Origin: a virus
Taxonomy: Duplodnaviria > Caudoviricetes
Reading direction: 5' to 3' (one strand)
Length of the DNA stretch: 60,909 bases
Virus record (IMG/VR): IMGVR_UViG_3300020044_004119
Span: 1 to 60,909 of that record
In this document: positions 1-60,909 of the stretch, piece after piece
Numbering within the stretch: the first letter of the stretch is position 1
How the letters are laid out: each line of letters starts with the position of its first letter
Position numbers and translations under genes: made by a program
Notes under the pieces: model-generated
Seen by the model: only the letters and a program-made list of their open reading frames with translations
Told to the model about the DNA's origin: nothing
Databases searched by the model: none

Positions 1-57
1 GATAAAGCACTATTACTATCAATACCACGCTCAAGGTAAGACTCATAATTCTCTCGG
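1..57. repeat. 57-bp direct repeat identical to 60853-60909 (circular assembly overlap)
   Basis: GATAAAGCAC...TTCTCTCGG is identical at both ends, and an ORF reads through the junction. Confidence 0.95.
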
Positions 58-200
58 TGCATTGCTTTAATAGCAGCATCATTAATGGCAGGTGTATTAG
101 CTAGCCGTGGATCTAGCCCAAAGGTAGAGCATACATCCTGATCGGTTGTTTCGGTATCACCACGAAGGGCAAATAAATTATAATGTTTTAACTCAGGCAT
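1..200 (-). CDS. Hypothetical protein (~85 aa) spanning the junction; continues to stop at 60795
   Basis: Manual translation from ATG at 200: MPELKHYNLFALRG...RSQIKELSK*, open across the overlap. Confidence 0.75.
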   Translation of the reverse strand, partial: MPELKHYNLFALRGDTETTDQDVCSTFGLDPRLANTPAINDAAIKAMHRENYESYLERGIDSNSAL

Positions 201-619
201 GAATCTACTTTCCATTTAAGTTTAGAGACTCCAGTCATATAGTCTCCGATATATGTTTCTAAGGCACCGTGGCCCTCAGCACCTGCTTCTTCGTAGAGCT
301 TTTGGCTACACTCAAGGATCATTTTAAGATCATTACAGGTATTTGTCATCATATCTTTTAGTTTAGTCTCACCGGCAGATACATTAACAATACTGTCTGT
401 AAGATAACTCTTCAAACTAATAGGTACTTTGTAACCCATTTGGCGAAGCTGTTCGTTTAATGTGTCATGGTTCTCAAAAAGATATGTGTATACTTCACTA
501 AACAAATTGTGGTACTGAACAAAGTCGGGGCCAACAATGTTAAAGTGGTATACATGTGCGTTAAAATATGCCAGAAAATTATCGGCAATAAGATTACTTA
601 GTTTTGTTTGGCAACTCAT
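188..619 (-). CDS. dps: Dps/ferritin-like protein
   Basis: HVYHFNIVGPDFVQYH...HDTLNEQ matches the Dps HWNxxGxxFxxLH...DxxAER pattern; 143 aa. Confidence 0.85.
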   Translation of the reverse strand: MSCQTKLSNLIADNFLAYFNAHVYHFNIVGPDFVQYHNLFSEVYTYLFENHDTLNEQLRQMGYKVPISLKSYLTDSIVNVSAGETKLKDMMTNTCNDLKMILECSQKLYEEAGAEGHGALETYIGDYMTGVSKLKWKVDSCLS

Positions 620-725
620 TTGTTTCCTTTGGTTGTTCTTTTACTTTCTTACCGAAGATAGTATCCCAATTACTTCGGACTTTACCTTCATCACAGGGTC
701 TACGCCCTGAACCTTTACCACTCAT
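594..725 (-). CDS. Small basic hypothetical protein (43 aa)
   Basis: Manual ORF MSGKGSGRRPCDEGKVRSNWDTIFGKK..., overlapping both neighbours. Confidence 0.55.
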   Translation of the reverse strand: MSGKGSGRRPCDEGKVRSNWDTIFGKKVKEQPKETNELPNKTK

Positions 726-1021
726 TGTACTAACTCCCAATCATTTGCTTGCATATCAGATTGACTAGCTAACCAGCCTGTTTGATATTGATTTTGGGCA
801 GTCCACATATCAAAGTGTGGTTGGATAATCATTTCATTACACCCACGACTTTCTAAAAACTCAGCAGTAATAGGGCCACCTAAACGTAATTGTTCCTTAG
901 GAATAGAATAGCCACCTGCTTGAATAATAAACATCCCTTTACCATTCCAACCAGAACGTGCTACTCTTTGTCCGTCCTTTAAAGCTTCGATTGCTTGTCC
1001 AAAATTCATATAGTCTTTCAT
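722..1021 (-). CDS. DUF2829 / Tad2-like putative anti-defence protein
   Basis: MNFGQAIEALKDGQRVARSGWNGKGMFI...GWLASQSDMQANDWELV is the DUF2829 signature. Confidence 0.8.
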   Translation of the reverse strand: MKDYMNFGQAIEALKDGQRVARSGWNGKGMFIIQAGGYSIPKEQLRLGGPITAEFLESRGCNEMIIQPHFDMWTAQNQYQTGWLASQSDMQANDWELVQ

Positions 1022-1022
1022 G

Positions 1023-1199
1023 TTATTTTAACTTCATAGAGGCTTTAAAATTAGGTGACTGATAGCTACCCCATCCCATCTCTACAGAGAGCGCCTCTAC
1101 CTCTAGATCTAATAGATAAGCCTTATCATCGTGTAGGATTTCTTCGGGTGTCAGGTCATAGTTTGGATTCATGTCTGCAATGTCATGTTCATTAATCAT
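1023..1199 (-). CDS. Small acidic hypothetical protein (58 aa)
   Basis: Manual ORF MINEHDIADMNPNY..., fills the gap between adjacent genes. Confidence 0.5.
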   Translation of the reverse strand: MINEHDIADMNPNYDLTPEEILHDDKAYLLDLEVEALSVEMGWGSYQSPNFKASMKLK

Positions 1200-1527
1200 C
1201 TTCTGATTCCTCTAGAATAGAAGTAAGTCTTTTATTACTGTTTTTCTTATTAGCTTCGATATTCAGTTTAATGAAGTCCTCAGTAGCCTCACCAAGATAA
1301 AGCTTAAGAGCACACAACTCACCAATTAACAAGTCTAGTTTAGCAATTTTATCTTTGACATCCTTAGCCTGCCACATAGCGAAGTCTAAGTCAATACGTC
1401 TGTTACAGTCTGTTAGTGTTACACTACAATCAAAGTTCCATGCTGTGTAGCATGCATCTACTTCAATGCAAGCAATTCCTTTTGTTTTATTAAGGAACTT
1501 TCTTACATGATATTTCTTTTTAGCCAT
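1192..1527 (-). CDS. Hypothetical protein
   Basis: 111-aa ORF with AAGGA SD. Confidence 0.7.
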   Translation of the reverse strand: MAKKKYHVRKFLNKTKGIACIEVDACYTAWNFDCSVTLTDCNRRIDLDFAMWQAKDVKDKIAKLDLLIGELCALKLYLGEATEDFIKLNIEANKKNSNKRLTSILEESEDD

Positions 1528-1545
1528 TTTAATCCTTAGGTTATT

Positions 1546-1620
1546 TGGAGGGTGATAGAGGAATTGAACCTCTATTATGGGCTTAGAAGACCCAAGTATT
1601 ATCCATTATACGAATCACCC
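1546..1620 (-). tRNA. tRNA-Arg(TCT)
   Basis: GGGTGAT/ATCACCC acceptor, TGGGT-CTTCTAA-GCCCA anticodon arm, GGTTCAATTCC T-arm, encoded CCA. Confidence 0.9.
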
Positions 1621-1624
1621 AATA

Positions 1625-1704
1625 AGTAGCACCCTTTATTTTACTATGCGGGTGCTACATAGGACGCCTTTGCTGTGACGACAACAGAACCTAAGGTAGG
1701 TGTC
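1625..1704 (-). ncRNA. Candidate structured RNA between tRNAs (three-way junction plus 9-bp hairpin)
   Basis: GACACCT/AGGCGTC encloses ACC-TTA-GGT and CTGT-N7-ACAG, followed by GTAGCACCC-N15-GGGTGCTAC. Confidence 0.35.
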
Positions 1705-1781
1705 TGGTCTCAAGAACCGGCCTCGAACCGATAACCCATGAATTATGAGTTCACTGCTCTAACCAGTTGAGCTATCTTGAG
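1705..1781 (-). tRNA. tRNA with CAT anticodon (Met or Ile2)
   Basis: CTCAAGA/TCTTGAG acceptor, GCTCAACTGGTTAGAGC D-arm, GTGAA-CTCATAA-TTCAT anticodon arm, GGTTCGAGGCC T-arm, CCA. Confidence 0.9.
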
Positions 1782-1788
1782 AATGTTT

Positions 1789-1876
1789 TGGTGGATGTTG
1801 ATGGTAACGCACCACGAACTCGACTTCCCATCTATTTGAGTAACGGTTTTACAGACCGCCGATGGGGGCAACATCC
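1789..1876 (-). ncRNA. Atypical tRNA-like RNA, GTA (Tyr) anticodon, no D-arm
   Basis: 8-bp GGATGTTG/CAACATCC plus ACCA end; GGCGGT-CTGTAAA-ACCGTT arm; 4-bp T-stem with TGCGTTA loop. Confidence 0.65.
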
Positions 1877-1879
1877 TAT

Positions 1880-2164
1880 TTATTTCCTTGCTGCAGCATA
1901 ATTACAAGATGTATGACTAAATGCAATGTTATTTAGATCAAAGTACAAACTAATAGGGTTTTCAGAATCTAGCCAAGGTACTTTGTGTTCAATGGATAAA
2001 TACTCAATATCTTTAATTTGACTACCACATTGATAACACGTATCTTTACCTAATTGTTTAACAAGATCAAACATTATTTGTTTAATCAATCTATTCCTAG
2101 CAGTACCAAAAGGCATACCTAATTGGTCTTGTTTTTTCTTATCTGTATTTCTTAATTTACTCAT
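1880..2164 (-). CDS. HNH endonuclease within tRNA cluster
   Basis: CYQC...LSIEHKVPW...NIAFSHTSCN; GGAGG SD supports a start at 2164 rather than 2206. Confidence 0.8.
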   Translation of the reverse strand: MSKLRNTDKKKQDQLGMPFGTARNRLIKQIMFDLVKQLGKDTCYQCGSQIKDIEYLSIEHKVPWLDSENPISLYFDLNNIAFSHTSCNYAAARK

Positions 2165-2195
2165 ATTTAACCTCCGTTGTAATGAGTTGTTATTC

Positions 2196-2274
2196 TGGCT
2201 CCGCATCTGAGTAACGATCTCAGCTAATCATTGATTAACAGTCAAGTCCGTGCACCATGCTCGAATTCTGCGGA
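2196..2274 (-). tRNA. tRNA-Asn(GTT), non-canonical T-loop
   Basis: TCCGCA/TGCGGA acceptor plus GCCA, TTGA-CTGTTAA-TCAA anticodon arm, CTGAG-ATCGTTA-CTCAG T-arm. Confidence 0.8.
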
Positions 2275-2362
2275 ATAGGGTATAAATCTCATACACCTAG
2301 TGTTCCGTCTTATATTCCGTATAACACTTACTACGGGGTCAGGTAGCTATGAATAGTAGTTT

Positions 2363-2382
2363 CCTATTAGGAACCGGCTACC
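2363..2382 (-). promoter_or_regulatory. Putative phage RNAP promoter (upstream of tRNA cluster)
   Basis: GGTAGCCGGTTCCTAATAGG, a copy of the repeated motif. Confidence 0.7.
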
Positions 2383-2390
2383 AAATAAGA

Positions 2391-3368
2391 TTACTTAGTA
2401 ATACTACCCCAACCCCAATCACCATCCATACCATTAACAGAGTACTCAGTAACACGCTTCTCAAAGAAGTTATCGTGAGATACACCATTAAGAATCCAGT
2501 CTAACCAAGTTAGTGGGTTCTCTTTTACTTTGAAGTTAGTCTTGAGGCCTAGTTGTAGTAGTCGGCGGTCAGTAATGTATCGGATATAGGTCTTGACTTC
2601 TTCCTTAGTAATACCTTCAATGGTATAGTTAGAGAAAGCTAAGTCAATGAACTGATCCTCAAGCATAACAACATCACGAGCCATCTGATAAATTTTAGAC
2701 TTAAATTCATCATTAACTACTTTAGGATGCTCGTTACAGAACTCTCGGAACAATCGTGAGTTACCTTCTACGTGTACTGTCTCATCACGGATAGACCACT
2801 CAACAATAGTGCTCATACCTTTCATCTTACCGAACCGTTGTAGGTTTAGTAGCATAACAAAGGAAGCAAACAAGGATACACCCTCATTAAGAACGGACTT
2901 AGCTAGTGATAGCGCAAGTCCACTCTGAGTAGATGAATCTGATCGAGCCATAAAGTCAATCTTGTCAGACATTTCTTTGTAGTCAAGAAACTTATGGAAC
3001 TCTTCGTCAGGTAAGCCTAGTGTATCGTTAAGTAAAGCATAAGCACGTTGATGAGTACCTTCACGACTTGCAAATGAACCTAGCATAACACGTACTTCAT
3101 TGTTCTTGAACTTAGGAATTAAGTAGTCGTAGTAGTTCTGGCCTACTTGTACATCACCCTGAGTAAACAAACGAAGGATGTTAGTGATAAAGTCTTTCTC
3201 ACTGTCATTTAGTTTGATCTTCCAATCATTAACGTCTTCAGACAGGTCAGCCTCATCCTCTGTCCAGTGAATCTCTTCATGTTTCTTGGTCATTTCTACA
3301 GCCCATTCGTGATTAAATGGTTTGTAGGTCTTAGAGAAATTTAGTAATGATGACATATTATCCTTCAC
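2391..3368 (-). CDS. nrdB: Ribonucleotide reductase class I beta subunit
   Basis: FTQGD, EGTHQRAY, EGVSLFASF, WSIRDETVH and NFFE motifs. Confidence 0.95.
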   Translation of the reverse strand: MKDNMSSLLNFSKTYKPFNHEWAVEMTKKHEEIHWTEDEADLSEDVNDWKIKLNDSEKDFITNILRLFTQGDVQVGQNYYDYLIPKFKNNEVRVMLGSFASREGTHQRAYALLNDTLGLPDEEFHKFLDYKEMSDKIDFMARSDSSTQSGLALSLAKSVLNEGVSLFASFVMLLNLQRFGKMKGMSTIVEWSIRDETVHVEGNSRLFREFCNEHPKVVNDEFKSKIYQMARDVVMLEDQFIDLAFSNYTIEGITKEEVKTYIRYITDRRLLQLGLKTNFKVKENPLTWLDWILNGVSHDNFFEKRVTEYSVNGMDGDWGWGSITK

Positions 3369-5340
3369 AAGCTTTACATTCGTTATCTTCTTCAGCTACT
3401 ACAGTTGTCAGTTCTTTGTACAATTCATTGAATCCACCAATGTATTTACCATTGAGGTATACTTGCGGTAATGATCGTACATCAGGTCGTCCTGTAACTT
3501 CTGCTGCTGTTTTACCTGTTGTTGTAATGTCAACATATACGTATTCAATTCCTTTGGAATCGCATAAAGACTTTGCCATAGCGCATTGAGGACAGTTAGG
3601 TTTGCCATAGATAATTGTTTCCTTTGATTCTTCCAATTTATTTTCCTCTACTTTTTCAGATACATTCTCTGCCCGTTGTTTAGCTTCTGTACGTAGGTAG
3701 TACAAACCTTTAAGACCTTTATCCCATGCTGCATAGTGTACTGAGTTAACATAACTACGATCAGCACCCGCTGGAAAGGCTAAGTTAACCGATTGACCTT
3801 GGCATACAAACCTTTGACGGTCAGCTGCATGTGTAACAACCCAGTGTTGATTTAGTTCAAAGAATGTTTTGAAGACATCCTTAGTTTCTTTAGATAGTTC
3901 CAGGTGTTGAATACTACCTTTGTTAGTGATAATAGAAGACCACACTGCATCAGTATTCATACCCAATGCATCAAGCTTCTTCTCAAGGTATTTATTCTTA
4001 ACCAAGAAAGAACCTGCTCGTGTACGGTGGGTATAAGCATTAGCTTTGTTAGGCTCAATACTAGGAGAGGTACTTAGTAGAATACCTGAAGAAGCGTTAG
4101 GTGCAATAGCTAGTAGGTGTGCATTGCGTTTACCACTACCAATCATATCTTGTGCTTCACCTCTGTACTCACCTAGCCAATGGGTTTCTTTAACTGCTTT
4201 CTCTTTAATCTTACCGAAGATCACAATGTTTTCTAATCGGGCTTCATCAGACTCAAAAGGAATACCTTTACGTTGTAGGTATTCATGGAATCCCATAGCG
4301 CCTAAACCAATAGATCGTTCATGAATAGCAGAGTATACTGCTCGTGATAGTGAGTCAGGAGCGTTCTCAATAAAGTATTCTAGTACATTATCAAGCATAC
4401 GTACTAAGTCTTCCACCATATGTGTGTTCTTCCAGTCATCATAGTATTCTAAGTTGACTGACGATAAACAACATACTGCAGTACGATCTTCACTTGTAGG
4501 TAGGTGAATCTCATTACAGAGATTACTTCCGTGGATCTTCAGACCTTTATCCTTAAGCTCTTGTGGCAAAGCTTCGTTTGCCGTATCAATAAAGTTTAAG
4601 TATGGCTCACCAGTACGGAAACGAGTTTCCAGAAGCTTAGCCCATACAGTACGTGCATCTAAGAACTCCCCTGTATTACCTACTTTAGGATCAATTAACT
4701 CATACTTACTGCCTGTCTTAACTGCTTCCATAAACTTATCAGAGATATTTACGGCATTATGTAGGTTAAAACATTTACGGTTAGTGTCTCCTGTTGGGAT
4801 ACGTAAGCCAATAAACTCCAGAACATCCGGGTGCTCAATGTTTAAGTATGCTGCATAAGAACCTTTGCGGGTCTTACCTTGGCGGTATGCAGTCATATCC
4901 GCATCTACAGTGTGTAGAAAAGGGATAGGGCCAGGTGCCACATCAGAGACTGAGCGTACATCTGACCAATGACCACCAACACCACCACCCATAACAGATA
5001 ACCAGCGTAGCTCTGAGCTATGGTCAATTAGTCCTTGTACTGTATCAGGCACATATGTAAGGAAACAACTAATAGGTAACCCCCTAGCTTTCTTACCATC
5101 AGCTGGTGCGTTAGATAGTACTGGTGAAGCAAACATAAACCACTTCTTAGACACATAGTCATAGAGTCGTTGTGCTAAGTCTTCATCGCGTACACCTTTG
5201 TATACGCTCCATGCCCATGCTGCTCGTGCAAATACATCCTGCGGGGACTTCTCACTTTCATTAGCATAGAAATCCATGATCATATCTACTGCATAATCTG
5301 TAAGAAGATTATCACGTACATATTCAATCTTGATATTCAT
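3358..5340 (-). CDS. nrdA: Ribonucleotide reductase class I alpha subunit with fused glutaredoxin domain
   Basis: SCF, SNLCNE, APNASS, QGQS and GLYY motifs; IYGKPNCPQC...SLPQV...IGGF Grx domain; terminal CKACEG; start at 5340 has an SD. Confidence 0.95.
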   Translation of the reverse strand: MNIKIEYVRDNLLTDYAVDMIMDFYANESEKSPQDVFARAAWAWSVYKGVRDEDLAQRLYDYVSKKWFMFASPVLSNAPADGKKARGLPISCFLTYVPDTVQGLIDHSSELRWLSVMGGGVGGHWSDVRSVSDVAPGPIPFLHTVDADMTAYRQGKTRKGSYAAYLNIEHPDVLEFIGLRIPTGDTNRKCFNLHNAVNISDKFMEAVKTGSKYELIDPKVGNTGEFLDARTVWAKLLETRFRTGEPYLNFIDTANEALPQELKDKGLKIHGSNLCNEIHLPTSEDRTAVCCLSSVNLEYYDDWKNTHMVEDLVRMLDNVLEYFIENAPDSLSRAVYSAIHERSIGLGAMGFHEYLQRKGIPFESDEARLENIVIFGKIKEKAVKETHWLGEYRGEAQDMIGSGKRNAHLLAIAPNASSGILLSTSPSIEPNKANAYTHRTRAGSFLVKNKYLEKKLDALGMNTDAVWSSIITNKGSIQHLELSKETKDVFKTFFELNQHWVVTHAADRQRFVCQGQSVNLAFPAGADRSYVNSVHYAAWDKGLKGLYYLRTEAKQRAENVSEKVEENKLEESKETIIYGKPNCPQCAMAKSLCDSKGIEYVYVDITTTGKTAAEVTGRPDVRSLPQVYLNGKYIGGFNELYKELTTVVAEEDNECKACEG

Positions 5341-5360
5341 TGTTGTTCCTTGTTGTTTGT

Positions 5361-5380
5361 TAGTATTAGGCACCGACTAT
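5361..5380 (-). promoter_or_regulatory. Putative phage RNAP promoter (upstream of nrdA)
   Basis: ATAGTCGGTGCCTAATACTA. Confidence 0.7.
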
Positions 5381-5388
5381 TCTCGCTA

Positions 5389-7596
5389 TTAGCAGAAGAA
5401 GTATTTAGAATCAATTACCTCAGATAGATTTAGACTACCTAGTTTTGGTTGTTCGTATGTGAATGTTTCTTTGTTTAGCATTAATGTATCCATTAGTACA
5501 TCAAAGAAATTCTCTACATCATATTGTGCAATAAAGGTTACCTTAGTTATTTCTTGTAGAAAATCCACTTCGTCAGCATGGGTACTAAACGAGTCATGAA
5601 CTGCACCAAATGAACCATTGAAAGCAGTAATAGTATTAGCCATGTGAGCAGCATCATAGGAATGAACAACGTTAGGGCTGATACCAGACGCAAAGCTACG
5701 GCGACAAGGTACACGCTCACCAGTCTCTTTGTTAATGACATCAACCTTAACAACGTGCATGACACGACCGTCTTTATTTCCTTGAATACCTTTGATAGTA
5801 CCACGTTGTTTCCTTTCATGTTGTAGGTTAGCCTTGTACACTACAGGGAAACCACTTGGGGTGTGCCAAGTAAGGTTGTTTCTATCAGAGTTCAACTCAT
5901 GTTCAGCGATCTTTTGTAGGTACTTGGTTGTCTTAAGTGGACCAGCACATACAGAGTTAATAGCTTGAATAAGGTTACTTGCCAGTTTATTGCAGTCATC
6001 TTCTGTGATACCGTACTTAACTGTAAAGCCCTCCATATGACAATCATCATACATGTTCTTTGCAATACGTTGTTTACCTGCACTGTATGCTCGTGTCATT
6101 GAGCCACGTTTAGCAATACCTTTACGGATATGTTTCATGGGCATCTGCTTATCATTGAACCATTCAGGCATCACAGTGATAAGCTCTTTAGCTACAGCTA
6201 CATAGAAGTCTTTCTGGATAGGTGTAGGTACTAGTGATACTAGTGTACCCGCTTGTTTATCTTTAGACATAGCAGCTAGATGTTGCCAGCCGTTGTTACT
6301 ACCGTCAATAGGGATAGGAAACCCTGACATGTATTCCTGTCGTAGGATTTTACATTTATGGTAAGCAGCAATCTCAATACAACAAGCTAAGAAACTGTAT
6401 GGCTTCTCAGCATCATTGTTGATAGTTTTTGTTCGAGCTGTCTGGATAATAAACTCTAGGTTATGTTTAACCCACAAAGCACGATCGTCCAGTGTCATCT
6501 TATCTACAGAGATAGTGTCCAGACCTTCTTGTTTAAGGTACTCAGCGTAATCTGTGGTAAGGTAACTGAGGCTACTAAGCTCATCAATGTTGTAGGACTT
6601 GTTGTAGCATGCTGCTGTATGGACAGACAACCAATAATATCCCCTTTCGCTAACTCGTTTCTTGTTAGCAAATAGAAACAAGGATCGGGCAAGATCACTA
6701 CCTTGGAACTCAAGAAAGGATTCAGCGTAATAAACCCGTCCACGATAGTCACAAGATACCTCTTGATAGAATGTTTTGTTACCTACTAGCTCAGCCTTCT
6801 TAATGACTTGGTTGTACTCGAAGTACTTACTGAGCATACGTTGTAGTTTAGGATCCTTCTTACCAAGGAACTTAGTACCATCAATGTTGTTTAGTTTCTT
6901 TGGTAGTTGTAGGTTCTCATGATGGATATTGTACAACTGGATTTCACCATTCTCATCTACTAACTCTAATACTTCTGGTGGCTTAGCTGCTTTCATAGCA
7001 GACAGTAGTGGTGAATTAAGCTGCCAAGGTTGTTGTCGTAGTGTTTCAAGACTGTTGATAAAGGGTTTATCAAGGTACTCATGGAACAACTTACTGTTTG
7101 TCCAGCCCTTAATAAAGGGTTCTTTAGTTAGTGGGCTGTATAGACCTGCAATAGGTAGTAGTGGCTCAAAGGATGTACCAATAAGTGTAGGCTTAATGTC
7201 ATCCTCCATGTTAACAATACGAACTAAATAAGGGGCTTTGTGACCATCGTACTCTCGGAAGATATCAATCAATCCGTCTTGGAGGAACGTTTCAAGGAGA
7301 AGATCTCCCAGAGACAAGGTTGTTTTGATGTTTGACTCATCAGCCCCAATAGCTCTTGCGACTCGCTTTCCGATAAGATCAGATGCGAAGGTGAGTTTAA
7401 CTGATGCAGAGTGTGTAGCATTTTTGTTACGGATACAGTATTTAAGTAGTGTGTCCCATGATTCATTGATAAACCTTTCAAGGTCATATTCCCAGGTTGA
7501 ATGATGTGCCAGAAGACGAGCACCTTCATTCTGAATCTTATCTGAGTTTAAAACAATCTTCGATACGCGTTCAGTAAGATATTGTAATGGATTCAT
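5389..7596 (-). CDS. T7-type single-subunit RNA polymerase
   Basis: DYRGRVY, motif A IDGSNNG, motif B RKGIAKRGSMTRAY, PNVVHSYDA, motif C VHDSF. Confidence 0.95.
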   Translation of the reverse strand: MNPLQYLTERVSKIVLNSDKIQNEGARLLAHHSTWEYDLERFINESWDTLLKYCIRNKNATHSASVKLTFASDLIGKRVARAIGADESNIKTTLSLGDLLLETFLQDGLIDIFREYDGHKAPYLVRIVNMEDDIKPTLIGTSFEPLLPIAGLYSPLTKEPFIKGWTNSKLFHEYLDKPFINSLETLRQQPWQLNSPLLSAMKAAKPPEVLELVDENGEIQLYNIHHENLQLPKKLNNIDGTKFLGKKDPKLQRMLSKYFEYNQVIKKAELVGNKTFYQEVSCDYRGRVYYAESFLEFQGSDLARSLFLFANKKRVSERGYYWLSVHTAACYNKSYNIDELSSLSYLTTDYAEYLKQEGLDTISVDKMTLDDRALWVKHNLEFIIQTARTKTINNDAEKPYSFLACCIEIAAYHKCKILRQEYMSGFPIPIDGSNNGWQHLAAMSKDKQAGTLVSLVPTPIQKDFYVAVAKELITVMPEWFNDKQMPMKHIRKGIAKRGSMTRAYSAGKQRIAKNMYDDCHMEGFTVKYGITEDDCNKLASNLIQAINSVCAGPLKTTKYLQKIAEHELNSDRNNLTWHTPSGFPVVYKANLQHERKQRGTIKGIQGNKDGRVMHVVKVDVINKETGERVPCRRSFASGISPNVVHSYDAAHMANTITAFNGSFGAVHDSFSTHADEVDFLQEITKVTFIAQYDVENFFDVLMDTLMLNKETFTYEQPKLGSLNLSEVIDSKYFFC

Positions 7597-7604
7597 TTTG
7601 TTAT

Positions 7605-9209
7605 TTAGTCAAAGTCTACAAGAGAAGTTTTCTTTAGGCGACCCGTCTTAGCGTCGTAGGAGGTACTACCACAGTCACCAGTCTTACCAGTGAACCGTGA
7701 CTTAAGTACCCGTAACTTGATAGTGTTACGTAGTTGTTCTGTCTCGGCAATCATGTTACGAGCAAAAGCAATAATGTCAAAGGAAATCTGCTTAATAGAA
7801 CCAGAACCTTTGATATCATCAATAGAAGGTAAGTGACCCTCTTCGAAAGGCTTTTCACCTTTACGTAGGTGAGATACAACGCCTAACCAGATGTTGTGTT
7901 TTTTACATAGCTTAAGCAGATCAGACATTAGTGAGTCAACAGCCTCATTACCTGTCTTGCCTTTAGAACCTTCACTTACAGCAATAGTAATGTGGTCAAG
8001 GATAATGTACTTACAACCCATCAAAGCCAGTCGTTCCATCTTGTCTACAAGAGACTCATCACTTACAGAACCTTGGTGGTCTAGCAATACAAGACGCTCA
8101 TCACCAAAGACTTTATTGAATGCAGCATATTGTTCTTCTTCAGGAACGCTATCTACAGTAAGATTCTTTTTAAGCTGCATACCAATAAACTTCTCTGCGG
8201 TATCACCCACAGATTCTTCTAATGATACCATGCCTACCATATCCCCGGTGTTCTCAAGGATATCCAGAACAATTTCTTTAATAACAGTAGACTTACCGCT
8301 ACCAGTACCAGATGTAAATAATACAATCTCACCCAGTCGCATACCAAATAGTTTCTCATTCAGAGAATCTAAACAGGCAGGATAGGGTAGAGATGTAATA
8401 GACTGCTTAAGTCGGAACTGTTCCCATACAGCTTCACCCTTTACAATGCCTGCAGGACTTACTTCTCGTGCATCGAAGATACACTTCATTAAGCTATCTG
8501 AGCCATGCTTAACTAGCACATCACAAGGATCCTTTTCAGGTAGTGTACACAGTTTAACCTTATCATAGCCAATAATCTTAGCGGCTTCTTGTGCTGCTTT
8601 CTGACCGGGTTCATCCATGTCGAAGCATAAGACTACTTCATCGAAAGATCGTAACCACTCGCGTTGTTCAAGGATGAGAGACTTACTGCTAGCTGACGGG
8701 ATCGCAACCGTTGGGTAAAATCGTTTATACTTATCGTATTGTGCTTGAGCAACTGCCAAAGCATCAAGTTCACCTTCAGTGATAACAATTCGTTTTCCAC
8801 CAGTAGATACGTTCTGTCCGAACAACTGAATGTCTTTGAATTCTCCGTGGATAACAAACTTCTTAGGTAACTTTCGTTCTTTGTAAGCAATTGTTTGACT
8901 GTCCTTTGTATAAGGATAGAAGTGGCTACTGATAGTACCATCCTCTGCATAACTAACCTTAACTCCGTAGTGAGCAGCAACTGTTTTAGTGATACCTCGT
9001 TCTTGGAAACCTCGTGTGTCATATGTTTGGATCTCTTCTAGTGTGTGCATATCGTAGTTTTCTTTGGTGTAGGTTGTTGACCGTACTTCAGGGTTAATAG
9101 GTGAGTTTTTATTACAACTAAAACAAAAGCCCCATTCATCGTCATCCTTATAAGAGAATGCATCTGATGAATTACATTTAGGGCATGGTGCATGGTGCCA
9201 TCTGGACAT
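7605..9209 (-). CDS. T7 gp4-like primase-helicase
   Basis: Zn finger CPKC/CFSC, TOPRIM EGELD and DMD, Walker A GTGSGKS, ILDHI, KSRFTG. Confidence 0.95.
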   Translation of the reverse strand: MSRWHHAPCPKCNSSDAFSYKDDDEWGFCFSCNKNSPINPEVRSTTYTKENYDMHTLEEIQTYDTRGFQERGITKTVAAHYGVKVSYAEDGTISSHFYPYTKDSQTIAYKERKLPKKFVIHGEFKDIQLFGQNVSTGGKRIVITEGELDALAVAQAQYDKYKRFYPTVAIPSASSKSLILEQREWLRSFDEVVLCFDMDEPGQKAAQEAAKIIGYDKVKLCTLPEKDPCDVLVKHGSDSLMKCIFDAREVSPAGIVKGEAVWEQFRLKQSITSLPYPACLDSLNEKLFGMRLGEIVLFTSGTGSGKSTVIKEIVLDILENTGDMVGMVSLEESVGDTAEKFIGMQLKKNLTVDSVPEEEQYAAFNKVFGDERLVLLDHQGSVSDESLVDKMERLALMGCKYIILDHITIAVSEGSKGKTGNEAVDSLMSDLLKLCKKHNIWLGVVSHLRKGEKPFEEGHLPSIDDIKGSGSIKQISFDIIAFARNMIAETEQLRNTIKLRVLKSRFTGKTGDCGSTSYDAKTGRLKKTSLVDFD

Positions 9210-9212
9210 TAT

Positions 9213-9374
9213 TTAATTCCAATCACGATCTTCTTGTAGTTCCCTGATACGTTGTCTGCGATTGTGCGCATCTTTCTGTGTTTCTTTTTTACGTTTAAAT
9301 TGATTCTTGAACTCATCCTTTAGTGATGGTAGCTCTTCATCATATTGTTTTTCTTGTTTAGGTTTCTTACTCAT
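9213..9374 (-). CDS. Small charged hypothetical protein (53 aa)
   Basis: Manual ORF MSKKPKQEKQYDEE..., fills the gap and is coupled to the upstream gene. Confidence 0.55.
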   Translation of the reverse strand: MSKKPKQEKQYDEELPSLKDEFKNQFKRKKETQKDAHNRRQRIRELQEDRDWN

Positions 9375-9796
9375 AATACTTTGGGTTTAAGGAATTTGAC
9401 GGCTCCGATGTTTCCATTATACCAGACTCGTTCTCCATTAGGAAGTTGATCACGACTGAGCACTTCATTTGCCCATTGTTCGGATACTTCACTGTATGTA
9501 AGGTCACCTGGCCCAACGCACCATTTGTAAATGACAAATGTGAACGCGCTAGCTCCGTATTCAGTGATGTCATCAAGCAACTCTCGGCATGAAGACTGGT
9601 AGGATTTCCAATCAGATTCCTTGCGTGTGACAGTACGGCGGCTTGCTCCGGATTTAAGTTTTCTTGATACACTTATTAGTTGCTTTCTTCCAATGTATCG
9701 TCTTCCTGTTTCAAGGTTTTCGATGTAGTAGATGAATCCGAAAGCACTGTCTGGTCGTTCTGTGAGAGGGTGCCAGTGTCCATAATCTTGTTCCAA
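9371..9796 (-). CDS. GIY-YIG family endonuclease
   Basis: FGFIYYIENLETGRRYIGRKQ...ESDWKSY...WYNGNI. Confidence 0.8.
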   Translation of the reverse strand: MEQDYGHWHPLTERPDSAFGFIYYIENLETGRRYIGRKQLISVSRKLKSGASRRTVTRKESDWKSYQSSCRELLDDITEYGASAFTFVIYKWCVGPGDLTYSEVSEQWANEVLSRDQLPNGERVWYNGNIGAVKFLKPKVL

Positions 9797-10500
9797 TTAA
9801 ATACCTCAGTTAGTTCTTCTAGTGTTAGTGGTTTGCAGTGTTCTTCATACTCACGGATATAAATGAGGTTAGCACACTTAACTAAGTGATCAAGATCAGA
9901 CTTAGATTTGTATGTATCAATAACTTTATTCCAGATATCTTTGTGAGCTACACTATCAAGTAGTTTGTTAGCAGCTACTGGGCCTACTCGAAATAGGCCT
10001 TTGATGTTGTCTGCTGCATCACCCGTTAAGATTTGTTTCATAAGAAACATGTAGCCTTCTTCAGGTGTTACATAGTAGGTATTAAGTTTCTTAAAGTTAT
10101 AGTGCCACCCTGTGATTGCATTAAGGTCTTTGTCCATGTGTGCAATAATAGGGGTTTCAAAGGTTCCTTTTAAGATATGGCACAGATCATCTGCTTCCAT
10201 ACCATCGGCTTCCATGGCAAACTCTTTTGAGTGCTCATATAAATCTACCAGACGATCTTTTACTTCGGGATCAATGTTGTTCTTACGATTACCTTTGTAG
10301 TCATCTGTAACTTCAAATCTAAAGTTATCTTTACCCTTAATAACACAAACACTCTGGTGAGTGCCTGTATTCTTCATAATTTCATTAATCTTGTTGCGTA
10401 GTTGCTTATACCGTAAAGCTGGTGAAGGCTCTACAAAAGCAATTTGATATAAGATAGAATCTAAGTCAATAATAGAGACATCAAATTCAGGTTGGTTCAT
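9676..10500 (-). CDS. 5'-3' exonuclease (T7 gp6/RNase H-like)
   Basis: IDLD, NFR...YKGNR, EADD, DKDL and GDAADNIKG motifs. Confidence 0.9.
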   Translation of the reverse strand: MNQPEFDVSIIDLDSILYQIAFVEPSPALRYKQLRNKINEIMKNTGTHQSVCVIKGKDNFRFEVTDDYKGNRKNNIDPEVKDRLVDLYEHSKEFAMEADGMEADDLCHILKGTFETPIIAHMDKDLNAITGWHYNFKKLNTYYVTPEEGYMFLMKQILTGDAADNIKGLFRVGPVAANKLLDSVAHKDIWNKVIDTYKSKSDLDHLVKCANLIYIREYEEHCKPLTLEELTEVFNWNKIMDTGTLSQNDQTVLSDSSTTSKTLKQEDDTLEESN

Positions 10501-12365
10501 TAGTGTACTTCCGCATAGTTAGTTCCTGTGTGAGCATCACCACCCATACACATAACACCAAAGGCTTTAGGTGCCTCAGTGAATGCTTGGATAGATAGTT
10601 CAGCTACCTCTTCTGCATATTCTTCTTTGACTACTACTGCTAACTCATCATGGTAGTGTAGTGCAAAGTAATGCTTGATATTCCTTTTGTTTAGTTCATC
10701 ACGTAGCCATACAATAGCTGCTTTGCATGTGATGCCTTCAGCAGTTTGTAGTAGGTAGTTTAGTACTTGGTGTTTAGAGCTAACAAAGACTAAACGACCG
10801 TCCAAGCCACGGATAAAGGCATTATCTTTACCAAAGGCATTTGATGTATTATCAAACAAACCACCTAGCTTATCTTTTAGTTCTTTCAAACCTGGGATAG
10901 AGGATTCATACAGTGCCTTGGATTGTTTACCAATAGCAGCATTAGACTTTCCTGTAAGAATCAAACCAAGCTTTGCATCCCCACCACCAAACAAATAAGC
11001 ATATAGCCAAGGCTTAGCCGTTTTACGGGGCGTCTCATATACTCCAGATAGAATGTTAGCATTCTTTTGGTGAACATCCCCATTAATTACCTCATTAGTG
11101 AAATCATCATTACCAATATAGTGACATAGACCGCGCATCTGATTACCAGCAGAGTCAGCGCCAACAATGACGGTTCCAGGTTCACAGATGAGAAGTGACC
11201 GCATCTCTTTTCCGTATACAGAGTCCACAGAAGGTAGATTAGCAACAAGCTCGTGGCGGCATCTAAAAGTAGGAGTACCAATAGTCCACATACGACCATG
11301 CAAACGGTTGTCAGGAGACGATCGAACGGCTTCAATCCATCCCTCCAAGATACCCTTCCTTGATCTAATTGTATAGTACTCACTAACCAACATAGCATCA
11401 GGGCCAAGCCGTTCAAGAGATGACTCGGTAATCTTAGGGCTTTTATTAACAAACTTACCATTGATTTTCTCCACGTTCCATTCGTCAGGTATCCACCCAA
11501 TAGAGTACAACCAGTCCTTTACGACTTCAATGGATCCAACTTTGCCTTGTTCAAAAGAGATTCTGCAATATGCACCTTCAATAGGTCTTGTAGTTCTTCC
11601 CGACTCTTGTGGTAGATTAAAGTGTTTGACAGTGGCAACGGTATAGCATCCGTCTTTTCTCCATGCTGGTTCTTTGAATTCATCTTTGCCATCTGTTTTG
11701 ATACATCTCATTCCAATACGTGGTTCAAGTACTGTTTCAATAGCATCTAGTTTGTTGTTAATCTCTGTCAGTAAGGTTTGAGCTGAAGCCATATCAAACA
11801 TCCAACCCTTTTGGCGGATATCAGATTCAATCTTAGCAAACTCAAACTCTACATTAAGACCTTTCTTGTATAGAGGATTCTTTGTGATAAGCTTATTAGC
11901 TTCCTCTGCCAGTACCTTGTATACCTTTACGTTTAGCTGTACATCTCGGATACAGTAGGTAAGCATCTCATCTGAATACTCATCGAACTTATCAAATGAA
12001 AGCTTAGGATAGCCTAGCTTAGAACCCCAACCCTCAAGACCATGTTTGTGATCTCGTTTGTATTGGTTACATTGAGACATAACCCATGTATCTAATACTT
12101 GTAGGTGTGTTGGTGGTACCCAACCAGTAAGGTGTTTGAGTACAACTAAATCATAGCCAATAATGTTGTGGCCAATAATGACGTTAGCACTCTCTAGTTC
12201 AAGTAAGCCGTTAGCAATCTCTGCTGAATGTGGGTTACCATCTTTACTTACATACTCTTTTACTTCTCCGGTGTCTACATTGACCAGTACCAACATCCAG
12301 ATTTTATTAACCTCTGGCATGAAACCGTTTGTTTCAATGTCGAACACATACCTTTTCTTTGTCAT
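10500..12365 (-). CDS. polA: Family A DNA polymerase (T7 gp5-like)
   Basis: Exonuclease DIET, HNIIGYD, YCIRDV; motif A DSAGNQMR; motif B RKTAKPWLYAYLFG; motif C HDE. Confidence 0.95.
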   Translation of the reverse strand: MTKKRYVFDIETNGFMPEVNKIWMLVLVNVDTGEVKEYVSKDGNPHSAEIANGLLELESANVIIGHNIIGYDLVVLKHLTGWVPPTHLQVLDTWVMSQCNQYKRDHKHGLEGWGSKLGYPKLSFDKFDEYSDEMLTYCIRDVQLNVKVYKVLAEEANKLITKNPLYKKGLNVEFEFAKIESDIRQKGWMFDMASAQTLLTEINNKLDAIETVLEPRIGMRCIKTDGKDEFKEPAWRKDGCYTVATVKHFNLPQESGRTTRPIEGAYCRISFEQGKVGSIEVVKDWLYSIGWIPDEWNVEKINGKFVNKSPKITESSLERLGPDAMLVSEYYTIRSRKGILEGWIEAVRSSPDNRLHGRMWTIGTPTFRCRHELVANLPSVDSVYGKEMRSLLICEPGTVIVGADSAGNQMRGLCHYIGNDDFTNEVINGDVHQKNANILSGVYETPRKTAKPWLYAYLFGGGDAKLGLILTGKSNAAIGKQSKALYESSIPGLKELKDKLGGLFDNTSNAFGKDNAFIRGLDGRLVFVSSKHQVLNYLLQTAEGITCKAAIVWLRDELNKRNIKHYFALHYHDELAVVVKEEYAEEVAELSIQAFTEAPKAFGVMCMGGDAHTGTNYAEVH

Positions 12366-12835
12366 AATAAATGTTGTGCATATAGTGTGGAGTAGGGCGC
12401 TTCAAATAACCTTGCTTCCATTTCTGTTGGATCAAAGAAATAAGATTCTTGTGAGTCTTTCTTGTCGTACTTAAGTCCTTTAATCTTAATACCCATTCGA
12501 TCTGTTAGGTACTGTGCTGCATGAACAAACTCATGGCAGATAATATCAGAGAACTTTGCCATCATATATGGATTATCTTCCCAATCATTAAGGAAAGGAT
12601 CTCTTACTTGAATTAGCATACGACCATCAGGCTCACTGTACATTGTGACCCCTTGGTTAGAGTCATGCTCATTGTATTCTACTAAGCAGATGTTAATAAC
12701 AGTAGGTTTATCTGTTACAGTCAGGCTAAATCGTGTGACATAGTCTTCAAGGATTTGAAAGAATAATTTCTTGATATCTTTTTCTGAAGCAGGTAAACAT
12801 GAGACATGTACCTTAAGGTTCTTGTACTTATTCAT
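12362..12835 (-). CDS. Putative zinc metallopeptidase-like protein
   Basis: HEFVH (HExxH) and downstream EMEA. Confidence 0.6.
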   Translation of the reverse strand: MNKYKNLKVHVSCLPASEKDIKKLFFQILEDYVTRFSLTVTDKPTVINICLVEYNEHDSNQGVTMYSEPDGRMLIQVRDPFLNDWEDNPYMMAKFSDIICHEFVHAAQYLTDRMGIKIKGLKYDKKDSQESYFFDPTEMEARLFEAPYSTLYAQHLL

Positions 12836-13037
12836 AGTTGATATTGTATGTTGGGGTTGTTGTTTGTTTTACGTTAGGTGAGCCCAGCTTACTAAGTTCC
12901 TCAGCCATACAAGCTATTAGATTATTCTGAGCGTCAATAGTTTCATTAGCCTCTTCTACTTCTTCAGCTAATCCCCAATTCTTCCAGCCAATCCATAGGA
13001 AGGCCACAACAATTAGTAGTGTTAAGTCAGTACTCAT
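12828..13037 (-). CDS. Small membrane-anchored hypothetical protein
   Basis: N-terminal hydrophobic helix followed by a coiled segment. Confidence 0.6.
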   Translation of the reverse strand: MSTDLTLLIVVAFLWIGWKNWGLAEEVEEANETIDAQNNLIACMAEELSKLGSPNVKQTTTPTYNINYE

Positions 13038-13480
13038 AGTAGTCCGGTGTTCCTTAGTTGTTCTGTTGTGAATAAGATATTGTGGGTATCTTGTCGGTTA
13101 ATTACTACTCCAACGGATTCTAGATATTCAATACCTGTGAGACACTTGTACTCGGATTTAAACACCACACGAACAATACCACAAGCGTAGATAAGCTTAG
13201 CGCAATCAATACAAGGGGATAGAGTACAATAGAGAGTACTACCCGCAGTAGAAAGGTTAGAACGAGCGACTTTAGCAATGGCTTGGGCCTCGGCATGTAA
13301 TACAGGGTTGGATTGTGTGTCATTGTTAGTTCCTCTTGCTGTACCGTTGTAGGAGAAGGCAATGATGTTATCATCTTTAACAATGATAGCACCAACCTTA
13401 CGATCTTCTGCGTATGATTGTTGTGCAATTAATGAGCAGATATTGAGATAGAAATTATCCCAGTCGTTTTGGTGTTTCAT
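13034..13480 (-). CDS. dCMP deaminase-like protein
   Basis: KVGAIIV, YNG, HAE, TLSPCIDCAK. Confidence 0.9.
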   Translation of the reverse strand: MKHQNDWDNFYLNICSLIAQQSYAEDRKVGAIIVKDDNIIAFSYNGTARGTNNDTQSNPVLHAEAQAIAKVARSNLSTAGSTLYCTLSPCIDCAKLIYACGIVRVVFKSEYKCLTGIEYLESVGVVINRQDTHNILFTTEQLRNTGLL

Positions 13481-13740
13481 GTGTTGCTCCGATCTCTAAT
13501 TGCGTCTGCAAAATCTTCTGCAATGGGTCTTGAATCTTCAGGCCAACAACAGTCGCAAGGCAAAGCTTCGATCAACTCAGCACATACTTCACGCTCATCA
13601 GCACGGACAAACTCGGCAAAGCGTTCAAGCTCATAGGGTGTTATTACCAGATAGTCTGTTTGGCCACAAAGTGATTTCGGAGCAGGCGAGCCGACCTCAC
13701 GTGCTATATCAATTATGTTTGTCATGTACTTCCATTGCAA
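13477..13740 (-). CDS. Hypothetical protein
   Basis: ORF with ELERFAEFVRADEREVCA; true start may be downstream. Confidence 0.6.
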   Translation of the reverse strand: MQWKYMTNIIDIAREVGSPAPKSLCGQTDYLVITPYELERFAEFVRADEREVCAELIEALPCDCCWPEDSRPIAEDFADAIRDRSNT

Positions 13741-13859
13741 AGTTATAGTCAGCTTCTAATTCAGAAATAGTATCCATGATATAGTCTAGCTGTTCTTTCA
13801 GGTAGTCACTCTTTGGGCGTTCAAAGATAACAGTTACATCAATAGTTTCTTTACTAGTA

Positions 13860-14126
13860 TCAACGATCATAAAACTCTTTCCATTTAGACCATGTGGTCA
13901 TCTTTTTATCATAGCTATCTTGGATAACAGTAGGGTCTAGCTGTAGTTCTCGGATAGTTTTATGTAGACAGTATTGCAACTGACCAATCTCATTAGATAG
14001 CTTATAACGGTTACTCAGCTGACTCTCTGGGTGTACTTGATTCAGACCAAAGCGAAGTACCTTCATAAGCTCTTGTGTTACTTCAGAGCACTCTTCAGCT
14101 GTTGTGTATAGTGTGTATTTATCCAT
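13860..14126 (-). CDS. MazG-like nucleotide pyrophosphohydrolase
   Basis: AEECSEVTQELMK...NEIGQL resembles the EExxE...ExxD all-alpha NTPase motif, partly degenerate. Confidence 0.55.
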   Translation of the reverse strand: MDKYTLYTTAEECSEVTQELMKVLRFGLNQVHPESQLSNRYKLSNEIGQLQYCLHKTIRELQLDPTVIQDSYDKKMTTWSKWKEFYDR

Positions 14127-14296
14127 CAGAATCCTACCTCAGTTACTTCTACAATATCCCATGACTCTCGCTTATCTAGATACAAGTAGTTTTCAACTAC
14201 CATATTATCTACTACGTGCATAGCTTGATCCTCATTTTCTGCGTTTACGTAGAACACAGCTGTTACTGCATACTGTTGCATACATTTCCTTTTGTT

Positions 14297-14316
14297 AGGT
14301 ATTAGGTACCGTCTAT
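14297..14316 (-). promoter_or_regulatory. Putative phage RNAP promoter
   Basis: ATAGACGGTACCTAATACCT. Confidence 0.65.
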
Positions 14317-14526
14317 GGTTGATTTAAGTTCTGCCATTAATTTATTTAAAGGATCTACTTTCATGACCCTACAACTAGTAATAAAAGTAGGATGAAATAT
14401 TCTACCCCCATCACTTTCTTCGGTTACATCTAGGTAGTCTTCAAACAAAGACTTAACTAGCTCTTCCATACGAGTATATCTGCATATACCTGTGCAGAAT
14501 CCATCACAATTACATGTCCATAGCAT
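14302..14526 (-). CDS. Hypothetical protein
   Basis: ORF in the co-directional gene array. Confidence 0.5.
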   Translation of the reverse strand: MLWTCNCDGFCTGICRYTRMEELVKSLFEDYLDVTEESDGGRIFHPTFITSCRVMKVDPLNKLMAELKSTIDGT

Positions 14527-15397
14527 TTCTGAATCCTAAGAAGATAGGGTGTCGTGGTTTATCTTTTACTCCAATGGGGAAGTGTTTGTATTTAATAATG
14601 TATCCAAGCAAATCTGATCTATTGTTCCAAAAGTTCTCTCGATCTGCTGCGTCAAAGCCCGAGCCCACCTTAAACTCGATACCGTCAGTGGTCTTACAGA
14701 TGAAAGCTCCGAGAGTTCCTTTCCCAGACATTCCAGATAGCGCAGTTGAACGTTTAGTTCTTCCGAGTTCGTTAGTCTCTGCATCATTTCCATTGTGCAT
14801 TTCCTCTTCCCAACCAATAATAACAGCCTCTGCATCCTCAAACCTTTTAAGTTTGAAAGCATTAGCTTCCTTCATAGTACAACGACCGTATTTATATAAA
14901 CCTTTTGGGTTTCGGATAACAACACCTTCATAGCCTTTTTCAAGGCACATTTCTTCAAGGCTTAATAGTTGTTCTTTATCTTTAGCTACCATAGTCATAA
15001 CTTTGCGGTAGTTAGGTGGTGTATCATTAATACTCATATTATGGTGTCTCTCATCATAGGTAGTTAGTGTATCATCCCACCAGTCAAAATGATAGAAGAA
15101 AAATTCACCCTCCTTGTCATGAGCCATAACAAAAGAGTTAGTATCTCGATACACAGTAGGCGAGGTAGGATCACCTACAATAAGCTCTCCATCCATACCT
15201 TCTAACTCATCACCCCAGAATGCAGCCCATTTCTGAATAGACTTGTTAGGGATAGGTTTTAAGGTACGTGATAGGGCGACACCATTTTTAAACAAACAAC
15301 GGATACCATCTAATTTAGGTGTAACATAGGTAGGGTATTGTAGGGTATCCAAGTTAGGTAGATCCCTCGGAAGAAGCATTGGTTTAAACGTCATCAA
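14510..15397 (-). CDS. ATP-dependent DNA ligase
   Basis: PML, KLDGIRC, DGEL, EGVVIR, KLK, KVGSGF, PRHPIF. Confidence 0.92.
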   Translation of the reverse strand: MMTFKPMLLPRDLPNLDTLQYPTYVTPKLDGIRCLFKNGVALSRTLKPIPNKSIQKWAAFWGDELEGMDGELIVGDPTSPTVYRDTNSFVMAHDKEGEFFFYHFDWWDDTLTTYDERHHNMSINDTPPNYRKVMTMVAKDKEQLLSLEEMCLEKGYEGVVIRNPKGLYKYGRCTMKEANAFKLKRFEDAEAVIIGWEEEMHNGNDAETNELGRTKRSTALSGMSGKGTLGAFICKTTDGIEFKVGSGFDAADRENFWNNRSDLLGYIIKYKHFPIGVKDKPRHPIFLGFRNAMDM

Positions 15398-15621
15398 AAG
15401 TCCTTATCACACATATTAAACATCACAAGAATATTCTTTACTTCAGAAGGTAATTCAAACACACCATCATAGTCAGTTAGTTTAAGATCAGAGTCAAACC
15501 ACAAACCACCACTTGAACGATCACCTAAGCGGTCATGTTCGAAACAACCATATTTACTTTTAACATCAATCTGAATGGTGTAGTTCTGCGTACCTAGTTG
15601 GCAGTTGAAGTTGTATTTCAT
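15394..15621 (-). CDS. Hypothetical protein
   Basis: 75-aa ORF, GGLWF...DYDGVFELP. Confidence 0.65.
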   Translation of the reverse strand: MKYNFNCQLGTQNYTIQIDVKSKYGCFEHDRLGDRSSGGLWFDSDLKLTDYDGVFELPSEVKNILVMFNMCDKDF

Positions 15622-15623
15622 AT

Positions 15624-16223
15624 TTACTTTCGTAGGTTATTACTCAAATTATAGTACATATTAGACTTAAGTGCTCTTAATTGTAACAATAACATTGTTT
15701 CTAATTCAAGCATTTCTTGATCAGTACCATATGCTAGGATGGTTCGTTTAAAGTCTTGAGGGAACTCGTTGTATGCTTCAAGGAACGATTCACCTGAGCT
15801 GACATATCCGTCATCAGCTGTTCCTTTGTGCTTTCCAATGTACTTTTTGTCTGTACTTTTGGATACCCAAAGATACACAAATGACTCACCGCTTGAGCTG
15901 TATGTGTTAGATTCGGTAGGTACTTCGACATTATATTCACCATTGATGTGGTCTTGCCAGATTTCTTTAACATACGCTACCCAAGGTTTATTTTTACTAC
16001 GCCACATTACAACAAAAGATGGTGACCCCTCATTTTCACAGAGGTATTCATACACCCATTTGTTGTATAGACCTGAGAATTCTTTATCACCTATCTTTAC
16101 TCGGATCATTGTTTTACCAGAGTCTGAGGTAAACTCTTCGACTTCATCTACAGTACATTCGTAGATATCAAAGAGTTTATCATCACCTGCAACCCATCGT
16201 TTAACTGTCTTAATTAGATTCAT
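15624..16223 (-). CDS. Two-domain protein with C-terminal GIY-YIG-like domain
   Basis: SFVYLWVSKSTDKKYIGKHKG...YVSS...LE...YYN. Confidence 0.65.
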   Translation of the reverse strand: MNLIKTVKRWVAGDDKLFDIYECTVDEVEEFTSDSGKTMIRVKIGDKEFSGLYNKWVYEYLCENEGSPSFVVMWRSKNKPWVAYVKEIWQDHINGEYNVEVPTESNTYSSSGESFVYLWVSKSTDKKYIGKHKGTADDGYVSSGESFLEAYNEFPQDFKRTILAYGTDQEMLELETMLLLQLRALKSNMYYNLSNNLRK

Positions 16224-16494
16224 TAGATAATCCTGTTAGTGTCCAAGGTTGTGGTTCAGGCATATATACCCGGACGTATTTTGTATTACGAGTTTCAAAG
16301 TTACCTTGTTTATCAGGGAATACCAGAATAGTTGAGGTACGTACATCAAAACATTTCCCCAAGCGTGGATGGTTTAATACTTCGGGTAGATGACCTACAT
16401 AGTCAATAGAGGTGTCATTATCATATCTGGGCCATTCACGGATACTGAGATTACCCATGTAGTGTACTTCTGGTTTGTTCATAGTTGTTTCCAT
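16210..16494 (-). CDS. Hypothetical protein
   Basis: HPRLG...VRTS...FETRNTKY. Confidence 0.65.
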   Translation of the reverse strand: METTMNKPEVHYMGNLSIREWPRYDNDTSIDYVGHLPEVLNHPRLGKCFDVRTSTILVFPDKQGNFETRNTKYVRVYMPEPQPWTLTGLSNESN

Positions 16495-17072
16495 GTTGCG
16501 TTCCTTGCAATAGATTCTGTTTTAGATTTGTCACGATCATCATTCATACTGCCGTGTAGTTCGCTATCTAGTAGAATAGCACAACTTGCCATAATATGAG
16601 CCAAGTGGTGTACTTTACTGTCATGAGCAAAGTCTTCACCATTATACCAGTCAGCTAAGTGACGGTGAATAGCATCATAGAATACACTAGTAGTTGTACC
16701 TGTTTCACGCCAGTTATATCGACCATATTTACTGGCACCATCAGACATAGCACCACCTAATGCAAATAGGGCTACTGGCGGTACATCAGATAGTTTAGGT
16801 TTGTTTACTGCAGCAGCTGTCTTCAGGTTTTTATCTAGTAGTCCGGGTGTGATCATTCCGTTAAATCCTTTATAGTATTCTTCTTCTTCGGCGTCAATGA
16901 TATATTGTTTAGCCATTGCATTTGACCAATGAGGTGTCATAAGGTCGTAGAAGTCCTCTTTTTCTTCTTTATTGAAGGGTTGATATCCACTATAGTCTTG
17001 ATCAGAATACTTCTCACCCTCAGTTTTTGGTGGTGAGTATTTATATTCATCAATATATTTAGGTAGAGCCAT
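16479..17072 (-). CDS. dATP/dGTP diphosphohydrolase-domain protein (DUF5664-like)
   Basis: KPKLSDVP...GASKYGRYNWR...RHL...GED...HLAH. Confidence 0.8.
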   Translation of the reverse strand: MALPKYIDEYKYSPPKTEGEKYSDQDYSGYQPFNKEEKEDFYDLMTPHWSNAMAKQYIIDAEEEEYYKGFNGMITPGLLDKNLKTAAAVNKPKLSDVPPVALFALGGAMSDGASKYGRYNWRETGTTTSVFYDAIHRHLADWYNGEDFAHDSKVHHLAHIMASCAILLDSELHGSMNDDRDKSKTESIARNATWKQL

Positions 17073-17320
17073 TAGTATACATCTCCATTTTCTACAATCT
17101 TTCTATCTTCATAAGGTGCAGCATATCGGCGGTAGAATTCTAGTTTAGCACCTTCTAAAGCACCAACAACATCGTTAATGTGTTGGTAGGATTTACCTTT
17201 ACTTTTCGTGTATGCAATACACAACATTGTAATTTGGTAGTTTAAATCTCCGGGTGTTGTTACATATTTAACAGGGTCAAGCTCAACAAGTAAGCGGTCG
17301 TCTTGGTGGATGTATGGCAT
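17072..17320 (-). CDS. Conserved phage protein
   Basis: MPYI...GDLNY...GALEGAKLEFYRR...YEDRKIVENGDV. Confidence 0.75.
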   Translation of the reverse strand: MPYIHQDDRLLVELDPVKYVTTPGDLNYQITMLCIAYTKSKGKSYQHINDVVGALEGAKLEFYRRYAAPYEDRKIVENGDVY

Positions 17321-17509
17321 TAGATATATACTTTTGGTTTACGGAAGAATTGTGCAATTACAATTAGAGATGCAATGCAGAGGATAGTTACCCAGATATT
17401 TGCTAACATTATAGGTCTTCAGGGTTTTTGTTTGGGACACAGGACGCAATACCGCCTACAAAGAAGAGTAAGCATAGTAATATTAGTGTAGATATATGTA
17501 ACTCTAAAG

Positions 17510-17917
17510 TCATAGGTACTCACAGATAATAGTGTCACAAGCTTTATCAACATCAGATCGCCACTCGGTTACAAGTGACTCAAAGAACGGGTGGATAACG
17601 GAGGCATCAGCCTTAAAAGCTACAACAGGCTTACGCAGTACATAAGAAGCATAGAATACCTCCATTGCGGTACCATGTTTAGCTACAGTAGGGTTATCAA
17701 GGTTAACTAAGACAATATCAGACTCTTGGATATCACGAAGGTCTAATTCGAAGATACGTTTCATGTAACGTTTTTCGAAGTTGTGTAACCTGCGAGTTGG
17801 GTCTAAGATAGTGCATGAAGGTTCTAAGTGAGACCATGCTTTGTTACGCCAGCCTTCAGCTTCTTCTTTGGATACATGCTCCATAGGGCCAGCCAAATAG
17901 ATTGTTCGTTGTTTCAT
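17510..17917 (-). CDS. Nucleoside 2-deoxyribosyltransferase-like protein
   Basis: IYLAGPM...DLRDIQESD...GTAMEV. Confidence 0.8.
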   Translation of the reverse strand: MKQRTIYLAGPMEHVSKEEAEGWRNKAWSHLEPSCTILDPTRRLHNFEKRYMKRIFELDLRDIQESDIVLVNLDNPTVAKHGTAMEVFYASYVLRKPVVAFKADASVIHPFFESLVTEWRSDVDKACDTIICEYL

Positions 17918-18112
17918 ACAAGCTCCTCATCTAAAAATACTTCAAGAAATTCAGGTGTATAACCTAAATATGCATCTGCTTCATAGTATGCCTCAGCTTC
18001 ACTGTTAGCGTATACAAAGAAGTTTTTAGCGGATGATGTTACGTAGTATTGATTCATTTAAAGCTCACTCTATACCAAATGTAGTAGACAATTAGGATGC
18101 TTAACAGGCCAA

Positions 18113-18325
18113 TCATGCTGGTGCGTAGTTAGGTTGATCTCCTGCATATGTTTTAACAGGTTTGATGTGCTCAACTTCTGTCCATGCGGCAAAGTGGATA
18201 ATCTCTTTCTTCATGTTATGACATAGAGAGTACATACCGTCAATATGATTGAAGAAGAACAGTTCTTTTGTTTCATCATCATTGATAGTGAAGTAGCTAT
18301 CACGGGGTAGTTCGTAGAGTTTCAT
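18113..18325 (-). CDS. Hypothetical protein
   Basis: 70-aa ORF, HIDGMYSLC. Confidence 0.65.
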   Translation of the reverse strand: MKLYELPRDSYFTINDDETKELFFFNHIDGMYSLCHNMKKEIIHFAAWTEVEHIKPVKTYAGDQPNYAPA

Positions 18326-18612
18326 ACTTCATCTTTCTGGTAAGGACGATAAATAAACAAAGAACATTGTTTAGCAGAACAGTTAGTAACATCACTACGG
18401 ATATCACCCACACAATTATTACAGAAATTCTTAATAGCTTGCATAGGTGAAGTCTTTTTCTGAGCTTTCTTCAGAGCTTGTTCTTCAATCCATGCTTCAA
18501 GGAATTTACCACCTTTCTTTTCAGCATAGGCTTTTTCTTTACGCCATTGTTCTAGGGCTAATTTGCCTTTAGCCAGAACTTCAGGATTCATTGAGCGTTT
18601 CTTTTTAATCAT
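18322..18612 (-). CDS. Hypothetical protein with Cys4 (possible Zn) motif
   Basis: FCNNC...NCSAKQCSL. Confidence 0.65.
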   Translation of the reverse strand: MIKKKRSMNPEVLAKGKLALEQWRKEKAYAEKKGGKFLEAWIEEQALKKAQKKTSPMQAIKNFCNNCVGDIRSDVTNCSAKQCSLFIYRPYQKDEV

Positions 18613-18755
18613 TGTTTAGTTTCTCACAGTGTTGATGAGCAAGGTTGTAGTGGTTGTACGTATTAAGAACAGTGTTTGTCCAACCATCTACAATTTCATG
18701 TAAGTAACCGTCAAAGTAAGCACGTTGTCTTACGAAGTATCTTTTGATTAGTTCA

Positions 18756-19028
18756 TTAGGTGCCATATGTTCCCCAAGAAGGCATTTTGAATTCAGGCGC
18801 TTTGTAGTCTTTAGGTACACACACTGCTTGGTAAGCCCATTCTTCGGCCTTATCAATCCAGTGTTTCTTTTGAGCACCTGTAGAGTTACGTGCGTAGTAC
18901 ATCATTTGTTGTGCATTTGATAACCTATAACTAATTTCTTTTTCACGATCAGTTAATTTATTACCCCAAGGATCATATTGATCCCCTGAATTAACTGCAT
19001 TTGTTGCATTGGGTTCAGTTGTGACCAT
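18756..19028 (-). CDS. Hypothetical protein
   Basis: 90-aa ORF in the gene array. Confidence 0.55.
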   Translation of the reverse strand: MVTTEPNATNAVNSGDQYDPWGNKLTDREKEISYRLSNAQQMMYYARNSTGAQKKHWIDKAEEWAYQAVCVPKDYKAPEFKMPSWGTYGT

Positions 19029-19239
19029 GGTACGCTATTAGGGAAGTGTTTACGGGCAGATTCATAGAATTTTTCTACATCACTCATTTTCTTTTTCCAT
19101 TTCAAATACTTCTACAACTTCAATATCGACTTCATTTATAACATTTTTAAACAGATCTTCTGCTTGCCATATAGCAGTGGTTTCAGATTGAGCTTCTAAT
19201 TCAAAGCTTGCTTCTAGTTTTAGAGTTACAAAGTAAGTT

Positions 19240-20037
19240 TTATTTGACATTCACCATACCTTTAAAGTCCATTGGGACAACAATAGTATGCACACGACCT
19301 GCTGCAATACCTTCTGCAATTTTCATTTGAGCTTGTGCTTGCATATAAGCAATAGACTGACCCGAGTTAGAGCTTAGTGCAGCCATACGTTCAGATTCTT
19401 TCTTGGCAATCTCAACTTCAGTTTGTTTTACTTTAAGTTCATTTTGAGCTTTAACGTATTGAGTAGCAGAGGCTAGGATATCAGCATTAGGTAGGATATT
19501 ACGAACTTGTACAACAGTTAGCTGGATAGCGGTATCTAGCTTTTCATGTTTAAGTTGTTCAGTAACGGTTTGTTGAATTTCAGCTTCAATCTTGGCACGA
19601 TTATCGGCTACTTCAAGGGATTTATATTGCCGAACAACTTTGTAGGCAGCATTGTTGACTAGTGTACTCATGTAGTTGTGCATCAGGTAGATATCACCTT
19701 TGCTCTCTGAGTGGAATGAACGACTCTTGGTAGAATATAGTTCAGCAACAGAGGTTGAGCTTAGACCATAAACAACTGTGATATCAAAGTCAGCTAATGG
19801 ACTGTTATCTGCAGTCATTGGTGTTTTGTTTTCTAGTGTTACTGCAATATCTTTTACTGGAAATGTCAGGATAGAACCAACAAGTGTTTGGTAGAAGCCA
19901 CCGGGTTGTAGCTCAGTGCCTTCAATTTGTTTAGATGCATTCATACGAACACCTACTTCACCAGTTTCAATACGGGTACAGGCTTGTAGGGAAATTAGAG
20001 CAGCAATAATAGCGGTTAGTTTGAAGAATTTAGTCAT
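19240..20037 (-). CDS. SPFH/band-7 (prohibitin) domain lipoprotein
   Basis: Signal peptide with LQAC lipobox, IETGEVGV, C-terminal coiled coil. Confidence 0.85.
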   Translation of the reverse strand: MTKFFKLTAIIAALISLQACTRIETGEVGVRMNASKQIEGTELQPGGFYQTLVGSILTFPVKDIAVTLENKTPMTADNSPLADFDITVVYGLSSTSVAELYSTKSRSFHSESKGDIYLMHNYMSTLVNNAAYKVVRQYKSLEVADNRAKIEAEIQQTVTEQLKHEKLDTAIQLTVVQVRNILPNADILASATQYVKAQNELKVKQTEVEIAKKESERMAALSSNSGQSIAYMQAQAQMKIAEGIAAGRVHTIVVPMDFKGMVNVK

Positions 20038-20058
20038 GATGTGTCCTTAGGTGTTTGA

Positions 20059-20274
20059 TTAAGCGGAAATTAGTTTGGAAATTTTGTCAGCAATCTTTTG
20101 CGCCGCAACAGATTCTTGCATGGCATTTTCTTTTTCAGCCTCTAGCATTGTGATTTCATCAGCCAGGTCACAAGCTTTCTGTGTATTTTGATCAGCAATC
20201 AGCTTTAAATCGCCAATAGTTTGTTGGAAAGAAGCGACAACGTATGCAACGGTTTTAGGTGTTTTGAAGAACAT
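20059..20274 (-). CDS. Coiled-coil hypothetical protein
   Basis: Likely start MFFKTPK. Confidence 0.6.
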   Translation of the reverse strand: MFFKTPKTVAYVVASFQQTIGDLKLIADQNTQKACDLADEITMLEAEKENAMQESVAAQKIADKISKLISA

Positions 20275-20284
20275 TCGGAGACCT

Positions 20285-20449
20285 TTAGAAAAGAAGTGTG
20301 ATAAGAAATAAGACAATAGCAGAGAAGAACATTACAACAGTTGCTTTAGCGGCAAACTGGAGTTGTTTGAATGTAGCGTTAGCAGTTACATTGTACAGTA
20401 CAGAGAGTGTAATGCATGTAATAATAAATACAATAAATAGCTTAATCAT
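20285..20449 (-). CDS. Small two-helix membrane protein (54 aa)
   Basis: Manual ORF MIKLFIVLFITC...LFLITLLF*. Confidence 0.5.
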   Translation of the reverse strand: MIKLFIVFIITCITLSVLYNVTANATFKQLQFAAKATVVMFFSAIVLFLITLLF

Positions 20450-21482
20450 TTTTTAGTAACCATTTGTTGGAGATAGCTTTGAAAGACTTTGATGGATCCG
20501 ACAAGTTTTTGAATACAAGCCCTTCACGATGTGCTTTGGGATTAAGTACCGACTGACCTTCTGCAAAAGTTAGTAGTTCGGATACTGTGGTTTTACCTGT
20601 GGTGAGGTATGGTGCAAAGATTGGTGTATGTTTTAGACCAAGAGACTTACATAAAGAAATCCTTTGTTCAGGTGAGTAGTACTGTTGTGATGGGATATCA
20701 AAGATATCAAACACATAGTACTCAGGTTTAGTTAAGTTGTATGAGTTACCTTGGATACTTGGCCCAATTAGCTCTCCTTGTAGTGCTACTTGTAAGTTAG
20801 TAGTTGCTAACTTTGCAAGAATACATTCGGTATGGGCTGTCTTAACAAAGGCATTATCAAGATCATCTAGTTTAAGCTCATAGTTACGACTGCAGACACC
20901 ATTACGATAACCATTTTCCCATAGATCATCAGCAATACGGAAAACAGTCATTGAAGAGCCATCAAGTTTCTCAGTTACTTCCCACATTTGTTCACCCAGA
21001 GACTCAATATTACGAAGGTAATTCTGGATACGTTCTTGGTCAGTTTTTGGGATGAATGATGGGAAATTACCAGCCATTTTACCGGCTAGTTGTGCTGGAA
21101 TCTCACGTTCCCATTTGAGGATGTTTAAATATTCAGTTACATCAGTACCTTCAACTGGGTTTTCAAAGTCATGTGTTAGTACTGATTCTCTTGGTAACAC
21201 TAAGCCCTGAGAGATTTGACCTTTAAGTTTAATAGTACGTAGACGTTCACCTTTAATACCTTTATACTCACGAGGTTCTTTACCTTTACTTAAGAATGGT
21301 GCTAGTTCTGTGGGAATCCATGAGTCAATTTCAAAGTAGACACATAGATCACCTACATTGAATTCACCCTTTTTAATAACGACTTCCCAACCATCGATAA
21401 CAGCTACTTCAATTAAGTCAGCATTTGCAATAGGTTTTAGTTGTTGGATAACTCGGATAGTGGCTAGTTTACGATCAGACAT
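20442..21482 (-). CDS. RNA ligase, DRB0094 family
   Basis: N-terminal RKLATI...NADLIE...YFEIDS module; EKLDGSS, QGELIG, FDI, EGLVFK, FKAISNKWL. Confidence 0.9.
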   Translation of the reverse strand: MSDRKLATIRVIQQLKPIANADLIEVAVIDGWEVVIKKGEFNVGDLCVYFEIDSWIPTELAPFLSKGKEPREYKGIKGERLRTIKLKGQISQGLVLPRESVLTHDFENPVEGTDVTEYLNILKWEREIPAQLAGKMAGNFPSFIPKTDQERIQNYLRNIESLGEQMWEVTEKLDGSSMTVFRIADDLWENGYRNGVCSRNYELKLDDLDNAFVKTAHTECILAKLATTNLQVALQGELIGPSIQGNSYNLTKPEYYVFDIFDIPSQQYYSPEQRISLCKSLGLKHTPIFAPYLTTGKTTVSELLTFAEGQSVLNPKAHREGLVFKNLSDPSKSFKAISNKWLLKND

Positions 21483-21717
21483 TATACAAACCTTTCACAT
21501 CTTTAAGTGTTTCACGGATAGTTTTCAGCTTATATTGTGTTGCACGGATACGGTTTTTAAGCATTTTATAGTCAGTGTAGTAAGCTTCAGTATCTACAGG
21601 TTCAGCTTTATCACACATAGTCCACATGTAAGCAGCTAGTGCTTTATCATAGTTTAGGCAATCTTCTTGGTTGTGGAGTTCGTTGCGAAGTGCGTTGAGA
21701 ATAATTTGTTTGTTCAT
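21475..21717 (-). CDS. Hypothetical protein
   Basis: Coupled ORF. Confidence 0.6.
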   Translation of the reverse strand: MNKQIILNALRNELHNQEDCLNYDKALAAYMWTMCDKAEPVDTEAYYTDYKMLKNRIRATQYKLKTIRETLKDVKGLYNV

Positions 21718-21941
21718 TTGAATGCTTCTTCCATTGTTGCAAATACAGAGTCTTCTGAGTATTCACTTTTTTTGTACTTGGTTTTGACCATGTATCCTAC
21801 ATATTTAAGGTTTTTTGCAGGGCTGTGATACACATTGTATGTAATCTCAGTCACTGTTCCCTTCATAATGCCTGCTTCATTGTTTTGTACATAGACTTCT
21901 TGGGTTAGTGCAAATTTATGTTCAAAAATTGTTACGTTCAT
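21714..21941 (-). CDS. Hypothetical protein
   Basis: Coupled ORF. Confidence 0.6.
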   Translation of the reverse strand: MNVTIFEHKFALTQEVYVQNNEAGIMKGTVTEITYNVYHSPAKNLKYVGYMVKTKYKKSEYSEDSVFATMEEAFK

Positions 21942-21949
21942 ACAATTTG

Positions 21950-22000
21950 AAATAAAAAGCCCCTACAAGAGACCATTTCTGGACTCTCATAAGAGCTTAT
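21950..22000 (-). terminator. Long-stem intrinsic terminator after SSB
   Basis: AAGCTCTTATGAGAG..CCA-GAAA-TGG..CTCTTGTAGGGGCTT-TTT, with G-U pairs valid on the minus strand. Confidence 0.75.
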
Positions 22001-22007
22001 TTGTTAA

Positions 22008-22541
22008 TTAAAAGTCTGCGTCTTCAGCATTCATATCGCTGACAACTGGATCTTCTTCATCAAAATCAATGAAGTTACCTTTGGACTCATATTTAACTAG
22101 TTTTGTAACTTGTACTTTGGTTAGTGTAGTGGATACACCAGACTTAGTTACTTTACCTGTTTTAGGGTTCTTGATTTCGTAAGGACGTTGCATCACAATA
22201 ACATTACCTTCAGAACCATTACCAATAATGTTTGGATCCATGTCATTTTTGAATGCATCAACAACACCAACTGGTACGGCGGCTGAACCGTCTGCTTTTG
22301 TGGCTTTCTTACGAAGGTTTAGTTGACACATTTTAGCATCATCTTTAACTGGGTTAATCTTACCCAAGTTTAATTGTTCAATTTCTGCTTCACGCGATTT
22401 GGGGAAGCGAGCCTGTAGTGTCCATTCTGTGCCATCACCGTTGTAGTTGTCTACGGGTTTGGCAGGATTTAGTTTAACCCAGTAAAAGGTTAAGCCTTTG
22501 ATAACGGTGTTTGATAGTTGGGTTTGAGCTTGTGTAGTCAT
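22008..22541 (-). CDS. Single-stranded DNA-binding protein (T7 gp2.5-like)
   Basis: IGNGSEG...KVQVTKLVKY, acidic tail ending in Phe; start MTTQAQ follows an AAGGA SD. Confidence 0.8.
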   Translation of the reverse strand: MTTQAQTQLSNTVIKGLTFYWVKLNPAKPVDNYNGDGTEWTLQARFPKSREAEIEQLNLGKINPVKDDAKMCQLNLRKKATKADGSAAVPVGVVDAFKNDMDPNIIGNGSEGNVIVMQRPYEIKNPKTGKVTKSGVSTTLTKVQVTKLVKYESKGNFIDFDEEDPVVSDMNAEDADF

Positions 22542-22633
22542 GATAGTTTTTCCTTGAGGATTTGATTTTGGAGTTGAGTTTTTGTCAGTTGATTCATCAC
22601 TATAGTAACGACCTTGACTGGCAATTACATTAC

Positions 22634-22652
22634 GTGCGTAGGTACCGAACAT
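22634..22652 (-). promoter_or_regulatory. Degenerate phage promoter copy
   Basis: ATGTTCGGTACCTACGCAC upstream of SSB. Confidence 0.4.
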
Positions 22653-22654
22653 AA

Positions 22655-22984
22655 TTATTTGTTTGTAGCAATATAGAGAGCAATACGGGTAGCAATAGGT
22701 AGGTCAGTGCGGCGGTAAGATTCTTCTTCAGTTGTTTGTAGTTGAATACCAAGAGCTGTTAGTAGTACATTAGCATGGTTCACTTCACTTTGTAGTACTG
22801 TTTTGCTTTCATTACACCATTTGTAGTTCTGTTTCTGAGATTCAACTTCTTTAGTTAATACTTTAATCTCTTCTTTCAAAGCTTTGTTTTGTTCATAGAT
22901 AGCTTTAACTTCTTTATCAGAGAGTGTAATTGCAATAACTTCTAGATCTGTGCCTGTAACTTCAATTTGGATAGATGTTGACAT
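22655..22984 (-). CDS. Coiled-coil hypothetical protein
   Basis: Likely start MSTSIQIEV. Confidence 0.6.
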   Translation of the reverse strand: MSTSIQIEVTGTDLEVIAITLSDKEVKAIYEQNKALKEEIKVLTKEVESQKQNYKWCNESKTVLQSEVNHANVLLTALGIQLQTTEEESYRRTDLPIATRIALYIATNK

Positions 22985-23002
22985 GAGATGGTACCTAATA
23001 GG
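22985..23002 (+). promoter_or_regulatory. Putative phage RNAP promoter for the lone plus-strand gene
   Basis: GAGATGGTACCTAATAGG. Confidence 0.6.
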
Positions 23003-23020
23003 TAATAACAAAGGAATGAA

Positions 23021-23422
23021 ATGAAAAAGAAATATGCAAGAGTAGCTCATCCAAATAGCTTGGCTAATTTGAAGATGATTACTAATACAGATATGGCAAG
23101 AGCCTACAAAGAGAAGTCTCTTGAAAGCTATAAGAAAAACAGAGAGAACATTAAACGACTACAAGAAGAGTTTCAGCTGAGTGCTGATACTGTTCGTGAA
23201 GTGTTGGCTTCTGTTGATATTAAAGCTATTGACGTTATTAAGATGTCCATGATGGATGCTCTTAATAATAACAATTTTGAGGATGCTGCACGATATGCTA
23301 AGGAATTGGCTGAGTATGAGGCTCCTAAGTTGAGTAGGCTTGAACAGACAAACGTCTCTAAAGTAGAGGATTTGACTGACGAAGAACTTAAAGAGATTCT
23401 TAAAAGAGAAGGTTTATCGTAA
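23021..23422 (+). CDS. Putative terminase small subunit
   Basis: HPNSLANLK...AKELAEYEAPKL...EDLTDEEL resembles TerS-like proteins; has its own SD, promoter and terminator. Confidence 0.55.
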   Translation: MKKKYARVAHPNSLANLKMITNTDMARAYKEKSLESYKKNRENIKRLQEEFQLSADTVREVLASVDIKAIDVIKMSMMDALNNNNFEDAARYAKELAEYEAPKLSRLEQTNVSKVEDLTDEELKEILKREGLS

Positions 23423-23455
23423 GATAAATCTTACTCAAAAGGACTATAAATAATT

Positions 23456-23505
23456 AAGAGAACTGTAGGATGGTACATACTGTCCCATATGGTTCTCTTT
23501 TTTAT
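23456..23505 (+). terminator. Intrinsic terminator
   Basis: AAGAGAACTGTA-GGATGGTA..TACTGTCC..TATGGTTCTCTT-TTTT. Confidence 0.7.
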
Positions 23506-23515
23506 TCTTTGTATC

Positions 23516-23535
23516 CTCTATTAGGTTCCGACTAC
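23516..23535 (-). promoter_or_regulatory. Putative phage RNAP promoter
   Basis: GTAGTCGGAACCTAATAGAG. Confidence 0.7.
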
Positions 23536-23718
23536 GGGTTCAAAGGTGTATTGGGTTTTACCTTGTAGTTGACAATTAATATGATAGATATACATATCTT
23601 CAACGTTTGCCTCAGAGTCATAGTAAGCTTTGTATTCTTCAAAAGCTTCTTGTGGTGTGTCACCAAGCATCATGTTTCCAGCACCATTATCACTGTCTGA
23701 GCAGAGGTATTTAATCAT
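23521..23718 (-). CDS. Hypothetical protein
   Basis: Coupled small ORF. Confidence 0.6.
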   Translation of the reverse strand: MIKYLCSDSDNGAGNMMLGDTPQEAFEEYKAYYDSEANVEDMYIYHINCQLQGKTQYTFEPVVGT

Positions 23719-23906
23719 ACAAGTTCCATTTGTTGTTTGTTGAGGTATTCTGAAGGTAGTCTTCCCAGATACTGTACATATGTATCTTTACTAACTGAGA
23801 ACATTTCACCTGATACAGGATCGTAGTATAGCCCATTGGATGTATTCCAGTTACATCGTAGAGACCATACATAAGGTCTTTGGAAGGGTTGTAGTTGTAG
23901 TGTCAT
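23715..23906 (-). CDS. Hypothetical protein
   Basis: Coupled small ORF. Confidence 0.6.
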   Translation of the reverse strand: MTLQLQPFQRPYVWSLRCNWNTSNGLYYDPVSGEMFSVSKDTYVQYLGRLPSEYLNKQQMELV

Positions 23907-24076
23907 TGTTCTACCAGATATGTAACAATTCGGATTACTGAGATTATTGTTGCAGTAAGTACTGAGATAAAAATTGTTGGGCCGGGTAGGGTTATTAATA
24001 GAGTGGTGAATACAGCTGTGAGGATAACTGAAGCAACACGAACAGATAGTGGCATTTCTTTAAACATATTTATCAT
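23903..24076 (-). CDS. Small membrane protein
   Basis: Two hydrophobic helices; likely start MINMFKE. Confidence 0.6.
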   Translation of the reverse strand: MINMFKEMPLSVRVASVILTAVFTTLLITLPGPTIFISVLTATIISVIRIVTYLVEQ

Positions 24077-24381
24077 GTGTGATACACTTTCTTTATTGGT
24101 GTACTGTTTATGGCAGTAATACAGACAGGGCAAGGAGCAGCTAGAAGATATTTTTGAGATTTACCTTTTCTGAAGATGTGAATGGAGTATGCTTTGGAGA
24201 TATCTCTACACTTTACTATAGCATCTATTTCTGCATGTAAATATATCTTCTCAGGCATACCAGCTTTATGAGCACATAAGGCTTGATATGGATGAGTCTT
24301 GATATAGTTGTTCTGACCTATACTCAGAATATTACCTTTTTTGTCTTTAATAAAGGCAGTAATGTTTTGTTCCGAAGACAT
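24073..24381 (-). CDS. Cytidine deaminase-fold protein (second deaminase)
   Basis: SIGQN, LHAEIDA, APCPVC. Confidence 0.75.
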   Translation of the reverse strand: MSSEQNITAFIKDKKGNILSIGQNNYIKTHPYQALCAHKAGMPEKIYLHAEIDAIVKCRDISKAYSIHIFRKGKSQKYLLAAPCPVCITAINSTPIKKVYHT

Positions 24382-24722
24382 ATTGAACCATCAGAGTTGA
24401 GATAACCAATAACTTTAGCTTCTCTACGATCAAAGATACATTGTGTATATCCTTTTGTAACCAGTTTTTTGGGTACTGCTAGTACTTTTACCTTGAAGTT
24501 TTCTGGGTGTTTATTGAAGTCTTTCTTTCTCCACCATTTGAATATATCTTTTTTACGAGTACAACCACACCACCATTGTTGTAGTCTCCATAATTTTATC
24601 CCATCATTAGAGGGTATAGGTAACTTTGCCCAGTGTGAGTCTGGTACTTTCGAAGGTCTACCATTAAATGGGTTCTTAGTACTCTCACCACGATAGACAA
24701 CGGTATAGTTATTTAGGTTCAT
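24324..24722 (-). CDS. Basic hypothetical protein
   Basis: 132-aa ORF. Confidence 0.55.
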   Translation of the reverse strand: MNLNNYTVVYRGESTKNPFNGRPSKVPDSHWAKLPIPSNDGIKLWRLQQWWCGCTRKKDIFKWWRKKDFNKHPENFKVKVLAVPKKLVTKGYTQCIFDRREAKVIGYLNSDGSICLRNKTLLPLLKTKKVIF

Positions 24723-24918
24723 TCTTTTTAGGGTCGTTAGATCCTAACTCCCTACTCCTATATTTATTAGGTGTGAAATGTTTTACACCTAGTAACTTAC
24801 CATGAAGAAAGGTTTTCTGGATACCTGTCTCTGGGTCATATACTACTCTTATTTCTGATTTAACCTTAGCTTTAATTCTTTTTATGAGATCAAAGTAGAT
24901 ACTATTGGCAGATGTCAT
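24709..24918 (-). CDS. Hypothetical protein
   Basis: 69-aa ORF. Confidence 0.55.
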   Translation of the reverse strand: MTSANSIYFDLIKRIKAKVKSEIRVVYDPETGIQKTFLHGKLLGVKHFTPNKYRSRELGSNDPKKNEPK

Positions 24919-25025
24919 GGTTATGTTCTGTTGTTAGTGGTGGGTTTGTAGTGCTGAGATACACAGGTCTATAAGATATCTTTAAAGATATATTATTAAT
25001 ATATCCACCGGGGAGGCAGATATAT

Positions 25026-25043
25026 CTAATAGGTACCGGCTAA
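25026..25043 (-). promoter_or_regulatory. Putative phage RNAP promoter preceding an AT-rich palindromic tract
   Basis: TTAGCCGGTACCTATTAG. Confidence 0.6.
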
Positions 25044-25067
25044 CGAGCAGCTTCTGCGAGTCTGTAA

Positions 25068-25283
25068 TTAGAAGGCAGAGTCTCGCAGTGTTGTGTGGAT
25101 ACTTTCAAGCATGTCAGATAGTATTTCTTTATCCTCTCTATTTTTAGGATAGACTTCTTGTGGTATACTTACAGTAAAAGAGGACATCCAGTGGAAGATT
25201 TTAAGTTCTTCGAGGGTCTCAAATGTGATATTTAGAGTAACTGGTTGGAAGGTGGGTTTGTGGATAGTTGTTGAGGATTTCAT
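25068..25283 (-). CDS. Early hypothetical protein (paralog of 25626-25868)
   Basis: MKSSTTIHKPTFQPVTLNITFETLEEL; AAGGA SD. Confidence 0.65.
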   Translation of the reverse strand: MKSSTTIHKPTFQPVTLNITFETLEELKIFHWMSSFTVSIPQEVYPKNREDKEILSDMLESIHTTLRDSAF

Positions 25284-25284
25284 A

Positions 25285-25635
25285 TTACATTCCTTTACGT
25301 TTGAGTTTACGGGCAATGTCTAACATCCAGTTTTTACGATACTTTTGGATGGCAATATCTAGTTTGGAGTTAATTAGGGTTTCTTCATCAACTGTTAAAA
25401 TATATCCTTTACCCCTTAACCAGAATTCAAGATTATTATCTGGGGCCAGATGGCAACCTATAATATCTCTGGCTTTTATGGAGCTAGTATGATGGTAGTC
25501 ATTTAAGTGTTTTTCAGCAGCATGACCTATGGCAATACAGATGAATCTTGACATGACGGAAGAGTGTTGTGTGAAGTTTTCAAGCAGGTGTTCTTTGGCG
25601 GCTATGCGCAGGAGTTCTGAGGGTTTCATAGACAT
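25285..25635 (-). CDS. Early hypothetical protein
   Basis: 116-aa ORF. Confidence 0.65.
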   Translation of the reverse strand: MSMKPSELLRIAAKEHLLENFTQHSSVMSRFICIAIGHAAEKHLNDYHHTSSIKARDIIGCHLAPDNNLEFWLRGKGYILTVDEETLINSKLDIAIQKYRKNWMLDIARKLKRKGM

Positions 25636-25868
25636 ACCTTTGAGAAGTGTTTTTGGAGATCGCCACGGTAAATCTGGCCTAGCATGTCGGCTAGGGCTTG
25701 TCTCTCATTATCATTATTTATAGATCCATCTCTATAGAGCATATCTGGGATACGTACATTAGCTAGTACTACTTGGCAGAACAGGTTGAGTTCTTCGGGA
25801 GATTCTAGGGTGATATTAATGGAGACAGGTTGGAAGGATGGTTCGGAGAGTGTTGTTGTGGATTTCAT
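25626..25868 (-). CDS. Early hypothetical protein (paralog of 25068-25283)
   Basis: MKSTTTLSEPSFQPVSINITLESPEEL. Confidence 0.65.
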   Translation of the reverse strand: MKSTTTLSEPSFQPVSINITLESPEELNLFCQVVLANVRIPDMLYRDGSINNDNERQALADMLGQIYRGDLQKHFSKVCL

Positions 25869-26011
25869 GATAAGTTTTTCTTATTGAGGTTTGATTATTG
25901 ATAAGCTTTTCTTATACACACAAAAACTACCGCCCAGTAACACTTTTCCTTGACATCTCGCTGAGATTGTCATCCAAATGCTATTTGGGCGTCTTTTGTG
26001 TAGTATATCCT

Positions 26012-26224
26012 TTAAATACTCTCAGCTATTTTCTGTTGTTCCTGCATGTATTGTTCAAAAGATACAGCAAAAGACTGAAATTTAGTTAATTCTTTCAATG
26101 TTTCTGTTACTTTCTCTTGTTGTTCGGTTGTTTGTGGGTTACTTCCTAGAGTATTTACCAGAAGAATTAGATCTTCTGAGGACATTTCCAGGAAGAATGT
26201 ATCACGGTGTTTGGTTAAGTGCAT
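26012..26224 (-). CDS. Early hypothetical protein
   Basis: Coupled ORF. Confidence 0.6.
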   Translation of the reverse strand: MHLTKHRDTFFLEMSSEDLILLVNTLGSNPQTTEQQEKVTETLKELTKFQSFAVSFEQYMQEQQKIAESI

Positions 26225-26574
26225 TATTCTGTTCCAATCATGGTTATTGATGTGAGTTTACCGTCTGTGAATGTCCATTCAAGCCTTTTTAGATTAGTTT
26301 TTGGATTGTCATACCAGAATTGTGGTTGCATAAGGTTGAGATCTTCGTTGTTTGTTATGAACCTCTCAATACGATCATAAAAAGTGTATTTTTTGATAGT
26401 AACTGGTTGATGTTTGATGCGATAGCTATACTCTTCAACCCAACCGGGGCTATCTATTAATTCCCATTGATCTGTGTATACACATTTTCTCTCAATCTTA
26501 GCGCCATCAGCCCATGCTTTGATTAACTCTGCATGTTTATGTGGTACTGGACGTGGTGAAGTGTTTTGTTTCAT
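26224..26574 (-). CDS. Early hypothetical protein
   Basis: PHKHAELIKAWADGAKIE...PGW...YRIK. Confidence 0.7.
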   Translation of the reverse strand: MKQNTSPRPVPHKHAELIKAWADGAKIERKCVYTDQWELIDSPGWVEEYSYRIKHQPVTIKKYTFYDRIERFITNNEDLNLMQPQFWYDNPKTNLKRLEWTFTDGKLTSITMIGTE

Positions 26575-26583
26575 GGTTGTTCT

Positions 26584-26832
26584 TTAAATAACTTGTGCTT
26601 GATCATATACCGCTGTATATTCTACAACAATTCCTGGCATCTCTACTGATGAGGTCATACCCAGGATAATGTCTTGTGTGTTTGCTGTAACAAATAGCAC
26701 CGTATTCCCTAATGGATCCAGTGACATCAGTGTTTTACAGCCAAACTCTTCAAGAGCTTCTGTGAGTTCATCGTATGTGTCCAGAGCGAACATTGATGGG
26801 ATAAGTGGTGTGAGTAAGAGGAACTTTGACAT
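26584..26832 (-). CDS. Early hypothetical protein
   Basis: 82-aa ORF. Confidence 0.6.
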   Translation of the reverse strand: MSKFLLLTPLIPSMFALDTYDELTEALEEFGCKTLMSLDPLGNTVLFVTANTQDIILGMTSSVEMPGIVVEYTAVYDQAQVI

Positions 26833-26841
26833 AGTGGTCTT

Positions 26842-27039
26842 TCAGTTGGTTGTAGAGATAATATGGTTGGTCAGTGAGAAGTGTGCTATTGTGTCTTGGA
26901 AGGCCAAGGCTTCAGCAGTATCTCGTGGATTGTTACCCTCATACTGGCGAATACCAGCACGCTCCTCGAAGAATTCTTTGTAGTCTTCTTCTGGGATATG
27001 ATTGAGGTGTTTGTTGAGGAGTGTGTGGTAGTTGAGCAT
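26842..27039 (-). CDS. Early hypothetical protein
   Basis: FFEERAGIRQYEG...AEALA. Confidence 0.65.
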   Translation of the reverse strand: MLNYHTLLNKHLNHIPEEDYKEFFEERAGIRQYEGNNPRDTAEALAFQDTIAHFSLTNHIISTTN

Positions 27040-27126
27040 ATGAATACCCTTGAGTTATGGTTGGTTAGTAGGCGAAAGCACCTACCCATAGAACACTCTG
27101 AAAAATGTTCTACAGGTATCTACCTA

Positions 27127-27582
27127 TTAGATACGTTGAAGCTCTTGTTTCTTAATCAAATAAGCAGCATGAGCTTGTTCTTGGGTATCATAAGTACCAA
27201 GATACATTTGCTTGTTATTTATCTTAATAACAGCAATCCATCTACCACTACGAGCACGTTTACACCCGATCTTTCCGGGTTCTTTATTGTGTGTATTGAT
27301 AGAAGCAGTAACATCCCTCAAGTTATCTAAACGATTATCATCTCTAATACGGTTAATATGATCAATATCGTTGATTGGGTAACTACCATACACATACAAC
27401 CATATTAACCTATGCAGTTGATACTGTTTACCGTTAATCCTTAGCGATCTATAACCATTAAATTCAGTACAACCAGCCACTGCACCCTTAACCGCTTTAG
27501 GGCTAAGAGTGTAGCGATTAGTTAGTAAACCAGTTAATGGGTTATAATAATACCTTTCTTTAAGTAATTCTTGTGTTATCAT
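27127..27582 (-). CDS. HNH endonuclease with AP2-like C-terminal domain
   Basis: HRLIW...IDHINRIRDDNRLDNLR...N; RWIAVI...YLGTYDTQEQAHAAY. Confidence 0.9.
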   Translation of the reverse strand: MITQELLKERYYYNPLTGLLTNRYTLSPKAVKGAVAGCTEFNGYRSLRINGKQYQLHRLIWLYVYGSYPINDIDHINRIRDDNRLDNLRDVTASINTHNKEPGKIGCKRARSGRWIAVIKINNKQMYLGTYDTQEQAHAAYLIKKQELQRI

Positions 27583-27591
27583 TTATTCCTT

Positions 27592-27921
27592 TCAAATAGA
27601 TTCAACAATGTTATAAAACCAAACGTTACAATCGTTACCACCGGCAGCAATAAAACAAACCTTAGCACCTTTGTCATAAGCACTTTGAAGACGTTTAGTT
27701 AATGACTTGACATCAGCATCGCTATTAAAGCGATCGATTCGGGCTTGACGCTTACGGTTATCAGAGCCTGTTGCCTCAATAGACCGTGTTGTTTCATTGA
27801 AGCTTAACTCAACAATAGTCACAGGCAAACTCTTACGGTCTTCGCCCAATGGATTGTTGGTAGAGAAAGCAACATTGGCTTTAGGAGAGACTTTGAAAGA
27901 AGGAGTGAAAGCTTTAGTCAT
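27592..27921 (-). CDS. Early hypothetical protein
   Basis: 109-aa ORF with AAGGA SD. Confidence 0.7.
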   Translation of the reverse strand: MTKAFTPSFKVSPKANVAFSTNNPLGEDRKSLPVTIVELSFNETTRSIEATGSDNRKRQARIDRFNSDADVKSLTKRLQSAYDKGAKVCFIAAGGNDCNVWFYNIVESI

Positions 27922-28005
27922 GGTGTTATCCTTGGTTGACTGTGAGTTGAATGGACGGATTGTCCCCGTAGAATACTCGGTGAATATTCTACAGGTACAG
28001 TACGG

Positions 28006-28116
28006 TCAATGTGAGTAGTGTACATCTACCAATGATGGCAGGTATTGGGTGAGGTCTTGTTGGTTAGTTGTCTTGAGCAACAGACGACCAGAGCGTTTTG
28101 AGTAGACGTAGTACAT
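28006..28116 (-). CDS. Small early protein (36 aa)
   Basis: Manual ORF MYYVYSKRSGRLLLKT...; AAGGAG SD. Confidence 0.55.
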   Translation of the reverse strand: MYYVYSKRSGRLLLKTTNQQDLTQYLPSLVDVHYSH

Positions 28117-28129
28117 ATTAACTCCTTGA

Positions 28130-28276
28130 TTAATCTTCAAACACAAATGCACAATAAGAACAGATCATACTCAGACATGCTAACAAGAACAGAGGCCAAG
28201 CATTGAATACAGTAGCAGCAGCTACACACATCAGTGCTGACAGAAACAACAGACCAGTAACAAACAAGCGGAACAT
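28130..28276 (-). CDS. Small early membrane protein (48 aa)
   Basis: Manual ORF MFRLFVTGLLFLSALMCV...; GGAG SD; two hydrophobic helices. Confidence 0.55.
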   Translation of the reverse strand: MFRLFVTGLLFLSALMCVAAATVFNAWPLFLLACLSMICSYCAFVFED

Positions 28277-28337
28277 AATGTTCTCCAGTAACGAGCAAGA
28301 TCGCTCTCCACAACTTCAAAGGCTGTAGGCAAAGATC

Positions 28338-28550
28338 TCAATCAACAATACGAACATTAGCATCCAAGTCGTGGCGGTAGTATGTATATACAAGGGTAGT
28401 GGTTTCGGAGGTATACACGCGAGTCTCCAGGGCAGTATGTTCAACAGGAAACAAAGAGCCATAGCGCGAGTCAACAAAGGAACGCATGGTATCACGACCA
28501 CTAACGAACTCGGCACGAGCAGCGGAACGAGGAACAAAACGAAGAGACAT
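28338..28550 (-). CDS. Probable first early gene (70 aa)
   Basis: MSLRFVPRSAARAEF...; first ATG after the A-less leader, with a GGGG SD-like element. Confidence 0.5.
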   Translation of the reverse strand: MSLRFVPRSAARAEFVSGRDTMRSFVDSRYGSLFPVEHTALETRVYTSETTTLVYTYYRHDLDANVRIVD

Positions 28551-28712
28551 AACAAACCCCAAAGAGCGCAAACAAGGAAAGCCGACAGCACCGCGCCAAG
28601 CACAGCCGACAGGAGGGAGGGAGCAGGACGAGCACGCCCGACCAGCACGCAGCACCCGCCACAGAAGCGAGGGGGCCACGGAACCAGAACAGGGGAACCC
28701 AAACAAACACCC
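28551..28712. other. 162-nt tract with no T on the plus strand
   Basis: Base-by-base inspection; flanking T at 28550 and 28713. Confidence 0.9.
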
Positions 28713-28806
28713 TGATTCTTTGACACACAAAGAAAACTCCCCAAATAAAACCTAGGGTACCCACAAAACACCTCCCAAAAAATTCTCGCAGATAAAATAC
28801 CCCAAT

Positions 28807-28862
28807 TATACTCTCCCAAAAACAGTAATCCAAAGTATACTCTTCCAATAAGTAATCCAAAG
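28807..28862. repeat. Two imperfect tandem ~28-bp repeats
   Basis: TATACTCTCCCAAAAACAGTAATCCAAAG / TATACTCTTCCAATAAGTAATCCAAAG. Confidence 0.8.
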
Positions 28863-28881
28863 TAGTCGGTTCCTAATAGGG
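28862..28881 (+). promoter_or_regulatory. Putative phage RNAP promoter at the head of the late arm
   Basis: GTAGTCGGTTCCTAATAGGG. Confidence 0.75.
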
Positions 28882-28906
28882 AATATATTTTCTACTAAGG
28901 ACACAA

Positions 28907-30550
28907 GTGGCAACAACAAACAAACAAAAGCTGGAAGCTCTACGGGAGTTACAGAAAAGACAGAAATTAGCTCAGTATCAAAATAACTTTGAGCTATTTG
29001 CAAAAGAACAGATCAAAATCTTACCGAAAGATTCTTCAAAAGGTTTCAAATATTTTGAGTTCAATGAAGCTCAACATATTGTAAATAATAAGATTGAAGA
29101 ACAATTAGCTGAGACTGGAAGGGTACGTGCTATTATTCTTAAAGCCCGACAGATGGGTTTAAGTACGTATACCACAGCTAGGGTTTTCTGGAAGAGCTAT
29201 TTTAACGCCTACAACAAGTCAGTTGTTATGGCGCATGATGCAGCCACCTCTGATGCTTTGTTTAGTATGTCCAGAAATACTATCTCAAACATGGATCCAA
29301 CATTCAGACCTGCATTTAAGAAGTCTAACGCCAAAGAGATTATGTTTGAACATAATGATTCAGGATACAGACTATACACTGCGGGTGCTCCTGAAGCGGG
29401 TAGAGGTACAACACCAACTATTGCTCATCTATCAGAAGTAGCCTTCTGGACACATGATGAGAAAATCTTGGCTGGCTTATTCCAAGGTATCTCTCAGGCT
29501 AAAGGTACTGAGGTTATTTTAGAGAGTACCGCTAACGGTGTAGGTAATGCTTTTCACAGATTATGGAAGGGTGCTGTAGCCGGGGAAAACGAATACATTG
29601 CTATCTTCGTACCATGGTTCCTGATGCCTGAATATCGCAGAGATATTCCATCAAAGATAACATTTGAAAGAACACCTGAAGAAGAAGTATTAGTCACAAG
29701 GTTTAACCTAGACAACGAACAATTATATTGGAGACGATTAAAGATAGCTGAGGGAGGCTTAGATAAATTTAAGCAAGAGTATCCGGCTACCCCTGAAGAA
29801 GCATTTATTGTTTCGGGTTCTAACGTATTTAATATTGAGAAACTATCTGCTCTTATTCCACAACCAATACTAAAACAAATGGAGTTTAGTTTTGAAGCTA
29901 TGATGATGGAAGAGAAACCAAGGGGTTCTATTGAGATTTTTAAATTTCCTACCTTTGAAGATTCTTTTGTTATTGGTGCTGACGTAGCACTAGGGGTTGG
30001 TAAGGACTATTCCTCTGCTGTTGTGATGAATGCCAAAAGAGAAGTTTGTGCTGTATACCGCAATAACACAATTGATCCATCACAGTTTGGTGATCTATTA
30101 TTTTATTTGGGAAGATACTATAATAACGCACTACTAGCTGTTGAATCTAATTCTATGGGAATAGCAACACTCAACCGACTAACTCAAATGGGTTATGTTA
30201 ACATGTACTACCAAACTAAGATGGCTAATGTCTCTAAAGAAGAAGGTACACGTATTGGTTGGAGAACTACATCCAGCTCTAAACCTGCTATTATCGGTTT
30301 TCTTAAGAATGCTATTGAACAAGAGGATATTTGGATTCCATCAAGAGTAATTATTGGTGAGCTGATGAATTATGTAGCTGACGATAACGGTAAAACCAAT
30401 GCCATAATTGGGCATAATGATGATACTGTTATTGCTCTTGCAATAGCACTAGAAGTGGTACGTACTCACGGTGATAAACTAACAACTAACAATGTACCTT
30501 TTACTCAACGTATGGGAACATTCCAACAAGTAGAAAGTACATGGTTATGA
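28907..30550 (+). CDS. terL: Terminase large subunit
   Basis: LKARQMGLST, GRG...HLSEVAFW, ESTANG, IGADVA, VESN, HNDDTVIALA. Confidence 0.95.
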   Translation: MATTNKQKLEALRELQKRQKLAQYQNNFELFAKEQIKILPKDSSKGFKYFEFNEAQHIVNNKIEEQLAETGRVRAIILKARQMGLSTYTTARVFWKSYFNAYNKSVVMAHDAATSDALFSMSRNTISNMDPTFRPAFKKSNAKEIMFEHNDSGYRLYTAGAPEAGRGTTPTIAHLSEVAFWTHDEKILAGLFQGISQAKGTEVILESTANGVGNAFHRLWKGAVAGENEYIAIFVPWFLMPEYRRDIPSKITFERTPEEEVLVTRFNLDNEQLYWRRLKIAEGGLDKFKQEYPATPEEAFIVSGSNVFNIEKLSALIPQPILKQMEFSFEAMMMEEKPRGSIEIFKFPTFEDSFVIGADVALGVGKDYSSAVVMNAKREVCAVYRNNTIDPSQFGDLLFYLGRYYNNALLAVESNSMGIATLNRLTQMGYVNMYYQTKMANVSKEEGTRIGWRTTSSSKPAIIGFLKNAIEQEDIWIPSRVIIGELMNYVADDNGKTNAIIGHNDDTVIALAIALEVVRTHGDKLTTNNVPFTQRMGTFQQVESTWL

Positions 30551-30807
30551 CAAAAGATTCAAGATTAGATAGAGCAGGTGTATCCGGCTTTAATAAACCT
30601 AAGAAGACACCTAATCATCCAACTAAGAGTCATATTGTTGTAGCTAAGTCAGGTGATACTATTAAGACTATAAGGTTTGGTGAGCAAGGAGCCGTGGGTA
30701 GCCCTGATGGTTCTAAGAGAAACGAAGCTTTTAAAGCAAGACACCAAGAGAATATTAACAAAGGCCCACTATCAGCAGCATATTGGGCAAACAAAGTGAA
30801 GTGGTAA
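30541..30807 (+). CDS. Conserved basic phage protein
   Basis: HPTKSH...IRFG...FKARH...SAAYWA. Confidence 0.75.
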   Translation: MVMTKDSRLDRAGVSGFNKPKKTPNHPTKSHIVVAKSGDTIKTIRFGEQGAVGSPDGSKRNEAFKARHQENINKGPLSAAYWANKVKW

Positions 30808-30950
30808 TGACAGCATTTTATAATGATAAAGCACAAACGCAGGATATGAAGAAGTTTCTGAAACCTCAGACCCCTGCAAAACAATTAAACCCCAAAGATA
30901 AAATTGGAGAGAAAAGCGGTCGTACGCTACCAATTAGAGGGCAGGGTTAA
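30807..30950 (+). CDS. Small hypothetical protein (47 aa)
   Basis: Manual ORF coupled by TAATG overlap. Confidence 0.45.
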   Translation: MTAFYNDKAQTQDMKKFLKPQTPAKQLNPKDKIGEKSGRTLPIRGQG

Positions 30951-31060
30951 ATTTAGTCCTTGTGTCCTAACTCGGGGCGACTGGCGGGTGGACGTCCAGA
31001 AGATATACAGATAGCCATTGTAGGCTTTGATTGAATGGTAGTACCTAAGAAAGGTTTACA

Positions 31061-33283
31061 ATGACAGATAGATATAAAGAAGTAGTTACTGATTCAGAAC
31101 TATTATCCATGATTGAGCAAGGTGTAATGAACTCAGTAGGGGATTTCCTAAACAGTTCTGACTTAGCTCGTGAAAGACAAAAAGCTACATATGAATATGG
31201 TATGATGCCACAATTCCACTTAGCTCCCCAAGGCGTTTCACAGATTGTATCTTCAGATACAGTAGAGGCGGTTGAGGGATACACTGCTATCCTAGCTGAG
31301 TTAATGTTTAACAACAACAGATTAGCTCGATTCCTACCAGCAGGTAAATCACCAAAAGATTTTCATGATGCTAAGGTAGCTTCAGATTTAGTTAACTATA
31401 CTATTTTCAAACAGAACTCTGGTTGGGAGGTCTTAAATACGTGGGTTAAGTCTGCGCTATTGTGGAAGAACAGTATTGTTCGTTGGGAATTTATTGAAGA
31501 CTTCGAATACTCTTTTGAGGAGTTTGATTCTATTGACCAAGAGAATCTTGACTTAATCCTTGCTGATGCAGATATTGAGGTTATTGGTACTCTTGAGTAT
31601 GATCAAGAACTAAAGACAGACGAAGAAGGTAATGCCGTTTATGCAATGGTATACAAGAATGTTCGTCTAAAAAGAAAGCATAACAAGACACGTATTGCTA
31701 TTAAGAACGTACACCCAGAAGCTTTCCGTATTACACGGGATGCACATACTTTAGATGATGCTAACTTTGTTGGTATTCAGATTGATATGACTCGTTCTGA
31801 GATTAGAAAGTATTTCCCGGATGTTGCTGAAACTATTGATTGGGATGCTATTGGTGATGGCTCAACTGATTGGGCTACTAAATATACAGAAGAACAAGCT
31901 GCTCGTAAGAAATTAGTTGGTACAGAATACTGGATGGGTAGTAATGCCAAAGAGTTATTCCCGACAGAAGCCAACAGACAACTAACAGTTATTGAATGTT
32001 GGTTACGGGTAGACCGTGATGGTGATGGTATTGCTGAATTAAAACATTTCATTATTGCAGGATCCACTATTCTTCTTGAGGAAGACTGCGACATGGTGCC
32101 GCTAGCTACACTCTGCCCATTTGAGGTACCACATGAGTTCTTCGGGTTATCAGTTGCTGACATGGTGCGTCCTTCTACTATGGCTACTACCGCAATTATG
32201 CGGGGGTTCGTAGAGAACGTTTACTTAACTAACTATTCACCTAAGCTAGCTGACCCTAACGTAGTTGACTTCTCTGCTCTTCAGAATATGAAGCCTAAGC
32301 AGATTATTGCTACTAATGGTAATCCACAGACTGCTGTCTCTGCTTTGTCTCCTGATACTATTAGTACAGGTACAGTACCCTTATTAGAGTTACTACAAAT
32401 GCACAAAGAACAAGCCACTGGTATGGGTAAAGCTGCTCAAGGTTTGAATGATACCCTCTTTGTTTCTGGTAACTCAGAAGAAAAGATGGCTCGTGCAATG
32501 TCTGCTGCTCAGGTTCGTATTCAATATATGGCTCGTAGATTTGCTGAGACTGGTTTCAAAAGATTAACCGAGGGTGTATACAAGACACTACGAACTAAGC
32601 TTCGTGGTAAGACATCTAAGTACTATGACCAGAACAATCTATTTAAACAGATTGATCCCGGTATGTTACCTGATAATATGCTCTTGTATATTGATGTAGA
32701 TGTAGGCGAAAATAGTAATAGCAATATTATGAAGAAGATGGTTCAGATTGGTACCCAATTGATTCCTGCTTTACAACAAACGGGTGCCGGTGGTGCTGTT
32801 AACCCTGAAGCCGCTGTTCGTATTGCTTGTAAATCACTAGAAGCTATGGACTTAGATCCACTAGACTATTTAGTAGACTATACAGATGCTAAGTTCAAGG
32901 AACAAGCTCAACAGTCAAGAGACGCAGAGATGAAGGCTTCTGAGAAACAGAAAGCACTACAAGAGCAAGCTACCCAACTAGACCTAGCTCAGAGACAAGC
33001 TACCTTAGATTTGACTAATATCCAGTCTAAGAATGCTATGCAAGATAACACAAAACAACTTATGGTTGCTTTGGATACATCATACCAGAAATGGGCTGAT
33101 CTCCATATCAAAGCGGCTAAAGAAGGTGTTGAGTTACCTAAGCAACCTGACATTAAAGAACTATTAATGATTGCACAGCAAGCTATTAGCTCCAATATTT
33201 CTGGTGATGCAAGCCGTCCAAAAGGCGGTGCGCCTATGCCTGAAGTAAATGGTCCTGCAGCTATGCCTGAACAACCAATGTAA
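31061..33283 (+). CDS. Portal protein
   Basis: 740 aa after TerL; SQIVSSDTVEAVE, DRDGDGIAE, PHEFFGLS; Gln-rich helical C-terminus as in P22-like portals. Confidence 0.9.
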   Translation: MTDRYKEVVTDSELLSMIEQGVMNSVGDFLNSSDLARERQKATYEYGMMPQFHLAPQGVSQIVSSDTVEAVEGYTAILAELMFNNNRLARFLPAGKSPKDFHDAKVASDLVNYTIFKQNSGWEVLNTWVKSALLWKNSIVRWEFIEDFEYSFEEFDSIDQENLDLILADADIEVIGTLEYDQELKTDEEGNAVYAMVYKNVRLKRKHNKTRIAIKNVHPEAFRITRDAHTLDDANFVGIQIDMTRSEIRKYFPDVAETIDWDAIGDGSTDWATKYTEEQAARKKLVGTEYWMGSNAKELFPTEANRQLTVIECWLRVDRDGDGIAELKHFIIAGSTILLEEDCDMVPLATLCPFEVPHEFFGLSVADMVRPSTMATTAIMRGFVENVYLTNYSPKLADPNVVDFSALQNMKPKQIIATNGNPQTAVSALSPDTISTGTVPLLELLQMHKEQATGMGKAAQGLNDTLFVSGNSEEKMARAMSAAQVRIQYMARRFAETGFKRLTEGVYKTLRTKLRGKTSKYYDQNNLFKQIDPGMLPDNMLLYIDVDVGENSNSNIMKKMVQIGTQLIPALQQTGAGGAVNPEAAVRIACKSLEAMDLDPLDYLVDYTDAKFKEQAQQSRDAEMKASEKQKALQEQATQLDLAQRQATLDLTNIQSKNAMQDNTKQLMVALDTSYQKWADLHIKAAKEGVELPKQPDIKELLMIAQQAISSNISGDASRPKGGAPMPEVNGPAAMPEQPM

Positions 33284-33293
33284 ATATTAACAC

Positions 33294-33330
33294 GGCCTTC
33301 CCACTCAGAAATGAGGCGGGAGGGTTCTTT
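33294..33330 (+). terminator. Hairpin (terminator or processing site) after portal
   Basis: GGCCTTCCC.CTCA-GAAA-TGAG..GGGAGGGTT-CTTT. Confidence 0.5.
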
Positions 33331-33343
33331 AAAGAAATAAATA

Positions 33344-33709
33344 ATGGATAAATATCGTAAAGGCTTTGAAGAGAAGATTAAGCCACGGATGAATCACGAC
33401 ACCAATGAGTACAAAGTAGAACCTTTCAAAGATGCACAGATTGCATTAGGTCGAGCACAGTTTGTACAACGGGAACGAGAACAGTTTTTTGGTGAAGCAT
33501 ACGGTGAGATCTTGTCTGATCTTTTTGTTAGCTGGCTTAAGACTGAACCACATGCACAAAAGGAACGAGAGTTCTTATATCATACGGCAATGGCCCTTGG
33601 TAGTGTTAAAGAGAAATTAGTTGGCATTGAGATGTACGGTAATAACGTAAAGTTCATGGCACAACAAAACAAAGTTGCCCAAGAGGGGCCAGAGGAAAAC
33701 AATGAGTAA
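33344..33709 (+). CDS. Hypothetical head-module protein
   Basis: 121-aa ORF between portal and scaffold. Confidence 0.75.
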   Translation: MDKYRKGFEEKIKPRMNHDTNEYKVEPFKDAQIALGRAQFVQREREQFFGEAYGEILSDLFVSWLKTEPHAQKEREFLYHTAMALGSVKEKLVGIEMYGNNVKFMAQQNKVAQEGPEENNE

Positions 33710-33941
33710 ATATATTAAAGCAAAAGACGTACTTGTTCGCAGTCGCGAAGAGGTATTAAATGAACTTGCCCGTACAGGCGAGTCTGGTGGTACTGGTTTA
33801 GCCCAACGCTATGCCCCTATCCTTGTAAGTTTACAACAAGCAGTTGATGTTGTTAATAAACTTCTTGAAGAACCAGCGCAGCAAAACTTCGCCGAAAAGA
33901 TGAAGGCTGCAAAAGAAGCTAAGAAATTAGCTGTACAATAA
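33702..33941 (+). CDS. Hypothetical protein
   Basis: Likely start MSKYIK after a GAGG SD. Confidence 0.65.
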   Translation: MSKYIKAKDVLVRSREEVLNELARTGESGGTGLAQRYAPILVSLQQAVDVVNKLLEEPAQQNFAEKMKAAKEAKKLAVQ

Positions 33942-33968
33942 TAACGGACACAAAGGTAAAATAATTAT

Positions 33969-35102
33969 ATGAATCTATCACATCTCTCTACCAATACCCC
34001 TGCCTCAGAAGTGAGCAGTGCGAATTTTGATGACGGATACAATAGTAATGATTCGGAAGTAAAGAGTCTTGATGACATTCTACGTAACTCACCTGCAGCT
34101 AATCTGCTTGGGTTAAAGGAATCTCTACCAGAAGAAGATGAAGACGTCCCGAATCCAGATGAGTCATCGACAGAAGAAGCCCAAGAGAACGATGATGAGT
34201 CTGCTAAAGACCTAGATGACACAGAAGAATCAACTGATTCTGAGGATGATGACAACGTAGCGGATGATAAGTCTACCCAAAACGCTGATCTACCTACTGA
34301 AGAAGATATTGATTGGGAATATCAAGTACCTGTAACCGTTGACGGTAAAACAGAATACGTGACCTTAGAAGAAATCCGTAAGGGTTACTCTACTGATAAA
34401 CATCTATCTCAAAAGGGGCGTGAACTCGGTGAACTGAAGAAACAACTAGAAACCGAAAGAACCGAAAAGTTACAAGAGATTGTTACACTAGGCCAAGTTA
34501 TCCATGAGGAACTTACCCTAGTAGAAACAGATCTTGCTTCACAATACCATAAACTTAAATCTGATATTGACAAAGCTCGTGAAGAGGGTGATACGTACAC
34601 CGCCCGAGAACTTAAAGAACAATTAGAAGATACACAAGAAAAGTATTGGAAAGCACGTAACAAACGTGAAGAACAAACTAAAGCTGTGGTACAAAAAATC
34701 CAAGCTCAACAAACAGAACAACAACAAGCGTTACTTAAAGAATACGAAGAAAAGATCAGCGATCTTATCCCGGATTACTCAGAGAAAGTTGCTAAGTCTG
34801 TACGTGAGTTTGCTATTAAAGAAGGCATCCCTGAAACACTGTTAGAGAATATCTACAGTCCTGAGGTTGTCAAATTTATTAATGATTATCGTAAACTAAA
34901 AACAGCTAAAGATACTGGTGAAGCAAAACGTAAAGCCGTACCTACTACTAAGTCAATTCCTTCTAAAAGAGGAACACCTCAGTCGCAGAAAGAACGGGAA
35001 CAAGTTTCTTCATCAAGACAAAAAGTTCTTACAGGTCAAGGTTCTAAACAAGACGAATTAGATTTTCTAAAACGTATTTCTTCAGTAAGCAAAAAACTTT
35101 AA
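33969..35102 (+). CDS. Capsid scaffolding protein
   Basis: Acidic N-terminus, VTVDG..VTLEEIRKGY, long coiled coil, directly before the capsid gene. Confidence 0.85.
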   Translation: MNLSHLSTNTPASEVSSANFDDGYNSNDSEVKSLDDILRNSPAANLLGLKESLPEEDEDVPNPDESSTEEAQENDDESAKDLDDTEESTDSEDDDNVADDKSTQNADLPTEEDIDWEYQVPVTVDGKTEYVTLEEIRKGYSTDKHLSQKGRELGELKKQLETERTEKLQEIVTLGQVIHEELTLVETDLASQYHKLKSDIDKAREEGDTYTARELKEQLEDTQEKYWKARNKREEQTKAVVQKIQAQQTEQQQALLKEYEEKISDLIPDYSEKVAKSVREFAIKEGIPETLLENIYSPEVVKFINDYRKLKTAKDTGEAKRKAVPTTKSIPSKRGTPQSQKEREQVSSSRQKVLTGQGSKQDELDFLKRISSVSKKL

Positions 35103-35132
35103 TTCAAATTCTTACTATAAAGGAATAATAAA

Positions 35133-36230
35133 ATGACTGCAACTAACTTTGCAACTGGTGGTCCTAAGGCCGCCGCACGTAGCGCATCCGCTACTGGTAA
35201 TGCCGTAAACGCTGGTGAAAGAGAAGACCTAGCTAATTTCATCTCTATGATTAGCCGTGATGAGACTCCTTTCCTAAGCTCTATTGGTAAAACCAAAGCC
35301 ACCGCTGTTTTCCACGAATGGCAAACTGACGAACTAGCTGCTCCTTCATCTGGTGCTGTTGCTGAAGGTGTATCATACGCTACTCAGAACGCTGCCCAAG
35401 GTGCCGAGCCTTTCCGTACTCGTTTAGGTAACTACACCCAGATCAACTCCAAGACTGTTACCGTTACTGGTACTAAGCGTGCTGTTGACCAAGCCGGTGT
35501 TGCTGACGAATACGCATACCAGCTCAAGAAGCGCGGTACTGAAATGCGCCGTGACGTTGAGTTCGATCTAGTTAACAGCTGGAATAGCTCAAACGGTTCT
35601 GGTGTTCGTAAGTTTGGTGGTTACCAGGCTTGGATCAACACCGCCAGCACCGCTCTAAACGTACTAGCCACTCCCGGTGAGTACACTGCTCCTACCAATG
35701 CTGGTGGTGGTATTGCTGGTACTTTCGCTACTGTAACTTCTGCTGATAAAGTTTCACTACAGTTGTCACATGTTGACTCTGTTATGCAAGCTATCTACGA
35801 AAATGGTGGTAAGGCTACTAAGCTAATGGTTTCTCCATCAAACCGCCGTGTGTTCTCTGCTAAGGCACAGAGCGCTGGTTCTAGCTCAAGCAATGCTGGT
35901 GACGGTAACGTTCGCCGTAACATTGATGCTGATGGTAAGCTACGTCAATCCGTAGAAATCTACATGTCAGACTTCGGTGATATCATGGTTGTCCCTAACT
36001 ACGTTATGGGTATTGCCAATACCAGCGTTTCTGGTCTCGACAACACCGCTAACTTCAGCGCATTAGTGTATGATCCAATGTGGTTCAGCTACGCTTCACT
36101 ACGTCCTACCCAAGAAGTTGACTTAGGTCAGCTTGGTGATTCTATCATCGGTCAGATCGTTGAAGAAGGTACACTCGAATGCCGTAACCCTAAGGGTTGT
36201 GGTTTGATCTTTGGTCTATCTGGCCAGTGA
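35133..36230 (+). CDS. Major capsid protein (DUF5309-like)
   Basis: REDL..I...ETPF, HEWQTDEL, NYTQI, SDFG; strong SD and downstream terminator. Confidence 0.92.
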   Translation: MTATNFATGGPKAAARSASATGNAVNAGEREDLANFISMISRDETPFLSSIGKTKATAVFHEWQTDELAAPSSGAVAEGVSYATQNAAQGAEPFRTRLGNYTQINSKTVTVTGTKRAVDQAGVADEYAYQLKKRGTEMRRDVEFDLVNSWNSSNGSGVRKFGGYQAWINTASTALNVLATPGEYTAPTNAGGGIAGTFATVTSADKVSLQLSHVDSVMQAIYENGGKATKLMVSPSNRRVFSAKAQSAGSSSSNAGDGNVRRNIDADGKLRQSVEIYMSDFGDIMVVPNYVMGIANTSVSGLDNTANFSALVYDPMWFSYASLRPTQEVDLGQLGDSIIGQIVEEGTLECRNPKGCGLIFGLSGQ

Positions 36231-36249
36231 TCGGTAAGTAATACCTAAT

Positions 36250-36286
36250 AAAGGGGATGGGAGAAATCCTGTCCCTTTTTTATTTT
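36250..36286 (+). terminator. Intrinsic terminator after capsid gene
   Basis: AAGGGGATGGGA-GAAA-TCCTGTCCCTTT-TTTT. Confidence 0.85.
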
Positions 36287-36297
36287 AAGGAAACACA

Positions 36298-36540
36298 ATG
36301 CAAACTTTAAAAGTTACAGCAACGGATGGTACATCCAAACTAATCCCATTAGATAACGTATTAGAATTAGTAGTCGATACTAACTTTTTGATTACTAGTG
36401 TGAGTTATATTAATGGCAGCAATACCCCTGTTACAACAGCAGTAGCTGCATATACTGGCGTTAACGACAAGTATGAATACGGTCACTTAGAAGATGGCTA
36501 TATTTTCAGTGCGCACGTAGCTAACTACAAAACACGATAA
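36298..36540 (+). CDS. Hypothetical structural protein
   Basis: ORF with AAGGA SD. Confidence 0.7.
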   Translation: MQTLKVTATDGTSKLIPLDNVLELVVDTNFLITSVSYINGSNTPVTTAVAAYTGVNDKYEYGHLEDGYIFSAHVANYKTR

Positions 36541-36552
36541 ATAAGAGGACAC

Positions 36553-36876
36553 ATGGGCTTTCTATCACAAGAAAATAATAAGAATAGTTTTACTGTCAAA
36601 GAGGACAAAGAAGACTTTCGGTTAGAACAAGATGTAGCAACATATAAAGAGTATGCTGCACAACAAAGAGAATTAGACTCATTCTCACGGAATGGTCGTA
36701 CATACAGATCTTTTGCTATTATCCCTGATATTGTGGCTATTGATATTCTAACCAAGTATGGTTTAGATATTCATGGCCCAGAGTTTATGAGCGATCCAGC
36801 AAGTCTAAGACGACTGAAACAAATTATTGAATCGGACTACCCGTTACTTAAAACAAGTAACGTAAAAGCTTTATAA
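36553..36876 (+). CDS. Hypothetical structural-module protein
   Basis: ORF with GAGG SD. Confidence 0.75.
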   Translation: MGFLSQENNKNSFTVKEDKEDFRLEQDVATYKEYAAQQRELDSFSRNGRTYRSFAIIPDIVAIDILTKYGLDIHGPEFMSDPASLRRLKQIIESDYPLLKTSNVKAL

Positions 36877-36885
36877 GGAAAAGAT

Positions 36886-37755
36886 ATGGCAACACCTAGA
36901 TATGACGCTCTTGTAGCAAAAGTAAGAGATTGGTCTAATAAACCAGAAGCAAACACTATTAACGACAGCGTCATTCAGGATTGCTTATCTTATGCAGCTG
37001 ATGAGAGTTATCGTTTACTTCGTATCCCACCACTAGAAGAAACTATTACATATGTGGTAGGCGCTGAAGATAATACCGGTATTACAAATAACCAGTTATC
37101 CTACACTTCTTTTGATATCCCAGAAGACCTAACTCAATTTACTTACCTCAGAACTTTAGAAACCAGTACTCAAATGACTAAGGTGTTTAATGAGGTTACT
37201 GATAAAAGAACCTTCTTTGACCCGTATGCTGAAACCTATTCAGATAGCTTTTGGATGTGGCAAGACGGTAAGATCTTTATTAAACCACAGTTAGCTGTTG
37301 GCACTAAGGTGGAAATCCACTACTACAAAAGATTACCGGCTCTTAATGCAGTTTACAATGTCTTACCTATTAACTACCTAATTGGTTTGAGTGATGCTAC
37401 ACAACCCTATTTAACCTTAGTTACATCGGGTGGAACTAATCTTTATTTTTCTACTCTGAATTCTGTAGAAAAATGTTTCTCAACATATAGTTTAGCTGAA
37501 GCATATGCTACACCTGTAGTAACAAAAATGTATGTTGGTAATGAAGTTAGTAACTGGCTAAGAGATCAAAATGAACGACTGCTTATTTGGGGTGGTTTAT
37601 ATAATCTTGGTGCCTTTCTATTTGATGACAAAATGGAACAACGGTACCAAATGAAATTCCTTGAAGGTATTCAATCCTTAAATAAAGAAGAAAAATGGCG
37701 TAGAGCTTCTGGTGGTAATGTTCAAATTAACGTTAATACCAATGGTTTAATCTAA
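36886..37755 (+). CDS. Putative head-tail adaptor
   Basis: Position, and SNWL...LLIWG.L segment typical of podovirus adaptors. Confidence 0.6.
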   Translation: MATPRYDALVAKVRDWSNKPEANTINDSVIQDCLSYAADESYRLLRIPPLEETITYVVGAEDNTGITNNQLSYTSFDIPEDLTQFTYLRTLETSTQMTKVFNEVTDKRTFFDPYAETYSDSFWMWQDGKIFIKPQLAVGTKVEIHYYKRLPALNAVYNVLPINYLIGLSDATQPYLTLVTSGGTNLYFSTLNSVEKCFSTYSLAEAYATPVVTKMYVGNEVSNWLRDQNERLLIWGGLYNLGAFLFDDKMEQRYQMKFLEGIQSLNKEEKWRRASGGNVQINVNTNGLI

Positions 37756-37765
37756 AGGAGGTAGA

Positions 37766-39781
37766 ATGGCTTACGAACAAAAACCAGGCGTTACTGGTAA
37801 TACCTCCTACGGTGGTGAATACAATAACTTAGATACCGTAGATGCTCTTCAATATGACATTACTGCTGCTAACGCCGCCGCACAATCTTTGTTATCCGCT
37901 ACTGCTGCTGCTGCAAGTGCTGCTGCTGCTTTAGTAAGTGAAAATAATGCAGATACTTCAGAAGCTAATGCACTGACTTCTGCTAATAACGCAGATACTT
38001 CAGAAGCTAACGCGCTGACCTCCGCTAATAACGCTGCTGCAAGTGCTTCCGCTGCTTTAGTTAGCGCTAATAATGCAGATGTCTCAGAAGCTAATGCTTT
38101 GACTTCTGCTAATAACTCTGCAACCTCTGCTGCAGCTGCTTTAGTAAGCGAAAATAATGCTTCGACTTCTGCCAGTGTAGCAAACTCACAAGCAAATATT
38201 GCAACAACTCAAGCGGGCATTTCAACTACAAAAGCTGCAGAAGCTTCCGCAAGTGCTGCTGCTGCTTTGATTAGTGCTAACAACGCAGATATCTCAGCAG
38301 CTAATGCAGATACTTCAGAAGCTAATGCACTAGCATCTGCTAATGCTGCTGCATCTAGCGCAAACTCTGCCAATAACTACGCAACAAGTGCTTCTAATAG
38401 CGCATCCGCTGCAGCTACAAGCGAGACTAATGCACTGACCTCTGCTAATAATGCAGATACCTCAGAAGCTAATGCTTTACTATACTCAAACAACGCAGCT
38501 TCAAGTGCATCGGCTTCACAAACATCCGCAAACAACGCAGCCAACAGCGCCACTTCTGCGGCTAACTCAGCCACTGCTAGTGCTGCTAGCGCCGCTGAAG
38601 CAGCTGCAACTTTGGCAAATAAACTAGATAAAGCAAATAACTTATCTGAGTTAACAAATACCACTACTGCAAGAACCAATTTAGGTTTAGGAAGTTCAGC
38701 TACGCTAGACGCGGGTACAGCACTAGGTGTTGCTACACTAGATGCTGGTGGTACAGTGCCTTTATCCCAAATTCCCGCTTCCATTCAAGGTGGTGTATCC
38801 TACCAAGGATCTTGGAATGCATCAACTAATAGCCCAATTATTGTCTCAAGTGTTGGAGTTAAAGGTCATTACTACGTAGTATCAGTAGCTGGTAGTACCT
38901 CTATTAATGGTATCAGCGATTGGGTGCAGGGCGACTGGATTATCTTTAACGGGTTGGTCTGGGAACAGATTGATAACTCAGATATTGTTGCTTCAGTTAA
39001 TGGATATACAGGTGTAGTAAACCTTACATACACAGATGTAGGTGCAGCCTCTGCTGCCCAAGGCGCTAAAGCGGATACTGCAGTACAACCTAATACAGAC
39101 ACCACTTTAGACGATTTAACTGTAACGAGTTTACAGATCCAGGGTGGTATTGCTGATACTGGCGGATTGATTACTTGGAATACAGGTGATGGAACAGCTA
39201 ACCTTACACTTAAAGGTGGTAATGTAACATTACAATTAGGTCAAGAGGAAGTACAGAGAGTTTACAATAATACAGGGAGCACCCTTATTGACGGTCAAGT
39301 GGTGTATATTACAGGTGCTCAGGGTAATAGACTTACAGTTGCTTTAGCACAAGGTAATGCCGAATCTACTAGCTCTAAAACATTAGGTGTAGTTACTGAA
39401 ACTATATTGAATGGTGCTGAAGGCTTTATTACCATCTCGGGTTTAGTTCGTAACTTAGATACTTCTGCTATTCCCGAAGGTACCGCTATCTGGTTATCTC
39501 CAACTGTACCCGGTGGATACACTACAACAAAGCCTGTTGCACCACAACACTTAGTTCAAGTTGGTTGGGTAGTAAGGTCACATGCGACTGTTGGTTGTAT
39601 CTATGTAAGAGTTGCTAATGGTTATGAGATGGATGAGCTACATGATGTCTTAATTACGAGTAAAGCAACAGGGCATATCTTAGTATACAACTCCACACTA
39701 GGTGTATGGGAAAATAAATTAGGAACCAGTTTGTATGATGTTGCAGGTACAGGTATTGCAATGAGTATTGCTTTGGGTTAA
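37766..39781 (+). CDS. Tail fibre protein with Ala/Ser/Asn-rich repeats
   Basis: Repeated NNADTSEANALTSA; KANNLSEL..ARTNLGLG; YQGSWNASTN; VASVNGYTGVV. Confidence 0.8.
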   Translation: MAYEQKPGVTGNTSYGGEYNNLDTVDALQYDITAANAAAQSLLSATAAAASAAAALVSENNADTSEANALTSANNADTSEANALTSANNAAASASAALVSANNADVSEANALTSANNSATSAAAALVSENNASTSASVANSQANIATTQAGISTTKAAEASASAAAALISANNADISAANADTSEANALASANAAASSANSANNYATSASNSASAAATSETNALTSANNADTSEANALLYSNNAASSASASQTSANNAANSATSAANSATASAASAAEAAATLANKLDKANNLSELTNTTTARTNLGLGSSATLDAGTALGVATLDAGGTVPLSQIPASIQGGVSYQGSWNASTNSPIIVSSVGVKGHYYVVSVAGSTSINGISDWVQGDWIIFNGLVWEQIDNSDIVASVNGYTGVVNLTYTDVGAASAAQGAKADTAVQPNTDTTLDDLTVTSLQIQGGIADTGGLITWNTGDGTANLTLKGGNVTLQLGQEEVQRVYNNTGSTLIDGQVVYITGAQGNRLTVALAQGNAESTSSKTLGVVTETILNGAEGFITISGLVRNLDTSAIPEGTAIWLSPTVPGGYTTTKPVAPQHLVQVGWVVRSHATVGCIYVRVANGYEMDELHDVLITSKATGHILVYNSTLGVWENKLGTSLYDVAGTGIAMSIALG

Positions 39782-39797
39782 ATATAAAGGAAAATAA

Positions 39798-40124
39798 ATG
39801 GCAAACACATTTAAAAATTATGTACTACCTAACGTAGGTACATCTGCAACTACCGTCTTAACTGGCGCAACTGGTGCTCAAACAACTATTATTGGTATGA
39901 CATGCGCCAATACAACTGCAATTAACGTCACGGTTTCTGTACTACTTACCAGTGGCGGTAGCACTGTGTATCTGGTAAAAAACGCTACAGTATTACCCGG
40001 TGGTGCTTTGGTGCCTGTTGGTGGTGATCAAAAAGTAGTGGTGTCTGCAGGGAATACTTTACAAGTACAGTCTTCTGCAGCCAGTTCTTTGGATGTATGT
40101 CTTAGCGTATTGGAGATTACATAA
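39798..40124 (+). CDS. Tail-associated small structural protein
   Basis: MANTFKN...VLEIT in the tail fibre cluster. Confidence 0.7.
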   Translation: MANTFKNYVLPNVGTSATTVLTGATGAQTTIIGMTCANTTAINVTVSVLLTSGGSTVYLVKNATVLPGGALVPVGGDQKVVVSAGNTLQVQSSAASSLDVCLSVLEIT

Positions 40125-41260
40125 TGGGAATGATTGGTAATGCACCTTATTTAGGTATTGTTAACGGTGGTAATATTGCTGATGGTAGTATTACCGCCAG
40201 TGATATGGCTAATCGTGGTAACGAGTTTGGGTACCGCAACCGCATCATCAACGGTGACATGCGGATTGACCAGAGGAATAATGGGGCGAGTGTGACGCCG
40301 GCAGCCACGGGGTACACATATTCCGTTGATCGTTGGAGTACATACTGCACCGCCATTGGGAAATTTAGCTTTCAACAAAACGCTGGTGCTGTAGTCCCGC
40401 CAACTGGATTCCAGAAATACCTTGGCTTTACCTCACTTGCGGCAACTTCAGTTGGAGCAAGTGACCTCTACGCTTTCAAGCAAGCCATCGAGGGATTGAA
40501 TTCTGCTGATTTGAATTTTGGCTCTGTCAGCGCGCCCCCAATTACCATTTCTTTTTGGGTGCGCTCGTCTCTGACTGGCACATTCGGAGGGTCGTTAAAC
40601 AACGGGGGAAATACCCGATGCTACCCGTTCACATACACAATCAGCTCGGCAAATACATGGGAGCAAAAGACAATCACGGTTGTCGGTGACACCACTGGAG
40701 CATGGGAAACAAACACATCCACAGGGGTTCAGTTGTTTTTTGGCCTCGGGGTGGGGTCTTCTTCGCAAGGAACCGCGAACACTTGGCAGACCAGCGTAGG
40801 AGGCGTGTTCGGCCCGGCAGGCGCAACCTCAGTAGTCGGCACAAGCGGAGCCACCTTCTACATCACCGGAGTCCAACTGGAAGCAGGTACTGTTGCAACC
40901 CCGTTTGAGCGCAGGGACTACGGACGTGAGTTGATGATGTGTCAGCGGTATTACGCCAAGACTTTTACCCCTGAAACGGCCCCTGCTCAAAACGCAGGAA
41001 ACAACGGGGCTATTGGTTTTATTTCACAAGCTCCGCAGCCATGGGATGCCATGTGGAAATTCCCGGTTGAGATGAGGGCGCAGCCAACTATTATAACATA
41101 CTCCACTAACGCCGCATCATCAAACTGGTCAACAAACACATACACGCCAACAGCCAGTACTGTCGCATTAGGAACAGGAGTGTTAATCCTTCGAGCGAGT
41201 GGTATTGGCGCTGGGGGGTATGGTTTCACCATTCATATCACGGCCAACTCGGAGCTATAA
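40124..41260 (+). CDS. Receptor-binding/tail fibre protein, copy 1
   Basis: RNRIINGDMRIDQR...ITGVQLEAG..ATPFERR...CQRYY. Confidence 0.75.
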   Translation: MGMIGNAPYLGIVNGGNIADGSITASDMANRGNEFGYRNRIINGDMRIDQRNNGASVTPAATGYTYSVDRWSTYCTAIGKFSFQQNAGAVVPPTGFQKYLGFTSLAATSVGASDLYAFKQAIEGLNSADLNFGSVSAPPITISFWVRSSLTGTFGGSLNNGGNTRCYPFTYTISSANTWEQKTITVVGDTTGAWETNTSTGVQLFFGLGVGSSSQGTANTWQTSVGGVFGPAGATSVVGTSGATFYITGVQLEAGTVATPFERRDYGRELMMCQRYYAKTFTPETAPAQNAGNNGAIGFISQAPQPWDAMWKFPVEMRAQPTIITYSTNAASSNWSTNTYTPTASTVALGTGVLILRASGIGAGGYGFTIHITANSEL

Positions 41261-41263
41261 ATC

Positions 41264-41434
41264 ATGTACCAACTTTGTCCTGACACCCTAATGGGCGCAG
41301 CAACCTGCATCAAGCGCATTGCTGATAGTGCCTTCATTCCCTTTGACCCCGCCAACACAGACTACCAAGCATACCTCCAATGGCTATCCTTAGGTAACAC
41401 CCCACAACCACCAGACAACAAAGGAACACAATAA
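41264..41434 (+). CDS. Small partner/chaperone of tail fibre copy 1 (56 aa)
   Basis: Manual ORF MYQL...IKRIADSAFIPFDPANTDYQAYLQWL. Confidence 0.75.
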   Translation: MYQLCPDTLMGAATCIKRIADSAFIPFDPANTDYQAYLQWLSLGNTPQPPDNKGTQ

Positions 41435-42190
41435 ATGTCATACATTGGTAACAGTCCCGGTGTTGCCTCCCAAAGGATTGTTACTTCCTTTACGGCAACA
41501 TCTGGGCAAACATTATTTACACTATCATCGGGATATTCTTTGGGATATCTTGATGTATTTCTTAACGGCGTTAAACTTTCAAATAGTGGTTCTGACTATA
41601 TTGCCACTAACGGTACTTCAATGACACTCACACAAGCTGCTGCTTCAGGTGATATTGTTGAGTGCGTTGCTTACTTACCCAGAGGATTGTCTGATGGGTA
41701 CTTGAAGAGCGAAGCTGATGCTCGATATCTCAGTTCCACAAACGGTTCTGTGACTCAAGCCAAGTTAGCCGCTGGTGTAGCTGGTAATGGGCCTGCATTT
41801 AGTGCTTATCCAAGCTCTCCTCAGTCGGTGACACTAAGCACAGCAACAAAAATTCTTTTTGGCACTGAAGATTTTGATACCAATGGCAATTTTGCATCAA
41901 GCCGTTTTACACCAACCGTGGCAGGGTACTACCAAATCTCAGGTGGTATTCAAGTTGCGACGGCCTTAACAAACATACTCCTGTTTATCTATAAAAATGG
42001 AGCATCCATCAAACTTTTACAGTACACCTCCTCCAGCGCTGGTTCTGCAAGCGGTTCGATGCTTGTTTACCTGAACGGCTCAACCGACTATTTGGAACTG
42101 TACGCAGCAATTGGGGTTACTCAAAACTTATCAGATGGCCCCGCAGCGGGCACGTTTTTTCAAGCCTTCCTCGCACGGAGCGCAACATGA
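41435..42190 (+). CDS. Tail fibre-like protein with C1q/TNF-like C-terminus
   Basis: MSYIGN N-terminus; PAFSAY...FDT...RFTPTVAGYY...DYLELY. Confidence 0.7.
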   Translation: MSYIGNSPGVASQRIVTSFTATSGQTLFTLSSGYSLGYLDVFLNGVKLSNSGSDYIATNGTSMTLTQAAASGDIVECVAYLPRGLSDGYLKSEADARYLSSTNGSVTQAKLAAGVAGNGPAFSAYPSSPQSVTLSTATKILFGTEDFDTNGNFASSRFTPTVAGYYQISGGIQVATALTNILLFIYKNGASIKLLQYTSSSAGSASGSMLVYLNGSTDYLELYAAIGVTQNLSDGPAAGTFFQAFLARSAT

Positions 42191-42363
42191 CCTCACTATA
42201 CGAACGCATCATCGCCCTGTACCCTGAACTCACAGACCGTGACTTCATGACCGTCATCCGCCTCCAGAATGACTCTGATGGCAAAGGTGATTTCATTGCT
42301 GCATGGGAGCACCCGGTGTTTCCTAGACCAACACCAGAACAACTTGAAGGAGCAACACAATGA
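42187..42363 (+). CDS. Small XkdW-like partner protein (58 aa)
   Basis: Manual ORF ...LQNDSDGKGDFIAAWEHPVFPRPTPEQL; ATGA overlaps at both ends. Confidence 0.7.
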   Translation: MTSLYERIIALYPELTDRDFMTVIRLQNDSDGKGDFIAAWEHPVFPRPTPEQLEGATQ

Positions 42364-43370
42364 CACGCTCAAGAGAATTAGCGGAACTAGCTTCTGCATA
42401 TGACAGCGGGAACTCTTTAGGCTTCCGCAACCGCATCATCAACGGTGAAATGCGGATTGACCAGCGAAATGCTGGGGCGAGTGTGACTGTTAATACAGGC
42501 GGAGCGTTTTACGCCGTAGATAGGTTTCGAATTAGCGCGGTCGCTTCTGCTGGTGTGTTCACAGGGCAGCGAGTTACAGACGCGCCTGCCGAATTTAATT
42601 CTTCCATGAAGGTCACCGTAACCACGGCAGACGCATCCCTTGCGGCCTCCGATGCCTATTACTGCCTGCAAGATATTGAAGGAAACAACGTAGCCGACTT
42701 TAAGTTGGGTACTGCAAACGCCGTCACGTTTACACTTTCATTTTGGGTCAAGTCCAGTTTAACAGGGACGTTCGGCGCATCCTTCTCAAACAATGATGCA
42801 ACTCGGTCTTACCCGTTTAGCTACACGGTCAATGCAGCCAACACATGGGAAAAGAAAACGGTAACGGTAGCTGGCGACACAACAGGCACTTGGGACACAG
42901 GAACAGGGCGTGGTCTTCGGGTCATTTTCAGCTTGGGTGTGGGGTCTGATTTCACAGGAACCGCTAACCAGTGGAACGGTGCTTTTGATCTTGCTCCTGC
43001 TGGTGCGGTTAATGTTATGGCGACCAATGCCGCAACATGGCAGATCACAGGCGTACAGCTTGAAGCAGGCAGCGTAGCAACCCCGTTTGAGCGCAGGGAC
43101 TATGGGCGTGAGCTACAAATGTGTCAACGGTATTACGAAGCTGGTAATGCGAAATGGTATGTACCAAACTCAGGGGCTACTAATATGTTTGCCACTGTTT
43201 CCTACAAGGTAAATAAACGAACATACCCAGTCGTTGCATTTAACAGCACAGGTATTGTTGGTGGTTATCACGCAATGACTACCGTTGAAACCAACTACAC
43301 GGATTCTTTTGCTGGACAGACTCCGGGTGATGAACTGAACTTTGGTTGGACCTCTTCCGCAGAACTTTAA
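42360..43370 (+). CDS. Receptor-binding/tail fibre protein, copy 2
   Basis: Clear paralog of 40124-41260. Confidence 0.75.
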   Translation: MTRSRELAELASAYDSGNSLGFRNRIINGEMRIDQRNAGASVTVNTGGAFYAVDRFRISAVASAGVFTGQRVTDAPAEFNSSMKVTVTTADASLAASDAYYCLQDIEGNNVADFKLGTANAVTFTLSFWVKSSLTGTFGASFSNNDATRSYPFSYTVNAANTWEKKTVTVAGDTTGTWDTGTGRGLRVIFSLGVGSDFTGTANQWNGAFDLAPAGAVNVMATNAATWQITGVQLEAGSVATPFERRDYGRELQMCQRYYEAGNAKWYVPNSGATNMFATVSYKVNKRTYPVVAFNSTGIVGGYHAMTTVETNYTDSFAGQTPGDELNFGWTSSAEL

Positions 43371-43379
43371 GGAACCGTC

Positions 43380-43545
43380 ATGTATCAACTTCAATCTGAA
43401 CAATATGGCAAGCCAGCAACCTGCATCAAGCGCATTGCTGACAACGCCTTTATCCCCCTTCGACCCGCAAAACACAGATTACGCTGCTTATCTGAAGTGG
43501 CTGGCAGAGGGCAATCAACCACTACCCCCTAACCAAGAGCCTTAA
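43380..43545 (+). pseudogene. Frameshifted paralog of 41264-41434
   Basis: Extra C in the run at 43454-43458 splits MYQL...DNAFIP from FDPQNTDYAAYLKWL. Confidence 0.7.
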
Positions 43546-43546
43546 T

Positions 43547-43741
43547 ATGTCAACAACACTACAACACACAACAGAAACGGGGGTATCAATGGTTACAAAA
43601 TCAGCCGCCCCTATTACCGTTTCATTAGCTACAGTTGCTGGCTATCAAGTATCAGAAATCCTTTTATGGTGTACTTTAATTTACACTATCTTAATGATAT
43701 GCCATAAATTATATTCTATATATAAGGATATTACTAAATGA
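43547..43741 (+). CDS. Putative holin
   Basis: Small hydrophobic protein directly before the endolysin. Confidence 0.5.
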   Translation: MSTTLQHTTETGVSMVTKSAAPITVSLATVAGYQVSEILLWCTLIYTILMICHKLYSIYKDITK

Positions 43742-44121
43742 CCTTTTCCTTCAGTCAAAGAAGTAAAGACAGATTAGCTACTACCCATGAAAAGTTACAA
43801 GAACTATTTAATGCAGCTATTACTAATAGCCCATTTGACTTTGGAATTACCCAAGGAATACGTACCAAAGAAGAACAACAAAAACTATTTAATGAAGGTA
43901 AGTCACAAACATTAAATAGCAGACATCTTACAGGTAAAGCTGTGGATATTGCTGTGTTCATTGATGGTAAGTTAACTTGGGATTTTGATAAATATAGACA
44001 AGTAGCTGATCATATTAAGTCTGTAGCTTCTGAACTAAAGATACCTATTGTCTGGGGTGGGGATTGGATTTCTTTTAAAGATGGCCCTCACTTTGAGCTT
44101 AACAGAAAGGACTACCCATGA
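43738..44121 (+). CDS. Endolysin, M15 (L-Ala-D-Glu) peptidase
   Basis: GIRT..EQ, SRHLTGKAVDI, WGGDW..FKDGPHFEL. Confidence 0.92.
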   Translation: MTFSFSQRSKDRLATTHEKLQELFNAAITNSPFDFGITQGIRTKEEQQKLFNEGKSQTLNSRHLTGKAVDIAVFIDGKLTWDFDKYRQVADHIKSVASELKIPIVWGGDWISFKDGPHFELNRKDYP

Positions 44122-44525
44122 TAGCGGATGTACTACTAGGTTTTGGTGGAAAACTTTTAGACAAGTTCTTCCCAGATCCTATCCAAAAAGCAGAAGCGCA
44201 AGCTAAGCTTATTGAATTAGCGCAGTCAGGTGAACTAGCTAAGATGGCTAATGAGACTGACTTATACAAGACAGAACAAAATAACTTGACAGCTCGTCTT
44301 CAGGCAGATACCGCTACAGACAGCTGGCTACCTCGTAATATCCGACCACTAACCCTAGTTTATATTTTGGTAGCATATCTTTTACTTGCTCTTCTGGATG
44401 CAGGTACTTTAGACATCGCTGATTCATTTATTGAACTACTAGGTCAATGGGGTATGCTTGTTATGTCTTTTTACTTCGGTGGAAGGACACTAGAGAAAAT
44501 TATGGAAATTAAGAACCGACCCTAA
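44118..44525 (+). CDS. Holin-like membrane protein (3TM holin family)
   Basis: DSWLPRNIRP, two C-terminal TM helices, FYFGGRTLEK. Confidence 0.7.
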   Translation: MIADVLLGFGGKLLDKFFPDPIQKAEAQAKLIELAQSGELAKMANETDLYKTEQNNLTARLQADTATDSWLPRNIRPLTLVYILVAYLLLALLDAGTLDIADSFIELLGQWGMLVMSFYFGGRTLEKIMEIKNRP

Positions 44526-44541
44526 TCGGTACCTAATAGAG
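44522..44541 (+). promoter_or_regulatory. Putative phage RNAP promoter (phoH/tail/ejection block)
   Basis: CTAATCGGTACCTAATAGAG. Confidence 0.7.
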
Positions 44542-44563
44542 ATTAACAAATAAAGGACTAACG

Positions 44564-45247
44564 TTGAAACGCAATACCAGACAACGTAAAGAGAAGTTCG
44601 TTCAAGCTGAACGCTCATTTTACATCCAGCCTAAAACTGAAAATCAAAGATTACTCTTAGATGCTATTCAAGAATTTCCTATCACAGTAACACTAGGTGC
44701 TGCAGGTGTAGGTAAAACTTACTGTGCTGCAAGTAAGGTTGCTCAATTGTACTTGACAGGTCAATATGATCACATTATTCTTACAAGAAGTAACGTACCT
44801 ACAGGACGTTCTCTAGGTTTTTTTCCTGGAAATGTCAATGAGAAGCTAACACCTTGGTTGTTACCACTTATCTCTGTATTAGAGAAACAGTTGGGTAAAC
44901 CTAAGTATGAATATATTTTAGAAAAAGATATTCTCCAACTACAACCACTAGAGACTATTCGTGGTCGTTCTTTTGAAAATAGTTTAGTACTGGTAGATGA
45001 ATGTCAGAACCTGACAATTGAAGAACTAAAAGCTATCACAACCCGACTAGGTGAGAATTCTAAAATGATTCTCATGGGTGATGCTACTCAATCAGACATT
45101 GATAACGGTTCTAATATTATCAAATTCTGTAAGATCTGTGAGAAGCATAACATTGAGATTCCTATTGTGAGATTCACAGTAGATGATATTGTGCGTTCAG
45201 ATATTGTCGGTCAGTTAGTAAGAGCGTTTATTAAAGAGAAAATCTAA
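44564..45247 (+). CDS. phoH: PhoH-like ATPase
   Basis: GAAGVGKT, LGFFPG, RGRSF, DECQN, TRLG, GD..QSD, DIVRS. Confidence 0.93.
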   Translation: MKRNTRQRKEKFVQAERSFYIQPKTENQRLLLDAIQEFPITVTLGAAGVGKTYCAASKVAQLYLTGQYDHIILTRSNVPTGRSLGFFPGNVNEKLTPWLLPLISVLEKQLGKPKYEYILEKDILQLQPLETIRGRSFENSLVLVDECQNLTIEELKAITTRLGENSKMILMGDATQSDIDNGSNIIKFCKICEKHNIEIPIVRFTVDDIVRSDIVGQLVRAFIKEKI

Positions 45248-45259
45248 AGGAGACTGTAC

Positions 45260-46786
45260 ATGGCAGAACAAATAAAAGGCTTAGGTGAAGGTGGCCTAAA
45301 CACAGATACACCACCAACAATTGTACCTATGAATGTGTTCACAGATGTTCTGAATGTACGGTTCGATAATAGTTCCGTGGAGACAATAACAGGTGAGGTG
45401 CTAGGTAAAGTTATCCCTTCAGCACCTAACTATGGTATTCACTGGAGACGACCTGATCAAGGGTATAATATCTTTGGTAGAGATGGTACGTTTGTAAGAG
45501 TAGATTCAGCAGGTAACCAGTCATATATGTTAAATAGTGCTAATCCGCTATATACAAATAGTGATTGGCAAGGTACTTTGTTTAATGGTGGTTATGCTGT
45601 TGTTATCAACAATGGGAAGTCAACACCACTATACTGCTTATATGGTAGTGTGACTGCAGGTAGTACGTTCCAAGAGCTACCCGGATGGAATTATTCTGCA
45701 GGACTTACTGTTACAGCTAAAGTTATCAGGTCACTAAACTACTCTTTAGTAGCGGCTAACCTAACAGTAACTGCAGATGGTACCACAACCAATGCACCGG
45801 GTACTATTCGTATTTCAGTTCAGGCACCTACAGGGGATATCCCTCAAGTATGGCAACCTGGCCTAACCTCAGACACAGCAGATGAGTTTGAGTTATCATC
45901 AACATCACCTATTCTGGATATGCTAGATCTCAGAAATAATATGTTCGTATATTCTTCAGATAGTATTAACGTGGTATCTATTGGTGCAACTACCAAGGTA
46001 TCACCTTACTCAAAGTCTTATGGTATCTTAAATACAGACTGCGTTGTTGAGTATGACGGTAATCATTTTGTTGTTGACAGGAATGATATTTACACACATA
46101 ATGGTTCTGGCAAAATAGAATCATTGGCATATAAGAGAATTAAGAAATATTTCTTTAGTAATTTAAATAAAAGTGTTATTGATAAAGTACATGTAGTTAA
46201 GAATCCTTTTTATAAAGAGATTATGATTAACTATCCTAAAGGTAATTCTGTTGTTTGTAATGAGTCTTTGATTTATAATTATGTTAATAATACATGGACT
46301 AAAAGATCATTTACTAACCTAACCTATTCTTTTAATGGGCCATCAAATAATAGTAACGAATTCCAATATGGTAATGAAGTTATTTATTACACAACAAACA
46401 CAACTCAAACTTTGATTAGCTCTGACGTATATACTATGTGGAATGGTACTTCACTGGCACCATACACCTCTTACGTTGAAAAGAAAAAGCTTAATACAGG
46501 TGACCTCACAGGTAGCTCTTTAATTAGTGCTATATATACCGTGTTCGATTCTGTACCAGTTGATGCTAGTATTGATATCTATGTTAAAGGTCAAAACAAT
46601 TACGTGGATAATATTACATTCACAGCGGATGATAAGTTTGTGTTTGAACCCGACAATAAAAAGTCACAAGGATACAAAGTAGATCCAAGAGTTAATGGTC
46701 GTATTATGAACTTTAGGATTGAGTCATCTGGCTACTGGACACTACCCGCATACTCATTTGATGTTAAACCAGCTGATAGGAGATAA
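45260..46786 (+). CDS. Putative tail nozzle/stabilisation protein
   Basis: GGLNTD N-terminus, beta-rich, C-terminal GR..NFRIES; position before ejection genes. Confidence 0.65.
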   Translation: MAEQIKGLGEGGLNTDTPPTIVPMNVFTDVLNVRFDNSSVETITGEVLGKVIPSAPNYGIHWRRPDQGYNIFGRDGTFVRVDSAGNQSYMLNSANPLYTNSDWQGTLFNGGYAVVINNGKSTPLYCLYGSVTAGSTFQELPGWNYSAGLTVTAKVIRSLNYSLVAANLTVTADGTTTNAPGTIRISVQAPTGDIPQVWQPGLTSDTADEFELSSTSPILDMLDLRNNMFVYSSDSINVVSIGATTKVSPYSKSYGILNTDCVVEYDGNHFVVDRNDIYTHNGSGKIESLAYKRIKKYFFSNLNKSVIDKVHVVKNPFYKEIMINYPKGNSVVCNESLIYNYVNNTWTKRSFTNLTYSFNGPSNNSNEFQYGNEVIYYTTNTTQTLISSDVYTMWNGTSLAPYTSYVEKKKLNTGDLTGSSLISAIYTVFDSVPVDASIDIYVKGQNNYVDNITFTADDKFVFEPDNKKSQGYKVDPRVNGRIMNFRIESSGYWTLPAYSFDVKPADRR

Positions 46787-46788
46787 GT

Positions 46789-48108
46789 ATGATTGCACCT
46801 CCTTACACGGATAACCCTGACCTAGACGCTTTCCTGTATAACATTTACTTAAATGGTACAGATAACTCAGGTGTCAGTGGTTTAAATCCAAACACAACAA
46901 CAGGCGAGATAACTGATTCCGAAGGTAATGTTGCAGGATACCTATACCAGTTTATTCATGTGAAGTATGCTGATAGTAATACTGGATTGAATATCTCGGA
47001 TACCCAAACAGGTAAAAGTTATTATGGTATTCATAATAGTAGTGTACCAACTGAATCTACAAATCCTGCAGACTATACTTGGTATGAAGTTGTAGGTACT
47101 TTTGGTACTACAAAGTCTTTATATTATTATGTACTGGGTGGTAGACAAGTTAAGTTTGATGTTAACACTGATCCTCAAGACTACCATTGGTTGGTAGATA
47201 CAGGTGTTGTTATTAACTTAGACCTGATTGTTCCACCTAAAACAATTACAACTAGTGAGCTTATTGATGCTGCAGTTACTGAAATCAAACTAGCTAATGC
47301 AGCAGTGACCGCTTCTAAGACTAACATTGCGGCTATTAGTAATGCCACAGGGGATCTTGTGGCTAACTCAGTAGGCACAACCCAGATTACGGATAACGCT
47401 ATTACTTCTGAAAAGGTAACTGCTAATGCTATTGTAGCGGGTAAGATAGCTGCTAATGCAGTTACTGCAGTTACTATTGAGGCTAATGCTATTACTGCTG
47501 CTAAGATAGCTGCAGATGCTGTTACTGCAGATAAAATAGCTGCTAACTCTGTTACTGCTGTAAAGATTGCTGCTAATGCAGTTACTGCTGATAAGGTTTT
47601 GGCTAATAGTATTAGTGCAAGTAAAATGGTCACAAATACTATTACAGCTGCTAGTAGTATTATTGCTGATGCTGCTATCACAAACGCTAAGATTTCTGAT
47701 GCTGCTATCACAAATGCCAAAATAAGTAACGCTGCTGTGTCTACCTTATCTATTGCAGGTAATGCTGTTACGGTACCAGTTAGCTCTTTCGCTTCCGGAA
47801 ACAGTGCATCTGTTACTTTCACCGTACCTCCTGAAGCTGCAGGTCAACCCGTTTCAATCATTGTTACATGGTATTATGTACAAATCTCTTGGTTCAGAGG
47901 TTATATCTATCGAGATGGTTCTTTAATTTTTAACAGATTGATGTCTAGATCTTTTGGTGGTGTAAACCCTTTTATGCCTATCACAGCAACCTTCATTGAT
48001 TATCCACCTGTAGGTACTCATACCTATAGCTTAGGCTCATCTTATGATGACGGTAATACAGTTGTCCCTGAGGCGACAGCTTTATACGCTATACTTTCAA
48101 AAAGATAA
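46789..48108 (+). CDS. Tail fibre/spike protein with AVTADKIAAN repeats
   Basis: HVKYADS and STNPADYTW motifs plus 10-aa repeats. Confidence 0.7.
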   Translation: MIAPPYTDNPDLDAFLYNIYLNGTDNSGVSGLNPNTTTGEITDSEGNVAGYLYQFIHVKYADSNTGLNISDTQTGKSYYGIHNSSVPTESTNPADYTWYEVVGTFGTTKSLYYYVLGGRQVKFDVNTDPQDYHWLVDTGVVINLDLIVPPKTITTSELIDAAVTEIKLANAAVTASKTNIAAISNATGDLVANSVGTTQITDNAITSEKVTANAIVAGKIAANAVTAVTIEANAITAAKIAADAVTADKIAANSVTAVKIAANAVTADKVLANSISASKMVTNTITAASSIIADAAITNAKISDAAITNAKISNAAVSTLSIAGNAVTVPVSSFASGNSASVTFTVPPEAAGQPVSIIVTWYYVQISWFRGYIYRDGSLIFNRLMSRSFGGVNPFMPITATFIDYPPVGTHTYSLGSSYDDGNTVVPEATALYAILSKR

Positions 48109-48110
48109 TT

Positions 48111-48533
48111 ATGAAAAAATATTTAAGAATAGAATCTGACGGTAAAATTGTTTCTAGTAATACTTGTATCGATAGTGATTTTGAGTTACAACCCGGATAC
48201 CCAGAATCTGTATTTGAGATACCAGAGGATTTATTAATTAATATCAACGAGTATTACTTACTAAACAATACCCTTATTAAGCTACCACCAAAACCTGATT
48301 TGTATTATATATTCGATTACTCAATTAAACAATGGGTTTTTGATGACTTAAAGGCTAAGGCAGGTATTAATTCTAAAAGATTAGATAGGTTAGAGAGCTC
48401 AGATTGGACTCAATTAGGTGACATTGAAGTTACTACTAAACAAAAATGGTTAGCATATAGACAAGAGTTGAGAGATATCACCTTACAACCCGACTACCCT
48501 TTTAATATAATCTGGCCAACACCACCACAATAA
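48111..48533 (+). CDS. Tail fibre assembly chaperone
   Basis: LESSDWTQL...W.AYRQELRDIT.Q...WPTPP. Confidence 0.85.
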   Translation: MKKYLRIESDGKIVSSNTCIDSDFELQPGYPESVFEIPEDLLININEYYLLNNTLIKLPPKPDLYYIFDYSIKQWVFDDLKAKAGINSKRLDRLESSDWTQLGDIEVTTKQKWLAYRQELRDITLQPDYPFNIIWPTPPQ

Positions 48534-48535
48534 AC

Positions 48536-48952
48536 ATGAACATCCAACAACTAACCAAAGAACAAACAATAGAAAACTGGCCTACATTATCCCGGTATCT
48601 TAAACAAGTATTACAACATGGTCAAGGTGAATCTACTCTTACAGATTACTTAACTAAAGTACTTACAAACTACGCTCAGTGTTGGGCTGTGTTAGAGGGT
48701 ACCGCTATTGTGGGTGTTGGATTAACAGAGTTTTTAAACTATTCACAATACAAGACTCTTCATATTATTGCTTTTAGTGGCAGTGATTTTGAAGAGCAAT
48801 CTAAAATGTTTCCTACAATAGAAGCATTTGCAAAAGAAAACAATTGTAAAGCGGTGGAGCAGTGGGGCCGCGAAGGTTGGGCAAAAGTCTTACCTAAATA
48901 TGTACCCGGATTTAAACAAGCTTACGTAGTTATGCGAAAGGATTTAGAATGA
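48536..48952 (+). CDS. Conserved phage protein, possible acetyltransferase-like fold
   Basis: LHIIAFSG...FAKENNC...GREGW. Confidence 0.6.
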   Translation: MNIQQLTKEQTIENWPTLSRYLKQVLQHGQGESTLTDYLTKVLTNYAQCWAVLEGTAIVGVGLTEFLNYSQYKTLHIIAFSGSDFEEQSKMFPTIEAFAKENNCKAVEQWGREGWAKVLPKYVPGFKQAYVVMRKDLE

Positions 48953-49617
48953 AATTTAGTATGAGAGGTTCTTTCAAGAAGAACTACGGCGGTGGTGGCG
49001 GTCAACAAGCCCCAGTTGAAACTATTCCTGAATGGGCACGACCAGCTATTCAAAAAGTACAAGCAGAAGCTTCTGGCTTGTATGATCAAGGTGCATTAGA
49101 CAATGTATCTGGCCCTTCAGGTATCCAACAAAAAGCCTTTGGTATGGCTGATACCATCTCAGGTACAGGCAATGAAGCTCTGGGCACATTAGCTGAACAA
49201 CAAAACCGTCTTAAGTCAATGGCTACTACTGGTGGCGCAGATGAGCTTAAAGATGCTTTGGCATTAGATATTGGTATGAGTACCGCTAACTTAGGTAATA
49301 CATTTGGTAGTACAGGTACATTAGGTTCTGCTCGACACGCACTAGCCACAGCTACTTCTGGTGATGCTGCTAAGGCTAAGTTTGCACAACAAGTAATTCA
49401 GAATAAAGCTGCTGCAGAGGATGCACTAGGTAAGTCAGTGTCTGGGTCTACATCTACCGCTGCTAACACTGCAGGTACACTAGGTAAGCTAGGTTCTGAA
49501 CAGCGTACTATTGAACAACAACAAGCAGACGCTCCTTACCAAGCACTACAAAGATATGCATCAACAGTGTATGGTAACCCTGCACGACAACAAGCAGTTG
49601 CTGGTGGAGGTAAATAA
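48949..49617 (+). CDS. Putative internal virion (ejection) protein
   Basis: GGGG N-terminus, IPEWA, Ala/Gln-rich, GTLGSAR. Confidence 0.65.
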   Translation: MKFSMRGSFKKNYGGGGGQQAPVETIPEWARPAIQKVQAEASGLYDQGALDNVSGPSGIQQKAFGMADTISGTGNEALGTLAEQQNRLKSMATTGGADELKDALALDIGMSTANLGNTFGSTGTLGSARHALATATSGDAAKAKFAQQVIQNKAAAEDALGKSVSGSTSTAANTAGTLGKLGSEQRTIEQQQADAPYQALQRYASTVYGNPARQQAVAGGGK

Positions 49618-50153
49618 TGTACACAGAAGATCCTTGGGCGTGGACTGAAGCTAAGAAAGTTACTGGCCCTCTGGCTGGACAGATTCAAGCTTCACAAGAA
49701 CAACCTGGTGCTCCCTTACAGGCACCTCAAGACCCTTTGGTAGGTATGGCTCAACAAGGCGCTGTTAATGCTACTGCTAAGGGTATGGAAGAGGGCTATA
49801 AAGAGTACGCAAAAAACGCTGCTGCACAGTCTGCTCAAGCAGCTATGGCACCCTTATCTGCTAACGCTGTTATTGGTACTGCTGCACCCGCAATGAGTGT
49901 TGCACCTGCTATGGCTGCACCTGCTGCTACTGCACTAACCGAAGCGGGATTACTTACTGCTGCACCCGCAATGTCTACAGCCGCTGGTGCTGCACTGGGT
50001 GCTGGTGGTACAGCTGCAGCTGCTGCTCCATTAGCTACAAGTGCTGCATCTGGCGCTGCTTTAGCTGGCGGTGAAGCTGCATTAGCTGCAATGGGTCCAG
50101 TAGGCTGGGCCATAGGTGCTGGTTTACTGGCACATAAATTAGGAATTTTTTAA
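49617..50153 (+). CDS. Putative ejection protein, Ala-rich with hydrophobic C-terminus
   Basis: AMGPVGWAIGAGLL C-terminus; position. Confidence 0.6.
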   Translation: MYTEDPWAWTEAKKVTGPLAGQIQASQEQPGAPLQAPQDPLVGMAQQGAVNATAKGMEEGYKEYAKNAAAQSAQAAMAPLSANAVIGTAAPAMSVAPAMAAPAATALTEAGLLTAAPAMSTAAGAALGAGGTAAAAAPLATSAASGAALAGGEAALAAMGPVGWAIGAGLLAHKLGIF

Positions 50154-50162
50154 GGAGTCACT

Positions 50163-52745
50163 ATGGGGCCACTTGGTATTAGTGCTAAACAGCACAGAGA
50201 ATATCTTAAGCTACAATCTCAGGAACAAAGAGAGAAGGCTAAGATGGAACAAGACGAAAGTCGTAAACAACAACTACATGAAATTAAGCTTCAAGAAGCT
50301 GCTGCTAAGGCTAGCCAAGGTATTGGTCACAAAGAAGATCTCCATGCATTCAAGTTAAAAGAGCTAAGCTCACCCTTAGGTAAAGCACCTAAGATGAACA
50401 AACAAAAACTAGGCATTCCTACGCAGAATCCTTTGGCGGGTACTGAGATGTTTAAACAGGGACAGCATAAGTTATATGCACAAGGTACTGATACCGTTCC
50501 TGCTATGCTTACTCCCGGTGAAGCTGTTATTCCTGCACCAGCTGCTCAGAACCCTGATAATAAAGAAGTTATTAAGGAAATGATTGAAGAGGGTCGTGAG
50601 AAGAATAATATTTCTGATATCCCTCAAAATAATTCTGTAAAGCACTATGCAGACGGTACCGAGGGTGTAAGCTTGTTTGATAAGACTCTTAATTTTATTG
50701 CTGGTCAAAAACCTGAAGTTTTACCTGTAGCAGCGCCTGTAGTCATTGAACCGCCTAAAGTAGACCCTGCCGAATTTTTCCGTAGAACATCTTATGCAGA
50801 AGCTGGAAATGATCCTTATGCTAAACAAACACAACCAGGTCAAACAGCCGCCGGTTTAACAGGAACTACTGCAGGTACTTTTAATTTATTCCAGAAGAAA
50901 TACCCTGAATTACGTAATGTTGAATTTGGAACTAAAGAATACTTTGATCCTAAATTCCAAGAAAAATTATCTAATCTGCATGTACAAGATCGTATGCCTC
51001 AAATTACAAACAAAGGCTTACCTGTAGACTACAATACATTGTATGCAGCTGGCTTCGGGCCTAATGGTATTAAAGCTTATGCAGGTAAAGATGATGAACC
51101 TCTAAGTAAATACTTTACAAAAGAAGAACTTAAAAATAACAAATATTTTGGCAATACTGTTGGTGAGTATAAATCCTTTGTTAATAATAAAATGACCAAA
51201 GCAGAGCAACAGTCAGCTAAGTATGCACCTGTAGAGGCAGCTAAAGAAATTCCCGGTGGTGGCTTTGCTACTAACGCTGGTGGTGCTGCATTTGGTAATC
51301 CAAATATTACTCGTGAAGCTGCTTTGTCTGTGCCAAGACAACAAGCTATTGCCCGTGGTGAGTATGTACCTATTGTAGACGCTACTCAAACAACTCCTGC
51401 TATGAAAGAGAAGTACCCACAAGGTATCCCTATGACCCCTACTCAAGTAGCTCAGTCTAGGCCTGTAGCAGAGGTACCTGTATCTGAAGCAGAACCAGCA
51501 CCTAGTTTACTGGAAACAAAACCTCAGGAAGCCAATAAGACTATTGCTGAGGTATCCCAAAGCAATGCGGATATTATTAAAGGCTTTATTAATGATCCTG
51601 GGTTTAATCAGATTAAAGACCCTGAAGAAAAGAAGTCATGGTTAGAAAATGCTATTTCCTCTGTGTATGGTCCAACAGGTGTATTTAGTAATTCTGAATT
51701 AGCTCGGTTTGCTGTTGTTGCTGCTGGTGGTTTATTAACTGGTGGTTCTGTAGGCGGTTCTTTAAAGTATGCTGGCTTAGACGCGCTTAAATCTGCCGAT
51801 GCAAGACGTACCCAACAAGGTGCTCGTGCCGCTGAGGAATTAAAGAATACTCGTGAATTAACTGAACGATTAGACAGCGACTATAGAACCGCATTAGGTG
51901 AGAATGTTCCTGCAAATGTAAGAGAAAAAGCAGTTGTGTTATATCAAGATGCTAAAACACCTGAACAAAAGAGAGCTATTATCCAATTACTAAAAATGAA
52001 CAAGTCTACCGAAGATACTACGGGTGCAGGTAAACCCGGTAATGTAAGCCAAGGTTTCTTTGATGGTAAACCAATTAATTTCCGTAATCAAGCAGGTAAT
52101 GTTCAAAGGGTTAATGCAAAAGGTGAATGGGAAAATATCCCCCCTGCTGAACTAAAACGCTTTGAGAACAAAGAGCAATACGATACTAATCGTAAACAAA
52201 TGCTTGACTCTACCGTAAATAGAATTACTCCTTATTTAAGAAAACTTAATGCTGGTAACAAAGATTACAATGCAAAAGATGATGCTGATGGTATTGCAGA
52301 AGCCTTTGCTTTAATTAAAGAAGACCTTGGCCCTAACATTTCTGCAACATCATTTGCTAAAATGTCTGAGAATACTATTCGTTCAGCTACTGAAGCTGCT
52401 AAAGCTAGTGGTACTAAACTAACTGAAGAGGGTATTCGTAAACAATTCTTTGGCAATGCTGTTCTTGAAAGTAAGATGGTCACTGGCAACAAAGAAATGT
52501 ATATGGCTAAAGATGAGAAAGGTAAATTTGCTTTACCGTCTGCACCATACCAAACTGCTTTAGGTTCTGCTATGGAAGTATATAAGAAACAAGGTATTGA
52601 TTTAGGTGAAGCTAGTAATGCTATTGAAAAGAAGTTTAATAACCTACCTGCTGAAACTAAAAAGAAATTTACACAGATGTCTGCTGGCGCTCCCGGCTCA
52701 ACACCTATGCTATTGTGGCTACAACAAACAGGTGGCGCAAACTAA
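50163..52745 (+). CDS. Putative ejection protein, possible lytic transglycosylase-like domain
   Basis: GTDTVPAMLTPGEAV; AEAGNDPYAK...TAAGL. Confidence 0.55.
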   Translation: MGPLGISAKQHREYLKLQSQEQREKAKMEQDESRKQQLHEIKLQEAAAKASQGIGHKEDLHAFKLKELSSPLGKAPKMNKQKLGIPTQNPLAGTEMFKQGQHKLYAQGTDTVPAMLTPGEAVIPAPAAQNPDNKEVIKEMIEEGREKNNISDIPQNNSVKHYADGTEGVSLFDKTLNFIAGQKPEVLPVAAPVVIEPPKVDPAEFFRRTSYAEAGNDPYAKQTQPGQTAAGLTGTTAGTFNLFQKKYPELRNVEFGTKEYFDPKFQEKLSNLHVQDRMPQITNKGLPVDYNTLYAAGFGPNGIKAYAGKDDEPLSKYFTKEELKNNKYFGNTVGEYKSFVNNKMTKAEQQSAKYAPVEAAKEIPGGGFATNAGGAAFGNPNITREAALSVPRQQAIARGEYVPIVDATQTTPAMKEKYPQGIPMTPTQVAQSRPVAEVPVSEAEPAPSLLETKPQEANKTIAEVSQSNADIIKGFINDPGFNQIKDPEEKKSWLENAISSVYGPTGVFSNSELARFAVVAAGGLLTGGSVGGSLKYAGLDALKSADARRTQQGARAAEELKNTRELTERLDSDYRTALGENVPANVREKAVVLYQDAKTPEQKRAIIQLLKMNKSTEDTTGAGKPGNVSQGFFDGKPINFRNQAGNVQRVNAKGEWENIPPAELKRFENKEQYDTNRKQMLDSTVNRITPYLRKLNAGNKDYNAKDDADGIAEAFALIKEDLGPNISATSFAKMSENTIRSATEAAKASGTKLTEEGIRKQFFGNAVLESKMVTGNKEMYMAKDEKGKFALPSAPYQTALGSAMEVYKKQGIDLGEASNAIEKKFNNLPAETKKKFTQMSAGAPGSTPMLLWLQQTGGAN

Positions 52746-52761
52746 TTAACATGAGGAATCT

Positions 52762-55700
52762 ATGAGTACATTAGAAGAAGACGCAAAGCTATTAGCTGAA
52801 GCTAAAAAGCAGCAACCCGGTTCTCCGGTTACAACTATTGATAATAAACCTGTGGGTTCCCCTGTTAAAGTTATTGATCCTGATACTATTAGGGTTGGTC
52901 AAGAATCATACCGTCTCAGAGGGTTTAATGCCCCGGAAACAGCAAAGCTTCAAGGCGGTATTTTTGTACCTAACCAAGTAGCTGACGATACATCTCAACA
53001 AGATGTTAATACTATTGCTGCTTTAGGTGGTTACACAAACTTAGTAACAGAGGGTCGTGATCCCTATGGCCGTGTACTAGCTAAGCAAACTAACAGAGTG
53101 GGTGAATCCTTAGGTGATACTTTAACTGCATTAGGCTTGCAAAGAACCAACTTACATAGCACAGATGAAGCTGTTCAAAAGAACGCTACACTAGGTGCTA
53201 TTTCAAGAGTACTCCCAGAGCTAACTAATGCTGACCCAATGCTTCGTTATGCTCGTGAAGCAAAAGAAAAGGCTATAGCAGACGCTGGTGGTAATCCTTT
53301 GTATATTCCAAAAGTAAATGTATACGATGAAAAGATGTATGCAGCCTTTAAGAATTCTACAGGTATCCCTGCTGTAAAAGAAGAAGTAGAGGAAGTTGCA
53401 AGGCTAGAAAAGATCTTAAAAGAAGAACAATTAAAACCAGAAACAAGATCTAATCTTCAAGCCAAACTAGAACAGTCCAAGCAACGGTTGTTCTTAGCCG
53501 CAACTACACCTGACGTTGTTGGTGGTACCTTGGTCAGAAACTCTGATCGTAATATTATGAATCAGGCCCATGACCAGTTTGATACTACCTTACACAGAGC
53601 AGCATTGGATATGTATAAAGGTCTAGGCGGTATGCTCCAGTTATCTGGTGATAAAGCCGAATGGGATTGGCTGTCAACTAAGGGCCAAGAAATGGTCAGA
53701 GAAACAAAGATGAAGCAGGATAATCTTGCTGATACTTTAACTTCTTTTAAAGATATACGTACTAACGACCCTTGGACCGCTATCAAAGATACAGCAACTT
53801 ATTCAACAAACCTTATTGCTGGTACACTACCTAGTATGGCTTTGTTACTAGCTTCTACAGCTGCTACTGGTGGTACTAATTTACCAGCACTAGCTGCTTA
53901 TGGTTTGTCTACTGTTCCTCCCGCTTTAATGTACTCAGGTAGCTTTTATGCTGATCAACCTGACGATAAAAAGAATGCTGATTTAGCCTTAGTATTAGGC
54001 CTTGGTTCTGCCGTACTAGATCGTGTTGGTCTTGATGGTATGATGATGAGTGGTAATATTCTTACCAAATCAGGTAGAGAAGAAGTTAGTAATGCTCTAA
54101 TTAAAGCTGGTAAAGCAGCTAATGTACAAGAAGCAATGTCTCTAATTGAGGAAGCTACCAAGCGTGAGTTAGTTGGAATGTCTAAGGCTGGTGCCGCATT
54201 AGCTAAATCACAATACGCTTCCTCTGAAGCTGCTCTCCGTGGTCTGGGTAAATTAACTACTGCTAGTGGTGGAGAAGCTGTTACTGAAAGTGCTCAACAG
54301 TACTTAGAAATGATGGCTACTACTGGTGTGTTTAATACTGACATTCAATATGAGCGTAACTTTTATCAGAACCTTATGGACGCTGCTATTGGTGGTGGTA
54401 CTATGGGTGGCATGTTTAATTCTGTTGGTCAATTAAAAGATGCTGCACAATGGCAATCGTTAAGTAATGCTAAAGAAGTGTATAACCAACAGCTCACAGA
54501 AGAACAAACATTTAACAATGATCAACTTCTAAGAATACGTGAAGGCGACCCAACAGCGTATGCAAGTACAGTTGAAATGGCTCGTGGTGTTAAGTCACAA
54601 CCAACTAATGCACCTGTGCCTGAGTTAAAGTCACTACCAGCATTAGAAGGTGCATGGAATGGTTTCAAGTCTATTATTACTGACCCCGGAAGGTTACTAA
54701 GACAATTATCCGATACCGCTATTCCTAGCATTACTAAAGAAGATGGTACCTTTAAAACAAACTTAGCATATCTAAAATCTATTATTGGTGGTAAAGGTAT
54801 TTTACCCGGTGATAACTATGCAGGTTTTAAACAAAGGTTAATGGGTAGCTGGTCAGGTAACACTGCGGAAGAGCTGGCCAGTAATTTAGGTACCAACGTA
54901 TCTAATGCAAATAGAATGGCTAAAGAGGCTTGGCAAAACTATTGGTCTAAAAATCAAGAGTTACCTCAAACAACTAGAGAAAGTATTGAACTTCAGAACT
55001 GGAAAAACAATTTAGATACTGTTATGAATAAAATGAAAACTGAGGTTTCTCGTTTTAACACAACAAGCTCTGACTTAGATTCAGTTAATCCTTTGTTTGA
55101 GTCTTCTACTATTCACCCTGCTACCTTAAACCGTAACAGAGAAGCCGTTATTGCTACTATGGTGGCTAATGGAAGTACAAGAAGACAAGCTCAAGAAGCC
55201 TTGGAAAATGTTGTTTCAGGTAATCCTGACAAAGCAAAACCAGCAAGAGACTGGATGTCTAAGTATGGTGTATTCAATGATCCTAGGTTGAATAATGTTT
55301 TTGAAACAAACTTATTTAATAGTATGGAAAACCTAAAAGAAAATGTAGCTAATAGAATTGCTCATGAAGTATTCTTAGGAGAAAACGGTAAAGTACTTTC
55401 CAAACTATTAACTCAAGCTAAAGCTAATGGTGAATTTGAATCTGAACAAGAGTACATGGATACTGTAAAGAACGTTCGTGACTGGTATGACATTGTTACA
55501 GGCCAATATAATCCGTTAACTAAGTACCCTAAATTAGAGAAGATGCTTGGTTGGGGTACAACACTGACCATGCTAGCTTCATTAGGTAAAGCTGCTATTA
55601 GTTCTCAGGCTGAAGTAGCTATGTCTACACTAGGTACTAACGGCGATCAAGTTAAAAATCAGTTAGCATTGTACGCTAAAACATTAGCCTCAGAACTACG

Positions 55701-56943
55701 CAGTGATATTAGTGGTGGAGCATCTTTTGCAACTGCTAGTTTAGGTATTGCTTATACCAGGTACAGCCCACACGCAGCTATTAATGTAAAGATTGAGAAG
55801 CTACAACAAGAGTTAGATGAAGCTCAAAACAGCAATGATATCAAAGCTTATGAAAGAATTTCTAAAGAAGTCTCTGACCTCCACAGAAAAGCTTTTGGAA
55901 GGTCATTGTTTGAAACTCTGGGTTACAATGAAACAGGCTATAACACACAAGCTAAGTTTGAATTACCTAACAGTAATATGAAAAAGACTATGCAAGTGTT
56001 TGCATCTATTATTGGTTTAAGAGCTACTACTGATGCTGTCCGTATTGCTTCTTTGGCTTTTGCTTCTGATGCCGTTGTTACTAAACTCCAGTCATTGAGG
56101 GCTATCCCTGCAGAAGATCGCGTAGCAGTATTAACTACAGGTCGTGAATTAGATAATCAACAAGGCCAAGCTTTAAAAGAGCTTCAAGAATCTGGCATGG
56201 ATGTTTTAGGTGTTATAGAAGTATTAGACAATATGGAATCAATGAATCTTGATCCGTATGATTTCTTCTCTGAACAAAACTTAACTAAAGATGGTTACCC
56301 AGCAAACACACAAGCTAAGTTCTTACAGGAAAATATTCTCACAACTATTGGCAATATGACCGATGGTAAAATAGCTAACCCACAAGCTCACAACTTACCT
56401 AAGTACTATAATGACCCCCGATTACGTTTAATTACTGCAATGACTCGATTTGTGGCAGTTTTACATGCAACTGTACTACCAAAGCTATATAGAAACTATA
56501 TTCTAAATGGTGATGCAGGTATGAGATACCAAGCTTTTAGTGTTGTTACTATGTCTATTATGTTCTCATTATTAGCTAACATGCTTAAAGATGAGTTATC
56601 ATATGGCGAAGAAAACCCTTATATTAAAGGTAAAGTAGCTAACGCACAAAGAACACTATATGGTTCTGGTTTGTTAGGTCAGTATGAGAAATTAGTAGAT
56701 GGCGTTATGCCTCTGTATCCACAGAATAAACCTTCTGTATTGGATAATCCTGTAAAATGGTCTTATGAAACATTAAAAGATATTTCACCTGTTGTATCTT
56801 GGGCAGATAAACCTGTTCAAGGTGCATATAAATTAAGTCAAGGAGATACTGCAGGTGGTGTTGCTCAACTAGTTAGAGCCGCACCAGTTGTAGGTAGCTT
56901 CCCTATTGTAGCTAATAAAGCAAAAGAAGCTTTAAAGGAGTAA
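52762..56943 (+). CDS. Large internal virion protein with N-terminal SNase-like domain
   Basis: [20 protein letters not shown]...DPYGRVLA...GL. Confidence 0.65.
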
Positions 56944-56949
56944 ATATAA

Positions 56950-59900
56950 ATGGCAACATCAACTAAAGTCGCACCTTTAGGTAGCCCAAAATCTGGTCTT
57001 TCATTAGATCAAATGTTAGCATTGCAAGGGCAAACTACAGCGGCTATGGGCACTGTACCATCGCCTGTAGAAGACCCAAGAGCTACTGTACAAGCTACAG
57101 TAGAGCAGTATATGCCAAATCCAATGGCTATTCCACAACCAACAGCACCTTCAGAGGAAGTACTTGCAGCAACACCTACTATCCGGACGTATGAGGACAT
57201 TGCTCGTGCATCTGGATCCCAGTTTGGTGCTCGTCCAGTAGAGGAACCTGTATTAGATACTCAGGGTGACCCTGTTGTAGACCCTATGACTGGTATGCCT
57301 CAGATGAGAGCTATTACACCCGAAGACTATGCCAACCAGCAAGCTATTGAAAAAGCTTCTCAGCTAAACACAATGGAAGCTATGGAGGGTATGTCTCAAG
57401 ACCCTTATGGTCAAGCTAAAGATGCTACTTCTGCATTGTTGTCTGGTAAACAAGACTCAATGTTTAATGCTTCTGCAAGAGACATTTCTAAATCTTCTAT
57501 GGATGAAGATGAGATAGATCGTTATTCAGATAAAACTGCTACAGCACTAGCCACTATTGTATCTCAAACTAATGATGCCTTATTTACTGCTAATGCTCGT
57601 ATTAAAAGTGAAATGAAAGGTGCGGACGGTAGCTCTGTTCTTATTGCTGCTGGTCTTAAAGCTGCTGCTGAAGATGGCTTTAGCTCCCCAGAAGAATTAG
57701 CTGATTTAGGCTTAGTTTTTGGTGTTGCCTTAGCTAAGTCTGCCTCACAAGGTAAAGTAGAAAAGGGTGAGAAAGAAGGTACAGGTAAAGTAATGTCGGA
57801 GTCAGGTGCAACTATTGATGATGCTACCTATATGCTTGACTTTATTAACTCTGTTAAACACTTTGCAACCAACGGTTTAAACCGTATGGGCAAAAAGGTG
57901 TCACCTAAAGCTATTAATGAAATGGCTAAGGCTGTAGCTATGGACGCTATTGACCGTGGTGCTGTAAAAGTATTTCATATTGGTGACCGACCTGTAGTTC
58001 AAATGAGTCCTGCTATTAAAGATATTGCTCGTGACTTACAAATTGCCTCAGAAGCTTTGGTAGGCGACTACGGTCGTAGACGTTCTTCTTCTACACCTAA
58101 CCGTAGTGGTACCTCCTTTGCTGCTAACAGACCACAACTAACTAAACGTTCTATTAAGAAAGGTGATTTAGTTACTACTGCTGCAGAAGCTACTAAGGAC
58201 ATTCTTGGTTCAGTTGGTTTAATGTTTGGTGCTAAGGATATTCAATATAAAGAAATTGAATTAGGCTTAATTATGAGTCCTGAATACCTAGTTAAAGATG
58301 ATCAGGGTAAAGTTAAATTTAGTAACCATTGGGCGGCTAAGCGTTTAGGTGTAAGTGAAAAAGATTTCAATGCAGCTAAAATGAAAACAAAGCCTGAGAA
58401 AGACTTTAATCCTACAGACCCAGATGCTGTCAGACGCTTTGAAGCACAACAAGAATATCAAGCAACAGAGGTTATTAATAACAAACTAAAAACTATTGAG
58501 TTTGATATCAAGAATGCTAAGAATTCTTCCGGTATTCGCTACTCAGAATGGGTACACAGCTTATCTAACCAACGATTCTTCCCTAACAGCTTTGACGTAG
58601 ACTACATGGGTTCCAAGAATGCTACTCGTGATATGTTAGGTTTTGCTGTTAAAGAGTATGTAACTTCAGATATGTTGTTTGACCCACGTACAGTAGATAA
58701 CCTCAAGCAAAAAGCTATTGGTATTCTACATATGTCAGGTGACAAACAGAATGATGCTTTAGAAAAGTTAACTCCTTCTGAGCGAGGTGCTATTGGCACT
58801 ATGCTTAATGCGGTAATTGGTTATTACTCTGCTGTTGAAGGTTCTAATCCTGATATTGTTAAGGAGTCACCTTCTAGTATTGTTTCTAAATATACCGTAT
58901 CTATTGGTGATAAGCTAGCTGAAGCTGGTAGAGACTATAATGCTTTCCTTGCTGACCCAATGAATGCTTCTGATAACATTCAGGAGCTATTAGCAGGTAT
59001 GGAAAAAGGTGAATCTATGGGTTCTAAAAACCTGTGGGATGATATGTTTAATTTAAAGGCTGCTTCGCTTAAACCTGAAACACAACGTAAGCATATCCCA
59101 TTAACTCACCATGCTTTTGACGATGGTAATCAGAACGGTATCTTCTTACAGGCACTATTCTTTGGTAGTCCTGATAATGCTATTCGTCTGGGTACCTTTA
59201 ACCCTTCATTAGATGACATGCGTGAGTACGCAATGAATACCATGATTGCTAATCTGGAAGATAACTTAAAAGATAATGCTGATGCTAACGATGCTTTCAG
59301 AAATTTCTTTAAGGCTATTAAAGATAAGCAGGGTAAAGCTGCAATGGCAAAAGACTTCTTCAAGAAGCCACTAATGCAAAATGCTTATGGTAAAGATGCT
59401 AGTATGTTTGGTGATATGATGGTTGAGGTCTTAACTAACGTATACCCAGATGAAGCACAACAATACTTGTTGAACAGCGGTGTTTATAACCGTGATATTG
59501 ATAAAGCATCTACGGCTTTAAGTGATGCGCTAGAGAGTACTCTCAGAGAAGTTATTAATTCTAAATCAACTCAAGTATTAAAAGATATTGGTCGATACAC
59601 TGCTATTCTTAACCAAACAGTTATGATGCCAGGTATTACTGGTGACACTTATGTATTTACACCTGTAGAGGTTATGCCTATTAACAAAGCAAATGATAGT
59701 GGAGAAATTCTACCTATCAAACTTAATGATGGCACAACTGTAATGGTCAAATACAAAGCGTATGAGTCAGATACATTTGTTAATAGTGAAGGTCAAGAAG
59801 TAACTGTAGAGTCAAGTGCTATGGGGTATAGTCCTGCAGCAAGTAAAGGTGCTCAGTTAATTTATAACCAAAGAACTAAGAAGTACGATGTGTTTAACAA

Positions 59901-60744
59901 CGCCATTGGTACAAGCCAATCAAGACAAATGGTGGTTATGCCTATCCAGTCTATTGACGGGGACTTGGTTAAGTCAACAACGCTATCTGTGAATAAAAAT
60001 AGATCAACTCCAGTACCTATTATGTGGGTACACGATTCAGCTATTTCTACTCCCGGTGGTTCATTGTTGTATCGTAATGCTTATAATAATATTTCTATTC
60101 CTAAAGCTATTCCTCAAATTGCTAAGTTTGGAAATCAATTTGCAGCTGTTATTAAAGACAGTGAAGAATCGGTGTTCGATAAAGTAATGGAAAGAGGTCG
60201 TCCAGTAAGTATCGGTGATCAAGGGGACTTCCCTGCACTAGGTTCTTATTTAGATGAGCAGTTTGAAAGAGTACAAGATGACGGTGCTTACAAACAGATC
60301 TTTCTAAAAAGAGCTTATAACAACGAAACAACTTGGTTGAAGTACCAACAGAAGACTAACGCTATTCTTAAAGAAGCTGAAGACAATGGTTGGAAAGCGC
60401 CAAGAAGTATTCCTGATACGGCTAATATGACTGGTGAACAGATCAGGAGACACCTTGCAGTTACGCCAAAACAGTTTAAAAACTTAGTTAACCTTTCCAA
60501 AGAAATGTTAAAGCTAAGTGGCCCTTCAAATAGATTTGATTCTTGGGTACGTAACTTTGCAAGTAACGTCAATGACACTGCCTCTAAGTTAATGACTGCT
60601 GCTAAGAAAGACGGTATTGGTCAGATGACTTATGGCGCTACTGGTGAACGTGCTGGTATTACTAAGTCTAAAGCTATTGCTGAACAAATGGATATTAAAC
60701 GAGACGAAGAGTTCGTAGCTAAATACGAAAAAGCTTTTAAGTAA
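56950..60744 (+). CDS. Second, divergent single-subunit RNA polymerase; putative virion RNAP
   Basis: Motif A FDDGNQNG, motif B KDFFKKPLMQNAYG, PIQSIDG, motif C WVHDSA in canonical order. Confidence 0.8.
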   Translation: MATSTKVAPLGSPKSGLSLDQMLALQGQTTAAMGTVPSPVEDPRATVQATVEQYMPNPMAIPQPTAPSEEVLAATPTIRTYEDIARASGSQFGARPVEEPVLDTQGDPVVDPMTGMPQMRAITPEDYANQQAIEKASQLNTMEAMEGMSQDPYGQAKDATSALLSGKQDSMFNASARDISKSSMDEDEIDRYSDKTATALATIVSQTNDALFTANARIKSEMKGADGSSVLIAAGLKAAAEDGFSSPEELADLGLVFGVALAKSASQGKVEKGEKEGTGKVMSESGATIDDATYMLDFINSVKHFATNGLNRMGKKVSPKAINEMAKAVAMDAIDRGAVKVFHIGDRPVVQMSPAIKDIARDLQIASEALVGDYGRRRSSSTPNRSGTSFAANRPQLTKRSIKKGDLVTTAAEATKDILGSVGLMFGAKDIQYKEIELGLIMSPEYLVKDDQGKVKFSNHWAAKRLGVSEKDFNAAKMKTKPEKDFNPTDPDAVRRFEAQQEYQATEVINNKLKTIEFDIKNAKNSSGIRYSEWVHSLSNQRFFPNSFDVDYMGSKNATRDMLGFAVKEYVTSDMLFDPRTVDNLKQKAIGILHMSGDKQNDALEKLTPSERGAIGTMLNAVIGYYSAVEGSNPDIVKESPSSIVSKYTVSIGDKLAEAGRDYNAFLADPMNASDNIQELLAGMEKGESMGSKNLWDDMFNLKAASLKPETQRKHIPLTHHAFDDGNQNGIFLQALFFGSPDNAIRLGTFNPSLDDMREYAMNTMIANLEDNLKDNADANDAFRNFFKAIKDKQGKAAMAKDFFKKPLMQNAYGKDASMFGDMMVEVLTNVYPDEAQQYLLNSGVYNRDIDKASTALSDALESTLREVINSKSTQVLKDIGRYTAILNQTVMMPGITGDTYVFTPVEVMPINKANDSGEILPIKLNDGTTVMVKYKAYESDTFVNSEGQEVTVESSAMGYSPAASKGAQLIYNQRTKKYDVFNNAIGTSQSRQMVVMPIQSIDGDLVKSTTLSVNKNRSTPVPIMWVHDSAISTPGGSLLYRNAYNNISIPKAIPQIAKFGNQFAAVIKDSEESVFDKVMERGRPVSIGDQGDFPALGSYLDEQFERVQDDGAYKQIFLKRAYNNETTWLKYQQKTNAILKEAEDNGWKAPRSIPDTANMTGEQIRRHLAVTPKQFKNLVNLSKEMLKLSGPSNRFDSWVRNFASNVNDTASKLMTAAKKDGIGQMTYGATGERAGITKSKAIAEQMDIKRDEEFVAKYEKAFK

Positions 60745-60750
60745 GCAAAT

Positions 60751-60796
60751 AAAAACCCCTACTAGGATTATTCCTAATAGGGGTTATTTTTTTTTT
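60751..60796. terminator. Bidirectional terminator where the two arms converge
   Basis: A-run, AACCCCTA.TAGGA..TCCTA.TAGGGGTT, T10 run. Confidence 0.85.
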
Positions 60797-60852
60797 ATTT
60801 ACTTAGTTCTTTAATTTGGGACCGTACATCATCAGCTAACTTATCAGCCAAA

Positions 60853-60909
60853 GATAAAGCACTATTACTATCAATACCACGCTCAAGGTAAGACTCATAA
60901 TTCTCTCGG
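60853..60909. repeat. 57-bp direct repeat identical to 1-57
   Basis: Exact match. Confidence 0.95.

What the first reader, a model, noticed from the sequence alone, without database searches (positions are those of the whole stretch)
28551..28712. 162 nt without a single T on one strand at the probable entry end
Seen: the plus strand has no T from 28551 to 28712, and only one T (that of the ATG) from 28511 to 28712. The tract is GC-rich in an AT-rich genome. On the minus strand it is an A-less leader ending exactly at the first ATG, with GGGG in the SD position. Inference, several options: (a) it cannot contain any palindromic restriction site with A/T, protecting first-injected DNA; (b) the template strand has no T for T-T dimers or thymidine-targeting toxins; (c) the injected RNAP could transcribe it without ATP during genome pull-in; (d) the RNA evades A-specific mRNA interferases.
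Basis: partly seen in the sequence, partly recalled or inferred. Interest (0 to 1): 0.78.

Follow-up and report, generated by a model that had tools for sequence, protein, structure and literature searches.

The report
Adenine-free leader of phage early operon
The tract is the untranslated start of this phage's first-expressed operon, written without adenine on the message strand; related phages keep this rule, sometimes through whole genes, but its purpose is untested.

Summary
Window 28551-28712 has no T on the + strand (A59 C56 G47), against about 1e-20 expected by chance.

On the minus strand it is an adenine-free leader. It runs from a conserved box (28712-28732) through a GGGG ribosome-binding site to the ATG at 28550. 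This opens the leftward early arm of a circularly assembled 60.9-kb podovirus with its own T7-type RNA polymerase, related to roseophage CRP-7.

The rule is conserved. 59 of 62 freshwater relatives, some marine relatives and CRP-7 have a T-poor zone of 47-681 nt at the same place. In several relatives real genes are recoded almost without A.

Averaged over 45 loci, sense-strand A jumps down at the box to about 4% and climbs back to about 35% over 2 kb.

The avoidance does not depend on sequence context. ACA, -10-like motifs, GATC and A/T palindromes are not specially depleted.

My best reading (0.33) is a transcript-level shield. The main rival (0.25) is restriction-proofing of first-entering DNA.

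The genome ends and the transcription start are unmapped. I found no published description.

The parts
28551..28712 (-). Adenine-free 5' leader (U/G/C only) of the leftward early operon; the reported tract
   Evidence: 0 T on +; homologous leaders in 27 distinct relatives, with A = 79 of 3598 bases despite a median pairwise identity of 0.64. Lengths differ by non-multiples of 3 (162, 155, 146 nt), so it has no conserved reading frame.
28557..28560 (-). GGGG Shine-Dalgarno. Relatives that contain A have GGAG or GGAGG at this position.
   Evidence: Sequence; alignment A1.
28338..28550 (-). First early ORF (70 aa, ATG at 28548-28550). Its first 13 codons are A-free and the whole ORF is 16.4% A.
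   Evidence: L006 encodes a homologue. No PHROG or Pfam hit.
28712..28732 (-). Conserved box CTTTGTGTGTCAAAGAATCAG, where A-exclusion begins abruptly. It is a candidate -10/transcription start or processing site; function unknown.
   Evidence: Unique in the window. Conserved in relatives. A drops from 21.6% to 3.9% across it.
28755..28762 (.). Conserved palindrome GGGTACCC in the G-poor (+ strand) regulatory segment
   Evidence: The + strand at 28701-28850 has the lowest G content of the window, 6.7%.
28795..28873 (-). Three direct repeats. Read on the minus strand they give TTGGAT-N17-TATAAT (-35 at 28833-28828, -10 at 28810-28805) and TTGGAT-N15-TATACT (-10 at 28839-28834). These are candidate tandem host promoters.
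   Evidence: Repeats. The hexamers are my own reading. They do not reach the threshold of the promoter scan, so this is inference.
28863..28883 (+). T7-class phage promoter TAGTCGGTTCCTAATAGGGAA, which drives the terminase/late arm away from the tract
   Evidence: 11 matches to the core pattern against 1.1 expected. The best-placed ones are at 2364, 5363, 14299, 23518 and 25026 (-) and 44525 (+). None faces leftward into the tract.
28907..30550 (+). Large terminase, first gene of the rightward structural arm
   Evidence: Terminase_6N/6C.
28130..28276 (-). Small membrane-type ORF (48 aa) in the transitional A-poor zone (15% A). Its L004 homologue, inside a longer A-free zone, has 5.6% A.
27592..27921 (-). 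Conserved 109-aa early protein with a predicted OB fold and normal composition (27.6% A). In some relatives a recoded, nearly A-free paralogue is the first or second gene.

Best explanation
WHAT IT IS (shown, about 0.9). The tract is the untranslated 5' leader of the single leftward early operon of a CRP-7-like podovirus. The phage carries its own T7-type RNA polymerase, whose gene lies at the far end of that arm, as in phiKMV. The tract is the core of a lineage-wide zone in which adenine is purged from the sense strand. The purge starts sharply at a conserved box. It runs through the leader, the Shine-Dalgarno (GGAG becomes GGGG) and sometimes the start codon (ATG becomes GTG). In many relatives it continues through whole recoded genes. 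It then relaxes gradually over 1-2 kb. Selection acts on each A whatever its neighbours.

HOW IT WORKS (inferred, about 0.33). The constraint acts while the region is transcribed, or on the RNA itself. No phage promoter faces the tract, so host RNA polymerase reads a template with no T. That polymerase can therefore extend the first few hundred nucleotides with GTP, CTP and UTP alone. The resulting RNA offers no adenosine to any activity that depends on adenosine or ATP, such as cleavage, deamination or nucleotide depletion. The graded relaxation suggests a hazard confined to the first tens of seconds of infection, ending once the first early proteins act. The hazard itself is not identified.
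For: Anatomy: the gene arms diverge at 28.6-28.9 kb. Phage promoters lie elsewhere and none faces the tract.

Conservation: 59 of 62 freshwater loci with upstream DNA have a T-poor zone of at least 47 nt, and 43 of 62 have at least 100 nt (near-duplicate loci are included). CRP-7 has runs of 224, 168 and 104 nt just before gp01. Five marine contigs have runs of 113-226 nt.

Selection rather than mutation bias: T in A-containing relatives is replaced by A, C or G in A-free ones. In 27 leaders, 134 of 174 columns vary with at least 226 changes, yet A makes up 2.2%.

Geometry of a transcription unit: A is 28.9% and 21.6% in the two 100-nt bins upstream of the box. Downstream it is 3.9, 4.3, 9.3, 13.8, 15.6, 20.5, 22.1 and 26.5%, reaching about 35% by 2 kb (45 loci). 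The zone is unique in the genome.

Real genes are recoded. L011 versus L009 has 34 codons differing synonymously and 18 non-synonymously, with 40 of 62 differences at third positions. The remaining A's sit at codon position 2 (11 of 13 in L011). The same gene families hold less A when nearer the box.

Context-free avoidance: ACA O/E is 2.2 and 1.6, TANNNT 0.91-0.97, GATC about 1.

T7, phiKMV and N4 have no base-free run above 55 nt.
Against: No adenosine- or ATP-directed hazard that is present at time zero is known for the hosts.

ATP is normally the most abundant NTP (recalled), and translation would still need it.

In this window only the leader and 13 codons are A-free, and the first gene has 16% A. 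A shield for the first protein's message is therefore incomplete here.

The transcription start is unmapped. The best promoter-like hexamers lie 90-120 nt upstream of the box. A contig from an RNA library runs up to 28863 (weak, since contigs cannot show starts). If transcription starts there, the first 90-150 nt of the RNA do contain A.

The leader still has G-N-U-U-U stretches, so it is not obviously proof against RNase E (my reading of the sequence against a recalled consensus).

The G-poor + strand of the regulatory segment is not explained by an RNA-level reading.
Confidence: 0.33

Rival explanations
1. DNA-level shield. If the genome ends lie at the divergence point and DNA enters stepwise by transcription (as in T7 or N4; recalled), this is the first DNA exposed to constitutive host nucleases. 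A duplex with no T on one strand cannot contain any palindromic site with an A/T pair. It also cannot contain any site that needs an adenine on both strands. By my recalled reasoning that covers all Type I systems, most adenine-methylation Type II systems, and inverted Type III pairs. This would be a generic answer to hypervariable restriction specificities. The constraint would relax as anti-restriction proteins accumulate.
For: The arms diverge here and the phage has three giant proteins at the end of the structural arm, placed like T7 internal virion proteins.

Seven marine contigs end at the same place, 3.8-4.1 kb upstream of TerL, at or within about 270 nt of the G-poor promoter-like segment; L108 and L131 start inside it. 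Four freshwater contigs end 2-20 nt before the TerL start, against a background of about 1 per 100 nt.

The regulatory segment, which cannot lose A/T, is instead nearly G-free on the + strand (6.7%, the lowest in the window). Many relatives have G-free runs of 40-67 nt there.

GGCC, CCGG and CGCG are depleted in the tracts (O/E 0.27, 0.27, 0.45).

In CRP-7 the first gene of normal composition after the zone encodes an acidic protein (my count).
Against: The ends are unmapped. TerL shows no similarity to the T7, phiKMV or N4 terminases. Contigs from three other runs bridge the point.

A/T palindromes sit at expectation once A is present (0.99).

GC palindrome depletion continues 1-3 kb downstream, so it is not specific to the tract.

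GCGC (O/E 1.35) and GGTACC are conserved in the earliest segment.

A non-coding spacer of 160 nt or more only lengthens exposure. In this window the zone ends before the first gene.

T7, the paradigm of stepwise entry, has no such tract.
Confidence: 0.25
2. Thymine avoidance in the template strand. The hazard would be chemistry directed at T, or at a replacement for T, in phage DNA. Candidates are uracil or hypermodified T attacked by glycosylases, ADP-ribosylation of T, and UV dimers. Each of these would block the polymerase on the template strand only.
For: The avoidance is strictly strand-specific and independent of context. The phage has a dCMP deaminase and a MazG-like pyrophosphohydrolase, and no thymidylate synthase was detected.
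Against: The rest of the 28-kb early arm has a T-rich template. The promoter segment has T on both strands.

UV test: A's flanked by pyrimidines on the sense strand, whose template T would be isolated, are not spared.

I found no gene for a base-modification pathway. The PF18909 domain protein comes without PurZ.

Many standard metagenomes assemble these phages.
Confidence: 0.07
3. Replication or packaging element. Possibilities are an R-loop or transcription-primed origin next to a promoter, a zone on the + strand that is free of primase sites, or part of a terminal structure or pac site beside the terminase gene.
For: The tract lies between divergent arms and next to TerL in the freshwater clade. 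Repeats resembling iterons (GTCTnTGGG-type) lie just upstream. A T-free strand cannot hold the T7-type primase site GTC (recalled).
Against: The zone runs through translated genes that are under purifying selection.

G-runs in the RNA are not enriched: + strand CCCC has O/E 0.84.

In CRP-7 and marine relatives the zone lies 0.9-3.2 kb from TerL.

The cumulative GC-skew minimum is near 17 kb, not here.
Confidence: 0.08
4. An ordinary protein-coding region, or an artefact. The tract would be a low-complexity hydrophobic ORF (all six frames are open) or an assembly error.
For: Three minus-strand ORFs of 119-167 aa span it. One, 28501-28764, has a GGAGG-GTG start.
Against: Any A-free or T-free sequence lacks stop codons, so open frames carry no information.

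Leader lengths differ by non-multiples of 3. The upstream start is not conserved. Synonymous third positions also avoid A.

The tract recurs in dozens of independent assemblies.
Confidence: 0.02

Closest known systems
Roseobacter phage CRP-7 (MK613349) and the CRP-7-type group (PMC6918029; I read passages only)
   Same: Closest named relative: TerL is 58.4% identical. It has the same two-arm architecture with DNAP, exonuclease, primase and a T7-like RNAP at the end of the early arm. It has the same A-free zone (224-nt leader, then a nearly A-free 128-aa ORF) directly before gp01.
   Different: In CRP-7 about 3 kb of small genes separate the zone from TerL. The passages I read do not mention the tract. 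The annotated gp72 lies on the opposite, stop-free strand and is probably spurious.
T7 / phiKMV early regions (tandem host promoters, leader, first gene 0.3/ocr; transcription-driven genome entry, recalled)
   Same: A single-subunit RNAP phage with T7-class promoters. The RNAP gene lies after the DNA-metabolism genes, as in phiKMV. There are candidate tandem host promoters ahead of an untranslated leader.
   Different: T7 and phiKMV have all genes on one strand, and TerL here shows no similarity to their terminases. Their leaders have normal composition. Their longest base-free runs are 40 and 55 nt.
Restriction-site avoidance in phage genomes, and engineered ACA-less mRNAs that resist MazF (both recalled)
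   Same: Sequence is purged so that a nuclease finds no target.
   Different: Those cases remove particular words. Here one whole letter is removed regardless of context, in a position-dependent gradient. ACA is not avoided.
Three-letter leaders noted earlier in this scan (e1-5924299 and e1-6128020: G-less leaders in crAss-like phages; e1-5977829: C-free tracts after early promoters in a T4-like phage)
   Same: One nucleotide is missing from the message strand just downstream of early promoters. In the T4-like case the first ~200 nt of nearby genes are also depleted.
   Different: The missing letter and the phage family differ. G-less and C-less RNAs fold weakly, whereas this A-less RNA folds normally. 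These are unchecked AI notes that I did not test.
boxA / nut and put antitermination elements in early leaders (lambda, HK022, rrn; recalled)
   Same: Cis-acting RNA in the early leader. In the window and a subset of relatives the conserved GCGCUCUUUGG before the SD resembles boxA (CGCUCUU(U)A).
   Different: Only GCGCU is invariant, and the rest varies among relatives. There is no boxB-like hairpin and no Rfam match. A-exclusion is not a feature of these elements.

Membership tests
T7-like (Autographiviridae-type) early region | Single-subunit RNA polymerase and its conserved promoters | tested here: met
   PF00940 at 1.3e-56; PHROG 414. The promoter core occurs 11 times against 1.1 expected.
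T7-like (Autographiviridae-type) early region | All genes on one strand; T7-type terminase (PF22530) | tested here: not met
   Two divergent arms. TerL hits Terminase_6N/6C only. T7 and phiKMV TerL hit PF22530. BLASTP E = 0.17 and 9.6.
N4-like early system (injected giant vRNAP, hairpin promoters) | Giant virion RNA polymerase gene | tested here: not met
   The three largest proteins (860, 1393 and 1264 aa) have no PHROG or Pfam hit. The only RNAP is a 735-aa T7-type enzyme. Remote homology was not excluded by structure prediction.
Restriction-site avoidance | Palindromic words depleted beyond composition, specifically in the tract | tested here: inconclusive
   GGCC, CCGG and CGCG have O/E 0.27-0.45, but GCGC is 1.35 and non-palindromic GGCG is 0.19. 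Similar depletion continues downstream, and A/T palindromes sit at 0.99. The loci are related, so they are not independent.
MazF-resistant (ACA-less) message | ACA depleted relative to composition | tested here: not met
   ACA O/E is 2.20, 1.58 and 1.62 in the 0-300, 300-800 and 800-1500 nt zones.
Sigma70 -10-like pause or spurious-promoter avoidance | TANNNT depleted in the transitional zone | tested here: not met
   O/E is 0.91-0.97 in every zone, including far downstream.
Rho-utilisation (rut) leader | C-rich, G-poor, unstructured RNA | tested here: not met
   RNA C is 30% and G 28% in the first 100 nt. The window leader has G56 against C47. Folding is ordinary (MFE -80.7 kcal/mol, z = -0.95).
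Known structured RNA family | Rfam covariance-model match or strong conserved structure | tested here: not met
   No Rfam match at E <= 1. RNAalifold finds one 8-pair hairpin at -6 kcal/mol, with 6 of 8 pairs showing compensatory changes.
Aminoadenine (Z) genome | PurZ together with a dATP-removing enzyme | tested here: not met
   A PF18909 domain protein is present at 16479-17072 (5e-25). No ORF of PurZ size or annotation exists. Base composition of virion DNA cannot be tested here.
R-loop / transcription-primed origin (T4 oriF, ColE1 type) | Promoter followed by a tract giving G-cluster-rich RNA | tested here: not met
   + strand CCCC (RNA GGGG) has O/E 0.84, while + strand GGGG is 2.19.

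The most novel reading that the evidence does not exclude
A widespread clade of aquatic podoviruses writes its immediate-early programme (leader, ribosome-binding site and, in many members, whole recoded genes) in a three-letter alphabet without adenine. The first RNA could then be made, and could work, while adenine nucleotides or adenosines are under attack or unavailable. Candidate attacks are ATP depletion or deamination defences and a context-free A-specific nuclease. The G-less and C-less early leaders noted in crAss-like and T4-like phages would be the same strategy against other nucleotide-directed hazards. Together they would form a general, undescribed class of counter-defence encoded in composition rather than in a protein.
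Probability: 0.2. Interest if true: 0.9.

Novelty: categorically new. Interest (0 to 1): 0.8.

Why it matters
A gradient of single-nucleotide exclusion, tied to position and strong enough to recode proteins and change the Shine-Dalgarno, implies a strong and so far unnamed selective force. That force acts on the first nucleic acid a phage exposes or makes.

Identifying it would reveal one of two things: a new kind of host hazard directed at adenine or ATP in the first seconds of infection, or a generic trick that makes leading DNA immune to adenine-dependent restriction.

The system is testable, because CRP-7 and its Roseobacter host are in culture (PMC6918029).

It also has practical consequences for annotation. 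Base-free tracts are open in all six frames and attract spurious gene calls (CRP-7 gp72). They also appear to break metagenome assemblies.

Tried and rejected
Raw-read terminus and transcription-start mapping was not possible. Only Logan contigs of related strains were offered: shares were at most 0.26 and none of the 24 listed runs was kept as raw reads. An RNA-library contig covering 28548-28863 and another starting at 28862 come from a single study, so they show neither a start nor an end.

Near-identical DNA in the phage collection: none.

PHROGs and Pfam on the first ORFs, the A-free proteins and the three giant proteins: no hits.

Homologues of the 109-aa early protein: 62 were found, all within this clade. 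None carries an informative name, and one bears an implausible 'beta-lactamase class A' label.

Leader RNA as a structured element: z = -0.95, weak consensus fold, no Rfam match.

Ideas rejected on the data:
- Deamination or mutation bias. Replacements go to all three bases, and C is enriched rather than lost.
- Avoidance of MazF/ACA, -10-like motifs or GATC.
- Avoidance of UV dimers.
- An R-loop origin.
- A coding leader.
- A Z-genome.

The sigma70 scan tool found no promoter between 28713 and 28906 at its threshold. The hexamers I name are my own weaker reading.

Terminase class as a guide to packaging mode was uninformative, because T7 TerL also touches Terminase_6N.

Literature: searches found no description of adenine- or thymine-free tracts in phage early regions. 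I did not look at supplements.

The earlier-findings look-ups by place and by sequence were empty.

Full report
OBSERVATION. The + strand of window 28551-28712 has no T (A59 C56 G47). In 28511-28712 the only T is at 28550. The next-longest T-free runs are 39 nt (adjacent) and 36 nt elsewhere. Runs free of A, C or G reach 35, 45 and 60 nt. With 30.2% T, the chance expectation for such a run anywhere in the window is about 2e-20. The tract is 63.6% GC in a 39.8% GC genome.

CONTEXT. The window is a whole virus record of 60,909 nt. Its first and last 57 nt are identical, so it is a circular assembly.

PHROGs and Pfam show a podovirus built from two arms. The minus-strand arm runs from about 28.55 kb down to position 1. 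It starts with small ORFs and continues with ssDNA-binding protein, RNA ligase, DNA ligase, dCMP deaminase, DNA polymerase A, exonuclease, primase-helicase, a 735-aa T7-type RNA polymerase and ribonucleotide reductase. The plus-strand arm runs from TerL (28907) through portal, scaffold, capsid and fibres to three giant proteins ending at 60744. The arms diverge at the tract and converge at a bidirectional terminator near 60.8 kb.

A T7-class promoter, TAGTCGGTTCCTAATAGGGAA, sits at 28863-28883 before TerL. Its core recurs 11 times against 1.1 expected, on both arms, but never facing leftward into the tract. I therefore infer that host polymerase transcribes the tract. The RNA polymerase gene lies at the end of the DNA-metabolism block, as in phiKMV.

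The closest named phage is Roseobacter phage CRP-7, with TerL 58.4% identical.

WHAT THE TRACT IS. Read on the minus strand, it starts right after a conserved box, CTTTGTGTGTCAAAGAATCAG (28712-28732), which is unique in the window. It ends with GGGG (28557-28560), six nucleotides, and the ATG of a 70-aa ORF. It is not a conserved reading frame. Homologous leaders measure 162, 155, 146 and 103-141 nt, and the A-run inside the box varies in length. Any A-free or T-free sequence is open in all frames, so the long ORFs that span it carry no information.

CONSERVATION. The TerL search matched 264 IMG/VR stretches, of which 80 loci were kept. I dropped 18 loci that had little or no upstream DNA. In the remaining 62, 59 have a zone of at least 47 nt with at most one T per 30 nt upstream of TerL, 43 have at least 100 nt, and the longest are 633, 649 and 681 nt. 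L073, L074 and L078 essentially lack it, with zones of 27-39 nt. These counts include near-identical loci.

CRP-7 has A-free runs of 224, 168 and 104 nt on the sense strand of its early arm, just before gp01 across the record ends. Among marine CRP-7-type contigs, five (L087, L098, L116, L119, L123) have T-free runs of 113-226 nt, 0.9-3.2 kb upstream of TerL. Others have only 25-42 nt, or end before the place.

T7, phiKMV and the first 50 kb of N4 have no base-free run longer than 55 nt.

SELECTION ON THE LETTER ITSELF. In 27 distinct leaders (median pairwise identity 0.64), 134 of 174 columns vary with at least 226 changes. Yet A makes up 79 of 3598 bases. Where relatives that contain A have GGAG or GGAGG, the A-free ones have GGGG, and several use GTG starts. 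T's on the + strand of A-containing relatives are replaced by A, C or G in A-free ones. C rises rather than falls. Deamination bias is therefore not the cause.

In many relatives the zone covers real genes. L004 has a 178-aa ORF with 1.3% A, and L011 a 166-aa ORF with 2.8%. L018, L079 and CRP-7 are similar. One such gene is a recoded relative of the conserved 109-aa early protein of normal composition (window 27592-27921). BLASTP gives E = 2e-3 and 3e-4 with matching positions, and the joint alignment has invariant R58 and F102.

This recoded gene is under protein-level constraint. L011 versus L009 has 34 codons differing synonymously and 18 non-synonymously, with 40 of 62 differences at third positions. 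Its remaining A's sit at codon position 2 (11 of 13 in L011), that is in Asp, Glu and Tyr codons. Other gene families hold less A when they lie nearer the box: 13.1% at about 490 nt from the TerL start against 26.7% at 1300 nt, and 5.6% against 15%.

THE GRADIENT. I anchored 45 loci on the box. Mean sense-strand A is 28.9% and 21.6% in the two 100-nt bins upstream. Downstream it is 3.9, 4.3, 9.3, 13.8, 15.6, 20.5, 22.1 and 26.5%, reaching about 35% by 2 kb. T, G and C are all raised in the zone.

WHAT THE AVOIDANCE IS NOT. Given composition, several motifs are not specially depleted:
- ACA is over-represented (O/E 2.2, 1.6, 1.6).
- TANNNT sits at 0.91-0.97 in every zone.
- GATC is about 1.

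A/T-containing 4-mer palindromes have O/E 0.99 in the first 300 nt. GGCC, CCGG and CGCG are depleted in the tracts (0.27, 0.27, 0.45). But GCGC is enriched (1.35), non-palindromic GGCG is lowest (0.19), and the same depletion continues 1-3 kb downstream.

A's whose template T would have only purine neighbours are not spared, which argues against UV dimers. The A's that survive in the first 300 nt sit mostly in TTATG, GGAG(G/T), TGAC and GTACC contexts, that is starts, ribosome-binding sites and stops.

The leader RNA is not unusually stable (z = -0.95). It has one small conserved hairpin and matches no Rfam family.

ENDS AND STARTS. I could not map either. Only contigs of related strains were available. 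Contigs from X1, X2 and X3 bridge 28862. In the one RNA library, one contig runs 28548-28863 (depth 31) and another starts at 28862 (depth 223). This is a weak hint of divergent transcription, and it comes from a single study.

Contig ends of relatives do cluster. Seven marine contigs stop 3.8-4.1 kb upstream of TerL, at or within about 270 nt of the G-poor promoter-like segment (L108 and L131 start inside it). Four freshwater contigs stop 2-20 nt before TerL, against about 1 per 100 nt elsewhere. This fits either physical ends or a hypervariable stretch that is hard to assemble.

TerL belongs to Pfam Terminase_6N/6C and shows no similarity to the T7, phiKMV or N4 terminases. T7 TerL also touches Terminase_6N, so this says nothing about packaging mode.

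The best host-promoter-like hexamers (TTGGAT-N17-TATAAT, with -10 at 28810-28805) lie in three direct repeats 90-120 nt upstream of the box. They do not reach the scan tool's threshold.

The regulatory segment 28701-28850 has the lowest G content of the window on the + strand, 6.7%.

MECHANISM. Shown: this is the leader of the early operon, and a position-dependent, context-free purge of sense-strand adenine has been maintained by selection across a clade spanning marine and freshwater phages.

Inferred, my commitment at 0.33: the constraint acts during transcription or on the RNA. The template has no T, so the transcript can be extended without ATP. The RNA has no adenosine for any adenosine-directed activity. 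The hazard fades within the first 1-2 kb, as early proteins act.

Weaknesses of this reading: no such hazard at time zero is known; in this window the zone stops 13 codons into the first gene; and the RNA may start upstream of the box.

The main rival (0.25) is a DNA-level shield for the first-entering DNA. A duplex with no T on one strand cannot hold any palindromic A/T site, nor any site needing adenine on both strands. It is attractive because restriction is constitutive and early proteins neutralise it. It would also explain the G-poor promoter segment. But it needs unproven fixed ends and stepwise entry. It gives no reason to keep a non-coding spacer of 160 nt or more. And site-avoidance signals specific to the tract are absent.

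Minor rivals are template-T chemistry (0.07), a replication or packaging element (0.08), and a coding region or artefact (0.02).

COMPARISON WITH WHAT IS KNOWN. The element works like a T7/phiKMV-style early leader in its position. It is not a member of that family by genome layout or terminase, and those phages lack the tract.

It resembles restriction-site avoidance and engineered ACA-less messages in logic. It differs in removing a whole letter, in a gradient.

Earlier notes of this scan describe G-less and C-less tracts after early promoters in crAss-like and T4-like phages. They suggest a wider class of 'three-letter leaders', but I did not test them.

My literature searches and the CRP-7 paper (PMC6918029, passages only) hold no description of such tracts. 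I did not examine supplements.

What I say about T7 and N4 entry, Type I methylation, boxA, RNase E preference and nucleotide-directed defences is recalled, not taken from a call.

VERDICT. The feature is real, conserved and strongly selected. It is undescribed as far as I could search, and its mechanism is open. Interest 0.8.

Noticed in passing
L011:2984-3484(-), L009:3288-3779(-), L004:3056-3592(-), L018 about 3018-3656(-), L001/L082 junction (CRP-7): Whole genes written almost without adenine (1.3-2.8% A), using essentially F, L, S, C, W, P, R, V, A and G plus a few D, E, Y and K. One is a recoded paralogue of the conserved 109-aa early protein and is under purifying selection. Another family shares the N-terminus MSFS(S)FASSLPV and the C-terminus GYFCAVS between freshwater phages and CRP-7.
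   Followed up: partly
window 27592-27921 (-): A conserved early protein found only in this phage clade (62 homologues, none informatively named). The AlphaFold model (pLDDT 81.8) is an OB fold. Its nearest PDB folds are B-subunits of AB5 toxins (TM about 0.58, 13% identity). That is a generic OB-fold likeness, not evidence of toxin function. It may bind nucleic acid.
   Followed up: partly
window 16479-17072 (-): A protein with the Pfam PF18909 domain (dATP/dGTP diphosphohydrolase, N-terminal; E = 5e-25). This domain is known from aminoadenine-genome phages, but no PurZ-like gene is present. phiKMV gp25 carries the same annotation. Its role here is unknown.
   Followed up: partly
L001:141-836 (CRP-7 gp72, record 57271-57966): The annotated 'hypothetical protein' gp72 lies on the T-free strand, opposite the A-free early ORF. 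It is probably a spurious call, made possible because base-free DNA has no stop codons in any frame.
   Followed up: partly
L105, L108, L111, L113, L124, L129, L131 (locus position 1); L017, L036, L050, L051: Independent metagenome contigs of relatives end at the same spot beside the divergence point. Seven marine contigs end 3.8-4.1 kb upstream of TerL. Four freshwater contigs end 2-20 nt before TerL. This means either physical genome ends or an assembly-breaking hypervariable stretch.
   Followed up: partly
window 28701-28850 (+), and the same segment in relatives: The regulatory segment next to the tract is nearly G-free on the + strand (6.7%; G-free runs of 40-67 nt in relatives). It holds repeated GTCTnTGGG-type motifs and a conserved GGGTACCC palindrome. 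Together with the T-free leader, the first ~350 bp on the early side of the late promoter use only about three letters at any point.
   Followed up: partly
window 27127-27582 (-), 1880-2206 (-), 15624-16223 (-): HNH/homing endonuclease genes. The one at 27127-27582 is absent from several related strains: contigs skip about 27045-27731.
   Followed up: no
window 1546-1620 and 1705-1781 (-); L073:3906-3981: tRNA-Arg(TCT) and tRNA-Met(CAT) lie at the far end of the early arm. CRP-7 is also reported to carry tRNA-Arg(TCT). Relative L073, which lacks the tract, has a tRNA-Asn(GTT) between the divergence point and TerL.
   Followed up: no
window 188-619 (-), 19240-20037 (-), 20442-21482 (-), 44564-45247 (+): Auxiliary genes: a ferritin/Dps-like protein, an SPFH/Band-7 protein, an RNA ligase and a PhoH-like ATPase. 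The RNA ligase hints at warfare over RNA or tRNA repair with the host.
   Followed up: no
window 1-57 and 60853-60909; about 60770-60815: The 57-nt identical ends are an assembly overlap, classed as 'direct terminal repeats' in the record, and lie near the end of the early arm, just outside the last called gene. A strong bidirectional hairpin terminator sits where the two arms converge.
   Followed up: no

Follow-up and report, generated by a model that had tools for sequence, protein, structure and literature searches.

To our knowledge, the only virion-packaged single-subunit RNA polymerases (RNAPs) described so far are those of N4-like phages, which are ~3500 aa long. N4 also makes RNAPII, an enzyme of two subunits, and in both T7 and N4 transcription by RNAPs draws the genome into the cell. 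The N4-type virion RNAP (vRNAP) is a giant three-domain protein, and the sections of PMC10654107 available to us give a size range of about 2800-3800 aa for N4 relatives. That survey of N4-like viruses, as far as its available text goes, threw out vRNAP-like proteins of less than 2500 aa, and earlier vRNAP searches were filtered by N4-like size (PMC10654107).

The window, which is the whole 60,909-nt stretch of the tailed-phage record IMGVR_UViG_3300020044_004119, comes from a marine phage and ends its virion arm with a gene that the initial annotation had read as a second RNAP hidden among ejection proteins, on the basis of five motifs in the order of T7 RNAP. All five are present in the translation of the 1264-aa open reading frame, at the nucleotide positions given for them:

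56950..60744, plus strand: the gene P0001, an open reading frame with an ATG start that encodes the predicted compact RNAP (1264 aa) and closes the virion (late) arm
58564..58581, plus strand: the T/DxxGR equivalent SNQRFF (S539-F544, with N540 and R542), which aligns to DYRGRVYY of the T7-like RNAP profile
59116..59139, plus strand: motif A, FDDGNQNG (F723-G730), which aligns to IDGSNNG of T7-like RNAP
59350..59391, plus strand: motif B (O-helix), KDFFKKPLMQNAYG (K801-G814, with K801, K805, Y813 and G814), placed by T7 pairing
59941..59961, plus strand: the palm motif PIQSIDG (P998-G1004, with Q1000 and D1003), which precedes motif C and aligns to FVHSxDAAH of T7-like RNAP
60025..60039, plus strand: motif C, WVHDS (W1026-S1030), which aligns to AVHDSFS of T7-like RNAP

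The T7 order of these motifs is borne out by a profile alignment, in which they are collinear with the phage's own T7-like RNAP family over 437 columns (probability 4.9%, E 0.008). Alignment to T7 RNAP with hhalign (E ~0.15) pairs K801 with R627, K805 with K631, Y813 with Y639 and G814 with G640, and the K-x7-YG spacing reported for motif B is the same in the two proteins (K805-Y813 and K631-Y639). The PIQSIDG region weakly matches the Pol I block PIQGSAADI...VHDE (E 0.85). Given this collinearity, and with their key residues invariant in 64/64 aligned members of the P0001 family, we consider the motifs to be beyond chance. D725 of motif A and D1029 of motif C are the predicted catalytic Asp residues.

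Sequence searches did not recognise P0001. There was no family match in Pfam (none at E<=1, including PF00940 RNA_pol), PHROGs or NCBIfam, and sequence and profile searches of the PDB returned no RNAP. BLASTP found no match between P0001 and N4 gp50, the only hit being a 33-residue chance match from another protein of the window, and hhalign against the N4 mini-vRNAP sequence gave an off-motif alignment (E 0.16). Since no family model matches significantly, the membership of P0001 in the single-subunit RNAPs rests on fold and motifs.

An AF2 model of residues 65-1264, built from a 68-sequence alignment without templates (pLDDT 89.9, pTM 0.88), has a right-hand polymerase fold with a T7-type N-terminal domain and resembles T7 RNAP over the whole length of the protein. 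VIA-align matched the model to T7 RNAP with Z 23.1 and rmsd 4.5 over 561 aligned residues (model 3-1163, T7 9-883), followed by yeast mtRNAP (Z 22.4), human POLRMT (Z 20.1) and N4 mini-vRNAP (Z 16.1), so that both enzymes proposed for comparison in the initial annotation were matched and the missing fold that would have refuted it was not encountered. Foldseek gave 73 PDB matches at E<=1e-3 (best 2e-14), and those listed are all single-subunit RNAPs (T7, mitochondrial, N4); in BFVD there were 53 matches at E<=1e-3, of which the named rows are mostly phage RNAPs or N4-type vRNAP pieces. D725 is inside model strand 658-662, K805 is inside model helix 732-748, and H1028-D1029 are at the turn of a beta-hairpin between model strands 960-963 and 966-969. 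On the strength of this predicted structure, we regard P0001 as a real T7-type single-subunit RNAP that sequence searches do not recognise.

Among aligned family members, which reach down to ~21% identity, R542, D725, Q728, K/R805, Y813, Q1000, D1003 and D1029 are found in 64/64 and H1028 of motif C in 63/64, and the active-site residues are equally invariant in a 37-row trimmed alignment (A3). The two aspartates are thus conserved in homologs, contrary to one of the refuting conditions set in the initial annotation, and, in the model, located in the expected strand and hairpin turn. It could be argued that P0001 is a structural ejection protein that has retained the RNAP fold and lost polymerisation, given that several canonical residues differ, including the Gly of T/DxxGR, which is Gln or His in the P0001 clade (NQR, NHR), and that it has large insertions (1264 aa vs 883 aa in T7). 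However, all of the metal- and nucleotide-binding positions of T7-class enzymes (both Asp, K/R805, Y813 and R542) are invariant at ~21% identity, which indicates selection on catalysis, and we give this explanation very little credence. The Arg of T/DxxGR is present in 64/64 members, and distant clades of the family retain the canonical xxGR (SSVGR, TNGR).

The surroundings of P0001 were compared across related loci. The relevant features of the window are as follows, the Shine-Dalgarno sequence and the hairpin having been identified by reading the sequence:

50163..52745, plus strand: P0004, a putative ejection protein of 860 aa with 0 Cys
52762..56943, plus strand: P0003, a putative large ejection/core protein of 1393 aa, all-helical, with hydrophobic helices and 0 Cys
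56935..56940, plus strand: a Shine-Dalgarno sequence, AAGGAG, 9 nt 5' of the P0001 ATG and within the end of the upstream gene
60751..60796, no strand assigned: a terminator-like hairpin, CCCCTA...TAGGGG, lying between an A-run and a T-run
5389..7596, minus strand: P0002, a conventional T7-like RNAP of 735 aa (Pfam RNA_pol 1.3e-56, phrog_414 4.2e-97)

P0004 has no family match in Pfam, PHROGs or NCBIfam. The AF2 model of P0003 (pLDDT 70) is helical throughout, and its fold matches with the T7 core protein (Foldseek E 0.036) and with the PhiM1 ejectosome (Z 6.0 over 257 aligned residues) are only weak and below significance. Both are only putative ejection proteins, assigned as such from their position, size and composition and from weak fold hints. 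Separately, the ESM Atlas offers for P0004 a mere lead to SLT transglycosylase clusters (score 0.86).

The last three late genes are separated by only 6-16 nt, with 6 nt between the upstream stop codon and P0001, and the terminator-like hairpin is directly 3' of the P0001 gene, where both arms converge. P0002, near the end of the replication arm, is the separate one-chain conventional RNAP that had been noted at 5389-7596, and it contains 11 Cys. The gene order, with two giant proteins followed by the RNAP and then by a convergent T7-like RNAP, is conserved: a P0003-type gene is 5' of the RNAP in 61/74 loci and a convergent T7-like RNAP is on its downstream side in 63/74, with every missing upstream or downstream partner at a contig end. 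The search for syntenic genomes that had been suggested as a check therefore finds the order wherever contigs allow. In all of the loci with the upstream gene (61/61), the RNAP is a separate polypeptide, and it is in the same frame as the upstream gene in only 27/61.

The family to which P0001 belongs comprises 354 clusters at 50% identity in public metagenomes, and the members seen are about 1150-1660 aa. We consider it a real, widespread and deeply divergent family that has gone unrecognised, probably one of compact virion-delivered RNAPs. The initial annotation named no characterised isolate with this architecture, without excluding that relatives are described; such an isolate does exist, and the only one found is roseophage CRP-7 (MK613349). 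Its gp33, annotated as hypothetical, is a 1235-aa protein with 0 Cys that closes the virion arm, converges with a T7-like RNAP and is the positional equivalent of P0001. The two are distant homologs, with a BLASTP E of 7e-9 over motif C, motifs A and B aligned, and an identity of ~24% over aligned stretches. In the accessible portion of the CRP-7 paper, ORF30, the conventional enzyme, is the sole RNAP described.

Cysteine is strongly avoided in this part of the genome. P0004, P0003 and P0001 together have 0 Cys in 3517 aa, and the RNAP family has 16 Cys in 89,262 aa (74 ORFs). The T7-like RNAPs encoded on the same contigs have 758 in 45,445 aa, and the frequency in the P0001 family is ~90 times below that of these cytoplasmic enzymes. 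There are likewise 0 Cys in N4 gp50, gp51 and gp52 and in T7 gp15 and gp16, and 12 in T7 RNAP. The remaining virion-arm proteins are Cys-poor too (0.43%), and against such a background 0 Cys in 1264 aa alone has p ~0.004. According to the part of the DEV paper at hand (PMC11445570), cysteine suppression marks the Schitoviridae ejection operon. Family-wide suppression of this kind is typical of ejected proteins and, by analogy, lends indirect support to injection of P0001.

We infer that the particle probably carries P0001 and injects it along with the DNA, by analogy with N4, in which the enzyme is three times larger. The support for injection is only indirect, consisting of the position shared with N4 gp50, the tight packing behind two giant genes and the cysteine suppression; we found no virion proteome of CRP-7 or any relative in the literature, and packaging, ejection and activity all lack direct evidence. 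Alternatively, P0001 could be an active second RNAP that stays unpackaged in the cytoplasm of the producing cell, where it boosts late transcription or primes replication. Its fold and motifs would suit any active RNAP, no proteomic data exist, and some phage RNAP has to read the phage-type promoters of the late arm, but an enzyme whose gene comes last in the late unit cannot start that unit. A cytoplasmic enzyme also leaves unexplained the near-total avoidance of Cys over 74 ORFs, when T7 RNAP has 12 and P0002 has 11, and P0001 is positioned exactly as gp50 is in N4, so we regard this alternative as unlikely.

We think it reasonably likely that P0001 is instead a catalytically competent RNAP that is injected and carries out early transcription, with P0002 taking over later, although RNA synthesis, packaging and ejection are all inferred. 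P0001 would be made late, in the same transcription unit as the virion proteins, and would enter the capsid together with P0003 and P0004, the two giant Cys-free proteins. At infection, all three would be expelled through the tail and periplasm, after which P0001 would refold in the cytoplasm and transcribe the entering DNA, its presumed template, without new protein synthesis. Once made, P0002 would take over, reading the conserved TAGTCGGTWCCTAATAGR promoters at the head of the replication genes and of the late arm. The promoter-like elements, which we recognised from the letters alone, are located as follows:

28861..28884, plus strand: phage-type promoter-like element AGTAGTCGGTTCCTAATAGGGAAT, 23 nt 5' of the terminase gene at the start of the late arm
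44521..44542, plus strand: a second copy, 5' of phoH and of the distal virion genes, the last of which encodes the RNAP
2361..2382, minus strand: a copy on the replication-arm strand
23515..23536, minus strand: a copy where the small early ORFs adjoin the replication genes
~25022-25043, minus strand: a variant copy

A block 5' of TerL is conserved in 32/32 distinct rows aligned, and the element at 2361..2382 recurs in the matching place in 17 related loci, with identical orientation throughout. Only one class of phage-type promoter was found and no second class, which leaves the second RNAP without an assignable promoter set of its own, and which polymerase reads which promoter is an inference.

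A perfect TATAAT precedes the first early gene and is conserved in several subclades, with a poor -35. Host RNAP could start early transcription from such a site, which would make an injected enzyme less necessary. P0001 might then be packaged and ejected for a mainly mechanical role, pulling in the genome by transcription and anchoring the ejectosome, while host RNAP starts expression at this sigma-70-type early promoter; the lack of a second promoter class is compatible with such a role, as is the observation that N4 vRNAP remains membrane-tethered (PMC13434306, in the part available). On the other hand, a sigma-70 scan found 20 sites vs 32.3 expected from shuffled sequence, which is no excess, the -35 is poor, and pulling DNA by transcription still needs promoters, of which none was identified, so we consider a mainly mechanical role quite improbable. 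The early region also has conserved hairpins, but these are more likely to be an RNA element than template-strand DNA hairpin promoters of the N4 type, because the U.G/G.U pairs conserved in them would turn into A.C mismatches in the template strand.

If P0001 is an injected enzyme, a ~1250-aa polymerase in the place of gp50 means that host-independent early transcription is far more widespread in the ocean. It would also provide a natural minimal vRNAP for asking how a polymerase gets into the particle, is threaded through the tail and folds again, and an unfused state for reasoning on the origin of the N4 giant. More tentatively, and with slightly less than even confidence, we suggest that the family is a third, deeply separate lineage of single-subunit RNAPs, the free-standing Cys-free cargo of a podovirus ejectosome. 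In that case, virion-delivered transcription may have arisen more than once, or a free polymerase of this kind may later have fused with membrane-spanning, P0003-like ejection proteins to give the N4 giant. With 354 clusters, injected RNAPs would then be a common strategy of marine podoviruses and no special trait of N4-like phages. The family also adds a new, very divergent, Cys-free branch to the few single-subunit RNAPs used in biotechnology. Since CRP-7 is in culture, the claim for the P0001 family is directly testable.

Of the known systems, T7 RNAP is the best structural match, from residue 9 to 883 and including the N-terminal domain, and it has T/DxxGR and motifs A, B and C in the same order with identical motif B spacing. 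P0001 is ~380 residues longer than the 883-aa T7 enzyme, with large insertions, one of which is beta-rich (residues 892-983) and is located between motifs B and C, where T7 has its specificity loop. T7 RNAP is also encoded in the early region and has 12 Cys, whereas P0001 is a Cys-free product of the virion arm. The consecutive large, helical, Cys-free structural-arm proteins next to P0001 resemble T7 gp14, gp15 and gp16 and podovirus ejectosome cassettes, although the T7 core cassette has no polymerase in it.

N4 differs from this phage in that gp50 is 3500 aa vs 1264 aa, without detectable sequence similarity and with domains N- and C-terminal to the polymerase that P0001 lacks, in that the upstream partners are 150 and 644 aa vs giants of 860 and 1393 aa here, and in that the second RNAP has two subunits vs the single 735-aa chain of P0002. 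In other respects the two are alike: gp50 and P0001 each close the late arm behind other ejection-type genes (gp52 and gp51 in N4) and converge with the replication arm, both have a single-subunit RNAP fold (Z 16.1 to mini-vRNAP chains, ~750 residues aligned) and no Cys at all, the 1106-aa mini-vRNAP piece is close to P0001 in size, and both phages encode a second, T7-like RNAP.

The window is a complete phage genome, present either as a circularly closed assembly of 60,852 bp, the length that follows from the identical 57-base stretches at 1-57 and 60853-60909, or with a short terminal repeat instead. Its genes are arranged as two arms, divergent at ~28.85 kb and convergent at the ends of the window:

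28,819 down to 188 (-): minus-strand arm, starting with ~3.5 kb of small ORFs, followed by genes for a gp2.5-like SSB, RNA and DNA ligases, DNA polymerase, exonuclease and primase-helicase, and further by the T7-like RNAP given next, ribonucleotide reductase and two tRNAs
5389-7596 (-): P0002, a 735-aa T7-like RNAP
(+): plus-strand arm, with terminase, portal, scaffold, major capsid protein, tail and fibre genes, ending in the three very large genes that follow
50163-52745 (+): P0004, 860 aa, putative ejection protein (homologs called EJ1)
52762-56943 (+): P0003, 1393 aa, putative ejection protein (homologs called EJ2)
56950-60744 (+): P0001, 1264 aa, the putative compact RNAP studied here

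Several other features of the arms were noted. A phoH-like gene (44564-45247, Pfam 1.6e-55) lies within the virion arm, immediately 3' of its own copy of the promoter element described below. Two paralogous tail-fibre genes (40124-41260 and 42360-43370) both match phrog_4492, share 80-94-nt stretches that are 82-85% identical, and are each followed by an additional repeated stretch (41298, 43414). Two tail/fibre genes contain in-frame tandem repeats at 37895-38505 and 47398-47667, with periods of 21/42 nt and 30 nt, encoding Ala- and Ser-rich repeats. The large subunit of ribonucleotide reductase (3358-5373) has a glutaredoxin domain at its C-terminus (Pfam 5e-13).

The initial annotation had read P0001 as a second polymerase beside a separate, conventional one-chain RNAP, and P0002 is indeed such an enzyme; the five motifs it quoted are all present in the P0001 translation at the positions it gave. 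The P0001 gene lies 6 nt 3' of the P0003 gene, has its own AAGGAG 9 nt ahead of the ATG, and is directly followed by a hairpin with A-run and T-run flanks. Searching P0001 against Pfam gave no family, only DUF1340 at E 0.13, and PHROGs and NCBIfam gave 0 families each. There were 0 phmmer matches in the PDB, no RNAP among the results of PDB profile searches with two family alignments (A1 and A3), and no tblastn match for P0001 and one distant member in 50,697 phage records. Using hhalign, the family profile aligned to the single sequences of T7 RNAP and N4 mini-vRNAP at E 0.15 and 0.16, respectively, neither of which is significant. Motif B was the only stretch aligned with T7 RNAP, pairing K801 with R627, K805 with K631, Y813 with Y639 and G814 with G640, in agreement with the claim that its K-x7-YG spacing is that of T7. 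When the family profile was instead compared with a profile of the T7-like RNAPs from the same contigs, the two were collinear over 437 columns with every motif paired, although the match is weak (probability 4.9%, E 0.008). Judged by sequence, P0001 belongs to neither the N4-type vRNAPs nor the T7 RNAP family.

The predicted structure is more informative. We modeled P0001 residues 65-1264 with AlphaFold2, template-free and from a 68-row alignment (subtract 64 from a residue number for model numbering), and obtained a pLDDT of 89.9 and a pTM of 0.88. A Foldseek search of the PDB with this model yielded 73 matches (E<=1e-3; best 2e-14), and all those listed are yeast or human mitochondrial RNAP, T7 RNAP or N4 vRNAP. 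In a library of viral models there were 53 matches at E<=1e-3, the named ones mostly phage RNAPs or pieces of N4-type vRNAP. With VIA-align, the model matched the T7 RNAP elongation complex at Z 23.1 (rmsd 4.5, 561 residues), yeast mtRNAP at Z 22.4, human POLRMT at Z 20.1 and N4 mini-vRNAP at Z 16.1, so the fold comparison that had been proposed against T7 RNAP and N4 mini-vRNAP came out positive for both, and the predicted fold looks most like T7 RNAP. Given that model residues 3-1163 align to T7 RNAP 9-883, nearly all of P0001, including the N-terminal domain, is predicted to be RNAP. The model also has a beta-rich insertion between motifs B and C (residues 892-983).

The putative active site is strongly conserved. 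Among the 74 viral-contig loci fetched that encode relatives of P0001, and including the counterpart from an isolate, Roseobacter phage CRP-7 (MK613349), we aligned P0001 with 63 ORFs of at least 1150 aa whose start is not at a contig edge, leaving out 12 shorter or truncated ORFs. R542, D725, Q728, K/R at 805, Y813, Q1000, D1003 and D1029 are kept in 64/64 rows and H1028 in 63/64, and the invariant set is identical in a trimmed 37-row alignment. The aspartates assigned to motifs A and C (D725 and D1029) are thus conserved in homologs, as the reading of P0001 as a polymerase demands. In distant clades the first motif has the canonical T/DxxGR form (SSVGR, TNGR or ANGR), and in the clade of the window it is NQR or NHR. 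In model numbering, D725 is part of strand 658-662 and K805 of helix 732-748, and the turn that joins strands 960-963 and 966-969 contains H1028-D1029; these placements, as modeled, are typical of motifs A, B and C, but the distance between D725 and D1029 was not measured.

The family is widespread in metagenomes. A word-seeded search of metagenome proteins found 74 relatives, mostly of 1200-1400 aa (full range 776-1405), none with a Pfam domain and the named ones labeled "hypothetical" except for one odd label. When 1.84 billion representatives were searched in full with an HMM, 354 clusters met E<=1e-3 and 314 met E<=1e-10; the full-length proteins among the 150 listed span about 1030-1660 aa, with no N4-sized protein. 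The search for syntenic genomes suggested at the outset was fruitful, as the order EJ1, EJ2, RNAP and then a convergent T7-like RNAP recurs among the 74 loci. The T7-like RNAP is downstream on the opposite strand in 63/74, all 11 misses having <=3.5 kb of flank, and a P0003 homolog is upstream in 61/74, all 13 misses starting at a contig edge. We considered whether P0003 and P0001 are read through as a fusion, since they share one frame in the window, yet the gap between the two genes ranges from -56 to +51 nt and the frame is common in only 27/61 loci, so we rejected this and conclude that the polymerase is a separate protein.

The only isolate found with this family in the 50,697 phage records is roseophage CRP-7; both its portal (52.5% identity) and its T7-like RNAP (32.3%) also make it the closest isolate. 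Its gp33 (1235 aa, annotated as hypothetical) occupies the place of P0001 and is distantly homologous to it, and tblastn with gp33 found no record but CRP-7 itself. The accessible part of the CRP-7 paper mentions ORF30, the T7-like enzyme, alone as an RNAP. We found no later literature on the CRP-7 group and no published description of the P0001 family.

Not one of the 3517 residues of P0004, P0003 and P0001 is a Cys. Across the fetched loci, Cys accounts for 16 of 89,262 residues in the RNAP family, 4 of 82,579 in EJ2, 5 of 38,670 in EJ1 and 758 of 45,445 in the T7-like RNAPs. In known phages, N4 gp50, gp51 and gp52 have 0 Cys, T7 gp15 and gp16 have 0 and T7 RNAP has 12, and CRP-7 gp33, gp34 and gp35 have 0 and the CRP-7 RNAP has 14. 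The available portion of the DEV paper (PMC11445570) likewise describes Cys suppression in the ejection operon of Schitoviridae and ties it to passage through the periplasm. A caveat is that the remaining virion-arm proteins are also Cys-poor (0.43%); the chance of P0001 lacking Cys is p ~0.004 against this background and p ~5e-11 against the replication arm.

For P0003 and P0004, Foldseek, VIA and ESM Atlas gave no firm tie to known ejection proteins. The P0003 model is of moderate quality (pLDDT 70), and the T7-gp16-like or N4-gp50-NTD-like identity sought with it found no significant match: Foldseek had nothing at E<=1e-3 (best, a T7 core protein at 0.036), and VIA gave helical-hairpin matches only, plus the PhiM1 ejectosome at Z 6.0. 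Residues 1-193 of P0003 (52762-53340) contain IDxDT...RxxGxNAPE...DxYGR, a set that is nearly invariant across the family alignment and similar to the motifs of staphylococcal nuclease; a Pfam search with this region had no match. In P0004, a block GTDTVPAMLTPGEAVIP near residue 110 is conserved and the rest is very variable, and ESM Atlas returned SLT lytic-transglycosylase clusters (score 0.86), which we regard only as a lead.

A single phage-type promoter element, TAGTCGGTWCCTAATAGR, recurs in the window:

28861-28884 (+): 23 nt upstream of the terminase gene
upstream of phoH
where the small early ORFs give way to the replication genes
upstream of the final small genes in the minus-strand arm
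about 25.03 kb: a variant

In 17 related loci the element occupies the corresponding position, in one orientation throughout and with ~12 distinct sequences, where our own estimate of the chance expectation is ~0.3. Upstream of the terminase gene it is kept in 32/32 distinct aligned rows, from 33 of 80 fetched loci selected for sufficient upstream flank. The element resembles T7-group initiation regions, and since the T7-like RNAP is better conserved than P0001, it is the enzyme to which we tentatively assign the element. Scans of every intergenic region, by k-mers and with one mismatch allowed, revealed no second promoter class and returned only the GGTWCCTAATAG element; CTAATAGGTA was considered, with 5 occurrences, but many other 10-mers are equally frequent and it was dropped. 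A degenerate copy, TACCTAATAAAG, followed by a GC hairpin and T-run, lies just after the major capsid gene (36231-36297), an arrangement that reminds us of the T7 terminator 3' of the capsid gene.

A sigma-70 scan gave no more than expected from shuffled sequence. The first early gene is preceded by a conserved TATAAT whose -35 is poor, so the host RNAP may contribute to early transcription. A tandem repeat, TTTGGATTACT...GAGTATA(A/C)T (28820-28906, -), ends in a perfect TATAAT just before this gene; similar AT-rich blocks occur in relatives, and the repeat may be a host-type early promoter or operator. The early coding strand also carries a conserved stem-loop, TACCTGTAG-[variable inner stem]-CTAYGGGTA:

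27085-27118 (-): stem-loop, first copy
27962-27997 (-): stem-loop, second copy

Further copies occur in 8 related loci, one of which has two. Compensatory changes are seen in 5/15 pairs, tandem U.G/G.U is present in all rows, and there is no Rfam match. The stem-loop may act as an RNA element, either of RNase III type or bound by a protein; we consider it less likely that these hairpins are DNA hairpin promoters of the N4 type.

The injection of P0001 has indirect support only, from its N4-like layout, its position at the end of the late unit and its Cys avoidance; there is no direct evidence. In N4 the layout is the same: terminase, portal and capsid genes come first in the late arm and gp52, gp51 and gp50 last, and the vRNAP gp50 is, like P0001, encoded by the last late-arm gene, facing the replication arm. 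In the section available to us, the N4 paper (PMC13434306) treats gp50, gp51 and gp52 as a conserved ejection operon. An RNAP whose gene comes last in the late unit cannot be required for switching that unit on. From what could be consulted of two other sources, a survey of N4-like viruses (PMC10654107) removed vRNAP-like matches under 2500 aa, and the phage StenR_269 paper proposed a vRNAP solely from size, helices and absence of cysteine. By analogy in position and composition, P0001 would work like an N4-type vRNAP, its activity and injection being inferred, and it is most aptly classed as a new version of the virion RNAP concept, compact and free-standing.
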